The notes beneath the pieces are model-generated. The model did not search any database and was not told the origin of the DNA. It saw only the letters and a list, made by a program, of their open reading frames with translations. This document shows, piece after piece, positions 1 through 64,000 of a DNA stretch of 64,000 bases; position 1 is the stretch's first letter; the number at the start of each line of letters is the position of its first letter. The stretch covers positions 3,598 through 67,597 of the IMG/VR virus record IMGVR_UViG_3300031853_000032, one strand, 5' to 3'. Source of the stretch: a virus. Its lineage: Duplodnaviria > Caudoviricetes. Both the position numbers and the translations under genes were made by a program.

Positions 1-79
1 AGAAAAACGTAAACTCTGTTAAACATGGTATATGGTTCACTGATAGAATTGACGAAATGTATATGTGAAGGAGGTATGT

Positions 80-481
80 ATGAGCGAAAGCATACTTATC
101 TCGGTAAAGCATAAGATCGGCATATCAGACGATGATACAGGATTTGATGATCAGATTATAGACTATATTAACGCTACACTTTCTATAGTTTGGCAGCTTG
201 GCGATATAGGCAAGAAAAATTTCTGTATTACTGGGAGCGATGAGACTTGGGCAGATTATCTTGGTGATGATGAAACTAAGTTTAGTATGGTTAAGTCTTA
301 TGTGGCACTTAAGGTTAAAACAATGTTCGACCCAGGCCAAAGCAACGTACAAAGCGCTAACGAAAAAGTATTAGCTGAGTTTGAGTCAAGACTTAACTAT
401 ATGTCAGATCCGACTGTAACCGAAATCGAAGCATCTAACTATAAGCCATTGTGGGATATTGGGGAGGTAGACTATGAGTGA
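80..481 (+). CDS. putative head-tail connector (gp6-like adaptor)
   Basis: AAGGAGGT RBS favours ATG at 80 over 65; 'SILISVKHKIG..FDDQIIDYIN..L.Q.G' pattern recalled from siphovirus connector proteins; lies upstream of terL. Confidence 0.55.
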   Translation: MSESILISVKHKIGISDDDTGFDDQIIDYINATLSIVWQLGDIGKKNFCITGSDETWADYLGDDETKFSMVKSYVALKVKTMFDPGQSNVQSANEKVLAEFESRLNYMSDPTVTEIEASNYKPLWDIGEVDYE

Positions 482-2855
482 ATACCTTTTTATAAGGCGG
501 CCTCAAATTCAAAATGACGACGAATTGATGCACTTTCAGCATTTAGGGGCTAAACATGGCCAGCATAAGTTTGCTTCTTACGAGTCATCGCCGGGTGTTT
601 GGGTTTATGAATCTTCTCAGGATCACGCCCCATCGACAAGTGGTGAGCTTTCTTCTAGGAAAGCAAATGTCCCAAAAGGAAAATCTGCGTTATCGAAAAA
701 ACTTGCTGAAACTGCTAAGAAAGCTACAGGCCTTGGTACGTCTAATAGGCCATCCGAATATGTTACAAAGAGCCAAATTAAGAAAGCGATTCATGATTAC
801 AACAAAGTAAATGGAACACACTATAAGGCTAAAAATTTTAATACTATAAAGATCGGTAAGTATAAGTATGATATGAAGGGTAACAGGATCAACGAGAAAA
901 TCGGTGCTGACGTTGATCTACAAAACCTTAGTAAGAGAAATTCCAATCGTGTTAAATCTCAGACAAATGAAAAAATAAGACAGGATCTTGCGGATGCTCA
1001 GCACACAGTCAACTCACAGCGAATGAAACCGATTTCTGAGATGACGACAGAAGAGCTTAAAAGTGCTGTTAAAAGAATGGATGCTGAACAAGAATATTTA
1101 GCTAGACTTAACCTTAGAGTTGTTGATACTCCTAAAACCAAGAAAGAGCGTGTCGCTGATTTTCTTAAAGAAAACGGGGCCTTAGCGGCAAATACTTTAA
1201 CCAAAGCAGCTATTGAAGGCGCTGGTGCCGGTCTCAAGGAATATATTAAGTTTAGTACGATGAAGGCCCTTATGAATCAGAACCAGCAGAATCAGAATCA
1301 GCCGAATCAGAATCAGAATAGAAATCAGAACCAGCAAAACCAGCAGAATCGGCAGAACCAGCAGAATCGGCAGAACCAGGATCAGCAAAACCAGAACCAG
1401 AATTGGAATCAGCAAAACCAGCAGAACCAGAATAGGAACCAGAACCAGCAGAATCAGAATTGGAATCAGAACCAGCAGAACCAGCAAAATCAGCAAAATC
1501 AGAATAGGAACCAGAACCAGGATCAGAATACTTCTCAGAATATTGCACCAACTAATGGTAGACCTTTGCCGTTATCTTCCTCAAACCAGGCTAATAACAT
1601 TTCTGCTATTGGTAATTCTGTTACTAGAACTGATAACTCATCTCAGAGTAATCAGAGATCACTGTTTGGCACTACAGGACAAAACGGTGATTTTAGTAGC
1701 ATATCTAATCCTGTTTCTAGAACAAATGATACATCTCAGAGACCTTTATTTAGTACACCCGGACAAAATGGTGATTTTAGTAGCATATCCAATCCTGTAA
1801 GAAGCACAAGTTTTAGATCTATATCTCCATCAAACCAGGATAATAACATTTCTTCTATTGGTAATCCTGTAAGAAACACAAGTCTTAGATCTTTGCCGTT
1901 ATCTTCCTCAAACCAGGCTAATAACATTTCTGCTATTGCTAATCCTGTTTCTAGAACTGATAACTCATCTCAGAGTAACCTGAGACCATTGTTTAGAACA
2001 CCAGGTGCTAATGAGAAAGAAAAAGAGAGCCAGAGGATTTCACCAGTTAATAAACTTCTAAGAAAACAGCTTAACATAAAAATGTCCGAACTTGAGAGAT
2101 CTGCTTCAGAGGTCGATGCATATAATAGCGCGGCTTCAGAATCTATAAGAAGACAGCTTAACGCAAACTACTACGAATCTGTAAGAAGCTCATCAATTTT
2201 TAAATCTTTATTTGGATCTGGTTCAAACCAGGATAATAACATTTCTTCTGCTGCTAATACTGTTTCTAGAACAAATGATACATCTCAGAGATCATTATTT
2301 AGCACACCAGGACAAAATGGAAATGCTAGTAGCATATCTAATCCTGTAAGAAGCACAAGTCTTAGATCTTTGCCGTTATCTTCCTCAACCCAGTCTAATA
2401 ACATTTCTTCTATTGGTAATCTTGTAAGAAACACAAGTATTAGATCTTTGCCTTTATCTTCCTCAAACCAGGATAATAACATTTCTTCTATTGGTAATCC
2501 TGTAAGAAGCACAAGTCTTAGATCTTTGCCGTTATCTTCCTCAACCCAGTCTAATAACATTTCTTCTGTTGGTAATACTGTTTCTAGAACTGGCAATTCA
2601 TCTCAGAGACCTTTATTTAGAACTTCAGGAACAAATCCTGCCAATGCAGCCAATGCAGCATATGCCGCCGCTAAAGAAAAAGAGCGCCAGAGGATTTTAG
2701 CAGATAACGAACGTCTCAGAGAACAGCTTAATAGAAAAATGTCCGAATTTAATAGATCTGCTTCAGAGATCGATGCATATAATGAAGCCGCTTTAGCATC
2801 CATAAGAAGAAAGCTTAACACAAACTACAACGATCTTTACGGCGGAAATAGATGA
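474..2855 (+). CDS. DUF7211-like leader protein with Q/N-rich and S/N-rich repeat regions (possible virion-associated protein)
   Basis: N-terminal 'LMHFQHLGAKHGQHKF..WVY' resembles the leader of 7971..9131 (HSGKLGMKWGQHKF..WVY); long low-complexity C-terminal two-thirds. Confidence 0.6.
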   Translation: MSEYLFIRRPQIQNDDELMHFQHLGAKHGQHKFASYESSPGVWVYESSQDHAPSTSGELSSRKANVPKGKSALSKKLAETAKKATGLGTSNRPSEYVTKSQIKKAIHDYNKVNGTHYKAKNFNTIKIGKYKYDMKGNRINEKIGADVDLQNLSKRNSNRVKSQTNEKIRQDLADAQHTVNSQRMKPISEMTTEELKSAVKRMDAEQEYLARLNLRVVDTPKTKKERVADFLKENGALAANTLTKAAIEGAGAGLKEYIKFSTMKALMNQNQQNQNQPNQNQNRNQNQQNQQNRQNQQNRQNQDQQNQNQNWNQQNQQNQNRNQNQQNQNWNQNQQNQQNQQNQNRNQNQDQNTSQNIAPTNGRPLPLSSSNQANNISAIGNSVTRTDNSSQSNQRSLFGTTGQNGDFSSISNPVSRTNDTSQRPLFSTPGQNGDFSSISNPVRSTSFRSISPSNQDNNISSIGNPVRNTSLRSLPLSSSNQANNISAIANPVSRTDNSSQSNLRPLFRTPGANEKEKESQRISPVNKLLRKQLNIKMSELERSASEVDAYNSAASESIRRQLNANYYESVRSSSIFKSLFGSGSNQDNNISSAANTVSRTNDTSQRSLFSTPGQNGNASSISNPVRSTSLRSLPLSSSTQSNNISSIGNLVRNTSIRSLPLSSSNQDNNISSIGNPVRSTSLRSLPLSSSTQSNNISSVGNTVSRTGNSSQRPLFRTSGTNPANAANAAYAAAKEKERQRILADNERLREQLNRKMSEFNRSASEIDAYNEAALASIRRKLNTNYNDLYGGNR
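1272..1540 (+). repeat. low-complexity Q/N tandem repeat (CAGAAC/CAGAAT units) within CDS
   Basis: encodes NQNQQNQNQPNQNQNRNQNQQ...; almost only Q, N, R, D, W. Confidence 0.95.
1560..2625 (+). repeat. shuffled S/N-rich modular repeats within CDS
   Basis: recurring units LPLSSSNQ.NNISSIGNPVR.TS and SRT.D.SQR.LF.TPGQNG; 2340-2411 and 2496-2567 are an identical 72-bp pair. Confidence 0.9.
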
Positions 2856-2870
2856 TAGGATGGTTTATAT

Positions 2871-4616
2871 ATGTTATCAAACACAGCAGTACCGAAATAT
2901 TACGGACAGTTTAGAGACGCTGTAGTACGAGGTGAAATTCCAGTTTGCAGAGAAATAGATATGGAGATGAATCGTATCGATTCTCTTATTGCTAACCCTG
3001 GTGTATACTATGATGAGGATGCGGTGGAAGGCTGGATAAAATTTTGTGAGAAAGAGCTTACTCTTACTGATGGATCTGACCTTGATTTATTGCCGTCGTT
3101 TAAATTATGGGGCGAACAGATATTCGGTTGGTATTATATAGTTAATCGAAAAGTGTTCGTTCCTGATAAACACGGCGGCGATGGATATTTTATTAAAAAG
3201 AGAATACTTAAGCGTCTTATAAACAAACAATATCTCATTGTTGGAAGAGGTGCTGCCAAGTCGTTATATGATGAGACTCTGCAATCATATTTTCTTATAA
3301 CTGACACGACAACAACCCATCAAATAACCACAGCTCCGACAGTAAGGCAATCTGATGAGGTTTTATCACCACTCAGAACTGCAATAGCTAGAAGTAGAGG
3401 TCCTTTGTTTAAATTTATGACAGAAGGTTCCCTGCAGAATACAACCGGAAGCAAAGCCAATAGAATGAAACTTGCGCCAACAAAAGACGGCATAAAAAAT
3501 TTTATAACAGACTCTTTGCTAGAACCTAGACCGATGTCGATAGACAAATTACAAGGTCTACGATGTAAAGTGGCGACCGTAGACGAGTGGCTGTCTGGTG
3601 ACATACGAGAAGATCCTGTTGGTGCTATTGAGCAGGGTGCTTCTAAAGTTGATGATTATTTGATAATTGCTAGTTCTTCAGAAGGAACTGTAAGAAACGG
3701 TCCTGGCGATGATGTAAAGATCGAACTTCATAAAATACTTAAGGGTGAGTATATAAACCCACATGTTTCTATATTTTGGTATAAGTTAGATAACATTAAA
3801 GAAGTCGGACAACCTAAATACTGGTTAAAAGCAAACCCTAATCTTGGAAGAACCGTGTCATATGAGACCTATCAGCTTGATGTTGAGAGAGCAGAACATT
3901 CTCCAGCCGCAAGAAATGATATTTTGGCCAAAAGATTCGGATTGCCAATGGAAGGTTATACGTACTTCTTCACATTCGAGGAAACAAAACCCACAAAACG
4001 TAAACTTAATTTTCATGGATGCGCTTGTTCTATGGGTGCAGATTTGTCTCAAGGCGATGACTTCTGTTCATTTACGTTTTTATTTCCTGCCGGCAATGGT
4101 GCTTTCGGTGTAAAGACTATAAACTATATAACTGAGACAACTTATAAAGAATTGCCAGAATCAATGCGACAAAAGTATGATCAGTTTATAGCTGAAGGAA
4201 GTCTTGTAATAATGCCAGGTACTATTCTTAACATAATGGACGTGTATGATGATCTTGATGCTCGTATTGTGGCGGCTGAGTATGATGTAAGATCGTTTGG
4301 ATATGATCCATACAATGCTAGAGAATTTGTAGAAAAGTGGGCTAATGAAAACGGACCGTTTGGGATTGAGAAAGTAAGACAGGGAGCTCAAACTGAGACA
4401 GTTCCACTTGGCGAAATTAAGAAACTTACGGAACAAAAATTGCTAGAGTTCGATCAGTCTATCATGCAATTTTGTATGGGAAATGCTATAACACTCGAAG
4501 ATACAAACGGTAATAGAAAGCTTCTAAAAAGAAGGTATGAAGCTAAAATAGATGCGGTCGCTTCACTTATTGATGCTTGGGTTGCGTATAAACTAAATCT
4601 TGAGGCTTTTGAGTAG
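2871..4616 (+). CDS. terL: terminase large subunit
   Basis: Walker A-like GRGAAKS, Walker B 'VATVDEW', RuvC-like nuclease 'GADLSQGDD' and C-terminal 'KIDAVASLIDA'. Confidence 0.95.
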   Translation: MLSNTAVPKYYGQFRDAVVRGEIPVCREIDMEMNRIDSLIANPGVYYDEDAVEGWIKFCEKELTLTDGSDLDLLPSFKLWGEQIFGWYYIVNRKVFVPDKHGGDGYFIKKRILKRLINKQYLIVGRGAAKSLYDETLQSYFLITDTTTTHQITTAPTVRQSDEVLSPLRTAIARSRGPLFKFMTEGSLQNTTGSKANRMKLAPTKDGIKNFITDSLLEPRPMSIDKLQGLRCKVATVDEWLSGDIREDPVGAIEQGASKVDDYLIIASSSEGTVRNGPGDDVKIELHKILKGEYINPHVSIFWYKLDNIKEVGQPKYWLKANPNLGRTVSYETYQLDVERAEHSPAARNDILAKRFGLPMEGYTYFFTFEETKPTKRKLNFHGCACSMGADLSQGDDFCSFTFLFPAGNGAFGVKTINYITETTYKELPESMRQKYDQFIAEGSLVIMPGTILNIMDVYDDLDARIVAAEYDVRSFGYDPYNAREFVEKWANENGPFGIEKVRQGAQTETVPLGEIKKLTEQKLLEFDQSIMQFCMGNAITLEDTNGNRKLLKRRYEAKIDAVASLIDAWVAYKLNLEAFE

Positions 4617-4617
4617 A

Positions 4618-4690
4618 TCATCTTATGAATGGAGTATACTATGAGCGATTATTTAATTCATTCTGGTAAGCTTGGTATGAAATGGTATCA
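4618..4690 (+). repeat. leader repeat copy 1 (RBS plus N-terminal coding motif)
   Basis: 73 bp with 1 mismatch to 6027-6099; the core 4641-4685 is identical to 6050-6094 and 7971-8015. Confidence 0.95.
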
Positions 4691-6008
4691 TCACGATAAA
4701 GATGCCTATCAGACAAAAAGCGGCAACTGGGTTTATGGTAGAAATAAGCCTTCGGAAAATCGTGGTTTAAAAGCAGCAAAGACAGATGGTAAAACAATAA
4801 GCATAGACGGCAAAAAGGGAGCTTCAAATATTCTTGATATCCTAGATGATGCCGTAAAAGCAAATGTAGTAGGTAAGCTCGCCGATTATGACCCAAGTAG
4901 AAGTCAAAACTGTATGAGTTGCGTTATTGCCTACGATCTTAGAAGAACTGGTAATAAAGTTCAAGCAATAGAGACTGTTGAAGGTATGTCAACTTTTGTC
5001 GTTGCTGACATATACAAAAACACCAAATTTACCGATTATGTTATTAGTGCAAAAAGAGCTGGCACTAATAAGTCAATAACTGAGGGTATGACAGATTCGG
5101 AGTTTGATAGCATGGTTAACCATCTTAAGTCCAATGGCGAAAATACAAGAGGCATTGTGACAGTCGATTGGAAATCTAAAAATGGTGAAACCTATAATGG
5201 TGGTCATGCTATGAACTATGAAGTAAAAAATGGAAAGTTTTATTTGATCGACGGTCAGATTGGTAAAGTATATGACGAACAACATGCTAGAAAGCAGCTT
5301 TCTAATGCGTGTAATGTTATAACACTTAGAACTGATAACAGACAAGTAAATCTTGACTACGCTAAAAAATACTTTGTAGAACCAGAAGGCACAAAAGTAT
5401 CAAACACAGGTAAAGATGTGTACAACGCATATATCAGGCGTAAATTCGGTAGCGGTTTGCTTAAAGCAGGCTTAGTTGCAACACCAGTTTCAATTGGCTT
5501 ATCAGCTATACATCCGGCATTTTTCGCCGTTAGCATTGCTGCAGTTGCTACAAGTATTGGTGGATCTATTATTGACGATAAGTCCAAAAAGGCAGCACGA
5601 AAAATAGTTCAAAATAATAGAAACGAAACTGCTAATAAAATTATAGAAAAACTAAAAGGCGTTAAAGTAGATCCTGAACTAGTAAATTATAAGGTGGACA
5701 ATGTTATGAGAAGTCTTCCAGAGTATAACCGTGTTTATAATATGGCCGTCGGTGACAACCAGTTAGATGTTGATTTGATTCTTTCAAACCTTAAAACCAC
5801 TGATAGTAATAACGCAGTCAATAATACCCCTAACCGCAATAGAGCTCCAATACCAGTAGCATTACCGACGGGTAGAAATACAAGAGTTGGTATTACTAGT
5901 AGTCAAAAGGGTTCTATGAAGTCTCTTTATACTAAAGGCGTTCCTATAGATGAAATAGCAGAAAAACTTGGTGTATCACCTAGTACAGTATCTAAGTATG
6001 TAAAATAG
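4641..6008 (+). CDS. papain-fold toxin-like protein 1 (leader + Tox-PL1/glutamine-deamidase-like domain + hydrophobic hairpin + C-terminal HTH)
   Basis: QNCMSC..AYDLRR.G, GGHAMN and LIDGQ motifs; hydrophobic stretch AGLVATPVSIGLSAIHPAFFAVSIAAVA; tail GVPIDEIAEKLGVSPSTVSKY; GGAG RBS favours start 4641. Confidence 0.75.
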   Translation: MSDYLIHSGKLGMKWYHHDKDAYQTKSGNWVYGRNKPSENRGLKAAKTDGKTISIDGKKGASNILDILDDAVKANVVGKLADYDPSRSQNCMSCVIAYDLRRTGNKVQAIETVEGMSTFVVADIYKNTKFTDYVISAKRAGTNKSITEGMTDSEFDSMVNHLKSNGENTRGIVTVDWKSKNGETYNGGHAMNYEVKNGKFYLIDGQIGKVYDEQHARKQLSNACNVITLRTDNRQVNLDYAKKYFVEPEGTKVSNTGKDVYNAYIRRKFGSGLLKAGLVATPVSIGLSAIHPAFFAVSIAAVATSIGGSIIDDKSKKAARKIVQNNRNETANKIIEKLKGVKVDPELVNYKVDNVMRSLPEYNRVYNMAVGDNQLDVDLILSNLKTTDSNNAVNNTPNRNRAPIPVALPTGRNTRVGITSSQKGSMKSLYTKGVPIDEIAEKLGVSPSTVSKYVK

Positions 6009-6026
6009 CAAAGTATATTTGGTAAG

Positions 6027-6099
6027 TCATCTTATGAATGGAGCATACTATGAGCGATTATTTAATTCATTCTGGTAAGCTTGGTATGAAATGGTATCA
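6027..6099 (+). repeat. leader repeat copy 2
   Basis: 73 bp near-identical to 4618-4690. Confidence 0.95.
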
Positions 6100-7927
6100 G
6101 CATGATAAAAATGCTTATCAGACAGAAGCTGGTAACTGGGTTTATGGAAGAAATAAACCTTCGGAACGTGATAATGCTGTTAAACAACAAATTGCACGAA
6201 AAGTTGCAAAAGAAGTAGCACGAGCTAGAAAAACCGGTGAGTACGACATGGAATTCTTAGAAAGAAATTTAGATATAGATCCGCACACCGACAAGCAGTA
6301 TAAAGGAAAAGCGTTGGATAAAGCTTATGCTAAATATTTAACAGCTGAATATTCAAAAAGTATAAGTAACAGTGAGACAAAAAGCGGTAACTGGGTTTAT
6401 GGTGGAAATAAGCCTTCAGAAAGTTGGAACTTAACCACAGAAAAGACCGGCAGTAAAACAAAAAGTGTAAACGGCAAAGCGAGCGCTTTAGATATTCTTG
6501 ATATCGTGGATGATGCCATGAAAACAAATGTAGTAGGTAAGAATGTTGATTATAGCCCAAGCAGAAATCAAAACTGCGTGAGTTGTGCCATCGCCTATGA
6601 TCTTAGAAGAGCTGGTAATAAAGTTCAATCGATAGAGACCGCTGAAGGTATGTCGGCTTTTGTAGTCGCTGACATATACAAAAAAACTAAAACTACAGAT
6701 TATGTTATTAGCGCAAAAAGAACCGGAACTGCTAAGTCATTAACTTCTGGCATGACAGATCAAGAGTTTGATGGTATGGTTAACCATCTTAAGTCCGCTG
6801 GCGAAAACTCAAGAGGTATCATAACAGTCAATTGGAAATCTAAACATGGTGAACGCTATGTTGGTGGCCATGCTATGAACTATGAAGTAAAAAATGGAAA
6901 GTTTTATTTGATTGATAGTCAAAGCGGTGAAGTATTTGACGAACAAGGTTCTAGAAAGCAGCTTTCTTATGCGTATGATGTTATGACACTTAGAACTGAT
7001 AACCGACGTGCAAACCTTGACTACGCTAAAAGTTACTTTGTAGAACCAGAAGGTACAAAAATAACAGATGTAAGTAAAGGTTTGAAAACCGCACATACCA
7101 TTAGTAAAATTGGTACAGGTGTGCGTACAGCCGCTGCTCTTACAACATCACCTTTAATGATCGCATCGTATGTGGCTCCGCAACTTTTCCTTGCCGCATT
7201 GGGATCAGCTGGTGTATCTTACGTTTCATCAGCTGTTACAACTGCAGCTAGAACTTCAGCACTAACAACAATTCAAAAAAGTAGAAACCAATCAGCTGCT
7301 AAAATTATAGAAAGACTAACAGGCGATACAGTAGATCCAAAACAGGTATCTGCTAACGCGATTAGTACTATGAGACGTCTTCCGGAGTATAAACGTGTTT
7401 ATATGACAGACACTGATGACAAACATTTGGATGCTGCTAAAATTATGTCGGAACTTAAAACCACCGATAATAATGGTACCAATACCACTAATAATACCAC
7501 TAACCGCAATAGAGCTCCAATACCAGTAGCATTACCGACTGGAAGAAACGGTAGAAACACTAGAAACGAATCAGTCGATAAAGAACGTGGGAATGCTATT
7601 AACGAACGAGTTAGACGAGCAAGAGAAACTGGTAAGTACGACATGGAATTTCTAGAAAAAGGGTTAGATGTAAATCAGCGTACTGGTAATCTTCTTAAAG
7701 GAAAAGAGTTAGATAAAGCTTATGCTGAATATTTAAGAAGTAAAAGTAACAGTAATAATTCAAAATCCAAGTCAGCAGCATCACAGACTACTAGAAATAC
7801 AAGTATCGGTGTTACTAGTAGTCAAAAAGGTTCTATGAAGTCTCTTTATGCTAAAGGCGTCCCTATAGATGAAATTGCAGAAAAACTCGGAGTATCACCA
7901 AGTACAGTATCTAAGTATGTAAGATAG
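6050..7927 (+). CDS. papain-fold toxin-like protein 2 (paralog of 4641..6008 with two inserted YDMEFLE modules)
   Basis: QNCVSC, GGHAMN and LIDSQ motifs; same hydrophobic hairpin and HTH tail; closely similar to protein 1. Confidence 0.75.
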   Translation: MSDYLIHSGKLGMKWYQHDKNAYQTEAGNWVYGRNKPSERDNAVKQQIARKVAKEVARARKTGEYDMEFLERNLDIDPHTDKQYKGKALDKAYAKYLTAEYSKSISNSETKSGNWVYGGNKPSESWNLTTEKTGSKTKSVNGKASALDILDIVDDAMKTNVVGKNVDYSPSRNQNCVSCAIAYDLRRAGNKVQSIETAEGMSAFVVADIYKKTKTTDYVISAKRTGTAKSLTSGMTDQEFDGMVNHLKSAGENSRGIITVNWKSKHGERYVGGHAMNYEVKNGKFYLIDSQSGEVFDEQGSRKQLSYAYDVMTLRTDNRRANLDYAKSYFVEPEGTKITDVSKGLKTAHTISKIGTGVRTAAALTTSPLMIASYVAPQLFLAALGSAGVSYVSSAVTTAARTSALTTIQKSRNQSAAKIIERLTGDTVDPKQVSANAISTMRRLPEYKRVYMTDTDDKHLDAAKIMSELKTTDNNGTNTTNNTTNRNRAPIPVALPTGRNGRNTRNESVDKERGNAINERVRRARETGKYDMEFLEKGLDVNQRTGNLLKGKELDKAYAEYLRSKSNSNNSKSKSAASQTTRNTSIGVTSSQKGSMKSLYAKGVPIDEIAEKLGVSPSTVSKYVR

Positions 7928-7970
7928 CAAATGAGATTTGGTATGTTATCTTATAAAAAAGGAGTATAAC

Positions 7971-8015
7971 ATGAGCGATTATTTAATTCATTCTGGTAAG
8001 CTTGGTATGAAATGG
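7971..8015 (+). repeat. leader repeat copy 3
   Basis: 45 bp identical to 4641-4685 and 6050-6094. Confidence 0.95.
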
Positions 8016-9131
8016 GGGCAACATAAATTCGCTCTTTATATGACCCCTGGACATAACTGGGTGTATAAATCATCAATAGGTCATCTTTCAAAAGAAGCGC
8101 AGGCTCGTGCTATTAGTAAGTCCGGGTCTAAGGGAATGACATTTATAGGTGATAGGGAAACTCGCAGCATAATTCGAGATCCTTTGACCGGACAATATGA
8201 AGATACTGCAACAGCTCTTGGTAACATATTTAGCGGTAAATCTTCTAAAGAATACGAAGATGATCAATATGATGATTTTTACAAAAGAACATCTAATATG
8301 CTACTGCGCGGTATGGAAGCTGCTGGTATTACATCTGTTGGTCTAAAAGATAGATGGACCGTTACTGACGATATTATGAGGTCATGTAATCCTGGTAACA
8401 AAACAGTTCGGAGAGATGATGGTACTGTTGATACAAGTTCTTCGGAAGTAGGAACTACTAATAATTGTACAAAGTGTACTGCAGCTTTAGAGCTTGGTAT
8501 GAGAGGGTATCCCGTAAAAGCCGGTAGATGTATAGAAGGAGCTAATAGAGGTTCTTTCATGGAATGGTTTAAAGGAGCCGAAACCAAAGTAACTTCATAT
8601 GACGACGGCACCGCTGCCATTCATTCCATGCCTGACAACTCATCTGGTCAGATAGCTTTGTTTATGCAGAATGGCGGTGGTCATGCTATGCACTGGACTA
8701 AAACCAATGGCAAGTTTGAAATCCAGGATGGTCAGAGCGGTGAAAGATATTCATCAACCGACGAGTTTATCGAAAAGCATCCATGGTTTTCCAAAAACAG
8801 AGAAATGGAACTTACAAGACTCGACAACTGTGAACCCGATTGGGATAATATGAACTATAGTTCTGTAGTTGAAGTGCGAAATGACGTTGGTGAAAGAAAT
8901 GGTAGCGATTGGACTGGATATAATGTATCTGGGACACAGTATCATACTTATGATGATTATGGTCATAATAATGTCAGAGATAAATATTTCTCAGATCCGA
9001 TTATTGATGACTATGAGAGCTTTAAGAAAAATGTTCTGTCCAATAGTAAGCGTGGCAAGTCCGTTGAAGATATTCAAAAGAGATATTCCAATGTTTCTCT
9101 CGATGATCTTTGGGATATTATTAAAGGTTAA
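7971..9131 (+). CDS. papain-fold toxin-like protein 3 (same leader, divergent catalytic domain, no HTH)
   Basis: AAGGAG RBS before 7971; NNCTKC.AALE..MRG, GGHAMHW and IQDGQSG motifs. Confidence 0.72.
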   Translation: MSDYLIHSGKLGMKWGQHKFALYMTPGHNWVYKSSIGHLSKEAQARAISKSGSKGMTFIGDRETRSIIRDPLTGQYEDTATALGNIFSGKSSKEYEDDQYDDFYKRTSNMLLRGMEAAGITSVGLKDRWTVTDDIMRSCNPGNKTVRRDDGTVDTSSSEVGTTNNCTKCTAALELGMRGYPVKAGRCIEGANRGSFMEWFKGAETKVTSYDDGTAAIHSMPDNSSGQIALFMQNGGGHAMHWTKTNGKFEIQDGQSGERYSSTDEFIEKHPWFSKNREMELTRLDNCEPDWDNMNYSSVVEVRNDVGERNGSDWTGYNVSGTQYHTYDDYGHNNVRDKYFSDPIIDDYESFKKNVLSNSKRGKSVEDIQKRYSNVSLDDLWDIIKG

Positions 9132-9142
9132 GGAGATAAAAC

Positions 9143-9388
9143 ATGAGTATGAGTTTTACTGATATAGCTAAGAATATAATATCCAAAAATCCTAATTATA
9201 GAGTCATCGCGATAATAGATATCGGAAATTACATCGTGTTTAATTTGGATAAGAAAGATCATACAGGTCCAATTACCGAATCCGATCCCTTAACCTTTTC
9301 CGTAAACAAAAAGACAAAAGCTACTGAGCAATTTAACTGGGGTGTATATTCTGGGAAAACTTATAACGTGCTTTGGGAAGAAGGGTAA
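9143..9388 (+). CDS. putative immunity protein (Imm35-like), copy 1
   Basis: small gene directly after toxin 3 with AAGGAG RBS; helix, then 'IDIGNYIVF..D P..F.V.KKT'; paralogous to 9561..9797. Confidence 0.5.
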   Translation: MSMSFTDIAKNIISKNPNYRVIAIIDIGNYIVFNLDKKDHTGPITESDPLTFSVNKKTKATEQFNWGVYSGKTYNVLWEEG

Positions 9389-9393
9389 TATTT

Positions 9394-9545
9394 ATGAGCA
9401 GATGGATAATCTCCCATTCCGGTATTAAGGGTCAGAAGTGTGGTGTAAGGAGGTATGAGACTTATGCTGGTCACTTAACGCCTTTGGGGACTTTCCAGAA
9501 AAACTCGGAGTATCACCAAGTACAGTATCTAAGTATCTAAAATAA
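9394..9545 (+). pseudogene. collapsed toxin gene relic: leader fused out of frame to HTH tail
   Basis: ATG 9394 encodes MSRWIISHSGIKGQKCGVRRYETYAGHLTPLG; 9496-9536 is identical (41 bp) to 7878-7918 and reads EKLGVSPSTVSKYLK* in another frame. Confidence 0.85.
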
Positions 9546-9560
9546 TAAAGGAGATTTGGT

Positions 9561-9797
9561 ATGTCATATACGGCAAAACAGGCTGCTGATATTTTAAGAA
9601 AAGCTAAGCCTGATGTTAACATCATCAATTGTTGCGATTATGGTAAAGAGTTTCTTTTTACAGCTCCTAAAAATGGTAGCAAAAATGATATAGATCCATT
9701 TTATCTTATTGATAAGAACACTGGGGCTATCACTGGTTATACAATAGCTGAAGATCCTGATAAGTACTATTCGGCAAAGGATGTTAACTTTGACTAA
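9561..9797 (+). CDS. putative immunity protein (Imm35-like), copy 2
   Basis: AAAGGAG RBS; 'AKQAADIL..CDYGKEFLF..DPFYLIDKNTG.I' fits the recalled helix / ..F.. / P..vdk.tG pattern of Imm35. Confidence 0.55.
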   Translation: MSYTAKQAADILRKAKPDVNIINCCDYGKEFLFTAPKNGSKNDIDPFYLIDKNTGAITGYTIAEDPDKYYSAKDVNFD

Positions 9798-9808
9798 GGA
9801 GGACTAAA

Positions 9809-11140
9809 TTGGCGTTACTAGATAGACTTAAAAATTCCTGGAACGCTTTCATAGGCCGTGATCCTACATTAAACAAGCTACCTGATATATACGATCCTTA
9901 TGGTGCCTATGGAGTTCGTCCAGACAGAGTTCGGTTTACTAGAGGTAACGAACGGTCAATCGTTACTGGAATACTTAATCGAATTTCTGTTGATGCTGCA
10001 CAGATTGACTTCAAACATGTAATGCTTGATAAAGACCGACGTTTTCTTTCCGAAAAGAAATCAGGTCTAAACAATTGCCTTACTATGGAAGCTAATATCG
10101 ATCAGACTGGTAGAGCGCTTATACAAGATATTGTGATGAGTATGCTTGATGAAGGGTGCGTGGCTGTGGTCCCTACTGATACTGGATCAAATCCTTTAAA
10201 GAGCGAAAGTTATGATATTTTAACACTTAGATGCGGCAAGATCGTTGAATGGCGACCAACGCAGGTAAAAGTGCATTTGTATAACGAAAGAACCGGCAAG
10301 AAAGAGGATATTATGCTGCCAAAAAGCATGGTAGCCATAATAGAAAATCCGTTCTATGCTATACTGAATGAACCCAATGCTATATATACTAGGCTCAAAA
10401 AGAAGCTATCACTTCTTGATACGACTGATGAAGAACAGGCTTCTGGAAAACTTAACATGATTCTGCAACTCCCATACATAATAAAGACTGAAGCTAGAAG
10501 ACGACAAGCAGAACAAAGAAGAGCTGATCTCGAAGACCAACTTTCTAGTTCTAAGTACGGTATAGCTTATACAGACGGTACTGAAAAAGTAACTCAGCTT
10601 GGGCATCCTATAGACAATACACTTCTGGAGCAGGTTAAAATGTTTCAGGAGCAGCTTTATTCTGTTATGGGTATAACTCAGTCTATTCTCGATTCTACAG
10701 CTGATGAAAAGACTATGCAGAATTATTACTCAAGGACTATCGAGCCAATCCTCAATGCTATTTGTGACGAGATGAACCGAAAGTTCTTGACAAGTACAGC
10801 TCGAACTCAGGGACAAGCTGTTAGATATTTTAGAGATCCATTTAAGCTTGTGCCGATAACAGAGCTTCCAGACCTTGCTGATAAGATGACAAGGAACGAG
10901 ATCATGACATCTAATGAGTGGCGTCAGATTATTGGTCTCAAACCTGCAGATGATCCTTCGGCTAACGAACTTAGAAATAAGAACATCTCGCAGTCTTCTG
11001 AAGAAATAGCGGCAAAGAACGGTGATAGCCTTTTAGGTGAAGAAACGACAGAACAAGGATCGGAAGGAACCGATGAAATACGACTGGAAAGAAGGTTTGA
11101 CAATCCAGAAGTAGAAAAGTTTATTAATGGATTGGGATGA
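9809..11140 (+). CDS. portal protein (HK97-like)
   Basis: TTG start with AAGGAGG RBS; size, position and motifs (LT.EANIDQTG, LADK.TRNEIMTSNE.RQIIG.KP). Confidence 0.9.
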   Translation: MALLDRLKNSWNAFIGRDPTLNKLPDIYDPYGAYGVRPDRVRFTRGNERSIVTGILNRISVDAAQIDFKHVMLDKDRRFLSEKKSGLNNCLTMEANIDQTGRALIQDIVMSMLDEGCVAVVPTDTGSNPLKSESYDILTLRCGKIVEWRPTQVKVHLYNERTGKKEDIMLPKSMVAIIENPFYAILNEPNAIYTRLKKKLSLLDTTDEEQASGKLNMILQLPYIIKTEARRRQAEQRRADLEDQLSSSKYGIAYTDGTEKVTQLGHPIDNTLLEQVKMFQEQLYSVMGITQSILDSTADEKTMQNYYSRTIEPILNAICDEMNRKFLTSTARTQGQAVRYFRDPFKLVPITELPDLADKMTRNEIMTSNEWRQIIGLKPADDPSANELRNKNISQSSEEIAAKNGDSLLGEETTEQGSEGTDEIRLERRFDNPEVEKFINGLG

Positions 11141-11156
11141 ATAAGGAGAATTCAAA

Positions 11157-13142
11157 ATGAGACGTAAATGTTCATTCCAGGGTTGGGCAACTAAGAATGA
11201 TTTAAGATGCACCGATGGCAGAACAATCAGACGTAACGCATTTGCCTCTCAAGATGGCGACAGGGTTCCTCTTGTTTGGAATCATCAGCATGACAGAATC
11301 GATAATGTAATAGGTCATGCAGATCTTGAAAATCGTGAAGAAGGCGTTTGGGCGTATTGCTATCTAAATGATACCCCACAGGCTAAATATGCAGACATTG
11401 CGATAAAACATGGTGATCTTAATACTCTTTCTATTTATGCCAACAAGCTTAAACAGGTTGGTGGAGATGTTCTGCATGGCGTTATAAGAGAGGTAAGCCT
11501 TGTTCTTGCTGGTGCTAACCCTGGTGCAAAAATACTAGATACATCTATCGCACATGGTGATGATGAATACGGTGAAGCGGTTATCGCATTGTCAGATTCT
11601 GATGAAGATTGCCTTATTCATTACGACTTTGATGATGGCGGTGAAGATTGCGATGCATCTGAAGAACCTAAGCCTGAACCTAAGTCTGAACCTGTGCCCG
11701 AAACTAAAACGGAACCAGTAATTCAGCATGCGGAGGAAAACATGGAAGAAAAAAATAATGCACCTGAAAATGGTGGCGAACAGAAAGAAAAGACAATCGG
11801 CGACGTACTTAATACCATGAATGATGAACAGCTACAGGTGGTTGAAGCTCTGGTTGCTCAGGCTCTTAAAGAAGGGCAGGATGCAAAGAAAGAAGAGCCT
11901 AAAAAAGAAGAATCTGCTGAAGACGAAGATGATGAGGAGGAGTATATGAAACACAATGTTTTTGACAGCGATTATGAGAACAATAACCCCTTCGTTCTTA
12001 CAAATGACGATCAGGCAGCTATTATCGCTGATGCTGAGAACTATGGTGGATCACTTAAGAGATCTTGGATAGCACATGCAAATGCTATGGGAATTGATGC
12101 AAACGCACTTCAGCATGATGCAGATTCTGATGCTGGTATTACAAGATCACTTCATGTTGGTGATACTGGCGCGCAGACATATGGTGTAACTGAGCCTTCT
12201 TTCCTGTTCCCGGAAGCACATGCTCTTAACACAACTCCTTATATGATCCAGAGACGCCAGGAGTGGGTTGCTAAGGTATTTAACGCAGCTAAGCACGTTC
12301 CTTATGGCAGAATTAAGAGCCTGTTTGCTGATATCACAATGGACGAAGCAAGGGCTAAGGGCTATGTAAAGGGAACTGAGAAGCAGGAAGAAGTATTTGA
12401 GCTCTTGAAGAGAATCACCCTGCCTACAACCGTTTACAAGAAACAGAAGATCGACCGTGATGATACAATTGATATTACAGATTTCGATATGGTTGCATTC
12501 ATTAAGGGTGAGATGAGAGTAATGCTGGATGAAGAACTCTCTCGTGCCGTTCTGCTTGGTGATGGAAGAGCTGCTTCTTCTAACGATAAGATTAAGGAAG
12601 ATTGCATCCGTCCTATCTGGAAAGATGCTGATCTGTTCGTAATCAATAAGACTTTCGTAGCATCCGCTGATACTGATGAAGAGAAAGCTGCTAAAGCTGA
12701 TTGCAAGGCATTTAGACGTGCTGCTATCAAAGCTCGTAAGGATTATAAGGGAACTGGAAATCCTGTTCTGTTCACAACCGCTGATAGAGTATCTGACTTC
12801 CTGCTCATGGAGAATGAGATCGGAGAAGCTAAGTATAAGACACTTGCCGAGCTTGCATCAGCACTTAGAGTTCGTGACATCGTTGAAGTTCCTGTTATGG
12901 AAGGTCAGACAAGAGTTGTTAACGGTCAGACAAGAAATCTCGAAGGTATTATTGTCAACATGGCTGACTACACAATCGGCGCTGACAAGGGTGGAGCTGT
13001 TTCGATGTTTGACGACTTCGACATCAACTTCAACCAGATGATTTACCTGATTGAGACAAGATGCTGCGGAGCTCTTACAATTCCGAAGTCTGCTATCGTT
13101 ATTGAGTCTACTAATAACGCTGACGGTTCTATCTCCGGCTGA
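11157..13142 (+). CDS. prohead protease-scaffold-major capsid protein fusion (HK97 fold)
   Basis: N-terminal 'VPLVWNH.H' and 'SIYA..EVSLV..GANPGA' protease motifs; acidic linker; C-terminal capsid 'FDDFDINFNQMIYLIETRCCGAL'. Confidence 0.9.
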   Translation: MRRKCSFQGWATKNDLRCTDGRTIRRNAFASQDGDRVPLVWNHQHDRIDNVIGHADLENREEGVWAYCYLNDTPQAKYADIAIKHGDLNTLSIYANKLKQVGGDVLHGVIREVSLVLAGANPGAKILDTSIAHGDDEYGEAVIALSDSDEDCLIHYDFDDGGEDCDASEEPKPEPKSEPVPETKTEPVIQHAEENMEEKNNAPENGGEQKEKTIGDVLNTMNDEQLQVVEALVAQALKEGQDAKKEEPKKEESAEDEDDEEEYMKHNVFDSDYENNNPFVLTNDDQAAIIADAENYGGSLKRSWIAHANAMGIDANALQHDADSDAGITRSLHVGDTGAQTYGVTEPSFLFPEAHALNTTPYMIQRRQEWVAKVFNAAKHVPYGRIKSLFADITMDEARAKGYVKGTEKQEEVFELLKRITLPTTVYKKQKIDRDDTIDITDFDMVAFIKGEMRVMLDEELSRAVLLGDGRAASSNDKIKEDCIRPIWKDADLFVINKTFVASADTDEEKAAKADCKAFRRAAIKARKDYKGTGNPVLFTTADRVSDFLLMENEIGEAKYKTLAELASALRVRDIVEVPVMEGQTRVVNGQTRNLEGIIVNMADYTIGADKGGAVSMFDDFDINFNQMIYLIETRCCGALTIPKSAIVIESTNNADGSISG

Positions 13143-13179
13143 TAATTTAAGGCCATTTTTCTTACTTCTATCCTATAAA

Positions 13180-13254
13180 GTACCGGTTGCATACGTTTGA
13201 TCATAGGTATGACGTAATATGCGGATCTGACCACAATGTTTAGCTTTCCGGTAC
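13180..13254 (+). other. structured intergenic element after the capsid gene
   Basis: closing stem GTACCGG/CCGGTAC with internal GCA-TACG..TCAT/ATGA-CGTA..TGC helix. Confidence 0.4.
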
Positions 13255-13288
13255 AATTAAAAATTCAAAATGGGGGTAAATCTATACA

Positions 13289-13531
13289 ATGTTCAAGATA
13301 ACCATTGTTTTGACAAATACAAAAAATCCGTTTGCAACTGAATGCGAAAATTATAACCTTACAAATTCTGTTCTTAGAATTGTTAAGGATTCAGAAACTC
13401 AGCACGCTATAACAATTCCTCGTGAGAATATTATAATGTTTGATTCATACAAGATACCTGAGAATGAAGCTTCTGGTGATAAGACTGCAAATGAAGATGC
13501 GGCTTACGACATAGACAATTCACCGGAATAA
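13289..13531 (+). CDS. hypothetical protein
   Basis: ORF track; GGGGGT RBS-like sequence. Confidence 0.55.
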   Translation: MFKITIVLTNTKNPFATECENYNLTNSVLRIVKDSETQHAITIPRENIIMFDSYKIPENEASGDKTANEDAAYDIDNSPE

Positions 13532-13553
13532 ATTAATCTAAGGAGGATAAACC

Positions 13554-13970
13554 ATGTCGGGATTCACTTTTACTCGGGGTACAACTCCTGGATTTAGGCT
13601 GGTTTTTCCTGCTGACAATCCAATAGACGAATACACAACCATTGAACTTGGATTTAGTCAGATTTCCACAGTTAATGGTTATAGACAGATAAAGAAAAGC
13701 GTAACTCTTATGCCTACACAGAGGGAAATTGCATCAAACTCTGTTCATTATAGGCTTAGTCAGTATGATTCTCTTAAATTTGAGCCTGGTCAGGTTGATC
13801 TTCAGGTAGCAATTGTGAAATCGAATGGCGCATGTTACAAGTCAAGGATTTACAGAATCATAAATGTAAGAGATACCGTAATAGACTCTAGAGTTCCTGA
13901 TAAAGATTCTACTTATGTTGAACCAGCACCTGAACCCGAACCAGAACCAACCGAACCGACAACGCCATAA
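13554..13970 (+). CDS. putative structural protein (BppU-N-like)
   Basis: AAGGAGG RBS; 'RGTTP' N-terminal motif typical of baseplate/fibre adaptor domains; EPEP tail. Confidence 0.45.
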   Translation: MSGFTFTRGTTPGFRLVFPADNPIDEYTTIELGFSQISTVNGYRQIKKSVTLMPTQREIASNSVHYRLSQYDSLKFEPGQVDLQVAIVKSNGACYKSRIYRIINVRDTVIDSRVPDKDSTYVEPAPEPEPEPTEPTTP

Positions 13971-13984
13971 CGAGAGGTGACCTG

Positions 13985-16297
13985 ATGGATGATTATATTG
14001 TAGATGGATTGTTAGATTTAACTTTTATATCTGATGAATCTGAGCCTCTCATGGATATTCCGATTCAGGTAACGTCTGATGAATCTGGGCCTCTCCTTGA
14101 AATTCCGGTTCAGATAATAGATGACCCGACAATGGCTGCTGCTGAGATACATTTGAATGAAGTTCTGATGCTAGAAATTGAGAGGGCTCAGAATACAGAA
14201 ACAAACATTGCGAATAACTTAGCAGCCGAAATACTTAGATCTACAGGCCTTGACACAGAGCATACTAATGCTATAAATGTGTTAAATGGCGATGAGACAA
14301 CTCCTGGTTCTGTTAAGAAAACAGTAGCGGATGAAATAGCTAAAGTTATTGCTGGAGCTCCAGAATCATTCGATACGTTAAAAGAGCTTGCCGATTGGAT
14401 AAGCTATAACGAAACAGATGCCGCTGGTATGAACAGTCGAATTATTGCAAATAAGAATGCAATAGATAATGAAGTTGTGGCTGCTAGGGCTGCTGAGGAT
14501 AGTCTTAGTACAAGGATTACGAATGAAGTTTCGAGAGCAACTGCTGCTGAACAAGCTCTTGGTAATCTTTTACAGTCATATGTCGACACCATACCAGAAA
14601 TAACCATAGTAGCAAACAACATCGAAAATGTAAATGACGTAGCTGAGGGTATTTCGACTATAAATACACTTGCTTCCGATCTTACAAATGTTGATACTGT
14701 AGCAGGATCTATTTCAAACGTAAACGCTACAGGATCAGATATAGCAAACGTTAATACTGTAGCTTCCGATCTTACAAATGTTGATATTTTAGCTACATCT
14801 ATTGCAAATGTCGACACCGTAGCAGCATCTATATCAGATGTTAATGCTGTTTCTTCTGACATAGCAAATGTTAATTCTGTAGTTTCCGATCTTACGAACA
14901 TTGATGCTGTAGCTGGATCTATTGCAAATGTCAACACTGTATCAGCTTCTATTGCTAGTGTTAATGCTGTTGCTACTAACATCTCTGGCATCACTTTGGT
15001 ATCTAACGATCTTACAAACATTGATGCTGTAGCTGGGGCTATTTCTACTATTAACACAGTTGCTGGTGATCTTACAAATGTTGATATTTTAGCAAGCAGC
15101 ATATCAGACATAAATAGTGTAAGTGATTCGATAAGCGACATTACCACAGTATCTGCTAGCATAGCTGATGTTAGTGCCGTTGCTAATAATTTGTCTGATA
15201 TTCGTGCTGCTGTTCAGAGTGCAGAAGATGCTGAAGCGTGGGCTGTAGGTACTATTGGTGGTGTACCAGTCGCATCTTCTGCCGAACAGCATGAAAATAA
15301 TTCCAAATATTACGCCGAGCTTGCGGAATCTATTGCCTCCGATATTAATTCTATTGAAGTTACAACCATGCCTACGGCTTCAGCAGAACTTGTTAATCAG
15401 GTTAGAATCTATATCGGTCAGACCACATCCACTTATACATCTGGTCAGAGCTATCAGTGTATTGAAGATCCCGAAAATGCAGGTGTTTATATTTGGGAAC
15501 CTACAGCGTCAAAAGTAACTGTTGATAACGTAACAATTCAGGAAAACGCAAGTGGTCAGCTCGAAACCGTTGTTAAGATATGGGATGGAAGTAGCGCTGA
15601 TTGGAAAGCTTTAAGCTCAGAAGAAAAATCCAAGTGGACTATTGTTAACATAACGGATGACGCTGACGATACATCGACCATTGAAACACAAATTCAAGCG
15701 TTGACAAATTCAGTAAATACAAATACTGGTAACATCCAAACGTTAACAAATACTGTAAATACAAATTCTGACAACATTGCAGATGACAATGATGAATACA
15801 ATTCCAATCATAATTATGTGGTGGGTGAATATTGTATTAGTCCAGATGATGGTACCTTACAAAAGTGCGTAGTTGCGACATCAGGAGGATCATGGGCTAC
15901 TGTTAAAGATACGTGCTTTACAAAAGATTCGTTAACCAATGTGGTTAAAACTTTGAATTCTAAGTTAAGTGACTTATGCGTTGGCGTATATGTGCATAAA
16001 TATTTCAATTCCTCTAAAGATTTTGTGTACACAGGAATTTCGTATGTGGCACCTGATGACGGATATTATTGCCTCACTTTTCAAGCCTTTTTTAACCAAG
16101 CAAAGCCGGATATCGTTGCAGTGTCAAGAAAAGAGTCACGATATGATGAAATATCTTCTGCCGTTGTTGGACGTAACATGGCTACATGCCCGGTTATCAT
16201 GCATTTATATAAAGGAAACTCATTATTCGTATGGGCAAAATATAGTTTAGCAGTCGAGAACAGTATTATTATTTACGGTTTTTACATAAAAGCGTAA
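13985..16297 (+). CDS. fibre / receptor-binding protein with heptad coiled-coil repeats
   Basis: 'GAPESFDTLKELADWI' fibre motif; about 30 heptads of the NVNTVAS/I type; C-terminal beta-rich domain after 'LTNVV..LNSKL'. Confidence 0.7.
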   Translation: MDDYIVDGLLDLTFISDESEPLMDIPIQVTSDESGPLLEIPVQIIDDPTMAAAEIHLNEVLMLEIERAQNTETNIANNLAAEILRSTGLDTEHTNAINVLNGDETTPGSVKKTVADEIAKVIAGAPESFDTLKELADWISYNETDAAGMNSRIIANKNAIDNEVVAARAAEDSLSTRITNEVSRATAAEQALGNLLQSYVDTIPEITIVANNIENVNDVAEGISTINTLASDLTNVDTVAGSISNVNATGSDIANVNTVASDLTNVDILATSIANVDTVAASISDVNAVSSDIANVNSVVSDLTNIDAVAGSIANVNTVSASIASVNAVATNISGITLVSNDLTNIDAVAGAISTINTVAGDLTNVDILASSISDINSVSDSISDITTVSASIADVSAVANNLSDIRAAVQSAEDAEAWAVGTIGGVPVASSAEQHENNSKYYAELAESIASDINSIEVTTMPTASAELVNQVRIYIGQTTSTYTSGQSYQCIEDPENAGVYIWEPTASKVTVDNVTIQENASGQLETVVKIWDGSSADWKALSSEEKSKWTIVNITDDADDTSTIETQIQALTNSVNTNTGNIQTLTNTVNTNSDNIADDNDEYNSNHNYVVGEYCISPDDGTLQKCVVATSGGSWATVKDTCFTKDSLTNVVKTLNSKLSDLCVGVYVHKYFNSSKDFVYTGISYVAPDDGYYCLTFQAFFNQAKPDIVAVSRKESRYDEISSAVVGRNMATCPVIMHLYKGNSLFVWAKYSLAVENSIIIYGFYIKA

Positions 16298-16382
16298 TCA
16301 TATTTGACGTTAACTTTTAAACAATAGTACTACTATTTTTAATCCATTCCGCTGAAAATTAGGCTATATCTTGACATCTTGT
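16291..16382 (+). repeat. 92-bp direct repeat copy A (includes last codon and stop of 13985..16297)
   Basis: about 81/92 identical to 17810-17901 by manual alignment; contains TTGACA. Confidence 0.9.
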
Positions 16383-16416
16383 TTGGCGGCGGACGAAAAT
16401 AGAAAGGAGAAAACAA

Positions 16417-16680
16417 ATGAAGTACAATCTTATCAAATTTACCAGGAACACAAAAGAACAATATGTAGTACAGGCAAGCACATATGATACTATTGATCTT
16501 GCCAAGGTTGCATATCATCAGTCACTTGCAACTCTGCATAACGCATCTGATGTAAAAGTTGCTGTAGTAAAGATTGAGGATGAGTTTGGTCACGAATTAC
16601 CAGGATTTAGTGAGGTAGTTGATCATACTCCTGAACCTGAACCCGAGCCCGAGCCGGAACCTGAACCCGAAATGCAATAG
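16417..16680 (+). CDS. hypothetical protein (EPEP tail)
   Basis: AAAGGAG RBS; ORF track. Confidence 0.7.
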   Translation: MKYNLIKFTRNTKEQYVVQASTYDTIDLAKVAYHQSLATLHNASDVKVAVVKIEDEFGHELPGFSEVVDHTPEPEPEPEPEPEPEMQ

Positions 16681-16709
16681 TTTAGTATAAGAAGGGAGCT
16701 GGGTTTTTA

Positions 16710-17816
16710 ATGAGTGTTAATATATACGACTCAAACACTGGTCAACTGCAAAAGATTGCAGGATTGTTAGAAAATGAAAATATTGGAGTTCCCAAAGCTG
16801 GAACCTACACATCTGACAATAGTTCTAACGCAGATAACATAAAAGCTCTCGATACAGCACTTGTCAATATTAATCAGGCAGTATCTAATGTTGTTGGTAA
16901 AGTTTCAAACAACTCAGACGCATATTCTGACCTCAAAGCCTATAAAACAGGTGATTTAGTTATCTATGATAACATGCTCTACGCATGTACACAGGATTGC
17001 TCAGCAGCTTCGTGGCTTGTTAACAGTAGCTGTTTTACTGCGGATACACTAACCAATGTGGTTAGTAAGTTACACCTTGATGTATCCAATGTCATCGCCG
17101 ACGGAGCAGGAGCTCACAATGCGATATATCGAGGGAAGAACCTCGGCACATCGGTCACAGCCGAGCAGTATGCATCTATCGCTGATGGAACATTTAAAGA
17201 TCTGTTAATAGGCGACTACTGGATAATCAACGGAGTAACATGGCGTATCGCCGCCTTTGATTATTGGTACAACATAGCCGGAGATAACATCGATGTTCAC
17301 CACGTTGTCATAGTGCCGGATGAAGTCCTCGCAATGTGCCAAATGAATTCAACAAATGTAACTACAGGCGGATATGTCGGATCTGATTTTTACACTGGCG
17401 CAAACGGAAATACCGGCCGCGCTACAGCCATATCAGCAGTAAATAGCGCTTTCGGCGCAGCTCATATCCTGCACTATAATGATTATCTGATAAACGCGGT
17501 TACAGACGGACATCCATCCGGCCATGTATGGCGGGAATGTACTGTTGAGCTGATGAATGAAGCGATGGTTTATGGCGGTAAATTCTTTGAATCCATGGCT
17601 AACGGTACTAAAATTTATTCGAACTACACCGTTTCAAAATCACAGCTCCCGCTCTTCCAGCATGATCACTCGCGAATCTGCAACCGTGCGGACTGGTGGC
17701 TGCGTGGCGTCGTTTCGTCTGTGGGTTTCGCCAGTGTCAGCGACTATGGGAATGCGATCAGCCTCAGCGCTTCGCACTCTTGTGGCGTTCGCCCGGCCTT
17801 TGCGATCCGAGCGTAA
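16710..17816 (+). CDS. receptor-binding protein with C-type-lectin-fold (DUF6273-like) DGR-target-type C-terminus
   Basis: 'GTFKDL.IGDYW.I.G..WRIA.FDY' and terminal 'WWLR.V.S...FA.V...G.A....AS.S.GVRPAF' motifs; visibly more GC-rich than the flanks. Confidence 0.75.
   Translation: MSVNIYDSNTGQLQKIAGLLENENIGVPKAGTYTSDNSSNADNIKALDTALVNINQAVSNVVGKVSNNSDAYSDLKAYKTGDLVIYDNMLYACTQDCSAASWLVNSSCFTADTLTNVVSKLHLDVSNVIADGAGAHNAIYRGKNLGTSVTAEQYASIADGTFKDLLIGDYWIINGVTWRIAAFDYWYNIAGDNIDVHHVVIVPDEVLAMCQMNSTNVTTGGYVGSDFYTGANGNTGRATAISAVNSAFGAAHILHYNDYLINAVTDGHPSGHVWRECTVELMNEAMVYGGKFFESMANGTKIYSNYTVSKSQLPLFQHDHSRICNRADWWLRGVVSSVGFASVSDYGNAISLSASHSCGVRPAFAIRA
17682..17808 (+). other. candidate DGR variable repeat
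   Basis: variable codons AGT,AGC,GAC,TAT,ATC,AGC,CTC,AGC,CAC,TGT are all NN(C/T), as expected from AAC/AAT templates; ends in GGCGTTCGCCCG. Confidence 0.55.
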
Positions 17817-17901
17817 GCGAATTTGATGTTAACTTTTAAACAATAGCACTTCTAATTTTAACCATTTCCGCTGAAAATTAGGCTGTATCTTGACATCTTG
17901 T
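17810..17901 (+). repeat. 92-bp direct repeat copy B (includes last codon and stop of 16710..17816)
   Basis: matches 16291-16382. Confidence 0.9.
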
Positions 17902-18165
17902 ATTGCGTTTAGACCAGATAACACGTACATCTAAAACCCCCAACTTTGCAGATCTGGTATTTGGTACAGCCTATTTTTCTATATAATCCACCCTAATTTC
18001 ACATCATGTAACGAAAACCCATCTTTTTAGAAAGGAGTTTTTTATGCATAACAACTCATCCTGAATAACCTTATCATAGTAGTACAACTGAATATTGGAC
18101 AAACAGGCAACCCGGAATATGTGGACCTCATAGTTTATACATAAACAAGAACAGAGGATGTACAA

Positions 18166-18660
18166 ATGCCAAATTATGGTTTAGGTCAAAACCCGTATTG
18201 GAACCCATATTACAACTTTAATGTAAATCAAGCTATGCCTCAGATGGTTCCGCAGCAAATCCCTCAACAGCAGCAACAGCAATCTCAAGTTTATCTGGTT
18301 ACGAAAGTAAAAGGTTTAGAGGGAGCTAATGCTTTTCCTATGGGTCCGAATCAACAGGTGTTTTTACTAGATGAGACAGGACTGGTTGCTTACTATAAGG
18401 AAACTGATGCTATGGGACGCGTATCTATAGCACCTTATTATTACAACGCTCCTAATGCAATGCAGCCTAAGATCGAGCAACCTGTCGAAATTCAAAATGA
18501 TGTAAAATCAGATAGAGTATCAGACCTTCAAAAGGAACTTGAGGCATTAAAAGAAAGAACAGCTGTATTAGAGAGGTGTATAACACATGGTAAATCCAAT
18601 TCTGGGCAATCAGAACGCAAACCTGAATCTAAACACACAGATGATTCAGCAGTTTCGTAA
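18166..18660 (+). CDS. hypothetical Q/N/P-rich protein (cluster gene 1)
   Basis: AGAGGA RBS; 'V.G.EGA.AFP..PN..V.LLD' pattern. Confidence 0.75.
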   Translation: MPNYGLGQNPYWNPYYNFNVNQAMPQMVPQQIPQQQQQQSQVYLVTKVKGLEGANAFPMGPNQQVFLLDETGLVAYYKETDAMGRVSIAPYYYNAPNAMQPKIEQPVEIQNDVKSDRVSDLQKELEALKERTAVLERCITHGKSNSGQSERKPESKHTDDSAVS

Positions 18661-18844
18661 TATTATGAGCCAGCCTAATGCTGATTCGATGTTTAAGATG
18701 ATGGCTATGAATAATCCAAACTGTCAAACACTTTTATCGTGGATGAACGGATCTGGCATGACCCCGAAAGATGCGTTTTACATGATAGCAAGACAGCGTG
18801 GTATAGATCCAGATCAGTTTTTGGCTAACTTACAGCTTAAATAA
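18587..18844 (+). CDS. hypothetical M/Q/N-rich protein (cluster gene 2)
   Basis: GAGAGGTG RBS; 'NP..QMIQQF..G.DP.QF' pattern. Confidence 0.75.
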   Translation: MVNPILGNQNANLNLNTQMIQQFRNIMSQPNADSMFKMMAMNNPNCQTLLSWMNGSGMTPKDAFYMIARQRGIDPDQFLANLQLK

Positions 18845-18846
18845 CT

Positions 18847-19224
18847 ATGTATAAACATTACAATCCGAACGAACAAAATCCTTCCGGAAGTGATTGTGTC
18901 ATAAGGGCTCTTACTAAAGCGTTAAATAAATCTTGGGATGACGTATATTTAGAACTTTGTGTGTATGGTTTTAAGTACAAAGATATGCCTTCTGTTAATT
19001 CTATTTGGGGCTTTATGCTTACTGATTATGGATTTAGCAAATTTATAATCGGTAATACATGTCCTAATTGTTACACTGTGATAGACTTTGCCAGGGACCA
19101 CGATAAGGGCTTATATGTTCTTGGTATGGGTGATCATGTTGTGACAGTTTTGGATGGAGACTATTATGATTCATGGGATTCCGGAACAAAGGTACCAATT
19201 TATTATTTTACCACGACCTATTAG
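18847..19224 (+). CDS. hypothetical protein, possible Cys/His peptidase-like fold (cluster gene 3)
   Basis: 'NP....DCVIRAL.KAL...W' and 'H.V.V.DG.YYDSWDSG' motifs. Confidence 0.65.
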   Translation: MYKHYNPNEQNPSGSDCVIRALTKALNKSWDDVYLELCVYGFKYKDMPSVNSIWGFMLTDYGFSKFIIGNTCPNCYTVIDFARDHDKGLYVLGMGDHVVTVLDGDYYDSWDSGTKVPIYYFTTTY

Positions 19225-19249
19225 TAATTGACTTTTGAGGAGGTATCTG

Positions 19250-20098
19250 ATGTCACTTACAGATGATAATAATATGGTTATGCCAGTAGCTCCCGCTTAC
19301 GGAAACGGTGGAAATAACATGGGTGACTGTTTCGGTGGAAACTGGGCTTGGATTATATTACTTCTTCTGCTTGGTTGGGGAAATAATGGCTGGAATAACG
19401 GTAATAATGGTAATGGTGGATCTAATCTTGGATCACTGTATCCTTGGATGAATCAGGCTGATGTTACTCAGTCTGGGTTTAGAGATATGTCCACTCAGAA
19501 TATGCTTACCGGAATTCAGTCTGGCGTTAATGGACTTTCAACACAGCTTTGCAACTGCTGCTTTGACATGAGAGAAGGAATGTCTAACGGTTTTGCACAG
19601 ATGGAAAGCTCCGCTAATAACCGTCAGATGGCTAATATGAACCAGGCATTCACAGCTCAGACCGCTATGAACAACGGTTTCAACCAGGTATCAGCCCAGC
19701 TGGCAAACGCATCTGCTGACAATAGACTTGGTATCGCAAATTTGGAAGCTGCAATTACTAGGGAAAATTGCGCTGATAGAGAAGCCCTTAATTATTCTAC
19801 GAGAGATATTATTTCTAATCAGGAATCAGGTTTCCAGAGGATTCTTGATCAGATGAGCAAAGACAAGCTTGATGCAAAGAATGAGAGGATAGCTGACCTT
19901 CAAAATCAGCTTACTATGGCTAATCTTGCTGCTTCTCAGACTGCTCAGAATGCATTTATAGCTCAGACAGTTACTGGAGCAATCGATGCTAATTATCAGA
20001 GATTTAAGGATTGTCCTGTTCCTACTATGCCTGTATACGGTAATCAGCCGGTATTTACATGCGGTCAGAATTCTTGTGGCTGTGGTTGCGGAGCATAA
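19250..20098 (+). CDS. hypothetical G/N-rich membrane-anchored coiled-coil protein (cluster gene 4)
   Basis: GAGGAGG RBS favours 19250; hydrophobic WAWIILLLLLGWG; CNCC and CGCGCG motifs. Confidence 0.8.
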   Translation: MSLTDDNNMVMPVAPAYGNGGNNMGDCFGGNWAWIILLLLLGWGNNGWNNGNNGNGGSNLGSLYPWMNQADVTQSGFRDMSTQNMLTGIQSGVNGLSTQLCNCCFDMREGMSNGFAQMESSANNRQMANMNQAFTAQTAMNNGFNQVSAQLANASADNRLGIANLEAAITRENCADREALNYSTRDIISNQESGFQRILDQMSKDKLDAKNERIADLQNQLTMANLAASQTAQNAFIAQTVTGAIDANYQRFKDCPVPTMPVYGNQPVFTCGQNSCGCGCGA

Positions 20099-20112
20099 GA
20101 AGGAGGGATAAT

Positions 20113-20592
20113 ATGGCAGCGGAATATTCAGCAAATGCTGTTCAGACCGTAAATCCTGGAGAATCAGTTATATTTACAAATGCTCCTGTTCCTTGTGATA
20201 AAGGATTTGTGAGACATAGATCTGATTCAGGAAGTTTTATGCTTGCTGGAAGAGTAAAAAGATACTCATGTGGTTGTATGCCTGCATCTGCAAACTACCT
20301 GGTAGATTTCGGAGCAAACATTGCTATCCCTGAAGGCGGTACTGTAGGATCGATAGGTCTTGCAATATATCTTGGAGGCGCAACCGTTCCAACAACACAG
20401 ATGATAGTAACTCCAGGTGCGGTTAACGAGTTTGAAAATGTATCTGACGCAACTATAGTTCCGGTTTGGCGTGGATGCTGTGAATCCCTTACTGTGAGAA
20501 ATACTTCAGATCAGGCGATTCTTGTGCAGAACGCAAATATTATATTTACAAGACCGGATCTGTATATGCAAGCAGACTGTGGAAGGAGGTAA
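20113..20592 (+). CDS. hypothetical beta-rich protein (cluster gene 5; BclA-C/TNF-like fold possible)
   Basis: AAGGAGG RBS favours 20113; Cys-rich beta-strand pattern. Confidence 0.7.
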   Translation: MAAEYSANAVQTVNPGESVIFTNAPVPCDKGFVRHRSDSGSFMLAGRVKRYSCGCMPASANYLVDFGANIAIPEGGTVGSIGLAIYLGGATVPTTQMIVTPGAVNEFENVSDATIVPVWRGCCESLTVRNTSDQAILVQNANIIFTRPDLYMQADCGRR

Positions 20593-20597
20593 GATAA

Positions 20598-21071
20598 GTG
20601 TACGATTTATACGATGACCTTGAAAATATGTGCCATATCTTATCCGAAGAGCTGGCAAAAACCAACGAAGAGATAAATAGAATGGGAGGCGTTAGTAAGG
20701 CTGGTCTTGATTATGTCGACAAGCTTACGCACGCTCTTAAGTCAGTTATTACAACTAAGGCTATGATTGGCGCTGACGATAGAAGAAGTTTTGCTGGAGA
20801 TGGCGGAAACGGAGGTGGCAATGGAGGCGGACAGACCTCTATGTCCTTTCGAAGAGGTGAAAGAAGCTATACCTCGGGAAGATCCGGTACCCATGGTGGA
20901 AGTTTCTCATACAATCGCTCCTCCTATTGGGGACCCTACTACGACCGCTTCAGCTCCTACAAAGGCGGAGAAGAAATGATTGAAGAGTTAAGAGCCCTTG
21001 AAAGAGAAGCTCCTAACAAAGAAATAAGAGAAGAGTTCAGGTCTTTCATAGATAGACTTGAAAACATGTAA
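20598..21071 (+). CDS. hypothetical protein with G/S/R/Y low-complexity centre (cluster gene 6)
   Basis: GTG start with GGAGG RBS. Confidence 0.7.
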   Translation: MYDLYDDLENMCHILSEELAKTNEEINRMGGVSKAGLDYVDKLTHALKSVITTKAMIGADDRRSFAGDGGNGGGNGGGQTSMSFRRGERSYTSGRSGTHGGSFSYNRSSYWGPYYDRFSSYKGGEEMIEELRALEREAPNKEIREEFRSFIDRLENM

Positions 21072-21078
21072 TTAGTTT

Positions 21079-21143
21079 ATAATTAAGCTGGTTGTCGAAT
21101 ATTCCTCCTCGACGTAATAGGTATACCCTTCCAGCTTAATTAT
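21079..21143 (+). other. stem-loop with anti-Shine-Dalgarno loop
   Basis: 13-bp stem ATAATTAAGCTGG/CCAGCTTAATTAT enclosing GTCGA-ATATTCCTCC-TCGAC. Confidence 0.55.
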
Positions 21144-21395
21144 CTTACATTCGATCATTAACGGTAAGCCACGACCGTATATGATAAAGTAACTTACAAA
21201 CATTAGCCAGATTAGTCGTTAATAAGAACGCCACGCTTATTAAAGCTATCTGAGACAACTGTATACGAGCTTTTGTAATTAGTAATTGGTTATTGCTTGC
21301 TTTTAAACTTGCTATACTAAGATGAAGCCGCTTTAGAAACTACATCTTGGATAGTCAATACATACAGATGACACACAAAGGGGTGAAAATTCAAA

Positions 21396-21776
21396 ATGGC
21401 TAAGTTTTATGGAAAAGTAGGTTATATAAGTGGGTATAATAACGAAGATGGTGTATACAAAGAAGTTCCCATGGAGAAAACTTATTATGGGGATGTCTTG
21501 TCTAATTACAGAAGAGTAGACGGTGGTGAAGGAAAAAACTCGGACATCATACTCAACAACAAGCTTTCAATCATAGCTGACCAATATGCTCTTGGAAACT
21601 TGCAGGCTATCAAGTATGTTTATATAAATGGTAGTCCTTGGGAAGTAACAAATGTTGAAATTGAGTATCCGAGAATTATACTTACAATTGGAGGTGTCTG
21701 GAATGGGAACACGGTTGGAACTTCAGAAGATTCTGGAGACGATCCTTGGGACGAACAATCTTCCTCGGGGAGTTGA
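21396..21776 (+). CDS. head closure / head-tail joining protein
   Basis: 'MAKFYG.VGY..YYGDV..N.LSIIAD.YA..W.VT.VE..YPR.IL..GG.WNG' pattern; position. Confidence 0.75.
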   Translation: MAKFYGKVGYISGYNNEDGVYKEVPMEKTYYGDVLSNYRRVDGGEGKNSDIILNNKLSIIADQYALGNLQAIKYVYINGSPWEVTNVEIEYPRIILTIGGVWNGNTVGTSEDSGDDPWDEQSSSGS

Positions 21777-22032
21777 TACCAGAGTATATTATCAGCCGCC
21801 AGCTACCGTTAGGATGACATATCCCGCAATTGTATATAGGAAACAAAGGCTAGAACATAGATATGCCGATAATAGGAAATTTTTTAAAGGCACACAATAT
21901 GAGATAGTACTTATTTCTAAAGAACCAGATAGTAAGTTTATAAATATGATCGATGAATTACCGTTTTGTGCACATAACACTTGCTACACTAACGATAATT
22001 TATATCATGACACATTTACCATTTATTATTAA
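21703..22032 (+). CDS. tail terminator / completion protein
   Basis: GGAGGTG RBS favours 21703; 'VYYQPP....YPAIVY..Y..DNLYHD.F.IYY' pattern. Confidence 0.75.
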   Translation: MGTRLELQKILETILGTNNLPRGVDTRVYYQPPATVRMTYPAIVYRKQRLEHRYADNRKFFKGTQYEIVLISKEPDSKFINMIDELPFCAHNTCYTNDNLYHDTFTIYY

Positions 22033-22052
22033 CCGTTAAAGGAGATAATGAT

Positions 22053-22733
22053 ATGAAAATACAGTGGGATCAGATCGGTGACAAAAAATATGAGCTCGGT
22101 GTTGATCATGGTGTTCTCTTTCTTCAGGAAAATGATGGTTCATATCCTAAGGGTGTTCCGTGGAATGGACTTACTAATGTAACAGAATCTCCTGAAGGTG
22201 CTGAACCAAACGATATCTATGCTGACAATATTAAGTATGGATCACTCCGTTCAACAGAGACTTGGAAGGGTACAATTGAGTCTTATACATACCCTGACGA
22301 GTTTGCTGAGTGCAACGGTGAGGCTGAAGTAGCAAAAGGTGTATATATTGGCCAGCAGTCCAGAAGATCTTTCGGATTCTCTTACAGAACTAACAAGGGT
22401 GATGATTCTGCGGCAACTGTTGATGGATATAAGATCCATTGTGTATACGGTTGCACAGCTTCTCCTTCTGAGCAGACTCATGAGACTATCAATGACTCTC
22501 CTGAACCTGGAACACTCTCATGGGAGATCAACACTGTACCTGTATCAGTTGTTGGTAATAAGCCTACGGCAACGATAACCATTGACTCTGAGAAGGTAGA
22601 TCCTGCAAAGCTTGCAAAGTTTGAGGACATTATCTATGGTTCAGATGGTGCTGACGCTAGACTTCCTCTGCCTGCTGAGATCATCGCTATTTTCGGTAAT
22701 GAAGTAATTCCTGATAGTTCTATCTCAGGTTAA
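22053..22733 (+). CDS. major tail protein
   Basis: 'WD..G.K.YE.GVD.GVL..GVPWNGLT.V.ESP.GAE...YADNIKY' typical of siphovirus tail tube proteins. Confidence 0.9.
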   Translation: MKIQWDQIGDKKYELGVDHGVLFLQENDGSYPKGVPWNGLTNVTESPEGAEPNDIYADNIKYGSLRSTETWKGTIESYTYPDEFAECNGEAEVAKGVYIGQQSRRSFGFSYRTNKGDDSAATVDGYKIHCVYGCTASPSEQTHETINDSPEPGTLSWEINTVPVSVVGNKPTATITIDSEKVDPAKLAKFEDIIYGSDGADARLPLPAEIIAIFGNEVIPDSSISG

Positions 22734-22750
22734 TATTAGCTCATCCTGCG

Positions 22751-22782
22751 GCCCAGTATTCAGTTCGGCTGGCTGGGCTTTT
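22751..22782 (+). terminator. putative intrinsic terminator
   Basis: GCCCAG..CTGGGC stem followed by TTTT directly after the tail tube gene. Confidence 0.55.
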
Positions 22783-22812
22783 AAAAAATCACAAAGAAAG
22801 GAAGAATAAATT

Positions 22813-23274
22813 ATGTATCCAAAAGAAATTACTTACCACGATTTTAACGATGTAGAGCTTACTGAGACGTTTTATTTTAACCTTTCAGAAGCTGAACTAG
22901 CTAAGATGGAACTCACAACAGAAGGCGGTCTTAGAGCTTACATTAAGAAGATCTTAGCAGCTCATGATATGCCTGCACTCACCAGACTTTTCGATAGACT
23001 GATTCTCGCATCTTACGGTATTAAGTCTGATGACGGTAAGAGGTTCATGAAGAAGTGTCCTACAGATGGTCACATGTATGCTGATGATTTCAAGGAGACA
23101 GACGCTTATTCGGTGTTATTCATGCAGCTGTGCTCTGATGACAATGCGGCGTCTGATTTTTTAAACGGAGTTATTCCTGCGAACATTGCCGCTAAGGTCA
23201 AAGAGATTGAAGAAGAGGAAAAGAAGAATAAGAATACCATTGATGGGAAGGTAACGCCACTTTCAAAGGAGTAA
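22813..23274 (+). CDS. tail assembly chaperone
   Basis: position after the tail tube gene; 'FYFNLS.AEL..ME..AYG.KS.DG.RF.K' pattern. Confidence 0.7.
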   Translation: MYPKEITYHDFNDVELTETFYFNLSEAELAKMELTTEGGLRAYIKKILAAHDMPALTRLFDRLILASYGIKSDDGKRFMKKCPTDGHMYADDFKETDAYSVLFMQLCSDDNAASDFLNGVIPANIAAKVKEIEEEEKKNKNTIDGKVTPLSKE

Positions 23275-23277
23275 TTG

Positions 23278-23823
23278 ATGGTTAACATAAGCATTTATCC
23301 TGGTGAATTATTTGACAATGACAAACAGGAATTTATTACACTTGATAAGAAAATAGATTTGCAGCTCGAACATAGTCTTTTGTCCATTTCAAAATGGGAA
23401 GCTATTTACTGCAAACCGTTTTTGTCAGAAGGTTCTATGGATAATGTAACAGCCATGATAGATTACATCAAATGCATGACAATTGGTAAAGAGGTCGATA
23501 CAAAGTATTATTATCTCATACGAAAGGACGATCTCGATAAGATTCAGGCTTATATTAATGCTCCGATGACCGCTACGACATTTAGAAAGCAGAGACCGAG
23601 TGGAAGAAGAGAAATAATAACGTCTGAGCTTATATATTATTGGATGATAGCTGATAATATACCATTTGAGTGTCAAAAGTGGCATTTGAACCGACTTCTT
23701 ACTCTTATTCATATTTGCTCTATCAAGAATACACCGGCTAAGAAGATGACAAAGAAAGAAACTGCGGCTAACTATGCTGCTATAAATAAAGCAAGACGTG
23801 CTAAATACCATACAAGTGGTTAA
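23278..23823 (+). CDS. second tail assembly chaperone-like protein
   Basis: AAAGGAG RBS; 'LEHSL.SISKWE...KPFL' and 'TSELIYYWM...IPFECQKWHLNRLL' pattern. Confidence 0.65.
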   Translation: MVNISIYPGELFDNDKQEFITLDKKIDLQLEHSLLSISKWEAIYCKPFLSEGSMDNVTAMIDYIKCMTIGKEVDTKYYYLIRKDDLDKIQAYINAPMTATTFRKQRPSGRREIITSELIYYWMIADNIPFECQKWHLNRLLTLIHICSIKNTPAKKMTKKETAANYAAINKARRAKYHTSG

Positions 23824-23880
23824 TGGCAAATAAGATCCGTTGATGTCAAAGTCAGCGGATTTTTTAAAAGGAGGTAGGTT

Positions 23881-24273
23881 ATGAGTCATAAAGCTGTTGA
23901 TATTTGCGTATCAGGAAGTTTTAAGAGTACTTATCTCCGCATGGAAAAGTTAAAACGTATATTTCACAAAGGAAGCCCTATTGAAAAATATGCTCAGATG
24001 GGTGTTGATGCTTTAATGGAAGCTACTCCAGTTGTTACCGGAAGACTTAGAAGTTCTTGGTATTATGTGATAGACGATAAACCTGGAGTGTCTGTTAAGA
24101 TAACATGGTGCAATTCCGATATAGAAGGCGGAAAGAAAGTAGTATTCCTCGTCGATGAAGGTCATGCTACTAGAAGTGGCAAATGGGTCGAGGGAAGACA
24201 TTTCATTAAACCAGCACTAGAACCAGTGTTTCAGGAAATAATCAATGGAATCATGAAAGAAGTGGAGGGATAA
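23881..24273 (+). CDS. HK97 gp10-like neck/tail component
   Basis: 'G..AL..ATPV.TG.L..SW.Y..GH.TR.G..VEGR.FI.PA'. Confidence 0.7.
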   Translation: MSHKAVDICVSGSFKSTYLRMEKLKRIFHKGSPIEKYAQMGVDALMEATPVVTGRLRSSWYYVIDDKPGVSVKITWCNSDIEGGKKVVFLVDEGHATRSGKWVEGRHFIKPALEPVFQEIINGIMKEVEG

Positions 24274-24276
24274 ATT

Positions 24277-27200
24277 ATGCCTGCTCCTTCAAATGAAATT
24301 GTTGCCAGCGCTAGATTTGACACATCTAATTTTGAGAGTAACATAGATAAAGCCATGAACTCTCTCCAGAAATTTGAGGATAAACTTAATAATGCTGGTG
24401 GTGGCGAAAGTCTTTCTAAACTTGGCGATGCAGCAAAAGCTATAGATTTGTCGAAATTAGAGCATGGCATCGAACAGCTTACTAAAAGGTTTTCATTCTT
24501 CGGTGAAACAGTTCACCATGTAATGGAAAATGTGAGAAATAAGGTAGACAACGTATTTCGCTCGATAAAAGAAAAGATGATTCTAGATCCTTTTCAAGGA
24601 ATGTCATCTGGTATGTCTGAGTATGAAATGAAGATGGATTCCTTGAAAACCATCATGTCTGCTACTGGTCGGAGTCTCGAAGACGTAAAAGTTCAGCTTG
24701 AGGAACTTAATAAATATTCTGATGAAACAATTTATTCGTTTTCTGATATGACCCAGAATATTGGTAAGTTCACAAATGCAGGTATTAAGCTTGAAGATGC
24801 TGTTGCAGCTATGAAAGGTATTTCAAACGAGGCAGCTCTTTCTGGTGCAAATGCTACTGAAGCATCTAGAGCTATGTATAACCTTTCTCAGGCTATGTCA
24901 CTTGGTTACATGCAGAGAATGGACTGGAAATCTATTGAGAATGCTAACATGGCTACTCAGGATTTCAAAAAGAACCTTGCTGAAACAGCTACTCAGGTAG
25001 GTACTATCAAGAAAGTTAACGATGATCTGTTTCAAGTTGGTAAGAAAACATACAGTCTTAACGCTCTTTATGTTGATGCGTTAAAAGAGGGGTGGCTTAC
25101 TAACGATGTCATGATGGGCACCCTTAAGAACTATGCTGACAAGTCAACTGATCTTGGTAAAAGGGCTTATGAAGCTGCTACACAGGTTTCTACATTCTCT
25201 AAGATGATGGATACGCTTAGGGAAACCATGCAATCTGGTTGGGGTAAAACATGGGAACTTGTATTTGGTGATTTGGAAGAAGCAAAAAGACTGTGGTCAA
25301 GCATTAATAACGTAGTTTCGGCTGCTATTGATAGTATTGCCACACAGCGAAATGAGATTCTTCAGATTTGGCATGATAACGGCGGTTATGACGCTTTTCT
25401 CGAAACAATAAACAATATAATCAACGTTGTTCAGTCAATCGTTGCACCTATAAAAAGTGCTTTTAAAGAAGTATTTGGATTTGTCGATGGTGGTACACAA
25501 AAAGCAGCAGACGGTTTAATAGGATTTACAGAAGGTATTAGAGACTTCGTAAGATCACTAGAACTTTCTATAGATGCTCAGAAAACACTTCGAGAGGTGT
25601 TTAGAGTTATATTTACTGCTTTGAAAGTTGGAATTGGCCTTATTAAAACTGCAATAGGTTTTATTAAACCGTTAGGACACATATTAGGACCTATTGTAAA
25701 GATCTTTTTCGATATAGCAAGTGGCATTGGTAATTTTATATTTAGCCTGGTTCCGTTTAACTCTTTAGCCGAAGGATCAACATCTATTCTTGAAGCATGG
25801 GGTAATATATGCAAATCACTTGGCGATAAAATAACTTCACTCTGGAATTCGTTTAAAAAATCCGATGCTCTAAAAGCGTTTGTAGATATTATTACAAAAT
25901 TTGTAAAATTCATTTCTTCTGTCGGGCTTGATATATTTTCAGATATTGGTGAAAGCATAAGTGAATTGTTTTCCGATTTTAGTTTTGATTCTGTTATATC
26001 AGGGTTTCATTGGTTGATTGGTTTATTAACCGATGCCGCTGGAGCTGCGTTCTTATTTGCCGATGCACTAGTTAAAGCTTTTAAAGTGGATGGTATTAAG
26101 GGTGTTGTTGATGGTATATTACATCCAATCGAATCAGTTAAAAATAATTTGCTTAGTTTTACAAAGGATGCCAAAAACGGTGGTTTGTCACTTTTCGACA
26201 CTATAAAGAATTACATATTTGATGATAGTGATGCGCCGAAAGATATAAGGTATGCAGCAGTTAGTAATCCAATTGTAAGTGGAGTTTATAAACTTGAAGA
26301 TGATACTACGGAATCTTTATCAGTTATTGACAGAATAAAGAGTACGGTAGAGAATATTGGATCTGGATTGGCTGATTTATTCTCGGGATTTGTTAACAAG
26401 ATTAAAAGCATCGATTGGAAAAGTATTGGTACACTTATAAAATTTGTATCTGAAGAATTTTTGATATTTACTAAATCAGGAGTATTCATAGCTATAGCTC
26501 AGGCCATTAAGAAAGGTGTCATTGTAACTGCTATAGCCGGTCTTGTCAACAGTGTGGCAAGTGTATTTAATAATTTTAGTAATATATTTCGTGGAGTTGG
26601 CAAGATATTAAACAACACTGCTGATCTTATAAATGAGGCGAAACAGTCTATAGATCTCGTATCACAAGCTATGGCTAAGAAACTTAGAGCCGAAGCTTTT
26701 AAAGAAAATGCAAAAGCTATCGGAATAATAACTATAGCTGTGGTTGCTCTTATGGCGGCTTTTGCAGGTCTTGTGTATGTATTAAAAGACGTTGATTACA
26801 CGACCATTGGTGTCATTGCCTTAGCAGTAGTTGGTATAACAGCCGGGCTTGCACTTCTTGCTTATGCTGCTTCTAAGTTTGTAAATTCCATGGCTGGTTT
26901 ACGATCGGTTACACAACCTGGTCCTGTTGATAATGGATGGCAGGCTCTTAATAATTTCTTTGTTGGAATAACACGCGGGGCTAATTCTTTCTTAAAAAAT
27001 GCCGGTAAAGGAATTAAATACGCAGGTCTTGGAGTTGCATTAACAGGAGCCGCAGCTTTTATGTTATCGCTTGTCGGTGCACTATTCTTAGTTAGAAATG
27101 CTATAAGTAGCTTTGCAGAAATGACGCCTCATGAATTCAAGAAAGGCTTTAAATCTGTACTTCTTATTGTAGGATTACTTTCAGCCGCTATAGTTGCTGT

Positions 27201-30200
27201 ATCACTAAGCACCATGTCGATTAGCAAAGCTAGTTCTGGCAAAGCTATGTCAAAGAAAAATAGTCTCAGCAGTTTCATCGGAGTAACTGCTTTTATATTT
27301 GCTTTAGTAGCAGCTATTAACTTGATGGTAGACCCAATTAAGCAATTTGCAGCTATACCGAAAAAAGATTTGATAAAAGGTTTACTTTCAATTGCTGCTA
27401 CGCTGTTTTTATTAGTCTCTGCCGTTGCCGCTGTTGCAGTTGCCTCGACAATTCTTACTGCTTTTAAAGGCTCAGCTACTGGGTTTGGAACTTTTATAGG
27501 CGCTGCCGCTTTTATATTTACTTTGGTATCAGCTGTAAATCTTATGGCTGACGCTATAGGTAAATTTGCAGACATAAAAGAATCGACAATGAAAAAAGGT
27601 TTACGTTCAATAGCCTCTGTTATGCTTTGCATTAGTGCGGCCATCGCTATTATATCGCTAACAAGTCATAAAGGGTCGTTTGGTGGATTGCTCGGTTCTG
27701 TAGGAGTGATACTAGCTTTTGTTGGTGCTATTTATCTTCTTATTGGCCCGATAAAACAGCTCGGTGCTATAGATGTTGATACGCTAGTCAAAGGTGTCGG
27801 CGCAATATCAGTTATTGTGCTGGCTATAAGTGCAGCTCTTGCTATTATCGGACGTTTTGGTAATTTTGGCGCTTTTGCTGGTCTTGGAATCGGTCTTCTT
27901 TCTATAGTAGGTGCACTTCTCATACTTAGCATAGTGCCATTCGACAGATTAATCCCTTCGGCGATAGCTTTAGGTATCGTTTTAGCCGCGCTTGCGTTAG
28001 CTTTCAGAGGTGCTAGTGGGGTATCAGGTAAAATAAGTGCTTTCGTTGGAGTAGCTGCAAATATTGCTACGATAACCGCATCTCTTATTGCTTTGTCAAT
28101 GATAAAACCGAAGAAACTAATAGCACCTGTTCTTGTTCTTGGAAGTATGCTTTTCATGTTGTCACGTGTATTTAAAGCGGCTAGCGGTATTGGCGGTGAC
28201 GGTGCTTGGAAGTCTTTTGCTGCTATAGTAGCTAATATTATCGTTATAATAATTGCTCTCGGCGTAATGGCCAATATGGAAGATCAGTCAAAACTGGTGA
28301 TAGCAACTGCTTGTATTGATTCGCTACTACTTATGATGTCAGTGCTGTTCAAAGGGGCTTCTAAAATAAATCCTGCTAGCGCTAAGAAAGCAGCAGCCGT
28401 AATTGGAACTACAGGTATTGTTATAATGGCCATTATAGGTGTACTTGGTCTTGTAGCATATCTTACGAAAGACGTCGATTATAAGAATTTTGCTGCTATA
28501 GGATTCGCTGCAGCAGCTATTGGCTTTGCTATATCTAAGATAATGGATGTCATGCAGAGAAGCAATGGTGCTAATTTCAAAATACTTATGGCAAGGCTTC
28601 TCGTTATAGCTGGTGTAATAGGTATGCTTTCAGTACTTGTTCTGGCTATAGGTGCTGCGGCTTCACTGGCTGGTAATAATACGATGAACATTGCTGCTAT
28701 AGGTGCTGTTCTTTCCGTTATTACAGCTGTTGTAGCTGGTCTTATGAAAGTTGTAGAAGGAACTGTCGCTGGAGCAAATGCTAAAACACTAGCAGCTAGG
28801 ACTCTTGTTCTTGTTGGTATATTTGGTATGCTTTCAGTACTTGCTTTGGCTGTAGGTGCTGCTGCTTCTGTAGCTGGTAATAATACGATGAATATTGCCG
28901 CTATAGGTGCTGTGCTCTCGATTATAACAGCAGTAGTAATCGGTCTTATGGCCGTAATTCAGCATGGAAACACAGCTGGTATTGCCAAAGCTACACTTCC
29001 TCTTATTGCAATATTTGCTGGTCTATCTGCAATAGCTGTTGCTATAGGATTTGCCGCTTCTATAGCTGGTGACAATACAGCCAACATAGTAGCTCTTGGT
29101 ACAATGCTATCTCTTATGACCACTGTTATAGACGGTCTTGTTTTTATAATTGGTAGAACCAATCCACAGTCTCTTATAGCATCAATTCTTCCGATTATTG
29201 CTATATTTGGCATGCTTTCAGTACTTGCTATAGCAGTTGCCCATGCTGCCTCTATCGCTAACGGTTGCACTTCTGAAATACTTGCTATCGGTACAATGGT
29301 ATCGTTACTGGCTGGAGTTATGCTTCTTATAGTAAAACTTTCGCCAGGTGTTGCTCTTGCTGCTAGTGCTGCTCTCGGATTTGTTGCTGGTTCTGCTATT
29401 ATAATTGCTGGTCTAATAGCCATAGCATCAATTATTGGATATTTAGATTCACTCATTGATTTTAGAGAGTCTATGAATGAAGGTCTTGCAATCATAGCAG
29501 ATCTTGCAGCAGGTCTTGGTAAAGCGATCGGCGCATTCGTAGGTGGTATTGCTGAAGGAGTTCTCGAAAGAGTAGGTCAGGGACTTAGTGACTTCTATAA
29601 TAACTCTAAAGCTTTCTGGGATGGTATGGAATCACTCGACAGTGGCACTGTAACCAAAGGCATTAAAGCTATGGTTGGTGCTATAATGGCTCTTGGTGCT
29701 GCCGCTTTCACTGATGCTGCAATTCAGTTCCTTGATATTTTCGGCGGAAACACGATAGGAGACATTGGTGGTAAACTTGTCGAATTTGCAGGTTACATGG
29801 GTCAGTTTGATTCGAAAACGAAGTCCATAAAGAACGCCACCAGATTTCAAACCATATCTAACGCTGCTAAGCTTCTGTTTGAAGGTCTTTCTTCCGCTCC
29901 TACGTCAGGTGGTATCATTGACCTATTTGTAGGTAGCAGTGATGATATTGATGATATCGGTAGTGGCATCGAGACAATGGGCGCGGCGATGAATGCCTTT
30001 AATGAAAAAACTAAAGGTATAAATCCAGAAACAATAGAACCAGCAGCTAATGCTATGAAGGTTATATTCGAAGCTTTGTCGTGTGCTCCTAACGACGGCG
30101 GTTTAATCGGTATGATCGTTGGTAATAATTCTGATATTACTACAATGGGTGTAAACCTTGTTAACTTCGGTAACTGCATGTCGAACTTCGCTTCAACCAT

Positions 30201-33200
30201 ATCGCATATTAAAGATCCAGGTGCTGTAGAGTCTGGTTGTTCAGCTATGGAAACGTGTTTTAACGCCCTTAGCGAGGCTCCTAATTCAGGTGGTTGGCTT
30301 AGTGCTATTGTCGGTGATAATTCTGATATCAGTGGCATGGGTGTAAACCTAGTTAACTTCGGTAACTGCATGTCAAACTTTGCATCTGTTGTCGGTAATA
30401 TGAAGCAAGATAATTTTGTATCCGGTTGCCAATGCATGTCAGAAGCTTTGAAAGCTATGAATGAAGCACCTTCTCTTGACGGTGGTTTCATCGGTGCTAT
30501 ATTTGGCGGTGAGAAAGATTTTACAGATCTTGGCGAGGGACTTGTTTCATTTGGTCAAGCTATGGCTGATTTCAGCAAAGTCGAAGGCATTGATGAAGAG
30601 AAGGTAAACAAAATCATCTCTCTTATGGGTACCATCCTTACTATGCAACAAACGCTTGCAAATATCGGTAACACAGGTACTGGAGACTTTGAAACTTTAA
30701 CAGATGCCTTCAAAGATGCTTGTGAATCAATGTCCAAAATATCAGACTATGATATTTCATATTCTGATGTGAACAATGCTTGCGTTCATATCGAAATGCT
30801 TGCAAGAGCTTTTAAAGAATGTGTTGATGTACCTAGTGATGCTGGTGCCGGAGTTATCGACTCAATACAGGCGTTTGGTGAAGCCGGAGTTACTGAGTGT
30901 CTTCAGCCGTTTATCGAGTCTGATCAGGATATAAGAAAAGCTGTTGGATCGTTCATTAAAAAGATCGGAGGAGTATTCTCTGAAGGTGCTTTTGTAGCTC
31001 ACATAAAGAAACAAGCCGGCGTAGTTGTTGAAAACGTTGTGCTTGGTCTTGAAGAGAAAACTAATCTTGTACTTGGCCGTGTCGAGAAGCTTGGTTTTAA
31101 ATTAGGCGATGCTTATGCTACAGGCGTTGGTGCCGGTGTCGGAGATGATGTCGAACCTGGCGTACCAGCTACCGAAATGAAGACAGTAGTTGATAACTCT
31201 GTACTTGGTCTTAGTGAGGCAACGGACGGCGCACTTTCTAAGGTCGAAGGCATAGGCTCTAAACTTGGCGAATCGTATATTGGTGGAGCAAATGATGTTC
31301 TTAAGAATGCCAACGTTGATGTTGATGCGCTTGTAAAGAATGGTTCTGAGAAGCTTAATAATATAGATCCGTCTGCTATTAAAGATACGGTATCTAATGC
31401 TGTTAGCAATCTTAGCGGCGATGATTTGCTCAATGCGACAGGTCTTAATAAGGTTGGTTCCATGTTCAAAGAGCATACCGATTCGATCGAAAAGCAGACT
31501 AAAGATCATCAAACAAGGATGTACAACATCAAGGATACATATCAGAACACTGACATACAGCGTCTTGAAATGTATGGTTTAAAGACAAGAAACGTTACCG
31601 CTGAGTATCTTAACGCCAACAAATCTAAGTATGAGAAATTCGGCTTAGATGTTGACGTTATAATGGGTAACCTCCATACGCACACCAATAATATCGCTGC
31701 AAAATCTTCAGAAGATGTTACAAACAAAGTATCAGATACTGTTAATAGTGTAACAGATAAAGCTAACGCTGGTGCTTCTAATATTAAAGGTGCTGCTAGA
31801 AGTGGTGGTCAAGGTGCTTCCGAAGAAGTTAGTAAGTACTCGGATATCGTTCTCGGTAAATCGGAATCGTTTTGGAGAGCTGTTCAAAACCAAGCTAAGG
31901 GCGGCAGCGATACTCTTGTCAACAAGGGTCAGTCTTTAAAGAAATTCACTGCTGAATCATTTAAGCAGATAGATACCCTTTGGACAGATTTTCAAAATAA
32001 ACTCGCTGAGAAGACTAAATCCATTAAAGATTCTCACAGCATGTTTGATGAAGCTACCAAGATTGATCCTAAATCTCCCGAGCAACTTCAGAAAAACATT
32101 GATTCTCAGACAAACCAGCTTAACAGATATGCTAATGTAATGGCTTCTCTTGCTACTAAGATCGAAGATAAAGATCTTAAAGAGAAGATATTTAGTATGG
32201 ACATAGATAAGCTTGATATTCTTGAAGGTCTTAACAATATGACCGAAGAGCAGCTTAAGCATTACACTGAATCCATGACAGCATACTCGAAAGCTGCTGA
32301 GAACGCTGCTCTTGCCTCTATGGGTAAAGAGAGAGAAGAACTGTCTAAACAGATGACTGCTCTTATGGGTGGTCTTGAGTTTGATTATAACGATTTCGCT
32401 GCTATTTATGATGGAACTTTCAACAGCCTTAATAAATATGCTCAAGATCAGCTTACTAAGATTAATATCGGTAAAGCTATATCAGACGGTATTAACGCTG
32501 GTAAGGAATCTGGCGAAATTAAAGCTGCTGTTGAAGACCTTCTTAAGACAAACATATTCGATACTGCTGATGCTGTTCTTGGCATGAGTTCTGACGATAG
32601 ACTTGCCGCTAAGCAGATTGGTGCTCCTATCGTAAGTGACATAGCCGAAGGAATTCGTAATGAGAATAACAGCACACAAGCAGTCGGTAAAGCTATCGAA
32701 GAGACTGTTACTGACGGTGCTAAAACAGTAGGTGATAGTAAGAGTCTTAAAGGTGATGCTAAAGCTGCTACTGAAGAAATTGGTCAGGGCGCTATGGCTG
32801 GTATCGCTGATGGTGTAGTTAAGTATGACGCTTCCTTGCTTACAGCAGCTATTAATAAACAGCTTAAGACTGCTATGGACGGTGTTCAGAAAAAGCAAGA
32901 GATAGGTTCGCCGTCTAAACTTTGGCGCAGAGAAGTCGGTGACAATGTAATGGCTGGCATCTATGTTGCTACGAAAGATCCTTATACAGTAAATGCTCTT
33001 GTTGGAAGTATCGGAAATGTTCTTAATGCCATGTTAGATGCTTCAGTTGATGGTATATCTGGTGTTGGTAACACTCTCGGAAAAGCCTTTGCTTCGGAAT
33101 ACGGATCAGCAATTCAAAATGGAACCAATTTCGATTACAGAACAGTCGAAGATCAGGCGGTTACGACAATACAGAGAACCGTATCAGCGATCATGGATAG

Positions 33201-33552
33201 TATTGATAGTAGTGGCATGGACTTAAATCCAGTGATTACACCTGTTATTGACACATCAGTTGTTAGAAGAGATGCATATGCTATCAATTCTATGCTCAAT
33301 AGGCAGTATTCACTTAGTATGGCTTCATCGGTTGCAGCAAGTAATAGCAGGAAAGAAAATGCTAAATACGTTGCTAAGCAGAGGAATGAAGCTGTCGGCG
33401 ATGCTATTGCTAAGATGGCTAATAAACCAGCTGAGCAGGTTACAAATCTGTATGTCGACGGTATTAAGTATAACACTGATGAGTATGTTGATGGATCTAT
33501 AAGTAATTTCACAGATTCTATTATTACCATGGCGAGGATGCACTCTCGTTGA
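24277..33552 (+). CDS. tape measure protein
   Basis: 3091 aa; N-terminal tape-measure domain (LN.Y.D.TIY.F..MT.NIG.FT.AG); long Ala/Gly/hydrophobic helical repeats. Confidence 0.93.
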   Translation: MPAPSNEIVASARFDTSNFESNIDKAMNSLQKFEDKLNNAGGGESLSKLGDAAKAIDLSKLEHGIEQLTKRFSFFGETVHHVMENVRNKVDNVFRSIKEKMILDPFQGMSSGMSEYEMKMDSLKTIMSATGRSLEDVKVQLEELNKYSDETIYSFSDMTQNIGKFTNAGIKLEDAVAAMKGISNEAALSGANATEASRAMYNLSQAMSLGYMQRMDWKSIENANMATQDFKKNLAETATQVGTIKKVNDDLFQVGKKTYSLNALYVDALKEGWLTNDVMMGTLKNYADKSTDLGKRAYEAATQVSTFSKMMDTLRETMQSGWGKTWELVFGDLEEAKRLWSSINNVVSAAIDSIATQRNEILQIWHDNGGYDAFLETINNIINVVQSIVAPIKSAFKEVFGFVDGGTQKAADGLIGFTEGIRDFVRSLELSIDAQKTLREVFRVIFTALKVGIGLIKTAIGFIKPLGHILGPIVKIFFDIASGIGNFIFSLVPFNSLAEGSTSILEAWGNICKSLGDKITSLWNSFKKSDALKAFVDIITKFVKFISSVGLDIFSDIGESISELFSDFSFDSVISGFHWLIGLLTDAAGAAFLFADALVKAFKVDGIKGVVDGILHPIESVKNNLLSFTKDAKNGGLSLFDTIKNYIFDDSDAPKDIRYAAVSNPIVSGVYKLEDDTTESLSVIDRIKSTVENIGSGLADLFSGFVNKIKSIDWKSIGTLIKFVSEEFLIFTKSGVFIAIAQAIKKGVIVTAIAGLVNSVASVFNNFSNIFRGVGKILNNTADLINEAKQSIDLVSQAMAKKLRAEAFKENAKAIGIITIAVVALMAAFAGLVYVLKDVDYTTIGVIALAVVGITAGLALLAYAASKFVNSMAGLRSVTQPGPVDNGWQALNNFFVGITRGANSFLKNAGKGIKYAGLGVALTGAAAFMLSLVGALFLVRNAISSFAEMTPHEFKKGFKSVLLIVGLLSAAIVAVSLSTMSISKASSGKAMSKKNSLSSFIGVTAFIFALVAAINLMVDPIKQFAAIPKKDLIKGLLSIAATLFLLVSAVAAVAVASTILTAFKGSATGFGTFIGAAAFIFTLVSAVNLMADAIGKFADIKESTMKKGLRSIASVMLCISAAIAIISLTSHKGSFGGLLGSVGVILAFVGAIYLLIGPIKQLGAIDVDTLVKGVGAISVIVLAISAALAIIGRFGNFGAFAGLGIGLLSIVGALLILSIVPFDRLIPSAIALGIVLAALALAFRGASGVSGKISAFVGVAANIATITASLIALSMIKPKKLIAPVLVLGSMLFMLSRVFKAASGIGGDGAWKSFAAIVANIIVIIIALGVMANMEDQSKLVIATACIDSLLLMMSVLFKGASKINPASAKKAAAVIGTTGIVIMAIIGVLGLVAYLTKDVDYKNFAAIGFAAAAIGFAISKIMDVMQRSNGANFKILMARLLVIAGVIGMLSVLVLAIGAAASLAGNNTMNIAAIGAVLSVITAVVAGLMKVVEGTVAGANAKTLAARTLVLVGIFGMLSVLALAVGAAASVAGNNTMNIAAIGAVLSIITAVVIGLMAVIQHGNTAGIAKATLPLIAIFAGLSAIAVAIGFAASIAGDNTANIVALGTMLSLMTTVIDGLVFIIGRTNPQSLIASILPIIAIFGMLSVLAIAVAHAASIANGCTSEILAIGTMVSLLAGVMLLIVKLSPGVALAASAALGFVAGSAIIIAGLIAIASIIGYLDSLIDFRESMNEGLAIIADLAAGLGKAIGAFVGGIAEGVLERVGQGLSDFYNNSKAFWDGMESLDSGTVTKGIKAMVGAIMALGAAAFTDAAIQFLDIFGGNTIGDIGGKLVEFAGYMGQFDSKTKSIKNATRFQTISNAAKLLFEGLSSAPTSGGIIDLFVGSSDDIDDIGSGIETMGAAMNAFNEKTKGINPETIEPAANAMKVIFEALSCAPNDGGLIGMIVGNNSDITTMGVNLVNFGNCMSNFASTISHIKDPGAVESGCSAMETCFNALSEAPNSGGWLSAIVGDNSDISGMGVNLVNFGNCMSNFASVVGNMKQDNFVSGCQCMSEALKAMNEAPSLDGGFIGAIFGGEKDFTDLGEGLVSFGQAMADFSKVEGIDEEKVNKIISLMGTILTMQQTLANIGNTGTGDFETLTDAFKDACESMSKISDYDISYSDVNNACVHIEMLARAFKECVDVPSDAGAGVIDSIQAFGEAGVTECLQPFIESDQDIRKAVGSFIKKIGGVFSEGAFVAHIKKQAGVVVENVVLGLEEKTNLVLGRVEKLGFKLGDAYATGVGAGVGDDVEPGVPATEMKTVVDNSVLGLSEATDGALSKVEGIGSKLGESYIGGANDVLKNANVDVDALVKNGSEKLNNIDPSAIKDTVSNAVSNLSGDDLLNATGLNKVGSMFKEHTDSIEKQTKDHQTRMYNIKDTYQNTDIQRLEMYGLKTRNVTAEYLNANKSKYEKFGLDVDVIMGNLHTHTNNIAAKSSEDVTNKVSDTVNSVTDKANAGASNIKGAARSGGQGASEEVSKYSDIVLGKSESFWRAVQNQAKGGSDTLVNKGQSLKKFTAESFKQIDTLWTDFQNKLAEKTKSIKDSHSMFDEATKIDPKSPEQLQKNIDSQTNQLNRYANVMASLATKIEDKDLKEKIFSMDIDKLDILEGLNNMTEEQLKHYTESMTAYSKAAENAALASMGKEREELSKQMTALMGGLEFDYNDFAAIYDGTFNSLNKYAQDQLTKINIGKAISDGINAGKESGEIKAAVEDLLKTNIFDTADAVLGMSSDDRLAAKQIGAPIVSDIAEGIRNENNSTQAVGKAIEETVTDGAKTVGDSKSLKGDAKAATEEIGQGAMAGIADGVVKYDASLLTAAINKQLKTAMDGVQKKQEIGSPSKLWRREVGDNVMAGIYVATKDPYTVNALVGSIGNVLNAMLDASVDGISGVGNTLGKAFASEYGSAIQNGTNFDYRTVEDQAVTTIQRTVSAIMDSIDSSGMDLNPVITPVIDTSVVRRDAYAINSMLNRQYSLSMASSVAASNSRKENAKYVAKQRNEAVGDAIAKMANKPAEQVTNLYVDGIKYNTDEYVDGSISNFTDSIITMARMHSR

Positions 33553-33734
33553 TATTTTAGGCGGTTACTTACGAAATTGCAAGATGGGTAAGTGTAATAG
33601 GTGCTTGGGTCTTTTGTCATCATAACGTGCAAACGGTCTAATAATCCCCCAATAACCCCAATGTCTGACTACGATTATTTTCACTACTCATATAAAATCC
33701 CTTCCGCCTATTTAAGTGCATAAGGAGGTAAAAC

Positions 33735-34040
33735 ATGAAAGATAATGAAGAAATTACATGGGATATTATAAAGAAAAAAATCTCATCACGAAAATTTTGG
33801 GAATCCCTTATAGGCTTTATAACATCAATTCTCGTTGCTTTCAATGTGCCTGACAACCAGATTGCTCAGACTGCTTCCATAATAATGGGCTTTGGTGTTT
33901 TAGTTGTTTATATTTTATCAGAAGCAAAAACTGACCAAGAGTCGATAAGGGCCGATACTTCTAATGAAGAGATAAAAACAATGATTACTGAAACCAAAGT
34001 TACTCAGCTTAACGGAAAAGCTGAAACAAAAGAGGGGTAA
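33735..34040 (+). CDS. holin-like protein
   Basis: AAGGAGGT RBS; 'K..SRKFW' followed by two hydrophobic helices. Confidence 0.7.
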   Translation: MKDNEEITWDIIKKKISSRKFWESLIGFITSILVAFNVPDNQIAQTASIIMGFGVLVVYILSEAKTDQESIRADTSNEEIKTMITETKVTQLNGKAETKEG

Positions 34041-34049
34041 TAGAATGCT

Positions 34050-34427
34050 ATGAATGACGTAAACATGATCTCAATTATTCTTGGCATATTTACATCTGTA
34101 GTATCTGGTGTGCTTTTAGCTTTACTCGTATCGTGGATTAACTCAAACAAAGAGTATAGGAGACATCGTGAAGAAATGGAACTAGAAAAGCAGAAAAACA
34201 GAGAAGATAAGATAAATACTATTATCGAAACTTTGAGCGCTCTTTGTGAGACACAGTTTGATTACCAATACGATAAAGTTATAAAAGAAAAACTGTATAC
34301 GTCCGAAGATAGGGTGCTGTATCATAAACTTTACGAAAATTACAAGAAGCTTGGTGGTGACGGTAAATACGAACAGAAGAAACAAACTGTTCTTAAGTAT
34401 CCTGACGAGAATGATAAGTACTATTGA
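34050..34427 (+). CDS. lysis-cassette membrane protein
   Basis: N-terminal TM, coiled coil, 'Y..Y..LGG.G' motif. Confidence 0.55.
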   Translation: MNDVNMISIILGIFTSVVSGVLLALLVSWINSNKEYRRHREEMELEKQKNREDKINTIIETLSALCETQFDYQYDKVIKEKLYTSEDRVLYHKLYENYKKLGGDGKYEQKKQTVLKYPDENDKYY

Positions 34428-34445
34428 TGCCCAAGGAGGTATATT

Positions 34446-34754
34446 ATGCAAGTATATCTCAGTCCTGAAGAAGAGGAAAAAGTTTTAGAAAATATAGCAA
34501 AGAAAAAAAGCGGTGTAGATGACTCAAAAAAGCAAAATTCACTTTTTTCAAAATGGCTTGTTCTTGCTATATGCACAGCTGTATGTGTCTTTACTGTTTT
34601 TATATTTGTGGCTATATTCCTCGACAAGATGATACCTGATTCCATAGTATACGCCTGGTTTTCTTTTTGGGGTGTTGAACTTGTAAATCTGATGCTTGTA
34701 AAGAGAGGAAAGATTTCACATCAGACGAAAGCTGATAATACTCAACAAGGATAG
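34446..34754 (+). CDS. holin-like membrane protein
   Basis: AAGGAGGT RBS; two TM segments; directly before the endolysin. Confidence 0.55.
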   Translation: MQVYLSPEEEEKVLENIAKKKSGVDDSKKQNSLFSKWLVLAICTAVCVFTVFIFVAIFLDKMIPDSIVYAWFSFWGVELVNLMLVKRGKISHQTKADNTQQG

Positions 34755-34763
34755 GAGAGTGTA

Positions 34764-36077
34764 ATGATGAGTAATTCCCCTCTAGTAAATTATACCAAGA
34801 TAAGTCCTAATAAGAATTCTCCTAGAAGCCATAAGATTGATACCATAACCATACATTGTGTCGTAGGTCAGTTGTCTGTCGAATCACTGGGGGCTATATT
34901 TGCGCAGACTTCTAAAAAAGCTTCGAGCAATTATGGTATTGGGTCGGATGGTAGAATCGGATTATATGTCGAAGAAAAAGATAGGTCTTGGTGTTCATCG
35001 AATGCTGATAACGATAACAGAGCCATAACGATAGAATGTGCTTCTGATAAAACAAGTCCATATGCTGTAAACGACAAAGTTATGAACAGTCTTATAAAAC
35101 TTCTTGTTGATATTTGCAGAAGGAATGGTATAAAGGAGCTTAAATGGAAAGCCGATAAGTCTCTCATAGGACAAGTCGATAAACAAAACATGACGGTTCA
35201 TAGATGGTTTGCTGCTAAGTCTTGTCCTGGAGATTACTTATATTCTCGACATGGGGAAATTGCTAGTAATGTAAATAAGATCTTGAGAGGTAATGAACAC
35301 GTGTACACAGCCAATACAAAACTTACTCCAGAAAAGTTTATAAGCACTATAGCTCCCATTGTGATGAAATATCACGACAAATATAAGTTTGGTTTTCCAT
35401 CTATCATTATAGCTCAGGCTTGTCTTGAGTCAGGTTATGGTACGAGTAATAAAGTAATAAATCCAATGACAGGCGCCTATCGTCATAATTATTTCGGGCT
35501 TAAGTATAGACCGGGAAGAGTTTTCGTAAATAACGGATACTTTACAGAAAGTGGTTCTGAACAAAACGCTGATGGGTCATATACTCCTGGAAAGTTTGAC
35601 TGGTATAAGTTTCCGTCAATGGATGCTGGTGTTGAAGGCTATTTTCAATTCATAAAAAATGGTCTTTATAAAAATGCAGTACTTGCTAAAACACCTGAGG
35701 AATATATTGTCGAACTTAAAAAAGCAGGTTATGCATCATCACTTGATTATGTTTCTAAAATCACAAATGTTGTTAACGTAAGAGAACTTACTAAGTACGA
35801 CGATAAAAAACCGTTAACATACACAGAGCCGAAAGGAACTTATTGGGTTGGATATCTCGTGGCTGATCTTAAAATTGGTACAAAAGGGAAAATCGTTAAG
35901 TTTGCTCAAAAGCTTCTTAACGGTGCGGGGTTAAAAGTTCAAGAGGACGCATTATATGGAGAAAAAACTGCAAAAGCTGTCTCTGACTTTCAGTCTAAAA
36001 ATAGCTTAGCAGTGACTGGGGAGATTGACGCTAAGACTTGGCTTAAACTCACAGCGTCAAATGGGATTCATATATAA
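34764..36077 (+). CDS. endolysin: N-acetylmuramoyl-L-alanine amidase + glucosaminidase (GH73-like) + PG-binding domain
   Basis: Amidase_2 motifs ITIHC, SSNY.IG, ITIECAS, HRWFA.KSCPG; 'AQACLESGYG..NYFG.K..YA' glucosaminidase; C-terminal PG_binding_1 pattern. Confidence 0.9.
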   Translation: MMSNSPLVNYTKISPNKNSPRSHKIDTITIHCVVGQLSVESLGAIFAQTSKKASSNYGIGSDGRIGLYVEEKDRSWCSSNADNDNRAITIECASDKTSPYAVNDKVMNSLIKLLVDICRRNGIKELKWKADKSLIGQVDKQNMTVHRWFAAKSCPGDYLYSRHGEIASNVNKILRGNEHVYTANTKLTPEKFISTIAPIVMKYHDKYKFGFPSIIIAQACLESGYGTSNKVINPMTGAYRHNYFGLKYRPGRVFVNNGYFTESGSEQNADGSYTPGKFDWYKFPSMDAGVEGYFQFIKNGLYKNAVLAKTPEEYIVELKKAGYASSLDYVSKITNVVNVRELTKYDDKKPLTYTEPKGTYWVGYLVADLKIGTKGKIVKFAQKLLNGAGLKVQEDALYGEKTAKAVSDFQSKNSLAVTGEIDAKTWLKLTASNGIHI

Positions 36078-36090
36078 TTAAGTGCTGGTT

Positions 36091-36147
36091 TGGTCAGTCG
36101 TCTAATTGGTAGGACAGTAAATGAGGGTTCAAATCCCTCCTGACCAA
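36091..36147 (+). ncRNA. tRNA-like element lacking an anticodon arm (1)
   Basis: acceptor TGGTCAG/CTGACCA; D arm GTCTAATTGGTAGGAC; 7-nt linker; T arm GAGGG-TTCAAAT-CCCTC. Confidence 0.7.
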
Positions 36148-36175
36148 TTTTATATTTAAGATAAGGAGGTATGCT

Positions 36176-39100
36176 ATGGCCAATGCGTCTAATTCTAGCA
36201 AAGCACGCGCTGTGTCCGATTTATGTGTTACTAGGCAGTCCAATACTTTTATAGCCACCTTCACACGAGGTACTGACAAAGACGGAAACACAACGGTCAC
36301 AATTGTACAGTGTCGATATACAAGACGAAAATACGATACCAAAAAATCCAAGTGGGTTGAAATGAAGCCTACTGGTTGGAAGAAATACACTGTAGCTGAA
36401 ATTGTTGACGCTGACGATGACGGTGAAGATGATATCGGTGAAAGCGGATGGAAAATAGGAAAAGATGTAGACCTTGCTAAATGGTGGCCTAGCTACGTTG
36501 TAGACAGTAAAGGGAATCCAACAGATAAGCAATATCCTTATCTAACCGGTTTCGAAGTAAGAGCTTGGTCGAAAAAAGGTGATAAAAAGAAAACTAATGT
36601 AAGTTTCGATATACAAAAACCAGGACCGATAGAACTAACATTATCAGCGGATGGTAACAATTTTATATGGAGAATACAAGAAAATACAGCTGATCCTACT
36701 AACGGTAGTTCTCATAGATGGGCTTATAGGTCGGTATACCAAATTGTAACCAGTATAGAAACTGATAAGAACAACGTCGAATGGGACAGTAATGGTATTG
36801 AAGAAAGTGTTGCTGGACCTAGCGGATGGGTTTCTACAAATGTGGACCACGGGTTTACAAAATGGATAAGAGTTAAAGTGCAAGGTCCTGCTGGAGAAAC
36901 TGATTGGGCGTATGGAGCCAGGATAAAAGCAGACCCTCCAGATCTTCAAAATCCAACACCTACTGGCGCAAACATTAAACTTCTTCCGTTAGATGATCCT
37001 CTGCACTCTCCTAAAGTTGAAAGAAACCAAGTAACAGTATACTACAGTTTTACTAATCTTATCGCTGGGTCTTTGGAGAAGATCATAATACAGTATAAAA
37101 TTGGAACACCGATAAGTTATGCCGAAGATTTTAGCAGCTCTTGTCCAGATCCTGACAATGGTTGGTCTGATGGTAAGGTTATTAAGTGGCCTGGTGGATC
37201 TGACAATCCTTACGCTGAAGCAAAGTTTTATATTCCAAATGAAATAGATTATATGGTTGACAGCGTTCTTTACGTAAGGATCACTGCTGAAAACGATGGT
37301 GCTACAAGTTCATCTCTTCCTGTTGCTGTGAAAGGTGGAAGACTTGCAAAACCCACAATATCATCTATTTCAGTTGACGTTAGATCAAAAGAAGAAGCTC
37401 CTGAAACAGGTAGAACTGTAACAGCTGTTCTTACTGGAAACACCGTTGTCCCTGGATCTAAAGTATGTCTTCTTGCTAACGGAAATGCCATGGATAATTC
37501 GATACATGACGTTGTAACTCCAGACCATTCTAGTAGCGATGAGATAACGATAGGGCCTATTCCGTTTGATTCTTTCGGCGATATAATCGTAAAGGACAAG
37601 AACACTATATGCTTTGGTGCTAGAACGTTTTTGGGTGATGTGGCTAACCCTGTGATGTGGTCGTATGATGTAAACCTTGACTATTCTCATGATATTTCAG
37701 TTCCTGTACCGCCGCTTATTAAAGGTATAAAGTATCTTCCAGCTGATGAATCGAATAATAATCAAAATATAGTGCAAATCGACTTCGACTGGACTTGGAC
37801 ATCTGCTACAAAAGCTTTGATATCTTGGTCTGATTTTCCACAAGGATGGCAGTCTAATTCTGAACCAACCAAGTGTGAAATAGTATCTAGAAGATATACG
37901 ACGTGGTTCCTTACTGGTCTTGAACTTGGTAAATCTTGGTATATAAGAATGCAACACGTTAAAGAGGCTAAGAACGATCAGGATAAGGAATACTCATCTC
38001 CATGGGGCATGCCTGGTAATAACTATAATCCTTCTACAGATCCACCGGCAGCTAAATACGGTGTGCAAGATGTTGATATTTTCTCAGCAGATGGACAACG
38101 AATGGTATTCACACTTGAGTATCCAGCAGCTTATATAGAATCAGTTAGTATTAAGCCTACTGGTGCAGCCGATTCGTCATATGTAGATACCACATACTAT
38201 TCATGGACAGGAGCAGGATCATCCTCGATAAACATTTATAGTAATGAAGCTCTTGATATTCCGGTTAACTCTGGTAATTCTATTAGAGTTATATATAGGC
38301 ATGAAGTACCTTATCCGCTTATTCTTAAGTTTAACTCTTCAAAGCCTGGATGCTGGGTTAACGACATGACTAGCGGTATCGTGAGAGGTAGACCAATAAC
38401 TCTTAGCTGGTCATACACTCCGACAGATACAACCGGCCTTGCATCGACAGTCATATATCAGGATGAAGATGAGCTTACTACGGTTCAAGGTAATGTTCAG
38501 TCATATACGTTTACGCCAGATTATTATAACAGCAATACGTATGAAGAGTATACAAGTCATAACTATCAGGTCGTTACTATATCTGAAAGTGGTATCGCAT
38601 CTCCTATGTCAGATTCATGTGTTGTTCATTTTGTAGAAGAACCTACAGCTGACCTTAAGTTTAGTGATGTCACTGGAAAACCTGATTCTGGATTCGAAGT
38701 AAGATCAGAAGGCGGTGAAGAAGTTTTATATTTGACACACCTACCAGCATACATCGAAGCAAATGTATCAGCAGTTGACGGTGACACTCAGATTACTATA
38801 GCAAGACTTGGCGATGTTAACTTTACAAGACCTGACGATAGAACTAACGATGGGTTTGATGGTGAGAGTATATTTGCTGTTGATGTACAAGGTAATGAGG
38901 TAGTACCAATAGAACTGGATTCTCTTGTCGGTAGACTTGATAATCATAAGTCATATACAATAACCATAAACTGCACTGACAAATACGGACAATCTGTTGT
39001 TAAGCAGTATATGTTTTTTGTCGAATGGAACATACATGCAGTAATGCCTATTGTAAGTCTCGAACGTGATCCTTTACATATGGCTTGTATTATCAACGTA

Positions 39101-39739
39101 GAGCCTGGAGAAGGTTCTGATCCTCAAGGATTTATGGAGATATATAGACTCTCATCTGACAAACCAGAGCTTATTCATTCTGGTGTATATGGTAGTTTTG
39201 TCGATAGGTATCCGGCATCAAATGGTGGATATAGGGTCGTTGCTTGTACAAGATATGGTGACTGGATAACAGAAGATGTCACGAAAGCTTGGTATGATGT
39301 ATATACTGGTTTTATATTCACTGATATCATCGTTAACTACGGGGACGATATGCTTGTACTGCCGTTTAACGTAGAGATACAGAACTCTTGGATGAAAGAT
39401 TTCGAGCGTAAGTCTTATCTCAACGGTCAGGTTCGAGGCTCTTGGAATGAAGCGGTTACGAAAGACATATCTATAAACACCACTGTAAGAAACGATGATG
39501 AAGTTGCTTTCAGGAAACTTAGGGAAATAGCTGAGTATCCTGGCATATGTCATATAAGAACTGGAGATGGTACAAGTTACGGTTGCGATCTTCAGGTTTC
39601 ATATTCTGACAATTATAACACCGTTGTCACCGACGTATCACTTACTGCTCAGAAAGTTGATGAAGAAAGAACGACACTTGAAACTGTAGCAGCATATGTA
39701 GATACACTAACCGATAACATAACATTTGAAGGAGAATAA
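36176..39739 (+). CDS. large minor tail protein (beta-sandwich/FN3-like repeats, distal-tail-like C-terminus)
   Basis: 1187 aa, beta-rich; AAGGAGGT RBS; upstream of the tail hub-like gene. Confidence 0.6.
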   Translation: MANASNSSKARAVSDLCVTRQSNTFIATFTRGTDKDGNTTVTIVQCRYTRRKYDTKKSKWVEMKPTGWKKYTVAEIVDADDDGEDDIGESGWKIGKDVDLAKWWPSYVVDSKGNPTDKQYPYLTGFEVRAWSKKGDKKKTNVSFDIQKPGPIELTLSADGNNFIWRIQENTADPTNGSSHRWAYRSVYQIVTSIETDKNNVEWDSNGIEESVAGPSGWVSTNVDHGFTKWIRVKVQGPAGETDWAYGARIKADPPDLQNPTPTGANIKLLPLDDPLHSPKVERNQVTVYYSFTNLIAGSLEKIIIQYKIGTPISYAEDFSSSCPDPDNGWSDGKVIKWPGGSDNPYAEAKFYIPNEIDYMVDSVLYVRITAENDGATSSSLPVAVKGGRLAKPTISSISVDVRSKEEAPETGRTVTAVLTGNTVVPGSKVCLLANGNAMDNSIHDVVTPDHSSSDEITIGPIPFDSFGDIIVKDKNTICFGARTFLGDVANPVMWSYDVNLDYSHDISVPVPPLIKGIKYLPADESNNNQNIVQIDFDWTWTSATKALISWSDFPQGWQSNSEPTKCEIVSRRYTTWFLTGLELGKSWYIRMQHVKEAKNDQDKEYSSPWGMPGNNYNPSTDPPAAKYGVQDVDIFSADGQRMVFTLEYPAAYIESVSIKPTGAADSSYVDTTYYSWTGAGSSSINIYSNEALDIPVNSGNSIRVIYRHEVPYPLILKFNSSKPGCWVNDMTSGIVRGRPITLSWSYTPTDTTGLASTVIYQDEDELTTVQGNVQSYTFTPDYYNSNTYEEYTSHNYQVVTISESGIASPMSDSCVVHFVEEPTADLKFSDVTGKPDSGFEVRSEGGEEVLYLTHLPAYIEANVSAVDGDTQITIARLGDVNFTRPDDRTNDGFDGESIFAVDVQGNEVVPIELDSLVGRLDNHKSYTITINCTDKYGQSVVKQYMFFVEWNIHAVMPIVSLERDPLHMACIINVEPGEGSDPQGFMEIYRLSSDKPELIHSGVYGSFVDRYPASNGGYRVVACTRYGDWITEDVTKAWYDVYTGFIFTDIIVNYGDDMLVLPFNVEIQNSWMKDFERKSYLNGQVRGSWNEAVTKDISINTTVRNDDEVAFRKLREIAEYPGICHIRTGDGTSYGCDLQVSYSDNYNTVVTDVSLTAQKVDEERTTLETVAAYVDTLTDNITFEGE

Positions 39740-39742
39740 GTC

Positions 39743-40759
39743 ATGGACTGGGGTAGAGGATATACTTCAAAATACATAGGAACTTTAGTCGATCCAGATA
39801 CATGGAAAGATCTTGTCGAGGTTCCTATTGTCGATGGTCAGATGACTCGTGATATTGAGACTGACCTTGTTGAATCTGCTTCAGTTACAATAACCGACGA
39901 TTACAGTGACAGAGAGCTACTTTTTAGAATATACATGGTTGCCAAGCAAGAAGGCAGTATACTTAATAGAGTGGCTCTCTTTACTGGAGTCGGAATAGCA
40001 CCAACTAAAACTATAAACGGAAGAATATTTAGTTATAGCATAGATCTGCAGTCGGTTCTTAAATTTGCCGATGACAGACTTCTTCCGCTTGGCTGGTATG
40101 CTTCTACCGGTATGCCTGGAGCTTATATCGTAAGAAACCTTTTCAGAGAGTGTGGCATACAGGTTGACAATGATATTTCAAATTCACCAGCATTGAAAGA
40201 GGAAATTGTAGCCGAAAGTAGTGAAAGCTATCTTAGTATGGCTGTTAAAATAATAAAGGCGATAGAATGGAGAATAAGAATTGACGGGTTTGGGGTTGTG
40301 CATATCGAACCATTACCGACAACAAGTTCTCTTCTTATATCATCGCTCGGGCTTGATATTATCGAGAAAGAGATAACCGATAAAAAAGATTGGTATTCTT
40401 GTCCAAATGTTTTGAGAATAACCACTGATACAGGATGCTGTATAATAAAAGACAGTAACGAAAATATGAGTGCCAGATATTCGATTCCTAATAGAGGTCG
40501 AGAAATATGGGCTGAAGAAGAGGCTAATCTTTCTGAAAACGAAACCGTTACTGAGTTTGCTTACAAACGTCTTAAAGAATTGCAGAAACCACAGAGGGAG
40601 CTGTCATATACAAGAAAATTTAACCCGAATGTCTACGTTGGGGATATTTTATATTTGAAATATGCAGCACAAGGGATTGACGGTATGTTCAGAGTTTCAA
40701 ATCAGAATATTCCTTTCACGCATGGATCTGCTACTGGAGAGACTGCCAATGAAATATGA
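39743..40759 (+). CDS. minor tail protein (baseplate hub-like)
   Basis: 'MDW..GY....VDP.TW.D' and 'D.LLP.GWY..W..RI.G.G..D.Y.CPNV' pattern; position. Confidence 0.65.
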   Translation: MDWGRGYTSKYIGTLVDPDTWKDLVEVPIVDGQMTRDIETDLVESASVTITDDYSDRELLFRIYMVAKQEGSILNRVALFTGVGIAPTKTINGRIFSYSIDLQSVLKFADDRLLPLGWYASTGMPGAYIVRNLFRECGIQVDNDISNSPALKEEIVAESSESYLSMAVKIIKAIEWRIRIDGFGVVHIEPLPTTSSLLISSLGLDIIEKEITDKKDWYSCPNVLRITTDTGCCIIKDSNENMSARYSIPNRGREIWAEEEANLSENETVTEFAYKRLKELQKPQRELSYTRKFNPNVYVGDILYLKYAAQGIDGMFRVSNQNIPFTHGSATGETANEI

Positions 40760-43634
40760 TGAACGAGAATTCTTAAAAGCAATAGAAAAACTAACAAGAA
40801 GACAAACTTCTTACGACACAACCGCAACAGTTAAACGTGTAGAAGGAAACACCGCTTGGGTTCATATAGAAGGCGGATATGATGAAACTCCTACTAAGAT
40901 GACTGTAAGCGCTAAACAGGGTGATAAAGTAAGAGTAAGAATAGCTAACGGAAGGGCTTGGACATATGGTAACGAATCTGACCCTGGTATTGGTGCTGGT
41001 TCTTTTATCGGCGAAAGTGATTCTGGAAAACCAATTACCGTGTCAGATATGTTTAACGCACTTAAAGCAAATGGCATAACTGTAGAATCTGATTTGCACG
41101 GTTCCGTTGTAGCTAACGCGCAGTTTGCATCTGAGATTTCGCAAAAAGCTGATCTTATTAACATGCGGGTATTTGGTTTTGACGGAAGTGAATCAAATAC
41201 ATTACAGACAGTTGAAGGTGTTGCATTTGTAACAGTGAATGAAGATGGATCTTCGACAACATGGATTAAAGGTGGTAGTATAGATACCAAAACTATAACT
41301 GCTGACACAGGTTTTTTCAAGTATCTCGATACAAACTATCTTACGGCAGACTTTGCTAACCTTAATTCTGCCGAGATTAACACCGCTAAAATTAAGGACT
41401 TATTCGTGCAAGTTGGTCTTATAAGAGATGCCACGATATCTGAAGGCCATATAACCGGGTATCTTGATGCGGTACAAGTTAACGCTAACAATATAACTGC
41501 TGGCACTTTAGTTGCTGATAGAATACTTCTTAAATCTCAGTCTAACAAGACCGACAGACTCACCGTTACAAAAAGGTTAAACGAAGAAATAGCTTTTATA
41601 TCTGACGGCATTACTACTAGTTTTACACTTCAAGTATCACCCGACGAGATAAAAGATGTCAAAATAAATGGTGAATCTGTAAGCACTTATCGAGTGGGAG
41701 AAGTAGACGGAAAAATAAGATACATTGAGCCTTATGAGATCGAAACTCATCAGGAAGGGGCTGATATCGTATCAACTGAAGTTCCTGTATTGAAAGATAA
41801 GGTTATAACGATTGTTTACGATGTGACTCCTTTTATATTTACGCTTGACTCTGTTCCTACAGTAAGTCTTAAATATCCTATAAAAGTAACTAAAGGGAGT
41901 TATAATTACCTGCATCTTAACAATGGGGTTCTTGAGTATAAACAGCATGTAAGTGATGAGTTCTGGACACCAGTTCCTACAGAGGATATTGTACCGGTTA
42001 ATAAGGTAACTGTGCTTAACGATGATGCTGGAAACCTCACAAACCAGATAGCGCTTGATATTCTGTTAACACCTGGTGATGTATACAGTGTTCTTTATCA
42101 TGCTACGGGCTTGTATGAGTCCATGAATGGTGAAGAGTTTAACACGGAAGAACTTGATAATTATTGGCATTATGGTTTTCATTCAAAAGATGAGTATGAA
42201 ACAGCACTTAGGTCAAAGATTCATGGAGATCATATAATAGCCAAATCTCTCACAGCCACATCTGTTTATGTTGATGACATCGCTGCATTTGAAGCTAATC
42301 TCGGTGGTTTTATATTAAACGACGAAAAAGATTTGTATAAGCCGTCTTCTCACATGGATGGTATATATAATCTTGATGGCTTTGAAGGTATAAGGTCAGC
42401 CAATGCTACAAATAATTCTGGGGTTGGATTTTACTCAGGTTCTGTATGGAAACTTGATGATCAGGGTCATGTAATGCATGAAACAATAGGTGATGAACAA
42501 GTTCCACTAAAAGAATATGGGTTTAGAATTGGTGATAACACTCAGTATGTGCAGTATGTTAACGGTAAAATTTCTATAAAAGCCGACACTCTAGAAGTAA
42601 AAGCTGGTGATGCTGATGCTCCTGATTCTAACGCCTCAGAGATTAACCTGTATAAAGGTATTATAGGCGCTCCTACGATAAAGTTTAAAACTCTTGAAGG
42701 GTATTGGTCTGATAAGCTTACAGATATTGATCCTGAATCAGAACTAACGACTCCTGGTAGTCCTATCATAAGGATAACTGGCGAAAATAAGTCGGTTCTT
42801 GCTGAATTCAAAAAGCATGTTTCAGATACTAACGAGTATATAACAACTGTTACGATAAACGGATCTGAAGGAAGCATAAACACCTCTGGGCCAGTTATAT
42901 CTGAAAATCTTATAACAGCATCGACCGGATTTACTACCACAGGATATGTAACAGCTGATGGTGAAATAACTGGAGGTAGTTTAGGTACTGCTGGAGCTAG
43001 TATTAACGCTGCCGGTGCTGTATCGTGCACTAGTGTAACTTCAAGTGGTGCTATGACAGCTGACACTTATAACGGTGTTAAACTAGCAGTTCAAAATGGT
43101 ACTCCTGGATATATGCTTGATGGTAGTTTCCGCCGTTTTAGATTTCCCTCCGGTAATGCTACAAGCGCTGTTGTACGAAAGGGCTACACGTTTGCAAACT
43201 CTACTAGTGACAGCGTTGCTGGAGGGATGGATAATTTCATAAATAAAGTAATAAGTTACACAGGTAACACTAACCCAACTCTTAATACCGGTTATTACCA
43301 AGGGTGCAGTGTAAATTTTGGATCTATAATATCGTCTTCTACTCTTACAAGACGTGCGGTAGATTTTGCATATGTTGATACGGATGATGAAAAGAGTAGC
43401 TGGTATGGACCAATTAAATCGGGTGAGGTTGTAGTTATTTTTGGTAAAGTTGGACAAAGTGATTCTCACACGATACTTGTTAGTTCTAATGTTGGTTATT
43501 CAATAGACACGACTTTCTCAAATAATTATACAGTACAAATGACAACAGTAAGATCTAGTGCTAACAATTATAACATAAAAATAACACCAGATGGTTCAAA
43601 CTCGTATGAGATATGTGCATATACCTTAATATAA
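40749..43634 (+). CDS. tail fibre / tail-tip protein
   Basis: likely start MKYDE at 40749, overlapping the upstream stop; 'L.A..ITAG.L' repeats typical of tail-tip proteins. Confidence 0.65.
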   Translation: MKYDEREFLKAIEKLTRRQTSYDTTATVKRVEGNTAWVHIEGGYDETPTKMTVSAKQGDKVRVRIANGRAWTYGNESDPGIGAGSFIGESDSGKPITVSDMFNALKANGITVESDLHGSVVANAQFASEISQKADLINMRVFGFDGSESNTLQTVEGVAFVTVNEDGSSTTWIKGGSIDTKTITADTGFFKYLDTNYLTADFANLNSAEINTAKIKDLFVQVGLIRDATISEGHITGYLDAVQVNANNITAGTLVADRILLKSQSNKTDRLTVTKRLNEEIAFISDGITTSFTLQVSPDEIKDVKINGESVSTYRVGEVDGKIRYIEPYEIETHQEGADIVSTEVPVLKDKVITIVYDVTPFIFTLDSVPTVSLKYPIKVTKGSYNYLHLNNGVLEYKQHVSDEFWTPVPTEDIVPVNKVTVLNDDAGNLTNQIALDILLTPGDVYSVLYHATGLYESMNGEEFNTEELDNYWHYGFHSKDEYETALRSKIHGDHIIAKSLTATSVYVDDIAAFEANLGGFILNDEKDLYKPSSHMDGIYNLDGFEGIRSANATNNSGVGFYSGSVWKLDDQGHVMHETIGDEQVPLKEYGFRIGDNTQYVQYVNGKISIKADTLEVKAGDADAPDSNASEINLYKGIIGAPTIKFKTLEGYWSDKLTDIDPESELTTPGSPIIRITGENKSVLAEFKKHVSDTNEYITTVTINGSEGSINTSGPVISENLITASTGFTTTGYVTADGEITGGSLGTAGASINAAGAVSCTSVTSSGAMTADTYNGVKLAVQNGTPGYMLDGSFRRFRFPSGNATSAVVRKGYTFANSTSDSVAGGMDNFINKVISYTGNTNPTLNTGYYQGCSVNFGSIISSSTLTRRAVDFAYVDTDDEKSSWYGPIKSGEVVVIFGKVGQSDSHTILVSSNVGYSIDTTFSNNYTVQMTTVRSSANNYNIKITPDGSNSYEICAYTLI

Positions 43635-43656
43635 CTCATTCAGGAGGAAATTCAAA

Positions 43657-43956
43657 ATGGATCGTAAAATAACGTCTGATACAATTATAGATTCTGGAGT
43701 ATTTCTCGATTATGCAAAGAAACTTGTAACCGAGTATGCTAAAGAGCATCTTGATAAGTCAGACCCTGACTATAATGATGGTTTTGATGTATTTATCGTG
43801 TGGTATGCTAAGGAACTTAAGAATCATAAAGCTCTTGTGTCAACAACTCTTCGTGATGGTATGTACTACGAGCTTACATACAACGGGCTTACCAATGAGA
43901 TATATTTCGATGCATACAAGAAATTCGACAACAAGTGTGTTTATATTCCTGAGTGA
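43657..43956 (+). CDS. DUF6275-like phage protein
   Basis: 'VW..K.L.N.KAL.STT..DGMYYELTYNG...E.Y.DAYKK..N'. Confidence 0.75.
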   Translation: MDRKITSDTIIDSGVFLDYAKKLVTEYAKEHLDKSDPDYNDGFDVFIVWYAKELKNHKALVSTTLRDGMYYELTYNGLTNEIYFDAYKKFDNKCVYIPE

Positions 43957-44127
43957 TTGGTCAAACGTTTGCAGATATATTAAAAATACGTGGTGATAAT
44001 TCCATTGATCCTATGGTGATGTCATTAGTATATGTTCACAATAACAACAATAAAATCTTTCTCAAACAACAGCCGATAACATGTATCTGCAAACTTCGAT
44101 AGTCTTTGTTTACTTAAAGCATTATTC

Positions 44128-44340
44128 CTACATATTTAGGAAATGATGGCTGGTAATAAACAGACCGGATAAGTTTGATGCAAGAAGTAATAATAAGACT
44201 TTAAATATGCCACAAATAAACGAACATTTGGTAGAATTAGCGGTAATTCCTATTCCGAATGTTTTATATTTGGGCGCATAAGGGCTTTTACTGTAACAGG
44301 TAATTGCTCTTTTGGAAGGTGATATTTTTAACCTTCCCAT
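44128..44340 (-). CDS. possible small basic/hydrophobic protein (only plausible minus-strand gene)
   Basis: AGAAAGGAG 7 nt before the ATG on the minus strand; lies in an otherwise empty intergenic gap. Confidence 0.3.
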   Translation of the reverse strand: MGRLKISPSKRAITCYSKSPYAPKYKTFGIGITANSTKCSFICGIFKVLLLLLASNLSGLFITSHHFLNM

Positions 44341-44367
44341 GATGGATCTCCTTTCTTGTGAATGGTT

Positions 44368-44426
44368 TCTAGAGTCGTTTAAATGGTAAGACTATTACAA
44401 TGCCAGTTCGAATCTGGTCTCTAGAA
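44368..44426 (+). ncRNA. tRNA-like element lacking an anticodon arm (2)
   Basis: acceptor TCTAGAG/CTCTAGA; D arm GTTTAAATGGTAAGAC; 9-nt linker; T arm GCCAG-TTCGAAT-CTGGT. Confidence 0.7.
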
Positions 44427-44475
44427 TTGCAACTAAAAACTCTTTATCTCAGCACATTTCGGGAGGATGCGCTTC

Positions 44476-45192
44476 ATGGACGAATTTGATAAGAAAGCGG
44501 AACTGTTTTTTGGTATCAAACTTGACGAGTATCAGAAAAAGTTTAGGGATGCTATTTTATCACCAAAGTACGATCTCGTCGCTGTAAATGCAAAGGCTGG
44601 AACTGGTAAAACAACGATTGCGGTTTGTGCTAGCGTGCTTCTTCATTATTACAGAGACTACGATCAGATAATATATGTCATGAGTCCTGTAGCAGAACAA
44701 AAACAAGGGTTCTTACCAGGTTCAATTGCTGAAAAATCGGCACCGTATTTCGAACCTTTAATTCAAGCTCTTACTGAGGCGAACGAGGTTCCAAATCAAG
44801 TTCTTGACACGGATGATAATATAGATGGACGAAAGAGAGGTACAGCTTACGTTAGACCAGTGACACATACGTTCGTCAGAGGTTGCAACATAAAGAAGTC
44901 AGTTGTCATAATTGATGAAGCTCAGAATTATTACATGGATGATCTTAAGAAAACTATAACAAGGTGCCATGATTCTGACAAAGTTATCCTTATAGGTCAT
45001 ACAGGACAATGCGATATCGTACAGCACCCTGAAAGATCCGGATTTAAAGTTTACTTCAGAGCCCTTATGAGTGACATAGAATCGGGCATAGTAACTAGAG
45101 GACAGGTGTGCGAATTAAAGAAAAATTACAGAGGCTGGCTTTCAAATTGGGCCGACGATGTACAGTTTGACAATTATAGATTTAGTCAGTAA
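44476..45192 (+). CDS. phoH: PhoH-like ATPase
   Basis: Walker A 'AKAGTGKT', 'GFLPG...EK..PY', 'RG.N.....VIIDEAQN', 'TR.....K.IL.G...Q.D'; GGGAGG spacing favours 44476. Confidence 0.9.
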   Translation: MDEFDKKAELFFGIKLDEYQKKFRDAILSPKYDLVAVNAKAGTGKTTIAVCASVLLHYYRDYDQIIYVMSPVAEQKQGFLPGSIAEKSAPYFEPLIQALTEANEVPNQVLDTDDNIDGRKRGTAYVRPVTHTFVRGCNIKKSVVIIDEAQNYYMDDLKKTITRCHDSDKVILIGHTGQCDIVQHPERSGFKVYFRALMSDIESGIVTRGQVCELKKNYRGWLSNWADDVQFDNYRFSQ

Positions 45193-45202
45193 AAGTACGA
45201 AT

Positions 45203-45240
45203 AAAAGAACTTGTTAAAAAAGCAGGTTCTTTTATTTTTT
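45203..45240 (+). terminator. intrinsic terminator
   Basis: AAAAGAAC..GTTCTTTT stem followed by a T-tract after phoH. Confidence 0.7.
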
Positions 45241-45266
45241 CGTGAGAAATAAGTATCGTCTTATAG
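45240..45266 (+). promoter_or_regulatory. TCGTGA-N15-TTATAG motif (putative early promoter)
   Basis: fixed spacing; recurs at least 12 times upstream of early genes. Confidence 0.7.
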
Positions 45267-45304
45267 AAGTAATGTTAACTTTTGATCGTAAGGAGGTAAC
45301 AAAT

Positions 45305-45481
45305 ATGGATATTTACAAATACGCAGAAGAGATTGATTACGGTGCTGATTATTATGATTGGGCTACCGGTAGAGTTTATCATATTCAGGATTACGGTATA
45401 GCTCTTAAGAGAGGATTAAATCCTAAGGGCATAGCTGTAACTGAAGATGGTGAGTTTATCGGTATTGCCGAAAAGAGATGA
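45305..45481 (+). CDS. hypothetical protein
   Basis: AAGGAGGT RBS favours 45305. Confidence 0.7.
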   Translation: MDIYKYAEEIDYGADYYDWATGRVYHIQDYGIALKRGLNPKGIAVTEDGEFIGIAEKR

Positions 45482-45527
45482 CTGTAATAATTAAAAGCTA
45501 AAGGAAGATATCACGAATAACCCGTTG

Positions 45528-45564
45528 ACATACTTCTGGTCCTGAGTATGACCAAAAACTACTC
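45528..45564 (+). repeat. pseudoknot-forming repeat copy 1
   Basis: GGTC-CT-GAGTA-T-GACC-AAAAAC-TACTC followed by a T-tract. Confidence 0.8.
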
Positions 45565-45574
45565 TTTTATTTTT

Positions 45575-45601
45575 TCGTGAAAAATATTTATCATGTTATA
45601 G
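45575..45601 (+). promoter_or_regulatory. TCGTGA-N15-TTATAG motif
   Basis: exact spacing. Confidence 0.7.
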
Positions 45602-45637
45602 AAGTAATGTTAACTTGATCGTAAAGGAGGTAACAAT

Positions 45638-45937
45638 ATGATTAAGAAGCTTATTACAATAATACTTATGACAACATTATTAACGGTTGGCGCGGTTGGT
45701 ATTATCTGCTCAATGATCTATGTTGTAGATCAGAAAAGAGTTGTAGCAGTTGAGCAAGACTACACTGCTAAAATAGCTGAGATGGAAGAAGCTCACAGTG
45801 CAGCTCTCAATGATGCTTACGACATAAACAAGAGCTTAGATAGAGCAATCGCTGGTTTAAGACCTGATGGAAACATAACTAGATTTGTAACAATAGGACA
45901 GTCAACATATAAGGTGACAATCACGAATACTCGTTAA
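45638..45937 (+). CDS. membrane-anchored hypothetical protein (MIKKLI paralog 1)
   Basis: N-terminal TM; leader shared with 46306..46539. Confidence 0.75.
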   Translation: MIKKLITIILMTTLLTVGAVGIICSMIYVVDQKRVVAVEQDYTAKIAEMEEAHSAALNDAYDINKSLDRAIAGLRPDGNITRFVTIGQSTYKVTITNTR

Positions 45938-45973
45938 CATACTTCTGGTCCTGAGTATGACCTTAAACTACTC
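45937..45973 (+). repeat. pseudoknot-forming repeat copy 2
   Basis: GGTC-CT-GAGTA-T-GACC-TTAAAC-TACTC followed by a T-tract. Confidence 0.8.
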
Positions 45974-45985
45974 TTTTTTATTTTT

Positions 45986-46012
45986 TCGTGAGAAATTTTA
46001 TATGCTTTGTAG
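45986..46012 (+). promoter_or_regulatory. TCGTGA-N15-TTGTAG motif
   Basis: exact spacing, one mismatch. Confidence 0.6.
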
Positions 46013-46050
46013 GTAACTTGTAAACAGTTTTATAGAAAGGAGCAAAATTT

Positions 46051-46164
46051 ATGAAACAAAAAATATGTAAAGTAGTGGCAATAATGGCAATAATACACGG
46101 CTGTGTGGCAATCGCAACCGCAGTAGGAGTTATTGTCGCTGAAATCAATCGTTTCAAAAGTTAA
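46051..46164 (+). CDS. 37-aa hydrophobic peptide (not in ORF track)
   Basis: AAAGGAG RBS; MKQKICKVVAIMAIIHGCVAIATAVGVIVAEINRFKS; paralog of 47469..47636. Confidence 0.65.
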   Translation: MKQKICKVVAIMAIIHGCVAIATAVGVIVAEINRFKS

Positions 46165-46242
46165 AGAATGTTAAGACAACTGAATAAGGAACCTAAATTA
46201 ACAAGCACATCAGAAATGTTTTAGTGTGCTTGTTTTATTTTT

Positions 46243-46269
46243 TCGTGAGAAATAGTTGCCGTGTTATAG
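46243..46269 (+). promoter_or_regulatory. TCGTGA-N15-TTATAG motif
   Basis: exact spacing. Confidence 0.7.
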
Positions 46270-46305
46270 AAGTAATGTTAACTTGATCGTAAAGGAGGTA
46301 ACAAT

Positions 46306-46539
46306 ATGATTAAGAAGCTTATTATAACAATAACACTTATGGCAACATTAATGGTTGGCGCTATTGGTATTATCTACGCGATGAACAATTCTGTAGATCA
46401 GAAAAGAGTAGCGGCAGATGAGCGAAACAATGGAGTTGAATCAATCGAAGTTGAGAACATCGAAGTTGAGAACATCGAAGTTGAGACAATTAAAACATTT
46501 GAAACTCAGACTAAGCCGGCTAACGTTAAGACCTGGTAA
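46306..46539 (+). CDS. membrane-anchored hypothetical protein (MIKKLI paralog 2, IEVEN x3 repeat)
   Basis: 5' half nearly the same as 45638..45937; a decayed copy of that gene's 3' end lies downstream at about 46550-46654. Confidence 0.7.
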   Translation: MIKKLIITITLMATLMVGAIGIIYAMNNSVDQKRVAADERNNGVESIEVENIEVENIEVETIKTFETQTKPANVKTW

Positions 46540-46653
46540 ATACAGACTATAGACAAGCATTTAGATAGACCAATGACAGTTTAAGACCTGACGTAAACAT
46601 AACTAAATTTGTAACAATAAGACATATAAGGTAACAATCACAAACAATCATTA

Positions 46654-46690
46654 ACATATTTCTGGTCCTGAGTATGACCTTAAACTACTC
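46654..46690 (+). repeat. pseudoknot-forming repeat copy 3
   Basis: same core as copy 2. Confidence 0.8.
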
Positions 46691-46730
46691 TTTTTTATTT
46701 TCGTGACATATTTTGAGGGGGTTAAACATT

Positions 46731-46892
46731 ATGTTAAATTGTAGAAACTGTAAGTATCATGTAAACTGCACGGATGATGATACTAAACTTTATTGCAACG
46801 TCTATAAGAAAAAATACGATGTTTTAAAACTCGGATGTATTTATTTCGTTGACAAAAATAAGAAGAAACGTGAAAGATCTGCCATTCTATAA
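46731..46892 (+). CDS. 53-aa Cys-rich peptide (not in ORF track)
   Basis: GAGGGGG RBS; MLNCRNCKYHVNC..C..C. Confidence 0.55.
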   Translation: MLNCRNCKYHVNCTDDDTKLYCNVYKKKYDVLKLGCIYFVDKNKKKRERSAIL

Positions 46893-47060
46893 TGTCTGGT
46901 GTTACTTTTTTAGAACATATGCTTAAACAAAACACACAAACACAGCCAAATTTATCCACAAAACTAAAAGCATATGTTCCATCTGTATTGCCCTGGTGAG
47001 CCTGGCAAACTCATCAGGCTTTCTTAAAGTTTTATATTTCAATGAAGGGGGACAATACTT

Positions 47061-47408
47061 ATGAAGAAAGAAGAGTGTAAAGAAGGAACGCTTATCGTAA
47101 AGAAATGCATCGGTAACATCAAGAACATAGGTAACATTAACGAAGATGAGTTTGATATTTGTGAGATTATAGAAATTCGCAATGGTAGTCTCATCGAAAA
47201 TAGCATAAGAGTTAGAGATTCTCTCGGTAAAGAATACTGGACTGTTCCTGCTATGTGGGTTAAAGCTACAACTGACGTGATTGACTCTTACATGATAAAG
47301 ATTCACGAAGAGGTTAACCATAGATTCACAATGTACAAACTAGCCAAAGAAAGAGAAAACAGAATAATGGTACTTCGAGAAATTTATGAAAAGAAAAATA
47401 ATTCGTGA
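47061..47408 (+). CDS. hypothetical protein
   Basis: AAGGGGG RBS; ORF track. Confidence 0.65.
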   Translation: MKKEECKEGTLIVKKCIGNIKNIGNINEDEFDICEIIEIRNGSLIENSIRVRDSLGKEYWTVPAMWVKATTDVIDSYMIKIHEEVNHRFTMYKLAKERENRIMVLREIYEKKNNS

Positions 47409-47429
47409 AAAAATTTGTACCCTTTATAG
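47403..47429 (+). promoter_or_regulatory. TCGTGA-N15-TTATAG motif
   Basis: exact spacing; overlaps the upstream stop codon. Confidence 0.7.
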
Positions 47430-47468
47430 GTAACTAGTAAACAGTTTTTACAGAAAGGATGTAAAATT

Positions 47469-47636
47469 ATGAAACTTAATAAGAAAGCAGAACTGAAGGA
47501 AGCTAAGAAAGGAAATAAGGTAATGACAGTAATACTTAGTTGTGTTGCAATCACAGCTACAGTAGGTGCTGTTGTAGGAATCGTTTCCAGAGTTAAAGCA
47601 CACTTTAGCAAATACGCTGAGACGACAGAGTCATAA
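47469..47636 (+). CDS. 55-aa single-TM peptide (not in ORF track)
   Basis: AGAAAGGA RBS; leader and terminator shared with 46051..46164. Confidence 0.65.
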   Translation: MKLNKKAELKEAKKGNKVMTVILSCVAITATVGAVVGIVSRVKAHFSKYAETTES

Positions 47637-47721
47637 TTAACTAAAACAAACAACTGAATAAGGAACCTAACAATCAAGCGCATCAGAAATATTTGGTGCG
47701 CTTTTATTCTTTGGAGGAGGA

Positions 47722-48129
47722 ATGGACGACCCGTTTTATATTTCAAATAATAGAAAGCTGGAACTTATATACTTCTGCAAACAATATGTAGAATGGGAGA
47801 TAAAATTAAACAGTCTCGATGAATTTGCGATAAGAGTTAAAGTTATTGATTCAAAAATCATCGAATACATGCCAGGAGTATCTGATCCAGCAAGCTCTTT
47901 GCTATCTTCTCGGGAACAGTATGAAGCATCTCTCGACATTGTTGATGAAGCTCTTGACCTCACAGTAGAAGACAATGAAGAACTTCGAGAAGGAATATTT
48001 GATGTTGTATGCTTAAGTAAATCTTTTGACGAGATCGTAAAAGAAGGGTTCGCTTATTCAGAAGATGACTTTATACTAATACTAAACAAGTTCTTTTATA
48101 TTCTCGATAAGTTAAGGGATTCGTTATAA
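47722..48129 (+). CDS. hypothetical protein, possibly a transcriptional regulator (RinA/ArpU-like)
   Basis: GGAGG RBS; 'Y.IS.NR..EL.YFC.QY.EW' pattern recalled from related phages; function call weak. Confidence 0.4.
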   Translation: MDDPFYISNNRKLELIYFCKQYVEWEIKLNSLDEFAIRVKVIDSKIIEYMPGVSDPASSLLSSREQYEASLDIVDEALDLTVEDNEELREGIFDVVCLSKSFDEIVKEGFAYSEDDFILILNKFFYILDKLRDSL

Positions 48130-48147
48130 AAATCAGTCATATTATGT
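48121..48147 (+). promoter_or_regulatory. TCGTTA-N15-TTATGT motif variant
   Basis: same spacing. Confidence 0.55.
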
Positions 48148-48181
48148 AACTATAAAACAGTGTAACAGAAAGGAGCAAATT

Positions 48182-48616
48182 ATGAAAAAAGAAAAAGGCA
48201 CACTGGACGTCGACAAGAAGATCGAGGAGTTTGATAAGCTTGTCAAGACTCAAAGAGATGACTTTAACAGGAGTACTGACGGTCCTTGGGTACGAGCACT
48301 TGAATCGTATTGCGATCTTAAAGGTATCCAGATTAAAGCTGAGTCTGATAAAAGGGCTGCAAATGCTCAGATAACATCAGCTTTTATTAGAGGTAGTTTC
48401 GAAGTAATAGCTGCTGGATTAGGAGCATTGGGTCTCATAAAAAGTGCTCAGATTAATCAGGTTACTACACTAGCTAGCAACAGGCAGATTCATAAGTATC
48501 TTGAGGAGAATAGGTACGCTAATCAACAGTTTGATATTGAAGGCAAGGCTATCAAGTCTAGACTTTCTCAGACGTCTGAGAAACCTTATAACGATGCCAT
48601 GAAGTTCAAACACTAA
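48182..48616 (+). CDS. hypothetical protein
   Basis: AAAGGAG RBS; ORF track. Confidence 0.7.
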   Translation: MKKEKGTLDVDKKIEEFDKLVKTQRDDFNRSTDGPWVRALESYCDLKGIQIKAESDKRAANAQITSAFIRGSFEVIAAGLGALGLIKSAQINQVTTLASNRQIHKYLEENRYANQQFDIEGKAIKSRLSQTSEKPYNDAMKFKH

Positions 48617-48665
48617 ATTTAGTTTCAAGTATAAAGCCAGGAGTAATAACCTGGCTTTATATTTT

Positions 48666-48692
48666 TCGTGAAATTAAGTTGGTCTTTAATGA
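48666..48692 (+). promoter_or_regulatory. TCGTGA-N15-TAATGA motif variant
   Basis: same spacing; follows a terminator hairpin. Confidence 0.55.
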
Positions 48693-48711
48693 AAGTGAGA
48701 AAGGAGGTTAA

Positions 48712-48852
48712 ATGATTATAAACGCTGTTATTGCTTTTATAATGAGTTTTATCTTATTCATACTAGCGTCTATGTGGTGGACAATACCGATAGGAATATT
48801 AGCATGGATAATAGTAAAAGTCATAAAAAGCTTACATGACACGTTTAAGTAG
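48712..48852 (+). CDS. 46-aa hydrophobic membrane peptide (not in ORF track)
   Basis: AAAGGAGG RBS; MIINAVIAFIMSFILFILASMWWTIPIGILAWIIVKVIK.. Confidence 0.65.
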   Translation: MIINAVIAFIMSFILFILASMWWTIPIGILAWIIVKVIKSLHDTFK

Positions 48853-48910
48853 GTTCACAACCACTTAACTAATAAGGAGTGTAATTATGCACTCCTGTTA
48901 GTTTTATATT

Positions 48911-48937
48911 TCGTATTTTTTCAGGTTCCTATTATGG
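48911..48937 (+). promoter_or_regulatory. TCGTAT-N15-TTATGG motif variant
   Basis: same spacing; follows a terminator hairpin. Confidence 0.45.
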
Positions 48938-48970
48938 AGAAATTAGTTTATTTAAAGAAAGGAGTAAACT

Positions 48971-49150
48971 ATGATAACATTAATAGTTTTAGGTATAATA
49001 TGTGTGATGATGATTATCGGAGCAATAGCGTTGACGGTAGTAGTAGGAGCAGCAACAGCTATCTTACCGATAATGGTCGACATACTTATCACAGTGATAC
49101 TAATCAAACTAATAATAAAATTGTTTTCAAAGAAGAAGGACGACAAGTAA
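48971..49150 (+). CDS. 59-aa two-TM membrane peptide (not in ORF track)
   Basis: AAAGGAG RBS; MITLIVLGIICVMMIIGAIALTVVVGAATAILPIMVDILITVILIKLIIKLFSKKKDDK. Confidence 0.7.
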   Translation: MITLIVLGIICVMMIIGAIALTVVVGAATAILPIMVDILITVILIKLIIKLFSKKKDDK

Positions 49151-49258
49151 TAAACAAACTAGGTATTTCTCCAAGGGAAGTCTGAAATTTAAGGCCTTCC
49201 CTTCTCTTTTTAGTTGTGAAAAGTTTTATATTTGTAAATTGAAAGGAGCAAAAGAATT

Positions 49259-50170
49259 ATGAAAGGTTACAAGGCGTTTGACAAGGATTTACAGTGTCGT
49301 GGTATGCAGTATGAGATCGGAGGTACATACGAACTTGGAGGTACATACGAACTTGGAGATGCACCTGTTTACTGTGAAAGAGGTTTTCATTTTTGTAAGT
49401 CGATCTCTGATTGTTATAAGTTCTATGTAAGGAAAGATGAAGTAAGAATATGTGAAGTAGAAGCTCTTGGAGAAGTCGTTGCATATGATAGGCTTGACTA
49501 TTGCACAGATAAAATCCACGTTATCAGAGAAGTTGAAAATCCAAGAATTAAGAGCAACGTAAATGAAAATTGCTCTGGTTTTTGCAACAGTGGCAATTAT
49601 GACAGTGGTAATTGGAATAGTGGTAATCAGAACACCGGTGATTACAATGGCGGAGATCATAACAGTGGAGATTGCAATAGTGGTCATTGGAATATCGGTA
49701 ATGGTAACTGCGGCAATCGTAACACTGGTGATTGGAACACTGGTGATTACAATATTGGTAATGGGAATAGCGGTGATCGGAACACTGGTGATTGCAACAC
49801 CGGTAATTGGAATTGTGGTAATTTCAATAGTGGTATATTTAACACGAATCCAATGCCAACTATCAAAATATTTGATAAAGACTCTGACTGGACTGTTAAT
49901 GATTGGTATAACTCGAACGCTTATCGTATTATGGAAAACTGTCCACTCACACATTCATACTTTATTTATGAAAGCGATATGAGTGATGAGGAAAAGGAAA
50001 ATCATCCTGAGTACAAAACTCTTGGTGGGTATACCAAAATTATCACCGTCACAGCAGAAGATAGACAAAAGTGGTGGAATGGTCTTTCTGACAGTGATAA
50101 ACAGGCGGTTATGTCACTTCCGAACTTTGACGCTGATAAGTTCTATCAGTGTACTGGGATCAGAGTATAA
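49259..50170 (+). CDS. pentapeptide-repeat (G-N/D-x-N-S/T) phage protein
   Basis: 'YK.FD..L.CRG.QYE.G..C..GFHFC' N-domain; about 16 GxxN(S/T) repeats; 'F.S.PNFD...F...TGI' end. Confidence 0.75.
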   Translation: MKGYKAFDKDLQCRGMQYEIGGTYELGGTYELGDAPVYCERGFHFCKSISDCYKFYVRKDEVRICEVEALGEVVAYDRLDYCTDKIHVIREVENPRIKSNVNENCSGFCNSGNYDSGNWNSGNQNTGDYNGGDHNSGDCNSGHWNIGNGNCGNRNTGDWNTGDYNIGNGNSGDRNTGDCNTGNWNCGNFNSGIFNTNPMPTIKIFDKDSDWTVNDWYNSNAYRIMENCPLTHSYFIYESDMSDEEKENHPEYKTLGGYTKIITVTAEDRQKWWNGLSDSDKQAVMSLPNFDADKFYQCTGIRV

Positions 50171-50180
50171 GTTTTATATT

Positions 50181-50207
50181 TCGTGAAAAAGTGTTGGTCT
50201 GTTATGT
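50181..50207 (+). promoter_or_regulatory. TCGTGA-N15-TTATGT motif
   Basis: exact spacing. Confidence 0.65.
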
Positions 50208-50301
50208 AAGAATAGAAGATTGAGAATAAAGCAGATTAAAAACTATCTGTTTTATTCTTTTCTTCTTTAAAAATTGTTTTCACATGAAAGGAGCAAAGAT
50301 T

Positions 50302-50484
50302 ATGGAAACAAGTGATGTATTAGGGTTGTTAGCTGCTGGGTTCACTGGACTTGGAGCAGTCCTAAAAGTAGGTTCTGTTATGAAGAAACGCGACGAGGAC
50401 AAGGCTGAATTCGAAAGAACCAGCAAAGCAACAGAGAACATGATGAATGAGCTCAATGATCTCATCAACAAAAGGAATTCATAA
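50302..50484 (+). CDS. small membrane-anchored protein
   Basis: AAAGGAG RBS favours 50302. Confidence 0.6.
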   Translation: METSDVLGLLAAGFTGLGAVLKVGSVMKKRDEDKAEFERTSKATENMMNELNDLINKRNS

Positions 50485-50502
50485 GAAAGGAGTTTTATAT
50501 TT

Positions 50503-50655
50503 ATGGACTATTCAAAAGCTTCAAAAGCTGCGGTAAATGCGACTAACGCACTCAATAACGCATTTGCACATTCACAAGACATTGCACTTATAGGAATGAG
50601 CATAGCTGGAGTATGCTGGGGCGTAGGTTATCTAATACGTTCTATCAAGATGTAA
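50503..50655 (+). CDS. 50-aa peptide with C-terminal TM (not in ORF track)
   Basis: AAAGGAG RBS; MDYSKAS..IGMSIAGVCWGVGYLIRSIKM. Confidence 0.55.
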   Translation: MDYSKASKAAVNATNALNNAFAHSQDIALIGMSIAGVCWGVGYLIRSIKM

Positions 50656-50664
50656 GGGGGATGC

Positions 50665-51504
50665 ATGGATATTCTAGATAGTATAAGTAAATTGTTGGAT
50701 ACTATTGACGATCATAAGCAAGGTATTCTTTTTACAATAAACATGATAACCAACGCTGCTTCGACAATACAAGCTGTTCCAGCAACAAGAGATGCGACAA
50801 GAGAAGTAGACAAATACATAGCAGCTTGCAAGGCAAAAGACATTAACCCGTCGAAGAAAGAAATCTTAAAGATTGCCGCACCGCATTACATACCGACAGC
50901 ATTGACTCTCGGTGTAAGTTTAGCAACCGGAATTGGTGCTGAAAAGATTGCAATCGACCAGATAACTGCTGTTACAGCTATGTATGAAGTATCTAGAACT
51001 CAGGTTGATGAACTTCTTCGATATAAGAAGAAAGCTGAAGCCATGCTTAACGAAAAGGAAAAAGACAGCATCGAGAAGTCTAACAAAAGGGAAGATAAGG
51101 CTAAAGAAGACTTGACGACTGAAGGTGTTGTTGACTGGGCATCAGCCGTTCATACCGGACATGGTTTTACGAAATGCTACGATGCTTATTATGGCAGAGC
51201 TTTCTACGCTTCTAAGAACTGGATTGAGAAGTGTGTTATTGATGCAAACTATCAACTTATGGACGAGTTCTTCATAAATGCTAATGAGCTATACTCAAGG
51301 ATCGGTCTTCCTGACAACCACGCTGGAGATAAAGATCAATTCTGCATGGAAGATGGTAGAATTGAACCGTCTTTCACCTGGATATCTTCCGAAGAGATAG
51401 AAAGGCATAAGATGGGAATCTTTGGAACAAGTCCTAGCGATGAAAGACCTGATATTCTTGTTCTCGACTGGGTAACACCACCTAGACGAAAGCAAGATTA
51501 TTAA
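50665..51504 (+). CDS. DUF6353-like protein (paralog 1)
   Basis: amphipathic N-helix, 'A.HY.PT......S', 'D.Y.GR.F.....I......N..L......NE.Y..IG'. Confidence 0.65.
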   Translation: MDILDSISKLLDTIDDHKQGILFTINMITNAASTIQAVPATRDATREVDKYIAACKAKDINPSKKEILKIAAPHYIPTALTLGVSLATGIGAEKIAIDQITAVTAMYEVSRTQVDELLRYKKKAEAMLNEKEKDSIEKSNKREDKAKEDLTTEGVVDWASAVHTGHGFTKCYDAYYGRAFYASKNWIEKCVIDANYQLMDEFFINANELYSRIGLPDNHAGDKDQFCMEDGRIEPSFTWISSEEIERHKMGIFGTSPSDERPDILVLDWVTPPRRKQDY

Positions 51505-51518
51505 TAAATTGGTAACTT

Positions 51519-51570
51519 CTCTTTACATATAAGACTATCGTTAAAAATTGTTAGTCTTATATGTAAAGAG
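51519..51570. repeat. 19-bp perfect inverted repeat with a promoter motif in the 14-nt loop
   Basis: CTCTTTACATATAAGACTA / TAGTCTTATATGTAAAGAG; loop TCGTTAAAAATTGT. Confidence 0.9.
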
Positions 51571-51609
51571 TAACTTTTTTATATATTTCATTTAAGAAAG
51601 GAGTTTATT

Positions 51610-52092
51610 ATGTCACACGGAAACAGAAACAGAAACACTAACGGAAATGGTGAGGATCTGAATAATCAGAACCCCAACGGAAATGGTGGAGATATGGGTA
51701 ACAATGATACTCAGCTCAACTGGAGTCAGAAGTTTGACAACTGGTACATTGAAAGGATGGCCAAGGCAACTATGAAGGCTAAAGATCATCCGAAGAGGAC
51801 TTTCGTACTCAGAGGTCTTAAGTACATAGGATTAGGTGCAATCGCATTTTTAGGCGGTGCAGTTATCCAGGGTACTAACGACAAGAAAAAGTACAACAAG
51901 TCTAATGAAGGATCAGATCTGTGCCTTGATACGAACTCAGGTCGCATCGAAGATCAGAGGTATCAGTATGATGACTACGAACCGGCACATGAGCCAGTAG
52001 ATACAAGTTACACAGAAGAATCTAGCCAGGACTATCAGAGTTCAAATGATTCAGAACCCGATACAAACGTTCCGTTCGATGAGAACAACTGA
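51610..52092 (+). CDS. hypothetical single-TM protein with N/G-rich and acidic tails
   Basis: AAAGGAG RBS; ORF track. Confidence 0.7.
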   Translation: MSHGNRNRNTNGNGEDLNNQNPNGNGGDMGNNDTQLNWSQKFDNWYIERMAKATMKAKDHPKRTFVLRGLKYIGLGAIAFLGGAVIQGTNDKKKYNKSNEGSDLCLDTNSGRIEDQRYQYDDYEPAHEPVDTSYTEESSQDYQSSNDSEPDTNVPFDENN

Positions 52093-52192
52093 TAACAATT
52101 GCGACAAAGTAACCAACAATTAGTAAAAAATTACACTTTCATAAAGGTAAGGCTTAATAAGTCTTGCCTTTATATTTTCGAAAGGAGGTAAT

Positions 52193-52888
52193 ATGGATAA
52201 CTTGCATGAAGAGTCATCTCTCGACGAATCTTATGTATCGAATAGTCGGTACGGTAGAGAAAATTCTGATTACACTCAGAAAGATTTTAAAGTCGAGACT
52301 GTAGGTGGCGCTTCCATGAAGTCAAAATCAGCATCTTCGACAGTAATGCGATGGATATTATCTGATCTTAAAGATGCTGTTGACTGTTATTATAAAGATT
52401 CAGTTAAGCCAGGTGTTAAAAAGTTCCTTGCTGATAAGTTCTCAGGACTGGCGTATTATATTTTCCTTGGTCCTAACGAAGCAAAGAAAAAGCCTAAGCC
52501 GAGCAGTTTCTCAGATGGTGAATATTATTCGTATTCATCATACTTTGATTCAGAAACTGAGTCTTATGTCGGAAGTAGCGCGTCATCTCAGAAAAGGAAA
52601 ATGCCTGAAAGACCAAGAAATGATGCTCCTCAGATATTCTTTAGAGATACACCAGAGTCTACTGGAGCATTTAAAGCAGCTAAAGCTAAACACGAGATGC
52701 AGAGGATTATAGGTCATTATCATTTCTGCACACTCGGTAAGCTTTACGAAATAGCTAAGCTCGAATCTGAATACACAGATTATAATTGGGGCTGGAGTAA
52801 CGTTGATACTGTTAGAGTAGCTCAGATGCATGGAGGCGCTTACCTTATGCTCCCTGAGATACAAGTAAACCCGAATTGGAGGCCATGA
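52193..52888 (+). CDS. conserved hypothetical phage protein
   Basis: AAAGGAGG RBS; C-terminal 'M..II..Y......LYE.A.....YTD.NWGW..V..G.Y.L.LP' pattern. Confidence 0.7.
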   Translation: MDNLHEESSLDESYVSNSRYGRENSDYTQKDFKVETVGGASMKSKSASSTVMRWILSDLKDAVDCYYKDSVKPGVKKFLADKFSGLAYYIFLGPNEAKKKPKPSSFSDGEYYSYSSYFDSETESYVGSSASSQKRKMPERPRNDAPQIFFRDTPESTGAFKAAKAKHEMQRIIGHYHFCTLGKLYEIAKLESEYTDYNWGWSNVDTVRVAQMHGGAYLMLPEIQVNPNWRP

Positions 52889-52889
52889 T

Positions 52890-53903
52890 ATGTTAGATAG
52901 TATTGTTGATTTTTGCGTAGAACACGCAGACAAAATATTCACCGGTATAGGTGTTGTTAGTAGTGTAGGAGCTGTCGTTGCTGCTGGATTTGGAGTTAAG
53001 AAATACATCGAAGACGACAAGATCAAGGAAGCAAAGGAGAATCTTAAGAAACTCCATGAGCAGAAGAATGATATTCTGTCATCAGAAGAAAACAAAGATA
53101 CCGAAAACACCGAAGAGAACGAAGAGACCGAAGAAACAGAAGAAACAGAAAAGGAAGAGAGACCTGTAAAACTTACTAAGAAAGAATACAACAAAGCAGT
53201 TCTTACTGAGTATAAGACAATAGTTCTTAGAACAACCATGCATTTCGCTCTGGCTGCAAGTCTTGAAGTGCTGTCAGTTGCGTCATTCCTTGAGGCTATA
53301 AACATTCTTGATATTCGTTATCAGGAAACGGCATCAGCTCTAGCAGCAGTAACAGCTTCTACAGAGGCTTACAGACGTAGAGTTGCTGAAGAGATTGGTG
53401 AAGAAAAAGAAGCTAAGCTCTGGGCCGGTGCATCTGAGAGTGAAGTATCCAAGAATGTTGATATTTCGACTGGTGAAACATCGACTGTTGTAGCGAGAGA
53501 TATTAAGGCATCTGACCTTAAGAACCTTCCTTATAATGCTGTAATTTACAAGAGAGGAATGGATTCTTGGACAGATGATCTTAACGCTAATAGGTTTAGA
53601 GTACATGTTGTCGAGACTGAACTTAACATGGAACTTGAGAGATGCGGCGAAGTAACACTCCACAGAGCTATGAAGAGGTTCGATGGCAAGATCATTACTC
53701 CTCCTGGTGCTCTCACTCTCGGTGTTAGACATGATCCTGAGAAGTGCCATCAGATCATACTTAGGGTACTTCCTATTCTTCCTGATCCTGGAACACCAGC
53801 AGAACATCTCGGAGATTGGCAGGATTGCCTTGTAGTTATATTCGAAGGATTCACAGATGACCTGTCAAGAAAGCTTCTTCCTTGCAAAAAGAAGAGTGCG
53901 TGA
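52890..53903 (+). CDS. DUF6353-like protein (paralog 2)
   Basis: 'I.TG.GV...V...V.A', 'YR.RV.EE.GEE.E'. Confidence 0.7.
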   Translation: MLDSIVDFCVEHADKIFTGIGVVSSVGAVVAAGFGVKKYIEDDKIKEAKENLKKLHEQKNDILSSEENKDTENTEENEETEETEETEKEERPVKLTKKEYNKAVLTEYKTIVLRTTMHFALAASLEVLSVASFLEAINILDIRYQETASALAAVTASTEAYRRRVAEEIGEEKEAKLWAGASESEVSKNVDISTGETSTVVARDIKASDLKNLPYNAVIYKRGMDSWTDDLNANRFRVHVVETELNMELERCGEVTLHRAMKRFDGKIITPPGALTLGVRHDPEKCHQIILRVLPILPDPGTPAEHLGDWQDCLVVIFEGFTDDLSRKLLPCKKKSA

Positions 53904-53934
53904 CTTTGATATTTAGACAAGAAAAGGAGATACT

Positions 53935-54906
53935 ATGAGCTTTGTAGATGCTATATTTGATTTCATCGACGCTCATAAAGCTCTTGTCTGTGCAACTGCT
54001 ACGATAGCTGGAACGATAACCGCTGTTGGTATTACGGCTAAAGTAGCAGTTAGTACCTATAAAGACAAGAAGGATACTGAGCAAACGATAAACGACATAA
54101 AAGAAGCAAATGCCGCTAGGGACGATGATGACCCTAATAAGATGCCGGCAGATGTGCTTGAACGTAAGATAAAGAAGACAAAGAAAGACGGCATGATACG
54201 TAGAGGTCTTAGATGGATTCCCGTATCAATCGCTGTGGCAGGTGTTATAACTGCATCTGTAACATTCTACCTATACTGTTCTGGATTGTCGGATGAAGTA
54301 GGAAAGTTAACAGCGGCTAATGCTACGTTAACATCATTTGCAACAGCCTGCTCGACAACTAACGACAAGCTTAAATCGTTACTTGAGGATGCTGTCGGTA
54401 AAGAAAAAGCAAATGAACTGATACGAGGCATGAAAGAAGACACTAAAGAAGTCCAAGTGACAAACAATAAAGGTAAGAAGAAAGTCGTAACGGAACAAGA
54501 TAGGTACTATTGCATGGATGACAACCTGGATGGTACTGTGTTTTATTTTGCCTCGACAAACGCCGACGGTTCCAAGAATAGAAACTGGATAGAATCCAAC
54601 ATGGAGCATAACATTAATTTCTTAATGGAGTGTGTTGGATTTGTCAACAGGGACATTAGACTTGGAAGATATGACATAGTGTTTGTCAACGATCTTATCC
54701 GCAAATGTGGTGTGACATCAACTTTCTCAGGTCAAAGAGACGGTTGGATTCCTGCGTCACATCCGCTTGATGGGGAAGATCAGGTAAGAGTTTCTTACAA
54801 AGTTGTTGAAGTAAGGAAACCTGGCACTATTAACGAAAAGATGGTTGCGCTTCAGGTTATAACAAATGCAATAAGGAACATTGACACACTCTTACCAGAT
54901 TGCTAA
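53935..54906 (+). CDS. DUF6353-like protein (paralog 3)
   Basis: same architecture; 'G..ITAK..', 'L...VG.EK..E', 'VF.ND...CG...GW'. Confidence 0.65.
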   Translation: MSFVDAIFDFIDAHKALVCATATIAGTITAVGITAKVAVSTYKDKKDTEQTINDIKEANAARDDDDPNKMPADVLERKIKKTKKDGMIRRGLRWIPVSIAVAGVITASVTFYLYCSGLSDEVGKLTAANATLTSFATACSTTNDKLKSLLEDAVGKEKANELIRGMKEDTKEVQVTNNKGKKKVVTEQDRYYCMDDNLDGTVFYFASTNADGSKNRNWIESNMEHNINFLMECVGFVNRDIRLGRYDIVFVNDLIRKCGVTSTFSGQRDGWIPASHPLDGEDQVRVSYKVVEVRKPGTINEKMVALQVITNAIRNIDTLLPDC

Positions 54907-54937
54907 TTGTATTAAAAAGATCGGAGGTTAAAAGTCG

Positions 54938-55609
54938 ATGGAACGAATGATATCATGCCTGCTTGCAATTTCTTTCTTAACGGTGGAAATATTTAACATC
55001 AGTTACTTTGATATTCAGGAGCCTTATACATATCAGGTGATATCAGAGCCGATATTAGATGAAAGTAATAAACTGCCAAAATCGGAAGAAATTACAAAGC
55101 AGGCAGAAATCACTCGTCAACGAGACATAATAACCGAGTCTGTTTATTGTATTACGTCGGTTTGTAAAAACACAGCTGACGATGCAACAAGACGTTTCGT
55201 CGAAAGTGAACTAAGTAACATTGGTGTAGACAGCCTTGACGAAGAAATTGTTGATATTTGTGAAGAGGCGGGGGAAGAGTACAACGTATCGCCTTATTTA
55301 CTTGAATCAATAGTTTGGACGGAATCTCGTGGCGACGCGAAAGCTAGTAACGGAACATGTGTCGGACTATGCGGAATTAACAAATACTACCATAAAGATA
55401 GAGTTATGAAAAACGCAAATCTGTTCGACGAAAGAACTAACGTAAGAACCGCTGCTAATCTACTTAATGAATTAAACGGCACATACGAAAACGAAACAGT
55501 GGTACTTAATTATTACGGAGGCTATGGAATTGACGAAAGCCTAACAAAATATTCAGAACAAGTTTTATATATCGCTGATCTATTAGCAAGAAAGGATGAA
55601 TTCCTATGA
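54938..55609 (+). CDS. lytic transglycosylase (SLT-like) with N-terminal anchor
   Basis: 'PYLLESIVWTES.G...A.NG...GL.GIN' catalytic Glu motif, 'NV..AA..L', 'Y.G'. Confidence 0.75.
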   Translation: MERMISCLLAISFLTVEIFNISYFDIQEPYTYQVISEPILDESNKLPKSEEITKQAEITRQRDIITESVYCITSVCKNTADDATRRFVESELSNIGVDSLDEEIVDICEEAGEEYNVSPYLLESIVWTESRGDAKASNGTCVGLCGINKYYHKDRVMKNANLFDERTNVRTAANLLNELNGTYENETVVLNYYGGYGIDESLTKYSEQVLYIADLLARKDEFL

Positions 55610-55770
55610 AAGACATTATAAGTGGTGTCGCTGGATTTATAGCTGGTATGGGAATTGGTGTACTTAGCGTATATATAGTGCTTAATAAACAGCGCACCAA
55701 AAAGCTAAAATCTATTATCAACGACTTCTACGACAAGTCAGCGGCTAACATTGTTTGGATTAAATTCTAA
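55606..55770 (+). CDS. 54-aa TM peptide, partial paralog of the N-terminus of 55786..56463 (not in ORF track)
   Basis: GFIAGMGIG..SVYIVL.KQ.TKKL..IIND vs GFILGAGIG..VSYVILK.Q.TEKL..IINE; AAAGGA RBS. Confidence 0.6.
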   Translation: MKDIISGVAGFIAGMGIGVLSVYIVLNKQRTKKLKSIINDFYDKSAANIVWIKF

Positions 55771-55785
55771 GGAAAGGAAAAGCTT

Positions 55786-56463
55786 ATGAAGAGTCTAGCA
55801 TTCGGTGTAATAGGTTTTATATTAGGCGCCGGAATAGGTGGTGGAGTCTCTTATGTAATTTTAAAGAGACAACAAACTGAGAAACTTAATCAAATTATCA
55901 ACGAACTTAATAACGCTGAGTTTGATAATTCAGAAGAAGAAAACGAAGCATCTAAACAAGAGGACGATTCAAGTGTTGAAGAAGCATCTGATGAGCACCA
56001 TGATGAATATGACGATCTTGCTTCTGAATACAACAATCGTAATTACAGACCTGAAACAGGAGTGAAGATCGATCCTGATGGAACAAGACACTGGGTTGGT
56101 GTTTATGGTGTACTCGTCAAAGGTCCTGGACCAGATCCTAAGAATCCATCAGCTCCTTATTATCTCACACCAGATGAGTTTGCAAACTTCGACTGGGAAG
56201 AGGTAATAGCAGATGAGTATTATGACGAAGATGAACACACTCCGTTGTCTTTATATTTATCTACTGATGGAAAGTTGTTTGACATGTACTATCAGGAATT
56301 TGACAACTATGACATACTCCCGCCTGATTTCAAAGATCATATGGGTGAATATGATGAAGGAGTGTTGTATGTTCGTAATATGAGTCTTACAAGAGACATT
56401 GAGGTTCTTGCCGATGACAGGTCTTCTTATGATTTTGAGGTGCTTCGGGAAAGGATTAATTGA
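55786..56463 (+). CDS. membrane-anchored acidic conserved phage protein
   Basis: N-terminal TM; 'PY..TPDEF' and 'G.....LYVRN.....D.EV' motifs. Confidence 0.7.
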   Translation: MKSLAFGVIGFILGAGIGGGVSYVILKRQQTEKLNQIINELNNAEFDNSEEENEASKQEDDSSVEEASDEHHDEYDDLASEYNNRNYRPETGVKIDPDGTRHWVGVYGVLVKGPGPDPKNPSAPYYLTPDEFANFDWEEVIADEYYDEDEHTPLSLYLSTDGKLFDMYYQEFDNYDILPPDFKDHMGEYDEGVLYVRNMSLTRDIEVLADDRSSYDFEVLRERIN

Positions 56464-57041
56464 TGATCGACAAATATTTTATATTTCTCATGAAGATTGT
56501 AGGGTTATCACAAGCGAAAGAATACATAGGAGTTATTAAGCACCTATTCATGGAAGAATTCATATGGAACACCGATAATAATTCTCTCGATGATCAAAGA
56601 AAGTTTGGAGCTAGGTATTTGCGAGAAGAATGGTGTGATGCACATGGATACGGTTATAGCTCTTTGTATGATGCTATGATGATAGAATGCTCTTGGCTTG
56701 AAGCTCTTATAGGCTTAGCGAGGCAGGTGGAGCATGATATCACTCATGATGAAAGTAAAGGTGATAGGACTAGTGTTTGGTTCTGGGAAATGCTTAAAAA
56801 TCTCGGTCTCACTGGTCCTAGGTTAAAAGGTGACAATGTTGATATTATGTATATCGAGCATTGTTTAAACCGCTTTACAAATCGTGACTATAACCCAGAC
56901 GGTTCTAATGGGGGATTATTTGTTGTATCTAAAGAAGATAGCTATAAATATTTTAATGATGTCGTCGACCTCAGAAAGGCTGATATGTGGGGACAGATAA
57001 ATATGTGGCTTACTGTCCAGTATAAAAAACATAAGATATGA
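56460..57041 (+). CDS. conserved hypothetical phage protein
   Basis: 'CS.LE.LIGLA' and 'WFW.ML.NLGL..R.Y..DG..GGLF..W.Q...WL' pattern; overlaps the upstream stop. Confidence 0.7.
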   Translation: MMIDKYFIFLMKIVGLSQAKEYIGVIKHLFMEEFIWNTDNNSLDDQRKFGARYLREEWCDAHGYGYSSLYDAMMIECSWLEALIGLARQVEHDITHDESKGDRTSVWFWEMLKNLGLTGPRLKGDNVDIMYIEHCLNRFTNRDYNPDGSNGGLFVVSKEDSYKYFNDVVDLRKADMWGQINMWLTVQYKKHKI

Positions 57042-57049
57042 GGTGAACA

Positions 57050-60000
57050 GTGGGGTTGGATTTCTTAGAAATAGTCGATACCCTGGGAAAGAACAACACT
57101 AGAGAAGTATGGCCACAGTTCAACGTATGTAAAAGTAAAGATTTGATGATAAAAGGATCTGACTTTTACGCAATTTATGATGAATCAACTGGACTGTGGT
57201 CTACTGATCAGTTTGAAGCTGTCAGGCTTATCGACAACGAGATTCAAAAAAGGGTTACTGAATTAAAAGCAAAATATCCTGAATCAATTGTCGTTGGAAA
57301 ATTTCTTAGAAACACCAAGAACAAGACAATTAACGGATGGAGGCAGTACTGTAAACAACAGACGTTTGATAATTACAAAGACTTAGATGCCAAAGTGCTG
57401 TTCTTTAATGACAAGCCAAAAAAGAGTGACTATGCTACACACGTTCTTCCTTATTCTATAGAAGAAGGCGACATGAGTTCTTACGACAGACTTATGTCAG
57501 TTTTATATTCTGACGAGGAAAGGGAAAAGATAGAATGGGCTATAGGTTCTATCATCTCTGGAGATTCTAAGAAGAACCAAAAGTTTATAGTTCTTTATGG
57601 TGCTGGTGGTACTGGTAAAGGTACTGTCATAGACCATATAATAGAACCGATGTTTGATGGATACTACTGTACATTTAGTGCTAAGAACCTTACGTCAGCA
57701 TCAAATTCGTTTGCTATGGAAGACTTTAGATTGAATCCTCTTATAGCAATTGACGCAGATGGTGATATGAACAGACTTGACGATAACACAAGGCTTAACG
57801 GTATTGTATCTCACGAGTATATGACAGTTAATGAAAAGTTCAAGTCATCATATACATCAAGATTCAACGCACTGTGTATCATAGGTACTAATAGACCAGT
57901 TCGTATTACAGACTCTAAATCAGGTCTTATAAGAAGGCTTATTGATATTTCACCAACAGGAAATAAGGTTGGTATTGATGAATACAATAAGCTTATAGAA
58001 GGCATGCAATATGAATTTGGTGCTATAGCCTATAAGAGCCTTAATTTCTATAAAAAGAATAAACACAAATATGATGCGTACATTCCGACAAAGATGATGG
58101 GTGCAAGTAACGATCTTTATAATTTCCTTATGGACAATGCAGAAGTGGTTGATGTCGAAGAAGGAATTGACCTAGCATCTTTATGGGTAATGTACAAAGA
58201 TTATTGTGCTGACTCTCTCATACAGTATCCACTTAAAAGAAATATTCTTAAAGAAGAACTTAAAGACTATTTCAGGTTCTATTACGAGAAATTTAAACTC
58301 GAAGATGGTCGTATAATCTATAGCGTGTACAAGTCACTCAGACGAAATAAGATAGGTCTTTATGATCCTAACGACGGAATGATTGTCGATGAGGAAAATG
58401 ACAACAATTGGCTTTCATTTGAATTTCAACATTCTCTACTCGATGAATTCTTAGCTGATCAAAAAGCTCAATACGCTCCAGAAGTCACAAACAAAAAGAT
58501 GTATAGATGGGTTAATTGTAAAACCACTTTGAAAGCTTTAGATACAACAAAACTCCACTACACTCTTGGTCCTAAAAATCTTGTAACAATAGACTTTGAC
58601 AAAAAGGATCAAAATGGTGATAAGAGTTTTGAAGAAAACGTTAAAGCTATCGAAAGGCTTGGGCTCCCACCGACATATGCTGAATTGTCAAAAAGTGAAA
58701 ATGGTATACATCTTGAATACCTCTGGAACGGAGACATAAATGATCTTTCACCGACAATAGAAGAAGACGTTGAAATTAAGACTTTTAAAGGTGACTCATC
58801 TCTTAGAAGAATGCTTACAAAATGCAACAATGTCCCAATAAGAACCATTACAAGCGGATTACCAATTATGAAAAGGAGCAATGAAAGGGTGATTAACCAA
58901 GACGCTGTAGAAAACGAGAAGCATCTAAGGAATAGAATCGAAAAAGCACTTCGCAGGGAAATTGGTGTTGATATTTCGAATCCTGATTCAGGCAAGGCTC
59001 ATACAGCACCGATGATCCAGTACATTAAAAGCGAACTCGATAAAGCTTATGCAAGTGGTATTCCTTATGATGTATCCGACATAAGAAACCGTATATGTGC
59101 ATTTGCTATGACTTCGAACCATCAGAAGGAAGACTGCTATAAGAAATGCTTAGAAATGCACTTTAGATCCGAAAATAACCCTGTCGATGCTGACCATATA
59201 ATACACAATGACTCTGTCGATAGAACCGGATCAGACCTTGTTATATTTGATTGTGAAGTATTCAAAAACCTGTTTGTAATTGTATGGAAAAAGCTTGGAA
59301 AAGAGAACACGCCACAAATAATGATGAACCCGTCTCCAAGAGAAGTTCAATCGCTGTTTAACTATAAGCTAGTCGGGTTTAATAACAGGAAATATGATAA
59401 TCACATTTTATATTTCAGGGCGTATCTCAACTACACCAATATGCAGCTTTATGAGAAGTCTAAGGAGATAATAAAGGATCATACAGGCTATCACACGAAC
59501 GCATACAGCATATCCTACACTGATATTTATGATTTCATGTCAAATCCGAACAAACAGGTTGGATCTTTGAAGAAGTGGGAGTACAAGCTTGCTAAAGAAG
59601 GCTATCACGTAATGCACAAGGAGAACGCTTATGACTGGGATGAGCCAGTACCAGAAGATAAGTGGTCCGAAATAGCTGATTATTGCGTAAATGATGTTCT
59701 TGCAACTGAAGCAGTCTTCAACTATTCTGACGTGCATGATGATTACGAAGTTAGATGTATGCTAGCCGAACTAGCAGAAATGACTCCTAACGACACTACA
59801 AATAGTCTTTCTGAGAAAATTATATTCGGATTTGACAAGCATCCACAGTCTCAGTTTAACTATAGGTTCCTTGGTGAAAATCCTCTTAATTATCCGAATC
59901 TTAAAGCTAAGATGGTTACACCATTTACTTATGTAGAAGCTGAGAAAATCACAAAGGATATTATTGCAAAAGGTCTTTCTCTTGAGGACTCAGTTGAAGA

Positions 60001-61294
60001 AGCTAAGTTTATCGCACAGCATGATAGACTTATGCCTTGGTTCCCTGGTTACAAATATGATAAGTTCAAAAAGCAGTCCACTTATAGGGATGAGGACGGT
60101 TCAACTTACGATAAGATTGATATTCTCACTGGTAAGAAGAAGTCTGCTCTTAAACTTGTCGGTGAGGGTGGCTATGTGTATTCTGTTCCTGGAATGTATG
60201 GTCATGTTTGGACTCAAGATAGTGCATCTCATCACCCGCATTCCATATACGCTGAGAATCTGTTTGGTGATGTTTACACTGAGAGGTTCTGGGGACTGGT
60301 TACAGCAAGACTTGCGATAAAGCATGAAGAGTGGCTTGTGGCTGAATCAGCTTTTGATGGCAAACTTAAGAAATTCCTTCTCGATAAGGGTGAAGCTAAG
60401 AAACTGGCGACAGCGTTAAAGACAGTCATAAACTCTATATATGGACTTACTGCTGCTAAGTTTGATAATCCTTGTAAAGATGAACGCAACATCGACAATA
60501 TCGTGGCAAAACGTGGCGCTCTGTTCATGATAGACTTAAAACATGCTGTCGAAAATATGGGCTACCAGGTAATTCACGTTAAGACTGATTCCATAAAGAT
60601 ACGTGATACGACGGATGATATTATTAAGTTTGTCAGAGTATTCGCTGCTTTGTACGGATATGAGTTCGAGACAGAAGAAAAGTACGACAGAATTTGTCTT
60701 GTAAACGATGCTGCATATATAGCAAGAACTGAAGAAGGTAAATGGGAAACTAAAGCAGATGAGTTCAAACAGCCATACACCTATAAGACTCTCTTTACAA
60801 AAGAGCCTATTGGATTCGATGATCTCTGTGTAATTAAGAGTGTTCAAAAAGGTGCTATATATGAAGACTTTAACGAAGATCTTGGCCAAGATGAACATAA
60901 TTATACATTTGTAGGACGTGTCGGTCAGTTCACACCAGTAGTAAACGGATGTGGTGGCGCTGAGCTTGTATGCAAGAGAGATGATGATAAATATTCTGCT
61001 GTAACTGGTACAAAAGGTTATAAATGGCTCGAATCATCTTATGTCGCTCTGAAAGATCCAGAAGAATCAAAAGCAATGGTCGACTATGACTATTTCGTAA
61101 AGCAGGCTAACGATACAAAGACTAAGATTTCTAAACTCGGCGACTTTGAATGGTTCACAAGTTCGTCTCCGTATGTAATGCCTGCGATGGTTAAAACACC
61201 TGAAGACCTTATTGAGCATCCAGTATACGCTGACGAGATAGACTTTGACGATGCAGAGTTTATGAATCCGCCTGACTTAGCTTGCGTGTCGTGA
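57050..61294 (+). CDS. SF3 helicase - AEP primase - family B DNA polymerase fusion
   Basis: Walker A GAGGTGKG, Walker B IDAD, motif C IGTN; primase IDFD / SKS.NGIH; exonuclease DCE, FNNRKYD, YCVND; PolB DSASHHP, KTVINSIYG, KTDS. Confidence 0.85.
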   Translation: MGLDFLEIVDTLGKNNTREVWPQFNVCKSKDLMIKGSDFYAIYDESTGLWSTDQFEAVRLIDNEIQKRVTELKAKYPESIVVGKFLRNTKNKTINGWRQYCKQQTFDNYKDLDAKVLFFNDKPKKSDYATHVLPYSIEEGDMSSYDRLMSVLYSDEEREKIEWAIGSIISGDSKKNQKFIVLYGAGGTGKGTVIDHIIEPMFDGYYCTFSAKNLTSASNSFAMEDFRLNPLIAIDADGDMNRLDDNTRLNGIVSHEYMTVNEKFKSSYTSRFNALCIIGTNRPVRITDSKSGLIRRLIDISPTGNKVGIDEYNKLIEGMQYEFGAIAYKSLNFYKKNKHKYDAYIPTKMMGASNDLYNFLMDNAEVVDVEEGIDLASLWVMYKDYCADSLIQYPLKRNILKEELKDYFRFYYEKFKLEDGRIIYSVYKSLRRNKIGLYDPNDGMIVDEENDNNWLSFEFQHSLLDEFLADQKAQYAPEVTNKKMYRWVNCKTTLKALDTTKLHYTLGPKNLVTIDFDKKDQNGDKSFEENVKAIERLGLPPTYAELSKSENGIHLEYLWNGDINDLSPTIEEDVEIKTFKGDSSLRRMLTKCNNVPIRTITSGLPIMKRSNERVINQDAVENEKHLRNRIEKALRREIGVDISNPDSGKAHTAPMIQYIKSELDKAYASGIPYDVSDIRNRICAFAMTSNHQKEDCYKKCLEMHFRSENNPVDADHIIHNDSVDRTGSDLVIFDCEVFKNLFVIVWKKLGKENTPQIMMNPSPREVQSLFNYKLVGFNNRKYDNHILYFRAYLNYTNMQLYEKSKEIIKDHTGYHTNAYSISYTDIYDFMSNPNKQVGSLKKWEYKLAKEGYHVMHKENAYDWDEPVPEDKWSEIADYCVNDVLATEAVFNYSDVHDDYEVRCMLAELAEMTPNDTTNSLSEKIIFGFDKHPQSQFNYRFLGENPLNYPNLKAKMVTPFTYVEAEKITKDIIAKGLSLEDSVEEAKFIAQHDRLMPWFPGYKYDKFKKQSTYRDEDGSTYDKIDILTGKKKSALKLVGEGGYVYSVPGMYGHVWTQDSASHHPHSIYAENLFGDVYTERFWGLVTARLAIKHEEWLVAESAFDGKLKKFLLDKGEAKKLATALKTVINSIYGLTAAKFDNPCKDERNIDNIVAKRGALFMIDLKHAVENMGYQVIHVKTDSIKIRDTTDDIIKFVRVFAALYGYEFETEEKYDRICLVNDAAYIARTEEGKWETKADEFKQPYTYKTLFTKEPIGFDDLCVIKSVQKGAIYEDFNEDLGQDEHNYTFVGRVGQFTPVVNGCGGAELVCKRDDDKYSAVTGTKGYKWLESSYVALKDPEESKAMVDYDYFVKQANDTKTKISKLGDFEWFTSSSPYVMPAMVKTPEDLIEHPVYADEIDFDDAEFMNPPDLACVS

Positions 61295-61315
61295 AAAATT
61301 TCCTAAGTATTATAG
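61289..61315 (+). promoter_or_regulatory. TCGTGA-N15-TTATAG motif
   Basis: exact spacing; overlaps the polymerase stop codon. Confidence 0.7.
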
Positions 61316-61318
61316 GAG

Positions 61319-61501
61319 GTGATCGACATGACAACGATTAACAAAACTTTTAAAACCGAAGAAGAAAAGGACGACTTTATGAACGAACTATTCATGGACT
61401 TATTTAAAGATAGTCGTGATAGGAAGTATGATAAAGACGCAACGTACATTCTTAAAGTAGACGGTGAGGAGGGAGAAGAAGTAGTCGTAGGAACCTTTTA
61501 A
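61319..61501 (+). CDS. small acidic hypothetical protein (paralogous leader with 61590)
   Basis: GGAGGTG RBS; start may be ATG 61328. Confidence 0.65.
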   Translation: MIDMTTINKTFKTEEEKDDFMNELFMDLFKDSRDRKYDKDATYILKVDGEEGEEVVVGTF

Positions 61502-61503
61502 AC

Positions 61504-61544
61504 AAACAAGGCTCGTAGAGAAATCTGCGGGTCTTCATATTTTT
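61504..61544 (+). terminator. terminator repeat copy 1
   Basis: 41 bp identical to 61920-61960; hairpin plus T-tract. Confidence 0.7.
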
Positions 61545-61559
61545 ATATTTGTTAGCGTG

Positions 61560-61586
61560 TCGTTAATAATTGCCTAAGTATTATAG
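61560..61586 (+). promoter_or_regulatory. TCGTTA-N15-TTATAG motif variant
   Basis: same spacing; leader duplicated from 61289. Confidence 0.65.
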
Positions 61587-61589
61587 GAG

Positions 61590-61904
61590 GTGATCGATAT
61601 GAAAACGACTAACGAAATTTTTAAAACTGAAGAAAATCTTTATGTTTCTGAGGCGATCGATGCGGCAACGACTAACGAAATTTTTAAATCCGATGCCATA
61701 GAAGATCTTTATATTTCTGGGGAGGAAGAATACGAACGTTATTACGAATTATCTCAAATGAGATACGACGAAATAAAAGAAATTGCTGAATCTTTAGGAA
61801 TTAAAGGTATCGACTTTTACGGAACGTTCGTAGCCATAGTCAAGATAATCAGAGCAGAATCTGCACTTAAGAAATGTGGAGATCAGAAATTAAGGAAGAC
61901 TTAG
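61590..61904 (+). CDS. acidic hypothetical protein with an internal TTNEIFK duplication
   Basis: GGAGGTG RBS; start may be ATG 61599. Confidence 0.65.
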   Translation: MIDMKTTNEIFKTEENLYVSEAIDAATTNEIFKSDAIEDLYISGEEEYERYYELSQMRYDEIKEIAESLGIKGIDFYGTFVAIVKIIRAESALKKCGDQKLRKT

Positions 61905-61919
61905 TCATAGGATCATGAT

Positions 61920-61960
61920 AAACAAGGCTCGTAGAGAAATCTGCGGGTCTTCATATTTTT
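61920..61960 (+). terminator. terminator repeat copy 2
   Basis: identical to 61504-61544. Confidence 0.7.
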
Positions 61961-61994
61961 TATATTTTGTCTTGTAAATGAAAGGAGAATTATA

Positions 61995-62531
61995 ATGGCA
62001 GTAGAATTTGCAAAACCAGAAGTAACACCTAACAACATTGTTTTCGATCGCGCTAATGTGATGCCTGGGTTTAAGAATTTCTCAGGAACAAAATTTGGTG
62101 GGAATGGAGGATCTAAAACATTCTGCGTTTCTATATCAGAGGATCTTGCTGACAAATTGGTTGCTGACGGATGGAATGTTAAGCAGACAAAGCCTGATGA
62201 GGAAGGTAATATAACGCCGTTCCTCTCGGTTTATGTGTCGTTCAATCCTGCTGGGACAACACCTGACAAAAAGAAGTTCAAAGATCCGGTAGCTTGGCTT
62301 ATGAGTGAAAATGAAGCTCTAAAACTTAGTGATGTTACTATCGCAGGACTTGATGAGGAGAAGATCACTTATGCTAAGCTAAACATTAAGCCAGGATGGG
62401 GTAAAAAAATAGGTAAGTGGCAGCCTTATTTGGAGATAGGGTACTTCTTTGTAGAAATGGATGACCCTTTCGCTAACGACCCGGATGTTCTCAGATACAA
62501 GAACAAGCAGGAAGAGATGCCATTCAACTAA
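61995..62531 (+). CDS. single-stranded DNA-binding protein (phage type)
   Basis: 'F.NFSG......G...FCV...A..L...GWNVK'; acidic tail ending in PFN; AAAGGAG RBS. Confidence 0.7.
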   Translation: MAVEFAKPEVTPNNIVFDRANVMPGFKNFSGTKFGGNGGSKTFCVSISEDLADKLVADGWNVKQTKPDEEGNITPFLSVYVSFNPAGTTPDKKKFKDPVAWLMSENEALKLSDVTIAGLDEEKITYAKLNIKPGWGKKIGKWQPYLEIGYFFVEMDDPFANDPDVLRYKNKQEEMPFN

Positions 62532-62610
62532 TGATTCAAGGACAGTCTGGCACATGAATAGTTTGATATTCTCTGTCAGATTGTCCTTACTACTATTTGG
62601 AGGCTAAAAC

Positions 62611-62844
62611 ATGATTAAAGGAATCAACAACGCAAAACCGGAAAAAGAGCCATCAAAAAAGGCTAGAAATCGTATGATAGACTGGATTGTTAAGCTTCAC
62701 GTAGATGGCTATATTGATATTGAGACATGCGATAAACTTATTACCGGTGTAAAGGAGCATCCGAAAGAGTATACAAAAGACAGGATCTCAGAGAAGTATC
62801 TAAGTGGTAACTATAACTGTTATAGGGCGGAAAATGACACATGA
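62611..62844 (+). CDS. hypothetical protein
   Basis: GGAGG RBS; ORF track. Confidence 0.6.
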   Translation: MIKGINNAKPEKEPSKKARNRMIDWIVKLHVDGYIDIETCDKLITGVKEHPKEYTKDRISEKYLSGNYNCYRAENDT

Positions 62845-63077
62845 AAAAATACCAGTTTTTGCAAGAGCTTCTTAGGAATAATTACAAAGCGGCTATGATC
62901 GACAACATACCAACTGTTTTATGTAAGTCAAAAGAAGTCATGCTTGTAGAAAGAACCAAGATAAAGATATTAGTAACAAAATGCGGATATGAGTATTCAT
63001 GGGGATGCAAAATAATTGGTAGCGAGGTAAATTCAAATGAAAATAGATCTGATACTACCGTATGTTACGACGCTTGA
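62841..63077 (+). CDS. hypothetical protein
   Basis: ORF track; overlaps its neighbours. Confidence 0.45.
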   Translation: MKKYQFLQELLRNNYKAAMIDNIPTVLCKSKEVMLVERTKIKILVTKCGYEYSWGCKIIGSEVNSNENRSDTTVCYDA

Positions 63078-63933
63078 TGCCAACTGGAGAATACTATACG
63101 AAAAAGCTAGTAGCAATTCCAATTGGCAAAGTTCTGAACGATTTCGATCTCTCGGAACATTGGGTTTTATATTTCGATCTATAGCTAAGAATATGCCTTG
63201 GATCAATAAAGTGCATCTACTTGTGTTTTCTAAATCACAGATACCATCATGGCTTACTAGCGATGAATCTCTCGTGAAAGTACATTTGCACGACGAGTTT
63301 ATTCCTAATAAGCTTATACCGGTATTTAACTCTTGTACGATAGAGTCTTACTTATGGAACCTTGATGATCTATCGGACTTTGTTATTTACACTAACGATG
63401 ACATATTTGCCATGAAACCGATGACAGAAGCAGATTTTTATACAAACGGATTACCAAATTTGCATTTTAAGAAAGAAGATGCTCATAACAGCGTGTATCT
63501 TAGCCAGAGTTTTAAAAGCTTTGAGATGATCGCCAAAGAATTCTCGATAGATGCAGATAAAGAACCATTTGTAAAACAGCTTCATACGATGGCTCCGTAT
63601 ACAAAAGATGCTTTATATTTTGTAAGAGACCATTTCGGAGATACAATTTGTCAACACTGTACAAGATTTAGAAACAGAAACAATGTGAACCAGTATATTT
63701 ATGGATATTATCATTACTTTTCAAAAAGTTATACTGACATAGCCATATCCAATAAATACGTAGGATTAAACAACCAAGGAGATGACGCTGTTAATGCTAT
63801 AGATACCACAACAGAGTCTCTTCTTAACATAAACGATACTGGATTCGAGCGAGGAGATTGGAACAAAGTCAGCTATAAAATAAGAGAAGCTATGAAAGAA
63901 AAGTTTCCTGAAAAATGTAAGTATGAAAAATAA
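63037..63933 (+). CDS. Stealth-family protein (sugar-1-phosphate transferase-like)
   Basis: CR1 'IDLILPYV'; CR2 'RF..LG.L....RSI.KNMPWI.K.HL..P.FNS..IE..L..L..LS...IY.NDD.F'; CR4 'L.IND'. Confidence 0.85.
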   Translation: MKIDLILPYVTTLDANWRILYEKASSNSNWQSSERFRSLGTLGFIFRSIAKNMPWINKVHLLVFSKSQIPSWLTSDESLVKVHLHDEFIPNKLIPVFNSCTIESYLWNLDDLSDFVIYTNDDIFAMKPMTEADFYTNGLPNLHFKKEDAHNSVYLSQSFKSFEMIAKEFSIDADKEPFVKQLHTMAPYTKDALYFVRDHFGDTICQHCTRFRNRNNVNQYIYGYYHYFSKSYTDIAISNKYVGLNNQGDDAVNAIDTTTESLLNINDTGFERGDWNKVSYKIREAMKEKFPEKCKYEK

Positions 63934-63949
63934 TGGGAGGTATTTAACC

Positions 63950-64000
63950 ATGGCGATGTACATGGAGTATTACAGAATTGGAGATGTTAAACTCACACCT
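63950..64000 (+). CDS. 5' end of a gene truncated by the window edge
   Basis: GGGAGGT RBS, ATG at 63950, open to the end of the window. Confidence 0.55.
   Translation, partial: MAMYMEYYRIGDVKLTP

Follow-up and report, generated by a model that had tools for sequence, protein, structure and literature searches.

Tox-PL1 papain-fold genes in a variable head-operon cargo slot of an Oengusvirus-like siphovirus share a leader that probably loads proteins into the virus head

The window analysed here is a 64,000-nucleotide stretch of DNA, and all features described below for this stretch lie on its plus strand. We read the region of interest as a variable cargo slot in the operon for head assembly of a siphovirus that resembles Oengusvirus and whose hosts are gut Clostridia. 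The slot is bordered on the left by the terminase large subunit (2871..4616; PF20441 E 6.7e-32, phrog_9 E 1.4e-104) and on the right by the portal (9809..11140; PF04860 E 1.5e-22), which is followed by a single open-reading frame encoding an S78 prohead protease, an acidic spacer and the major capsid protein (11157..13142; PF04586 E 3.9e-5). Within the slot lie three toxin-like genes, gene 1 (4641..6008, 455 aa), gene 2 (6050..7927, 625 aa) and gene 3 (7971..9131, 386 aa, acidic), together with two small genes and a relic. Genes upstream of the window carry the wall-binding domains SH3_3 and CW_7.

The first 45 nt of the three toxin-like genes (4641-4685 in gene 1) match at 45/45 positions in all three pairs, an identity that extends to every synonymous site, whereas in the 45 nt to each side of the leader genes 1 and 3 agree at just 20/45 positions; the DNA-identical leader reported in a preliminary description of this sequence is therefore real. 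It corresponds to Pfam DUF7211, a domain of unknown function, and matches gene 3 at E 0.012. We found no paper naming DUF7211, nor any report of proteomics on virions, of N-terminal sequencing or of packaging assays for a DUF7211 protein; the ones encoded by cultured relatives (FP_oengus gp69; Lactococcus P162 gp07 and gp08) carry no annotation other than ‘hypothetical protein’. Every leader starts with [L/I/M]-x-His (His 100% conserved, Leu at −2 98%) and continues as a Gly/Trp/Arg-rich mini-module of ~30 residues, and 7843 of the 8000 candidates scored match a leader profile. The DUF7211 leader is widespread, yet all within a single phage lineage (Faecalibacterium phage Oengus, Lactococcus P162-like). 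Given its low-confidence structure prediction (pLDDT 45-52) we treat it as lacking a defined fold, and no receptor for it was identified.

Two further leader genes lie upstream of the terminase. One, at 474..2855 in the connector-to-terminase slot, encodes a basic protein of 793 aa (pI 10.2) rich in Q/N and S/N repeats and internal 78-nt repeats at the DNA level, matching no Pfam family. The leader proposed for it was recovered by pairwise comparison, residues 15-51 being a diverged copy with 51% identity to the gene 3 leader (E 2e-10), but the leader HMM misses this copy. The other, a sixth leader gene, lies just upstream of the window (L003:1406-2323).

All three toxin-like genes match PF15644 (Gln_amidase/Tox-PL1; E 9.9e-11, 1.6e-10 and 8.1e-5 for genes 1 to 3), the gene 3 score sitting exactly on the gathering score, and each carries the papain-like motif set previously read from the sequence: QNCMSC, NGGHAMN and LIDGQ in gene 1, QNCVSC, VGGHAMN and LIDSQ in gene 2, and NNCTKC, GGGHAMH and IQDGQ in gene 3, with a His-to-Asp spacing of 15 residues throughout. 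The papain domain spans about 4818-5390 in gene 1 (Cys91, His189, Asp204, Gln206) and about 6569-6928 in gene 2, while the diverged domain of gene 3 (about 8460-8741; Cys166, His238, Asp253, Gln255) shares 28% identity with that of gene 1. Across 150 homologues N90, C91, H189, D204 and Q206 (gene 1 numbering) are nearly invariant; in the gene 3 alignment (A5) H238 and Q255 are invariant, C166 and D253 nearly so. An AF2 model of gene 1 has pLDDT >90 over residues 90-250, and a fold search (VIA-align) returned SpvD (Z 10.5, rmsd 3.4, 149 residues aligned) and OspI (Z 8.3); PeiR, a pseudomurein endoisopeptidase, was a weaker match (Z 7.5), as was a CHAP endolysin (Z 5.1). The papain fold and the aligned triad are both supported, and the fold is a confident prediction for each of the three genes. 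No sequence-level match to the papain domain was present among solved chains. Tox-PL1 chemistry may be that of a deamidase, a protease or a transglutaminase.

Gene 2 is a paralogue of gene 1 (60% identity, BLASTP E 1e-158) in which a ‘TGEYDMEFLE’ helical module is inserted twice (internal repeat D11). In gene 1 the papain domain is followed by a weakly hydrophobic segment (about 5466-5576), a helical region and a C-terminal HTH (5889-6005), and gene 2 also ends in an HTH (about 7832-7924); gene 3 has neither hydrophobic segment nor HTH. The hydrophobic hairpin and HTH described earlier fared differently: the HTHs are predicted at pLDDT >90, match Pfam HTH_23 and HTH_7 below or near threshold and resemble transposase/resolvase HTHs (Z about 5), but the hairpin is only moderately hydrophobic, with one 19-residue stretch above threshold in gene 1 and none in gene 2, in a region of low pLDDT. 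Among 101 homologues of the papain domain, 99 match Gln_amidase and 50 DUF7211, none has a MuF or secretion domain and none a receptor-binding or translocation domain. The Tox-PL1 domain is missing from most phages of the lineage.

Directly after gene 3 a small gene (9143..9388) encodes an 81-aa alpha+beta protein, a candidate inhibitor or ‘immunity’ protein, and a second (9561..9797) encodes a 78-aa alpha+beta protein (family alignments A3 and A6); because the two have no pairwise BLASTP match, their kinship rests on the family alignment. The 81-aa protein aligns with the small genes after Tox-PL1 in L073, L074, L075 and L068, a homologous gene of ~80 aa follows Tox-PL1 in six loci, and the layout noted earlier, in which a variable body follows a constant N-terminus and a small gene comes next, recurs in unrelated contigs. 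The 81-aa model (pLDDT 76) has a single helix packed against a beta-sheet, and the similarity of the small-protein model to cystatin/PepSY-like helix-on-sheet folds stays below significance (Z 4-5.5). The predicted complex of the 81-aa protein with the gene 3 domain, using our own alignments as input, gave ipSAE 0.57 (runs 0.65, 0.57 and 0.32; best of three controls 0.00), with at least 51% of contacts agreeing and partner pLDDT of at least 75, a mark reached in calibration by 58 of 80 solved complexes and 2 of 110 mismatched pairs. This is a tentative indication that the 81-aa protein may bind the gene 3 Tox-PL1 domain. Imm35 is a Tox-PL1-specific immunity family, proposed to be a peptidase inhibitor (PMC3482391), and likewise a small alpha+beta protein encoded beside a Tox-PL1 toxin. 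We nevertheless rejected it as the identity of the small genes, as five members had no match to Pfam, Imm35 included, at E up to 10, and the conserved W and [ST] of Imm35 are not conserved in them; nor did the small proteins fall into any other known immunity family.

A leader relic placed at 9394 in the preliminary description was recovered at 9373-9540, where a canonical DUF7211 leader (W to C), the best canonical match in the window (leader HMM, 59 bits), is followed, in a different reading frame, by an HTH-coding tail. The relic is also retained by a close relative (L149). Its tail belongs to a junction repeat, D10, present at 5956..6030, 7875-7949 and 9493-9567 with 87-100% identity (91% between the last two), which spans the end of the HTH-coding sequence, the stop codon, the RBS and the first codons of the 78-aa gene. 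D10 is likely a recombination bookend; together with the identical leader DNA it would allow cassettes to be reshuffled between two repeated ends. In L149, ~90% identical to the phage studied here, the array is reshuffled, with a first gene that has no papain domain and a second gene built differently, and cargo that varies between relatives, as anticipated, thus does so even at this short distance.

Tagged genes fill two fixed slots, from connector to terminase (slot A) and from terminase to portal (slot B), with one to nine genes per phage. In 64 viral loci found via the portal, every leader gene sits in one of these two slots or immediately behind the portal. A search by leader motif alone yielded 52 genome loci of 9 kb or more, and 51 share this connector, TerL, portal and protease-capsid set. 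Slot A is filled in most relatives with canonical leader genes, as DUF7211 genes or polyproteins; in the large L028-L052 group it has no leader HMM match, and the one member read, L043, has a variant leader. The polyproteins (500-1870 aa, read with table 11) occupy the same two slots and contain three to seven internal leaders, so the leader, N-terminal in the genes of the window as first described, serves in relatives as a repeated junction module. In L008-L010 the portal open-reading frame continues without a stop into a C-terminal DUF7211 unit. The 232 cargo bodies fall into 81 clusters, 202 of them with pI >9, and the domains found are GNAT, Tox-PL1, Ntox50, DUF4258 and HTH; one polyprotein (P0001) runs from GNAT to Tox-PL1 with seven leaders. 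The term effector array, used previously, fits the part of the family with toxin domains only, because most tagged cargo is small, basic and free of them.

An H-[ST]-[DS] motif precedes internal leaders by 5-25 residues at 54 of 116 junctions, compared with 1.3% of control windows. The start of the leader recurs elsewhere in the operon: the protease-capsid spacer in the window has [LIM]-x-His at residues 133, 191, 266 and 307, and 51 protease-capsid homologues have five His columns, 69-100% conserved and each with L/I/M at −2, all between the protease and capsid domains. In the capsid spacer this His is followed by a small residue, in leaders by His, Tyr or Ser. We infer that this shared motif is a candidate cleavage site, and the ‘MSDYLIH’ N-terminus in the window resembles the trimmed start of a polyprotein unit.

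From these sequence patterns, the probable role of the DUF7211 leader is to bring variable cargo proteins into the virus head, the circumstantial case being the confinement to two slots, the portal fusion, the shared [LIM]-x-His and the basic cargo. The reading we favour, at somewhat better than even, is of head-loaded, protease-trimmed cargo delivered with the DNA in the manner of T4 internal proteins and independently of MuF. Each gene would be a unit of a DUF7211-type leader and an exchangeable body, docked by its leader within the assembling prohead and trimmed at the His site by the prohead protease, which at the same kind of site would remove the spacer from its own capsid fusion and split the polyproteins of relatives into units. 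The mostly basic cargo would then exit the head with the DNA and act in the next host cell. The three bodies here, putative Cys-His-Asp enzymes of the Tox-PL1 papain fold, two with an added weakly hydrophobic segment and predicted DNA-binding HTH, would target a cytoplasmic host protein for modification or cleavage, and the small alpha+beta proteins may restrain them in the producing or lysogenic cell. Points that weigh against this reading are the low confidence of the leader model, the residue after His that differs between leaders and spacer, the persistence of the leader in portal fusions, the gene 3 match at the Pfam threshold, the weak hydrophobic segments, and small proteins that lie outside known immunity families and show no pairwise similarity in the window.

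The tagged proteins could instead be mainly internal structural or DNA-condensing components, basic proteins anchored by the leader to scaffold or portal that aid DNA packing or ejection in a scaffold, core or pilot role, with enzymatic bodies as occasional passengers. The high pI and lack of an enzyme domain in most bodies, the occupied slot A of most relatives with canonical leader genes, the long, low-complexity, basic slot A protein here and a C-terminal HTH suited to DNA binding all agree with this, yet we consider it unlikely, as one to nine genes in 81 clusters, variable even among close relatives, would be unusual for essential parts, and toxin domains with paired small genes recur. 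Somewhat less probable is a leader that does no more than mark processing sites or junctions for the head protease or another peptidase, on products that act late in the producing cell and stay unpackaged. The leader stands at every polyprotein junction, with H-[ST]-[DS] upstream, and persists in portal fusions where tethering would be redundant, which argues for processing or another role rather than simple tethering; stand-alone genes, however, retain the whole 30-40-residue module with nothing to separate, and confinement to the head operon is left unexplained. S78 prohead proteases work inside the prohead, so any substrate must be inside as well.

That the papain domains are virion-borne wall hydrolases of NlpC/P60 or CHAP type, opening peptidoglycan at DNA entry with no cytoplasmic target, is improbable: cell-wall amidases are among the papain-like folds, PeiR and the CHAP endolysin are weak fold matches and the upstream neighbours have SH3_3 and CW_7, but the best sequence and fold matches are effectors of Tox-PL1/OspI/SpvD type, most phages of the lineage do without the domain, and in six loci the domain is followed by a small partner gene of its own, as expected if an inhibitor restrains an intracellular toxin. 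We give least credence to a bacteriocin-like role, in which tagged toxins freed at lysis act on neighbours, the small genes immunize lysogens and the tag serves export or uptake. Although the pairing of toxin and small gene resembles polymorphic toxin systems (PMC3482391) and Oengus-type phages are temperate Faecalibacterium prophages (PMC5883640), the 101 homologues have no receptor-binding, translocation or secretion-system domain, the tag is limited to one head-module type and fusion to the portal C-terminus would place the unit inside the capsid.

Among the closest known systems is the head-loaded cargo of T4, whose capsid-targeting cleavage site is hydrophobic-x-Glu. The ‘MSDYLIH’ start here is shaped like that Glu-terminated sequence, but the candidate site ends in His, and the sequences are unrelated. 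All that the varied T4 internal proteins have in common is a capsid-targeting sequence. In IPI-III and Alt this short conserved N-terminal tag precedes bodies that are otherwise diverse and mostly basic; the proteins enter the prohead, are trimmed by its protease at a hydrophobic-x-X site and are injected with the DNA, and their locus is polymorphic between relatives, as here (PMC3012670). In contrast, the tag here continues as a conserved ~30-residue module that is not obviously removed and repeats inside polyproteins, and the phages that carry it are Clostridia siphoviruses with an S78 protease-capsid fusion. A shared targeting tag as a delivery system, as first proposed for this locus, accordingly has a precedent in T4; its independence of MuF is supported, as this genome (complete by CheckV) contains no MuF domain.

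MuF polymorphic toxins, including MuF-Tox-PL1 fusions, occur in temperate Firmicutes phages (Zhang et al. 2012, PMC3482391; Jamet et al. 2017, PMC5576092), and like the genes here they belong to the DNA-packaging module in such phages of the gut and join a constant N-terminus to variable C-terminal toxins, Tox-PL1 and Ntox50 among them, for which head delivery has been proposed. The system here differs in having no MuF domain in the genome or the 101 homologues, a constant part of ~30-40 residues rather than a portal-associated domain of roughly 110, and several tagged genes per phage instead of one. The NC-H-DxQ signature that defines Tox-PL1 (PMC3482391) and the papain-like fold are common to PF15644, OspI (3W30) and SpvD (5LQ7); the subfamily here is distinguished by its coupling to DUF7211-type leaders. 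Polyvalent proteins of phages and conjugative elements are long, multi-domain, encoded beside virion genes and equipped with protein-modifying enzymes (GNAT, peptidases), and their packaging and processing have been predicted (Iyer, Burroughs, Anand, de Souza, Aravind 2017, PMC5512222). The DUF7211 polyproteins match this picture, although neither ‘Tox-PL1’ nor ‘papain-like’ occurs in that paper, and the domains here are separated by one repeated junction module, the same units also being found as separate genes. New here are the polyprotein- and portal-fused units, the [LIM]-x-His shared with the capsid spacer, the reshuffled array in a relative and the small alpha+beta gene.

The source genome is 67.6 kb long and rated complete by CheckV, the window covers its bases 3598-67597, and all genes lie on a single strand. 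The gene order at the start of the genome begins upstream of the window, where the contig carrying the same genome with its upstream part (L003) encodes, within L003:1033-3665, a small-terminase-like gene of 117 aa, first in order, then a leader-bearing gene of 305 aa with a weak DUF6582 match (L003:1406-2323), followed by an HNH endonuclease, an SH3_3 protein and a CW_7 protein; such wall-binding modules (SH3_3, CW_7) within a packaging region, ahead of the connector, are unusual. The order continues with the connector (65-481), a Q/N-rich protein of 793 aa (474-2855) in the connector-to-terminase interval (slot A), the terminase large subunit (2871-4616) and, in the terminase-to-portal interval (slot B), three toxin-like genes: gene 1 (4641-6008, 455 aa), gene 2 (6050-7927, 625 aa) and gene 3 (7971-9131, 386 aa). 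An 81-aa gene (9143-9388), a relic (9373-9540) and a 78-aa gene (9561-9797) lie, in that order, between gene 3 and the portal (9809-11140), after which comes a fusion of S78 protease, spacer and major capsid protein (11157-13142). Faecalibacterium phage FP_oengus and the Lactococcus P162 group have this head module too, and a preprint (10.1101/842583) places both with cluster BI actinophages. At the DNA level, the region matched none of the 50,697 phage records searched. Far downstream, a 1414-aa open-reading frame (57050-61294) with DUF5906 (primase/helicase-type) and PolB-like exonuclease matches is a replication protein; the leader was looked for in it and is absent.

The three toxin-like genes had been described as sharing a DNA-identical leader of 45 bp, and this was confirmed, as 45 of 45 bases from the ATG are the same, every synonymous position included, whilst the flanks of genes 1 and 3 share ~44% identity, which is the chance level. 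Identical synonymous sites next to flanks at chance level suggest that gene conversion or recombination acted recently on the leader, beyond peptide selection alone. Genes 1 and 2 are paralogues (60% identical), gene 2 carrying two additional copies of a helical 'TGEYDMEFLE' module, and gene 3 has only the leader and the papain domain (28% identical) in common with gene 1. Of the hydrophobic hairpin and C-terminal HTH ascribed to genes 1 and 2, the HTH stands, with a confident model and fold matches that resemble transposase/resolvase HTHs, and the hairpin is weak. Leader-type sequence was also recovered in the two further places where it had been noticed: residues 15-51 of the 793-aa protein are 51% identical to the gene 3 leader, and the relic consists of a canonical leader joined to an HTH tail out of frame. 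The 793-aa gene contains nested repeats (window 1275-2833) made of 9-nt Q/N codon repeats, 78-nt units and a ~160-nt duplication, and this tract expands and contracts, because the slot A protein of the close relative L149 has a different length, 735 aa.

The leaders of genes 1-3 are divergent forms of DUF7211 (PF23847) and do not reach its gathering score of 27 bits: gene 3 scores 15.4 bits (E 0.012), below threshold, genes 1 and 2 are not listed, and the best matches in the genome score 19.6 and 18 bits. With a custom HMM the window leaders score 40-59 bits, its 38 sequences including these leaders themselves, and a profile of 38 leaders matched 7843 of 8000 candidates scored. The canonical DUF7211 is present on 50 of 101 homologues of the same papain domain. 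At the start of each unit lies a core motif, L-x-H-x-G-x-x-G-x-K-W, which occurs in genes 1-3 as YLIHSGKLGMKW and in the relic as IISHSGIKGQKC, the canonical leader in relatives reading ..(D/N)YL(E/A)HHGIKGQKWGVRR(Y/F)QNxDG(S/T)LTxAG(K/R)KRY. Several sister variants, all opening L-x-H, exist (...WGVxNGPPYPL; HYGxPxxSGRYxWGSG; HxKYIxxxxxGxWxYxY), and the window leader, HSGKLGMKWY..Y.T.SGNWVY, is one of them. In a large sub-clade that lacks canonical DUF7211, the one member that was read (L043, sample 3300045988) encodes very K/A-rich proteins in the same slots (6129-6719, 8477-9034 and 9036-9989), which start with variant leaders (LEHYGLPRRSGRYKWGSG; LKHSWKNHKYIRIENGRYIY). The leader would be either a flexible peptide or one needing a partner, because its pLDDT in the gene 1 model is 45-52. 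A search of the accessible literature found no paper naming DUF7211 or the motif KWGVRR.

Behind the leader, all three genes match the Gln_amidase/Tox-PL1 family and keep its triad, in agreement with the papain-like motif set first noticed in each. Genes 1 and 2 match Pfam PF15644 at 43.2 and 42.5 bits (gathering cut-off 24.1) and gene 3 lies exactly on the cut-off at 24.1 bits, the same match being found in 99 of the 101 homologues. Tox-PL1 is defined by an NC-H-DxQ signature (PMC3482391), here N90-C91, H189 and D204-x-Q206 in gene 1 and N165-C166, H238 and D253-x-Q255 in gene 3. Both papain-domain alignments (A4, A5), which took in 150 or 101 of the 943 related clusters from a whole-library search, show these residues (N90, C91, H189, D204 and Q206, numbered as in gene 1) as invariant or almost invariant. 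The AlphaFold (AF2) model of gene 1 has a pLDDT above 90 for residues 90-250. Because a Foldseek search with the complete 455-residue model yielded weak rows only (best E 4.7e-3), the fold was compared using VIA-align, with SpvD (Z 10.5), OspI (Z 8.3), C39 peptidase domains (~8), AvrPphB (7.6) and staphopain (7.5) as neighbours; the nearest structural neighbours of the modelled domain are papain-like effectors and peptidases, and the papain fold with its aligned triad is borne out. A profile of the 150 homologues against all PDB sequences returned nothing relevant. As genes 1-3 all keep the triad, their three papain domains are predicted to be active enzymes. The C39-like fold matches also suggested a peptidase that processes the leaders, a role we rejected because none of the 81 cluster representatives of the lineage's tagged proteins carries the domain.

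Cassettes differ even between close relatives. L149 is ~90% identical over the whole region and conserves gene 3, both small genes and the relic; its first gene (251 aa) consists of the leader, a 'GEYD' module and the HTH without a papain domain, and its second (550 aa) has the papain domain, the 'GEYD' modules being absent. The HTH tail, stop, RBS and first codons of the 78-aa gene form a repeat family (D10) that is repeated at the 3' end, and the obvious candidate crossover points are the identical 5' leader and this repeated 3' HTH-tail junction. In L149 (L149:8469-8500, compared with window 9561-9580) the second toxin gene opens 'MSYTAK', in frame with the leader; these are the first residues of the 78-aa small gene, and the fusion resembles a scar left by recombination at the repeated junction.

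Across 64 viral loci fetched via the portal, leader genes occur only in slot A, in slot B or directly after the portal. With the leader motif as the only query, 52 genome loci of 9 kb or more were retrieved, and 51 had homologues of the same connector/terminase/portal/protease-capsid set, with 1 to 9 tagged genes per locus in the same slots; motif-derived loci belong mostly to Lachnospiraceae, Ruminococcus, Oscillospiraceae and Faecalibacterium assemblies, isolate chromosomes included. The 232 distinct bodies, by which we mean the remainder of each tagged protein, group into 81 sequence clusters, of which two are large and most contain a single sequence; the pI is above 9 in 202 of the 232, 75 have a hydrophobic 19-mer, and the majority match no Pfam family, the domains present being GNAT acetyltransferases, Tox-PL1, Ntox50, DUF4258, HTHs and one AAA_33. 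Given this confinement to slots, the 81 clusters and the pI figures, the tag belongs to one head-module type and carries changeable, mostly basic cargo, and the polymorphism anticipated among relatives holds, both in these clusters and in genes 1 and 2 of the L149 array. The suggestion that delivery would be independent of MuF also holds as regards MuF itself, PF04233 having no match at E up to 1 across the whole 67.6-kb genome and none among the 101 papain-domain homologues. In the records of cultured relatives (FP_oengus and four lactococcal phages) tagged proteins are listed as hypothetical and none as a virion component, and no proteome data were found in PMC5883640 or bioRxiv 10.1101/842583.

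The leader profile finds its best matches in long chains of 500-1870 aa, each with 3-7 leaders along its length. One polyprotein (P0001, 1745 aa) has seven leaders, with a GNAT in its first unit and Tox-PL1 in its last, lies in slot B of the contig that encodes it and is read with table 11; another (P0031, 791 aa) has four leaders, lies in slot A and was read on 24 contigs. As relatives encode the same units as polyproteins, the three separate window genes are the split form of these beads on one chain. In three further loci (L008-L010) the portal open-reading frame (L008:4591-6219) has no stop before a leader, '...DDSHLEHHGIKGQKWG...', and a His-rich body of ~120 residues, and is, as read from the sequence, a natural portal-cargo fusion. 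Portal C-termini face the capsid interior in known portal structures, so the portal-fused unit would sit inside the head.

The tag and the spacer of the protease-capsid fusion share a His motif. In 283 internal leaders, His at position 0 is 100% and Leu at -2 is 98% conserved. An alignment of 51 protease-capsid fusions shows an acidic, poorly conserved spacer between the two domains, which has to be removed during maturation, with five His columns that are 69-100% conserved, each with L/I/M at -2 ([LMI]-A-H-G-[DE]; [IL]-x-H-[SA]-[DE]; [IM]-x-H-N-[LV]; L-S-H-S-[ED]; L-A-H-G-I). The window spacer carries [LIM]-x-His motifs at residues 133, 191, 266 and 307 of the fusion (11157-13142), candidate sites of S78 maturation cleavage. 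Polyprotein junctions contain a second motif, x-H-[ST]-[DS]-[IL], 5-25 residues ahead of the leader His, in 54 of 116 non-redundant junctions compared with 1.3% of control windows. The residue following the His differs between spacer and leader. We infer that the S78 prohead protease may use [LIM]-x-His as its cleavage site, with the cut after the His, in three settings: its own spacer, the polyprotein junctions and the start of the leader; a cut after the junction-motif His would leave 'SD..YL.HHG...', like the starts of the window genes (M-SDYLIHSG). T4 gp21, which cuts at hydrophobic-x-Glu sites, offers a parallel. Prohead proteases work inside the prohead, and cleavage of tagged proteins would therefore imply their encapsidation.

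Three unrelated contigs have a Tox-PL1 gene immediately followed by a gene of 78-86 aa, and in a fourth (L068) the gene after a polyprotein ending in Tox-PL1 begins with the same small domain (hhalign probability 82%, E 1e-5); all these align with the 81-aa and 78-aa proteins of the window. Pairwise BLASTP between the latter two gave no alignment, a word-based search for relatives returned only the five input sequences, and no Pfam family was matched. The preliminary description of a polymorphic papain effector array with small downstream genes stands in its fold, triad, polymorphism and MuF-independence; the small genes recur but match no Imm35 (E up to 10, five members tested), and their alignment (A6) has no conserved Trp, whereas Imm35 is characterised by a conserved W and [ST]. 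The 81-aa protein is modelled as one helix on a four- to five-stranded sheet, and a fold search with this model found nothing significant, the best Z of 5.5 and cystatin/PepSY/YpeB-like rows at Z 4-5 being a lead only. A predicted complex between the gene 3 domain and the 81-aa protein reached an ipSAE of 0.57 (runs 0.65, 0.57 and 0.32), while the highest-scoring of three controls had 0.00; the runs share at least 51% of contacts, the partner pLDDT is at least 75, and the tool rates this as weak support. In calibration the mark was reached by 58 of 80 solved complexes and 2 of 110 mismatched pairs, and our own alignments were used as input here. Because a small gene adjoins Tox-PL1 in a six-fold conserved arrangement, and in view of the predicted complex score, the small proteins are likely inhibitors of the Tox-PL1 enzymes.

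Several converging, indirect lines suggest that the leader loads proteins into the capsid, and the system would then be one of tagged, head-delivered polymorphic cargo. Our fullest reading, offered tentatively and as a whole, is that DUF7211 could be a portable two-part capsid-loading signal, a Leu-x-His protease site plus a docking module; that any body behind the tag may be loaded, as a single gene, a polyprotein bead or a portal extension; that this could provide MuF-independent, recombination-shuffled injection of toxins with paired inhibitors, acetyltransferases and basic DNA-binding proteins; and that the lineage may be a major gut-Clostridia phage group whose cargo enters the next host. 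Phages of the Oengus type rank with the most prevalent ones in Faecalibacterium and related gut Clostridia, and Oengus is reported in up to 40% of viromes (PMC5883640). If the tag is a loading signal, thousands of uncharacterised tagged proteins become candidate injected effectors, with roles in host-takeover, in anti-defence or as inter-strain weapons, and the tag would make it simple to pack siphovirus heads with foreign proteins. The T4 CTS has already served to pack foreign proteins into heads. The polyproteins, portal fusions and shared His sites also yield a concrete prediction of cleavage specificity for the S78 prohead protease, poorly defined so far, and the predictions are open to test in the cultured phages FP_oengus and Lactococcus P162, P118, P092 and P078.

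Functionally, the closest precedent is the set of T4 internal proteins, whose sole common feature is a capsid-targeting sequence (PMC3012670); the likenesses of DUF7211 to a T4-type CTS are indirect, namely confinement to the head operon, the portal fusion and the shared [LIM]-x-His motif. MuF polymorphic toxins, among them MuF-Tox-PL1 fusions (PMC3482391, PMC5576092), come closest in ecology and cargo, and polyvalent proteins (PMC5512222) in architecture. The constant N-terminus, variable C-terminus and strain variation of polymorphic toxin systems are matched by the tagged genes, and their adjacent small gene recurs here with weakly predicted binding (ipSAE 0.57). The DUF7211 system is unlike T4 internal, MuF and polyvalent proteins in having its own tag, bead-on-a-string forms and a candidate His site.

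What the first reader, a model, noticed from the sequence alone, without database searches (positions are those of the whole stretch)
9394..9545. Fossil of a deleted toxin: leader joined out of frame to the HTH tail
Seen: an ORF not in the track encodes MSRWIISHSGIKGQKCGVRRYETYAGHLTPLG, close to the canonical HxGIKGQKWGVRR leader with W changed to C. It runs into 41 bp (9496-9536) identical to the HTH-coding end of toxin 2 (7878-7918), but in another frame. The GAGATTTGGTATG downstream of it also follows toxin 2. Inference: a fourth effector lost its whole catalytic core and left its immunity gene orphaned. This is direct evidence that the array turns over through its conserved ends.
Basis: seen in the sequence. 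Interest (0 to 1): 0.7.

Follow-up and report, generated by a model that had tools for sequence, protein, structure and literature searches.

The report
Dead junction scar in phage toxin array
A 150-base leftover in a phage genome joins the start of one toxin-type gene, out of frame, to the last 16 codons of another; it is a real but ordinary recombination scar, and the small protective gene after it probably still serves two intact toxin genes upstream.

Summary
A 48-codon ORF (9394-9540) opens with a decayed N-terminal leader of the Pfam DUF7211 type, in which the otherwise invariant Trp is Cys. From 9493 it runs into a copy of the 3' end of toxins 1 and 2. That copy is 41/41 nt identical to 7878-7918 and is read in another frame, which ends at 9545.

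The window is a 67.6-kb IMG/VR phage record. The segment lies in its head module: TerL, three Gln_amidase/Tox-PL1 toxins, an 81-aa ORF, the remnant, a 78-aa ORF, then portal.

Relatives hold intact genes in front of homologues of the 78-aa ORF. One (L071) has the full leader, Gln_amidase core and HTH tail. About 1 kb is therefore missing here.

Two inferences need correcting:
- **The 78-aa gene is not orphaned.** Its homologues pair only with toxins of the toxin 1/2 clade, and toxins 1 and 2 have no partner gene of their own.
- **The shared GAGATTTGGTATG is that gene's own ribosome-binding site and start codon.** It was copied along when the toxin unit duplicated in tandem.

The leader is of a different subtype from the array's own leaders. 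The scar is therefore probably a chimera of two genes rather than one gutted gene.

This is ordinary gene decay in an interesting array, so interest is low to moderate. The scan holds notes only from this same window, none from other DNA.

The parts
9394..9492 (+). Decayed DUF7211-type N-terminal leader, codons 1-33 of the remnant ORF; Cys replaces the invariant Trp
   Evidence: translation; 33.8 bits, E 7e-11 against a profile of 52 leaders that score 43.7-73.7; 0-1 of 52 leaders share its residue at nine of the 30 leader columns, five of them well conserved: W to C, Q to E, N to T, D to A, S to H; up to 63% identity to leaders of related phages, and the homology ends at residue 32; no Pfam hit at E<=10.
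9490..9495 (+). Junction between leader-derived and tail-derived DNA; the frames differ by one base
   Evidence: Similarity to the toxin 1/2 tails begins at 9493-9496. Upstream of that nothing is alignable beyond chance.
9493..9545 (+). Copy of the last 16 codons plus stop of a toxin 1/2-type HTH tail (PEKLGVSPSTVSKYLK*), not in the leader's frame
   Evidence: (D5); 41/41 identical to 7878-7918, none expected by chance.
9394..9540 (+). The 48-codon ORF as it stands (leader, then 16 out-of-frame codons, then TAA)
   Evidence: Not present as a called protein in the 15-billion-protein collection. No relatives found by word search (weak evidence).
9547..9563 (+). RBS AAAGGAG, 7-nt spacer and ATG of the 78-aa gene; degenerate copies of this follow toxins 1 and 2
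9561..9797 (+). 78-aa PepSY-like small protein, the likely inhibitor (immunity) partner of the toxin 1/2 clade
   Evidence: Homologues lie directly after toxin 1/2-clade toxins in L068, L070 and L071-L073. Co-variation. Family of 457 representative clusters. 11 of 80 members hit Pfam PepSY. Model pLDDT 89. Best fold matches are PepSY-domain proteins, with weak E-values.
9143..9388 (+). 81-aa diverged member of the same small-protein family, the likely partner of toxin 3
   Evidence: its cluster representative P0009 is the top hit, but this protein is itself one of the nine sequences the profile was built from. No BLASTP similarity to the 78-aa protein.
7875..7949 (+). Toxin 2 tail plus degenerate RBS/start of the 78-aa gene (repeat copy)
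   Evidence: (D5).
5956..6030 (+). Toxin 1 tail plus degenerate RBS/start of the 78-aa gene (repeat copy)
   Evidence: (D5). In strain contig L069 this flank keeps 14 of the first 18 nt of the 78-aa gene (MSYTVK against MSYTAK), fused in frame to toxin 2.
4629..9131 (+). Three tandem Gln_amidase (Tox-PL1) toxin genes: 4629-6008, 6038-7927, 7971-9131. From the ATG of MSDY (4641, 6050, 7971) their first 45 nt are identical.
   Evidence: (PF15644 E 1e-10, 1.6e-10, 8e-5; HTH families at the ends of toxins 1 and 2).

Best explanation
The segment is a dead recombination scar in a phage head-module array of capsid-associated toxins. Shown: it consists of the complete but decayed DUF7211-type leader of one gene. 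This is joined one base out of frame to the last 16 codons of a toxin 1/2-type HTH tail. The intact RBS and coding sequence of the 78-aa PepSY-like gene follow. It has no catalytic domain and only half of an HTH motif, so it can make neither a toxin nor a DNA-binding tail. Inferred history: an ancestral unit of toxin + 78-aa gene sat between terminase and portal, as in relatives. The toxin was amplified in tandem, and each copy took the RBS and start of the 78-aa gene with it. That is why the tail plus GAGATTTGGTATG recurs after toxins 1 and 2. The last copy, the one still attached to the whole 78-aa gene, was then overwritten. The incoming block carried the toxin 3 body, its 81-aa partner and the 5' end of the next, canonical-leader gene. 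The left crossover lay in the 45 nt identical leader and the right one was illegitimate. Only the last ~50 nt of that toxin copy survive. The 78-aa gene is kept because toxins 1 and 2 still need it. I hold the general claim (a non-functional leader-plus-tail remnant) at about 0.9. The confidence given below is for the chimeric, block-replacement history.
For: Anatomy. Leader subtype: the remnant scores 33.8 bits and the array's own leaders 11.9-18.5 on a profile of 52 canonical leaders, with no nucleotide similarity to them; the tail is 41/41 identical to toxin 2. Tandem-duplication footprints: the RBS and start of the 78-aa gene follow toxin 1 and toxin 2. In the 99% identical contig L069 the flank keeps 14 of the first 18 nt of that gene. 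The left edge of the proposed block is visible: toxin 3 is identical to toxins 1 and 2 for 45 nt up to the Trp codon, then drops sharply. In relatives a partner gene is followed by a canonical-leader gene (L068, L070, L071), so 'toxin body - partner - next leader' is a natural contiguous block. Leader GC3 is 16/33, in the top 1.4% of 33-codon windows of the module (weak). The partner is needed by toxins 1 and 2: co-variation, and there is no other ORF between those genes.
Against: No donor carrying toxin 3 + the 81-aa gene + this leader was found. L071 shows that a single gene can carry both a canonical leader and an HTH tail. Gene conversion among tails is active, so the 41/41 identity does not prove that the tail belonged to an array-type copy. 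The order of events is therefore inference from one genome.
Confidence: 0.5

Rival explanations
1. Simple internal deletion. A single fourth toxin, with canonical leader + Gln_amidase core + transmembrane region + HTH tail and followed by the 78-aa gene, lost about 1.0-1.2 kb between codon 33 and the 16th codon from its end.
For: L071/L072/L073 carry this architecture in one 400-aa gene, directly followed by a 75-aa homologue of the 78-aa ORF. L068 and L070 have canonical-leader toxins of the toxin 1/2 clade before such a homologue. Tail homogenisation by gene conversion could explain the 41/41 identity to toxin 2.
Against: Toxins 1 and 2 carry footprints of the start of the 78-aa gene, so they derive from the gene that sat next to it, yet they have a different leader subtype. 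More events are needed than for block replacement. The abrupt 45-nt identity edge in toxin 3 is left unexplained.
Confidence: 0.3
2. Assembly artefact. The metagenome assembler joined two places through the 41-bp exact repeat, and the out-of-frame junction does not exist in any real genome.
For: The record is a metagenome-assembled contig. The array holds 41-45 bp exact repeats. In another metagenome the same phage assembled only up to toxin 2 (L069) and again from the portal (L004), so this region breaks assemblies.
Against: A repeat can mis-pair its exits, but the entry from unique leader DNA into the repeat (9485-9500) must exist in reads. Swapping the two exits would give a closed loop, not a genome. 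The 81-aa and 78-aa proteins and toxin 3 recur in several independent assemblies, with longest contigs of 23-98 kb.
Confidence: 0.03
3. The short ORF is functional as it stands. It could act as a leader-only peptide competing for the capsid-loading site. Alternatively a -1 slip on G-AAA-AAC (9498-9504) could fuse the leader to the tail.
For: It has an ATG and a weak RBS-like GAAGGG upstream. A -1 shift at the A-run would enter the tail frame.
Against: The invariant Trp is lost and four other conserved leader positions are changed. The tail keeps only turn + recognition helix of the HTH. The A-run is inherited from the normal AEKL codons of toxins 1 and 2. There is no stimulatory RNA structure (z = 0.23). 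The ORF was not called as a protein anywhere and no relatives were found.
Confidence: 0.05

Closest known systems
Orphan toxin/immunity modules and rearranged fragments of CDI (cdiA-CT/cdiI) and Rhs loci (Poole et al. 2011, PMC3150448)
   Same: Both are tandem arrays of polymorphic toxin cassettes with small downstream protective genes. Fragments are left behind by cassette exchange. Homology is confined to short conserved sequences at cassette borders, such as the VENN-coding region.
   Different: CDI orphans keep the toxin domain and lack initiation signals. This remnant keeps the initiation region and N-terminal leader and has no toxin domain. The conserved borders are an N-terminal DUF7211 leader and a C-terminal HTH tail, and the array sits in a phage head module.
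MuF polymorphic toxins of temperate phages, and Tox-PL1 fused to MuF next to terminase/portal genes (Jamet et al. 2017, PMC5576092; Zhang et al. 2012, PMC3482391)
   Same: Both are phage-encoded toxins in the packaging/head module, followed by small ORFs taken as immunity genes. A Tox-PL1 (Gln_amidase) domain occurs in that setting. Distant Tox-PL1 matches occur in head-module genes of actinophages.
   Different: No MuF domain was found in any of the eight proteins encoded in 474-11140 (ORFs after the portal were not scanned). The constant part is a ~30-residue leader (DUF7211) at the N-terminus. There are several tandem toxins instead of one. Zhang et al. link Tox-PL1 to Imm35, but here the partner is PepSY-like.
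Ordinary deletion or recombination pseudogenes
   Same: It is an out-of-frame junction of gene ends, with loss of conserved residues and no detectable relatives of the product.
   Different: Nothing essential differs. Its only special value is as a marker of how this array was built.

Membership tests
Pfam DUF7211 (PF23847) N-terminal leader | Match to the family profile; motif H-x-G-[IV]-x-G-[MQ]-[KR]-W-G-[VI]-R-R, then Y/F-Q-N-x-D-G-S/T-L/Y-T-x-x-G | tested here: inconclusive
   No Pfam hit for the 48-aa ORF at E<=10. A relative's leader passes the cut-off (L025, 29.5 against 27 bits) and toxin leaders in L068, L070 and L071 score 21-25 bits. On my own profile of 52 leaders the remnant scores 33.8 bits (E 7e-11), below all 52. 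It is a homologue by descent, degenerate in sequence, with Trp replaced by Cys.
Gln_amidase / Tox-PL1 (PF15644) toxin | Papain-fold core with the NC...H...D-x-Q signature | tested here: not met
   The remnant has no such sequence in any frame. Toxins 1-3 and the relatives' intact genes meet it.
C-terminal HTH tail (HTH_23/HTH_7/HTH_3-like) | A complete helix-turn-helix of about 25-45 residues in the gene's frame | tested here: not met
   Only 16 residues (turn + recognition helix) remain, and in another frame. Toxins 1 and 2 and L071 match HTH families over 22-37 residues.
CDI/Rhs-type orphan toxin-immunity module | A retained toxin domain with its cognate immunity gene, lacking its own initiation signals, with border homology to the main gene | tested here: not met
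   The toxin domain is absent and an initiation codon is present. Only the downstream small gene is intact.
PepSY (PF03413) for the 78-aa ORF | Profile match and a helix + four-strand sheet fold | tested here: inconclusive
   The 78-aa ORF itself gives E 0.082 and L068's homologue E 0.008, both below the cut-off. 11 of 80 family members match at E<=0.01, best 1.3e-5. The model has H-E-E-E-E-H with pLDDT 89. The best fold matches are the PepSY-domain proteins FoxB (TM 0.58-0.60) and YpeB, but the Foldseek E-values are >=0.07.
Imm35 (the Tox-PL1-associated immunity family of Zhang et al. 2012) | Match to the Pfam Imm35 profile | tested here: not met
   No Imm35 hit for either small ORF at E<=10, nor for any of 80 family members at E<=0.01.

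The most novel reading that the evidence does not exclude
The scar would be the footprint of a cassette-exchange system in a so far undescribed class of phage capsid-cargo toxins (DUF7211 leader in place of MuF). In this reading the nucleotide-identical 45-nt leader and 41-nt HTH tail act as recombination arms, like the VENN region of CDI. Strains of one phage would then differ in toxin number and type, while a shared PepSY-like inhibitor gene is kept at the end of the array.
Probability: 0.3. Interest if true: 0.55.

Novelty: new member of a known kind. Interest (0 to 1): 0.3.

Why it matters
By itself the remnant is ordinary gene decay. Its use is as a marker. Together with the copies of the 78-aa gene's start that trail toxins 1 and 2, it shows that this phage toxin array grew by tandem duplication of a toxin-plus-partner unit and was then partly overwritten. 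It also suggests that one small inhibitor gene may serve two toxin paralogues. That corrects the annotation: a needed partner, not an orphan. It also gives a concrete, testable picture of how toxin repertoires change in phage head modules. The leader (DUF7211) has no published function: a full-text search for the name found no paper.

Tried and rejected
(1) Close strains covering the slot could not be obtained.
- Scans of viral, metagenome and genome collections with the 78-aa protein, its alignment or a DNA pattern gave only the 51% relative L068.
- The 99-100% identical contigs L069 and L004 stop in toxin 2 and restart in the portal.

(2) The remnant ORF is not a called protein, and word searches found nothing, near or longer. 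This is weak evidence, because canonical leaders that should share words were not returned either.

(3) No donor for toxin 3 was found in viral contigs. No prophage copy of the toxin 1/2 clade was found in 185,579 species genomes. No close cultured phage was found.

(4) A programmed -1 frameshift was rejected. The heptamer is imperfect and inherited from normal codons, and there is no structure.

(5) There is no promoter or terminator inside the remnant that could explain its retention. Promoter-like sites are fewer than in shuffles.

(6) The 'Imm35-like' label for the small ORFs was rejected on Pfam evidence; PepSY-like fits better.

(7) Homology of the remnant to the toxin 2 tail upstream of 9493 amounts to 10/18 matches, which is not distinguishable from chance.

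(8) 'Relatives' cannot be drawn for a virus record.

Full report
**Setting.** The window is part of a 67.6-kb IMG/VR virus record. The finding lies in the head module:
- a repeat-rich 793-aa protein (474-2855);
- the large terminase (2871-4616);
- three tandem genes that match Pfam Gln_amidase/Tox-PL1: 4629-6008, 6038-7927 and 7971-9131;
- an 81-aa ORF (9143-9388);
- the segment in question (9394-9545);
- a 78-aa ORF (9561-9797);
- the portal (9809-11140).

Toxins 1 and 2 end in a helix-turn-helix tail.

**Observation.** It holds.
- The frame from the ATG at 9394 gives the reported peptide and runs on to a TAA at 9538-9540, 48 codons in all.
- The frame one base earlier reads FPEKLGVSPSTVSKYLK and stops at 9543-9545. 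This is the end of the toxin 1/2 tail.
- The 41-mer at 9496-9536 is identical to 7878-7918 and has 3 mismatches to 5959-5999, with none expected by chance.
- The repeat family extends over 75 nt in three copies (D5).

**The leader.** Sixty-four related phage loci were fetched through the portal. They encode many proteins that begin with H-x-G-[IV]-x-G-[MQ]-[KR]-W-G-V-R-R-[YF]-Q-N-x-D-G-S-L-T-x-x-G.
- Pfam calls this DUF7211. One relative passes the cut-off and the toxin leaders of L068, L070 and L071 score just below it.
- On a profile of 52 distinct leaders the remnant scores 33.8 bits (E 7e-11). That is lower than every member (43.7-73.7) but far above the leaders of toxins 1-3 (11.9-18.5).
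- It has Cys where every leader found with a pattern that also allowed H or C has Trp. It also departs at four more well-conserved positions.
- Similarity to other leaders ends at residue 32, which is the end of the conserved domain.

The remnant therefore keeps a whole but decayed canonical leader. This subtype differs from the one used by the array. The array's own subtype resembles the N-terminus of the 474-2855 protein.

**Intact counterparts.** A metagenome contig (L068) has a 338-aa gene with a canonical leader and a Gln_amidase core. It is 34% identical to toxin 1 (E 3e-39) and only weakly similar to toxin 3. A 76-aa protein 51% identical to the 78-aa ORF follows it directly.

Viral contigs L070 and L071-L073 show the same pairing. 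In L071 the 400-aa gene has DUF7211, Gln_amidase and a C-terminal HTH. A 75-aa partner, another leader gene and the portal follow it. Compared with these genes the remnant lacks roughly 1.0-1.2 kb.

**The small ORFs.** Nine small proteins that follow such toxins align into one family.
- A profile of the nine finds 457 representative clusters, mostly proteins of 75-90 aa.
- Eleven of 80 members match Pfam PepSY and none matches Imm35.
- The model (pLDDT 89) has a helix, four strands and a final helix.
- Its best fold matches are PepSY-domain proteins, with weak scores.

PepSY domains are known as peptidase-inhibiting propeptide modules (Pfam description). An inhibitor role toward a papain-fold toxin is therefore plausible, but it is inference.

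**Not an orphan.** In all-against-all comparisons the toxins of L068, L070 and L071 cluster with toxins 1 and 2 (117-246 bits). Their partners cluster with the 78-aa protein (57-78 bits). Toxin 3 and the 81-aa protein are remote from all of them.

Toxins 1 and 2 are separated from the next gene by only 29 and 43 nt and have no partner ORF. The 78-aa gene is therefore the only partner of the right type for two intact toxins.

**What the repeated end is.** The sequence after the toxin 1 and toxin 2 stops aligns with the RBS (AAAGGAG), spacer and ATG-TCA-T of the 78-aa gene. The RBS or the ATG is degenerate there.

In L069, a contig 99.2% identical to the window over 6.16 kb, the flank of toxin 1 keeps an intact RBS. 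It also keeps 14 of the first 18 nt of the 78-aa gene (MSYTVK against MSYTAK), fused in frame to the leader of toxin 2.

These are junctions of tandem duplication of a unit made of the toxin plus the first bases of its partner gene. The tail at 9493-9560 is then simply the end of the last unit, still attached to the complete partner gene.

**Turnover at the ends.**
- Between the window and L069, 20 of 49 differences fall in 6014-6062 and 7 more in 5903-5972, that is, in the toxin 1 tail and the spacer.
- Between toxins 1 and 2 the first 20 codons are 98% identical with 0 of 19 synonymous changes, against about 80% identity in the core.
- All three toxins share 45 identical nt up to the Trp codon.

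**History.** The most economical account is as follows. The last tandem copy was overwritten, from the Trp codon of its leader to 50 nt before its stop. The incoming block carried the toxin 3 body, the 81-aa gene and the first 33 codons of the next, canonical-leader gene. In L068, L070 and L071 a partner gene is indeed followed by such a gene.

This account explains three things:
- the abrupt identity edge in toxin 3;
- the foreign leader subtype;
- the pristine tail.

The atypical GC3 of the leader (16/33, top 1.4% of windows) fits weakly. The alternative is one mosaic gene with an internal deletion. It remains possible because L071 combines a canonical leader with an HTH tail, and because tails are subject to conversion.

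No donor and no close strain covering the slot could be obtained, so the order of events is inferred.

**Rejected readings.**
- Assembly artefact is unlikely. The entry from unique DNA into the repeat must exist in reads, and swapping the repeat exits gives a loop.
- A functional micro-ORF or a -1 frameshift product is unlikely. The Trp is lost, half the HTH is missing, there is no RNA structure and no relatives were found.
- No promoter or terminator signal explains retention.

**Known systems.**
- The closest analogues are orphan and rearranged cassettes of CDI/Rhs loci (PMC3150448).
- Also close are the phage MuF polymorphic toxins and the Tox-PL1-MuF fusions next to terminase and portal genes (PMC5576092, PMC3482391).
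- The remnant is not an orphan module in the CDI sense, because it has no toxin domain.
- A full-text search for DUF7211 found no paper, and leader-motif strings matched only an unrelated plant-coilin paper.

**Verdict.** This is a real, non-functional scar and a new example of a known kind of event. It is useful mainly for reconstructing how the array was built. Interest is 0.3.

Noticed in passing
window 6173-6427 and 7556-7804 (toxin 2 residues 46-130 and 507-589): Compared with toxin 1, toxin 2 has two insertions of about 85 and 83 residues. They are copies of each other (6220-6341 against 7615-7736, 79% nt) and share a K-x-G-x-YDMEFLE...KGK-x-LDKAYA-x-YL motif. This is a duplicated inserted module of unknown role.
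   Followed up: partly
L069:7396-7533 (IMGVR_UViG_3300032038_003442): In a 99% identical strain, toxin 2 starts from the RBS and the first codons (MSYT) of the 78-aa gene, fused in frame to the leader. The contig ends exactly where the toxin 2-specific insertion begins. A second contig from the same metagenome (L004) resumes inside the portal, so the array broke that assembly.
   Followed up: partly
window 474-2855: This 793-aa protein has a very diverged leader-like N-terminus (HLGAKHGQHKFASY...GVWVY, similar to toxin 3 after its Trp). It also has a long Q/N-rich run and many repeats of an S-S-S-N-Q-x-N-N-I-S-S-x-G-N-x-V unit. It has no Pfam match.
   Followed up: no
related loci L005-L075: Related phages carry up to four DUF7211-led genes around terminase and portal, with bodies of 105-556 aa, most without any Pfam domain. 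The family looks like a general N-terminal address tag for head-module accessory proteins. Its function is not described in the searched literature.
   Followed up: partly
proteins P0036, P0083, P0117, P0126, P0128, P0151: Some members of the PepSY-like small-protein family are the N-terminal 75 residues of proteins of 268-556 aa. These may be fusions with the downstream leader gene, or read-through gene calls.
   Followed up: no
window 9503-9521 and 7885-7903: The repeated tail contains a 6-bp inverted repeat followed, on the minus strand, by a T-run (terminator-like by the simple scan). It is probably incidental to the HTH coding sequence.
   Followed up: no
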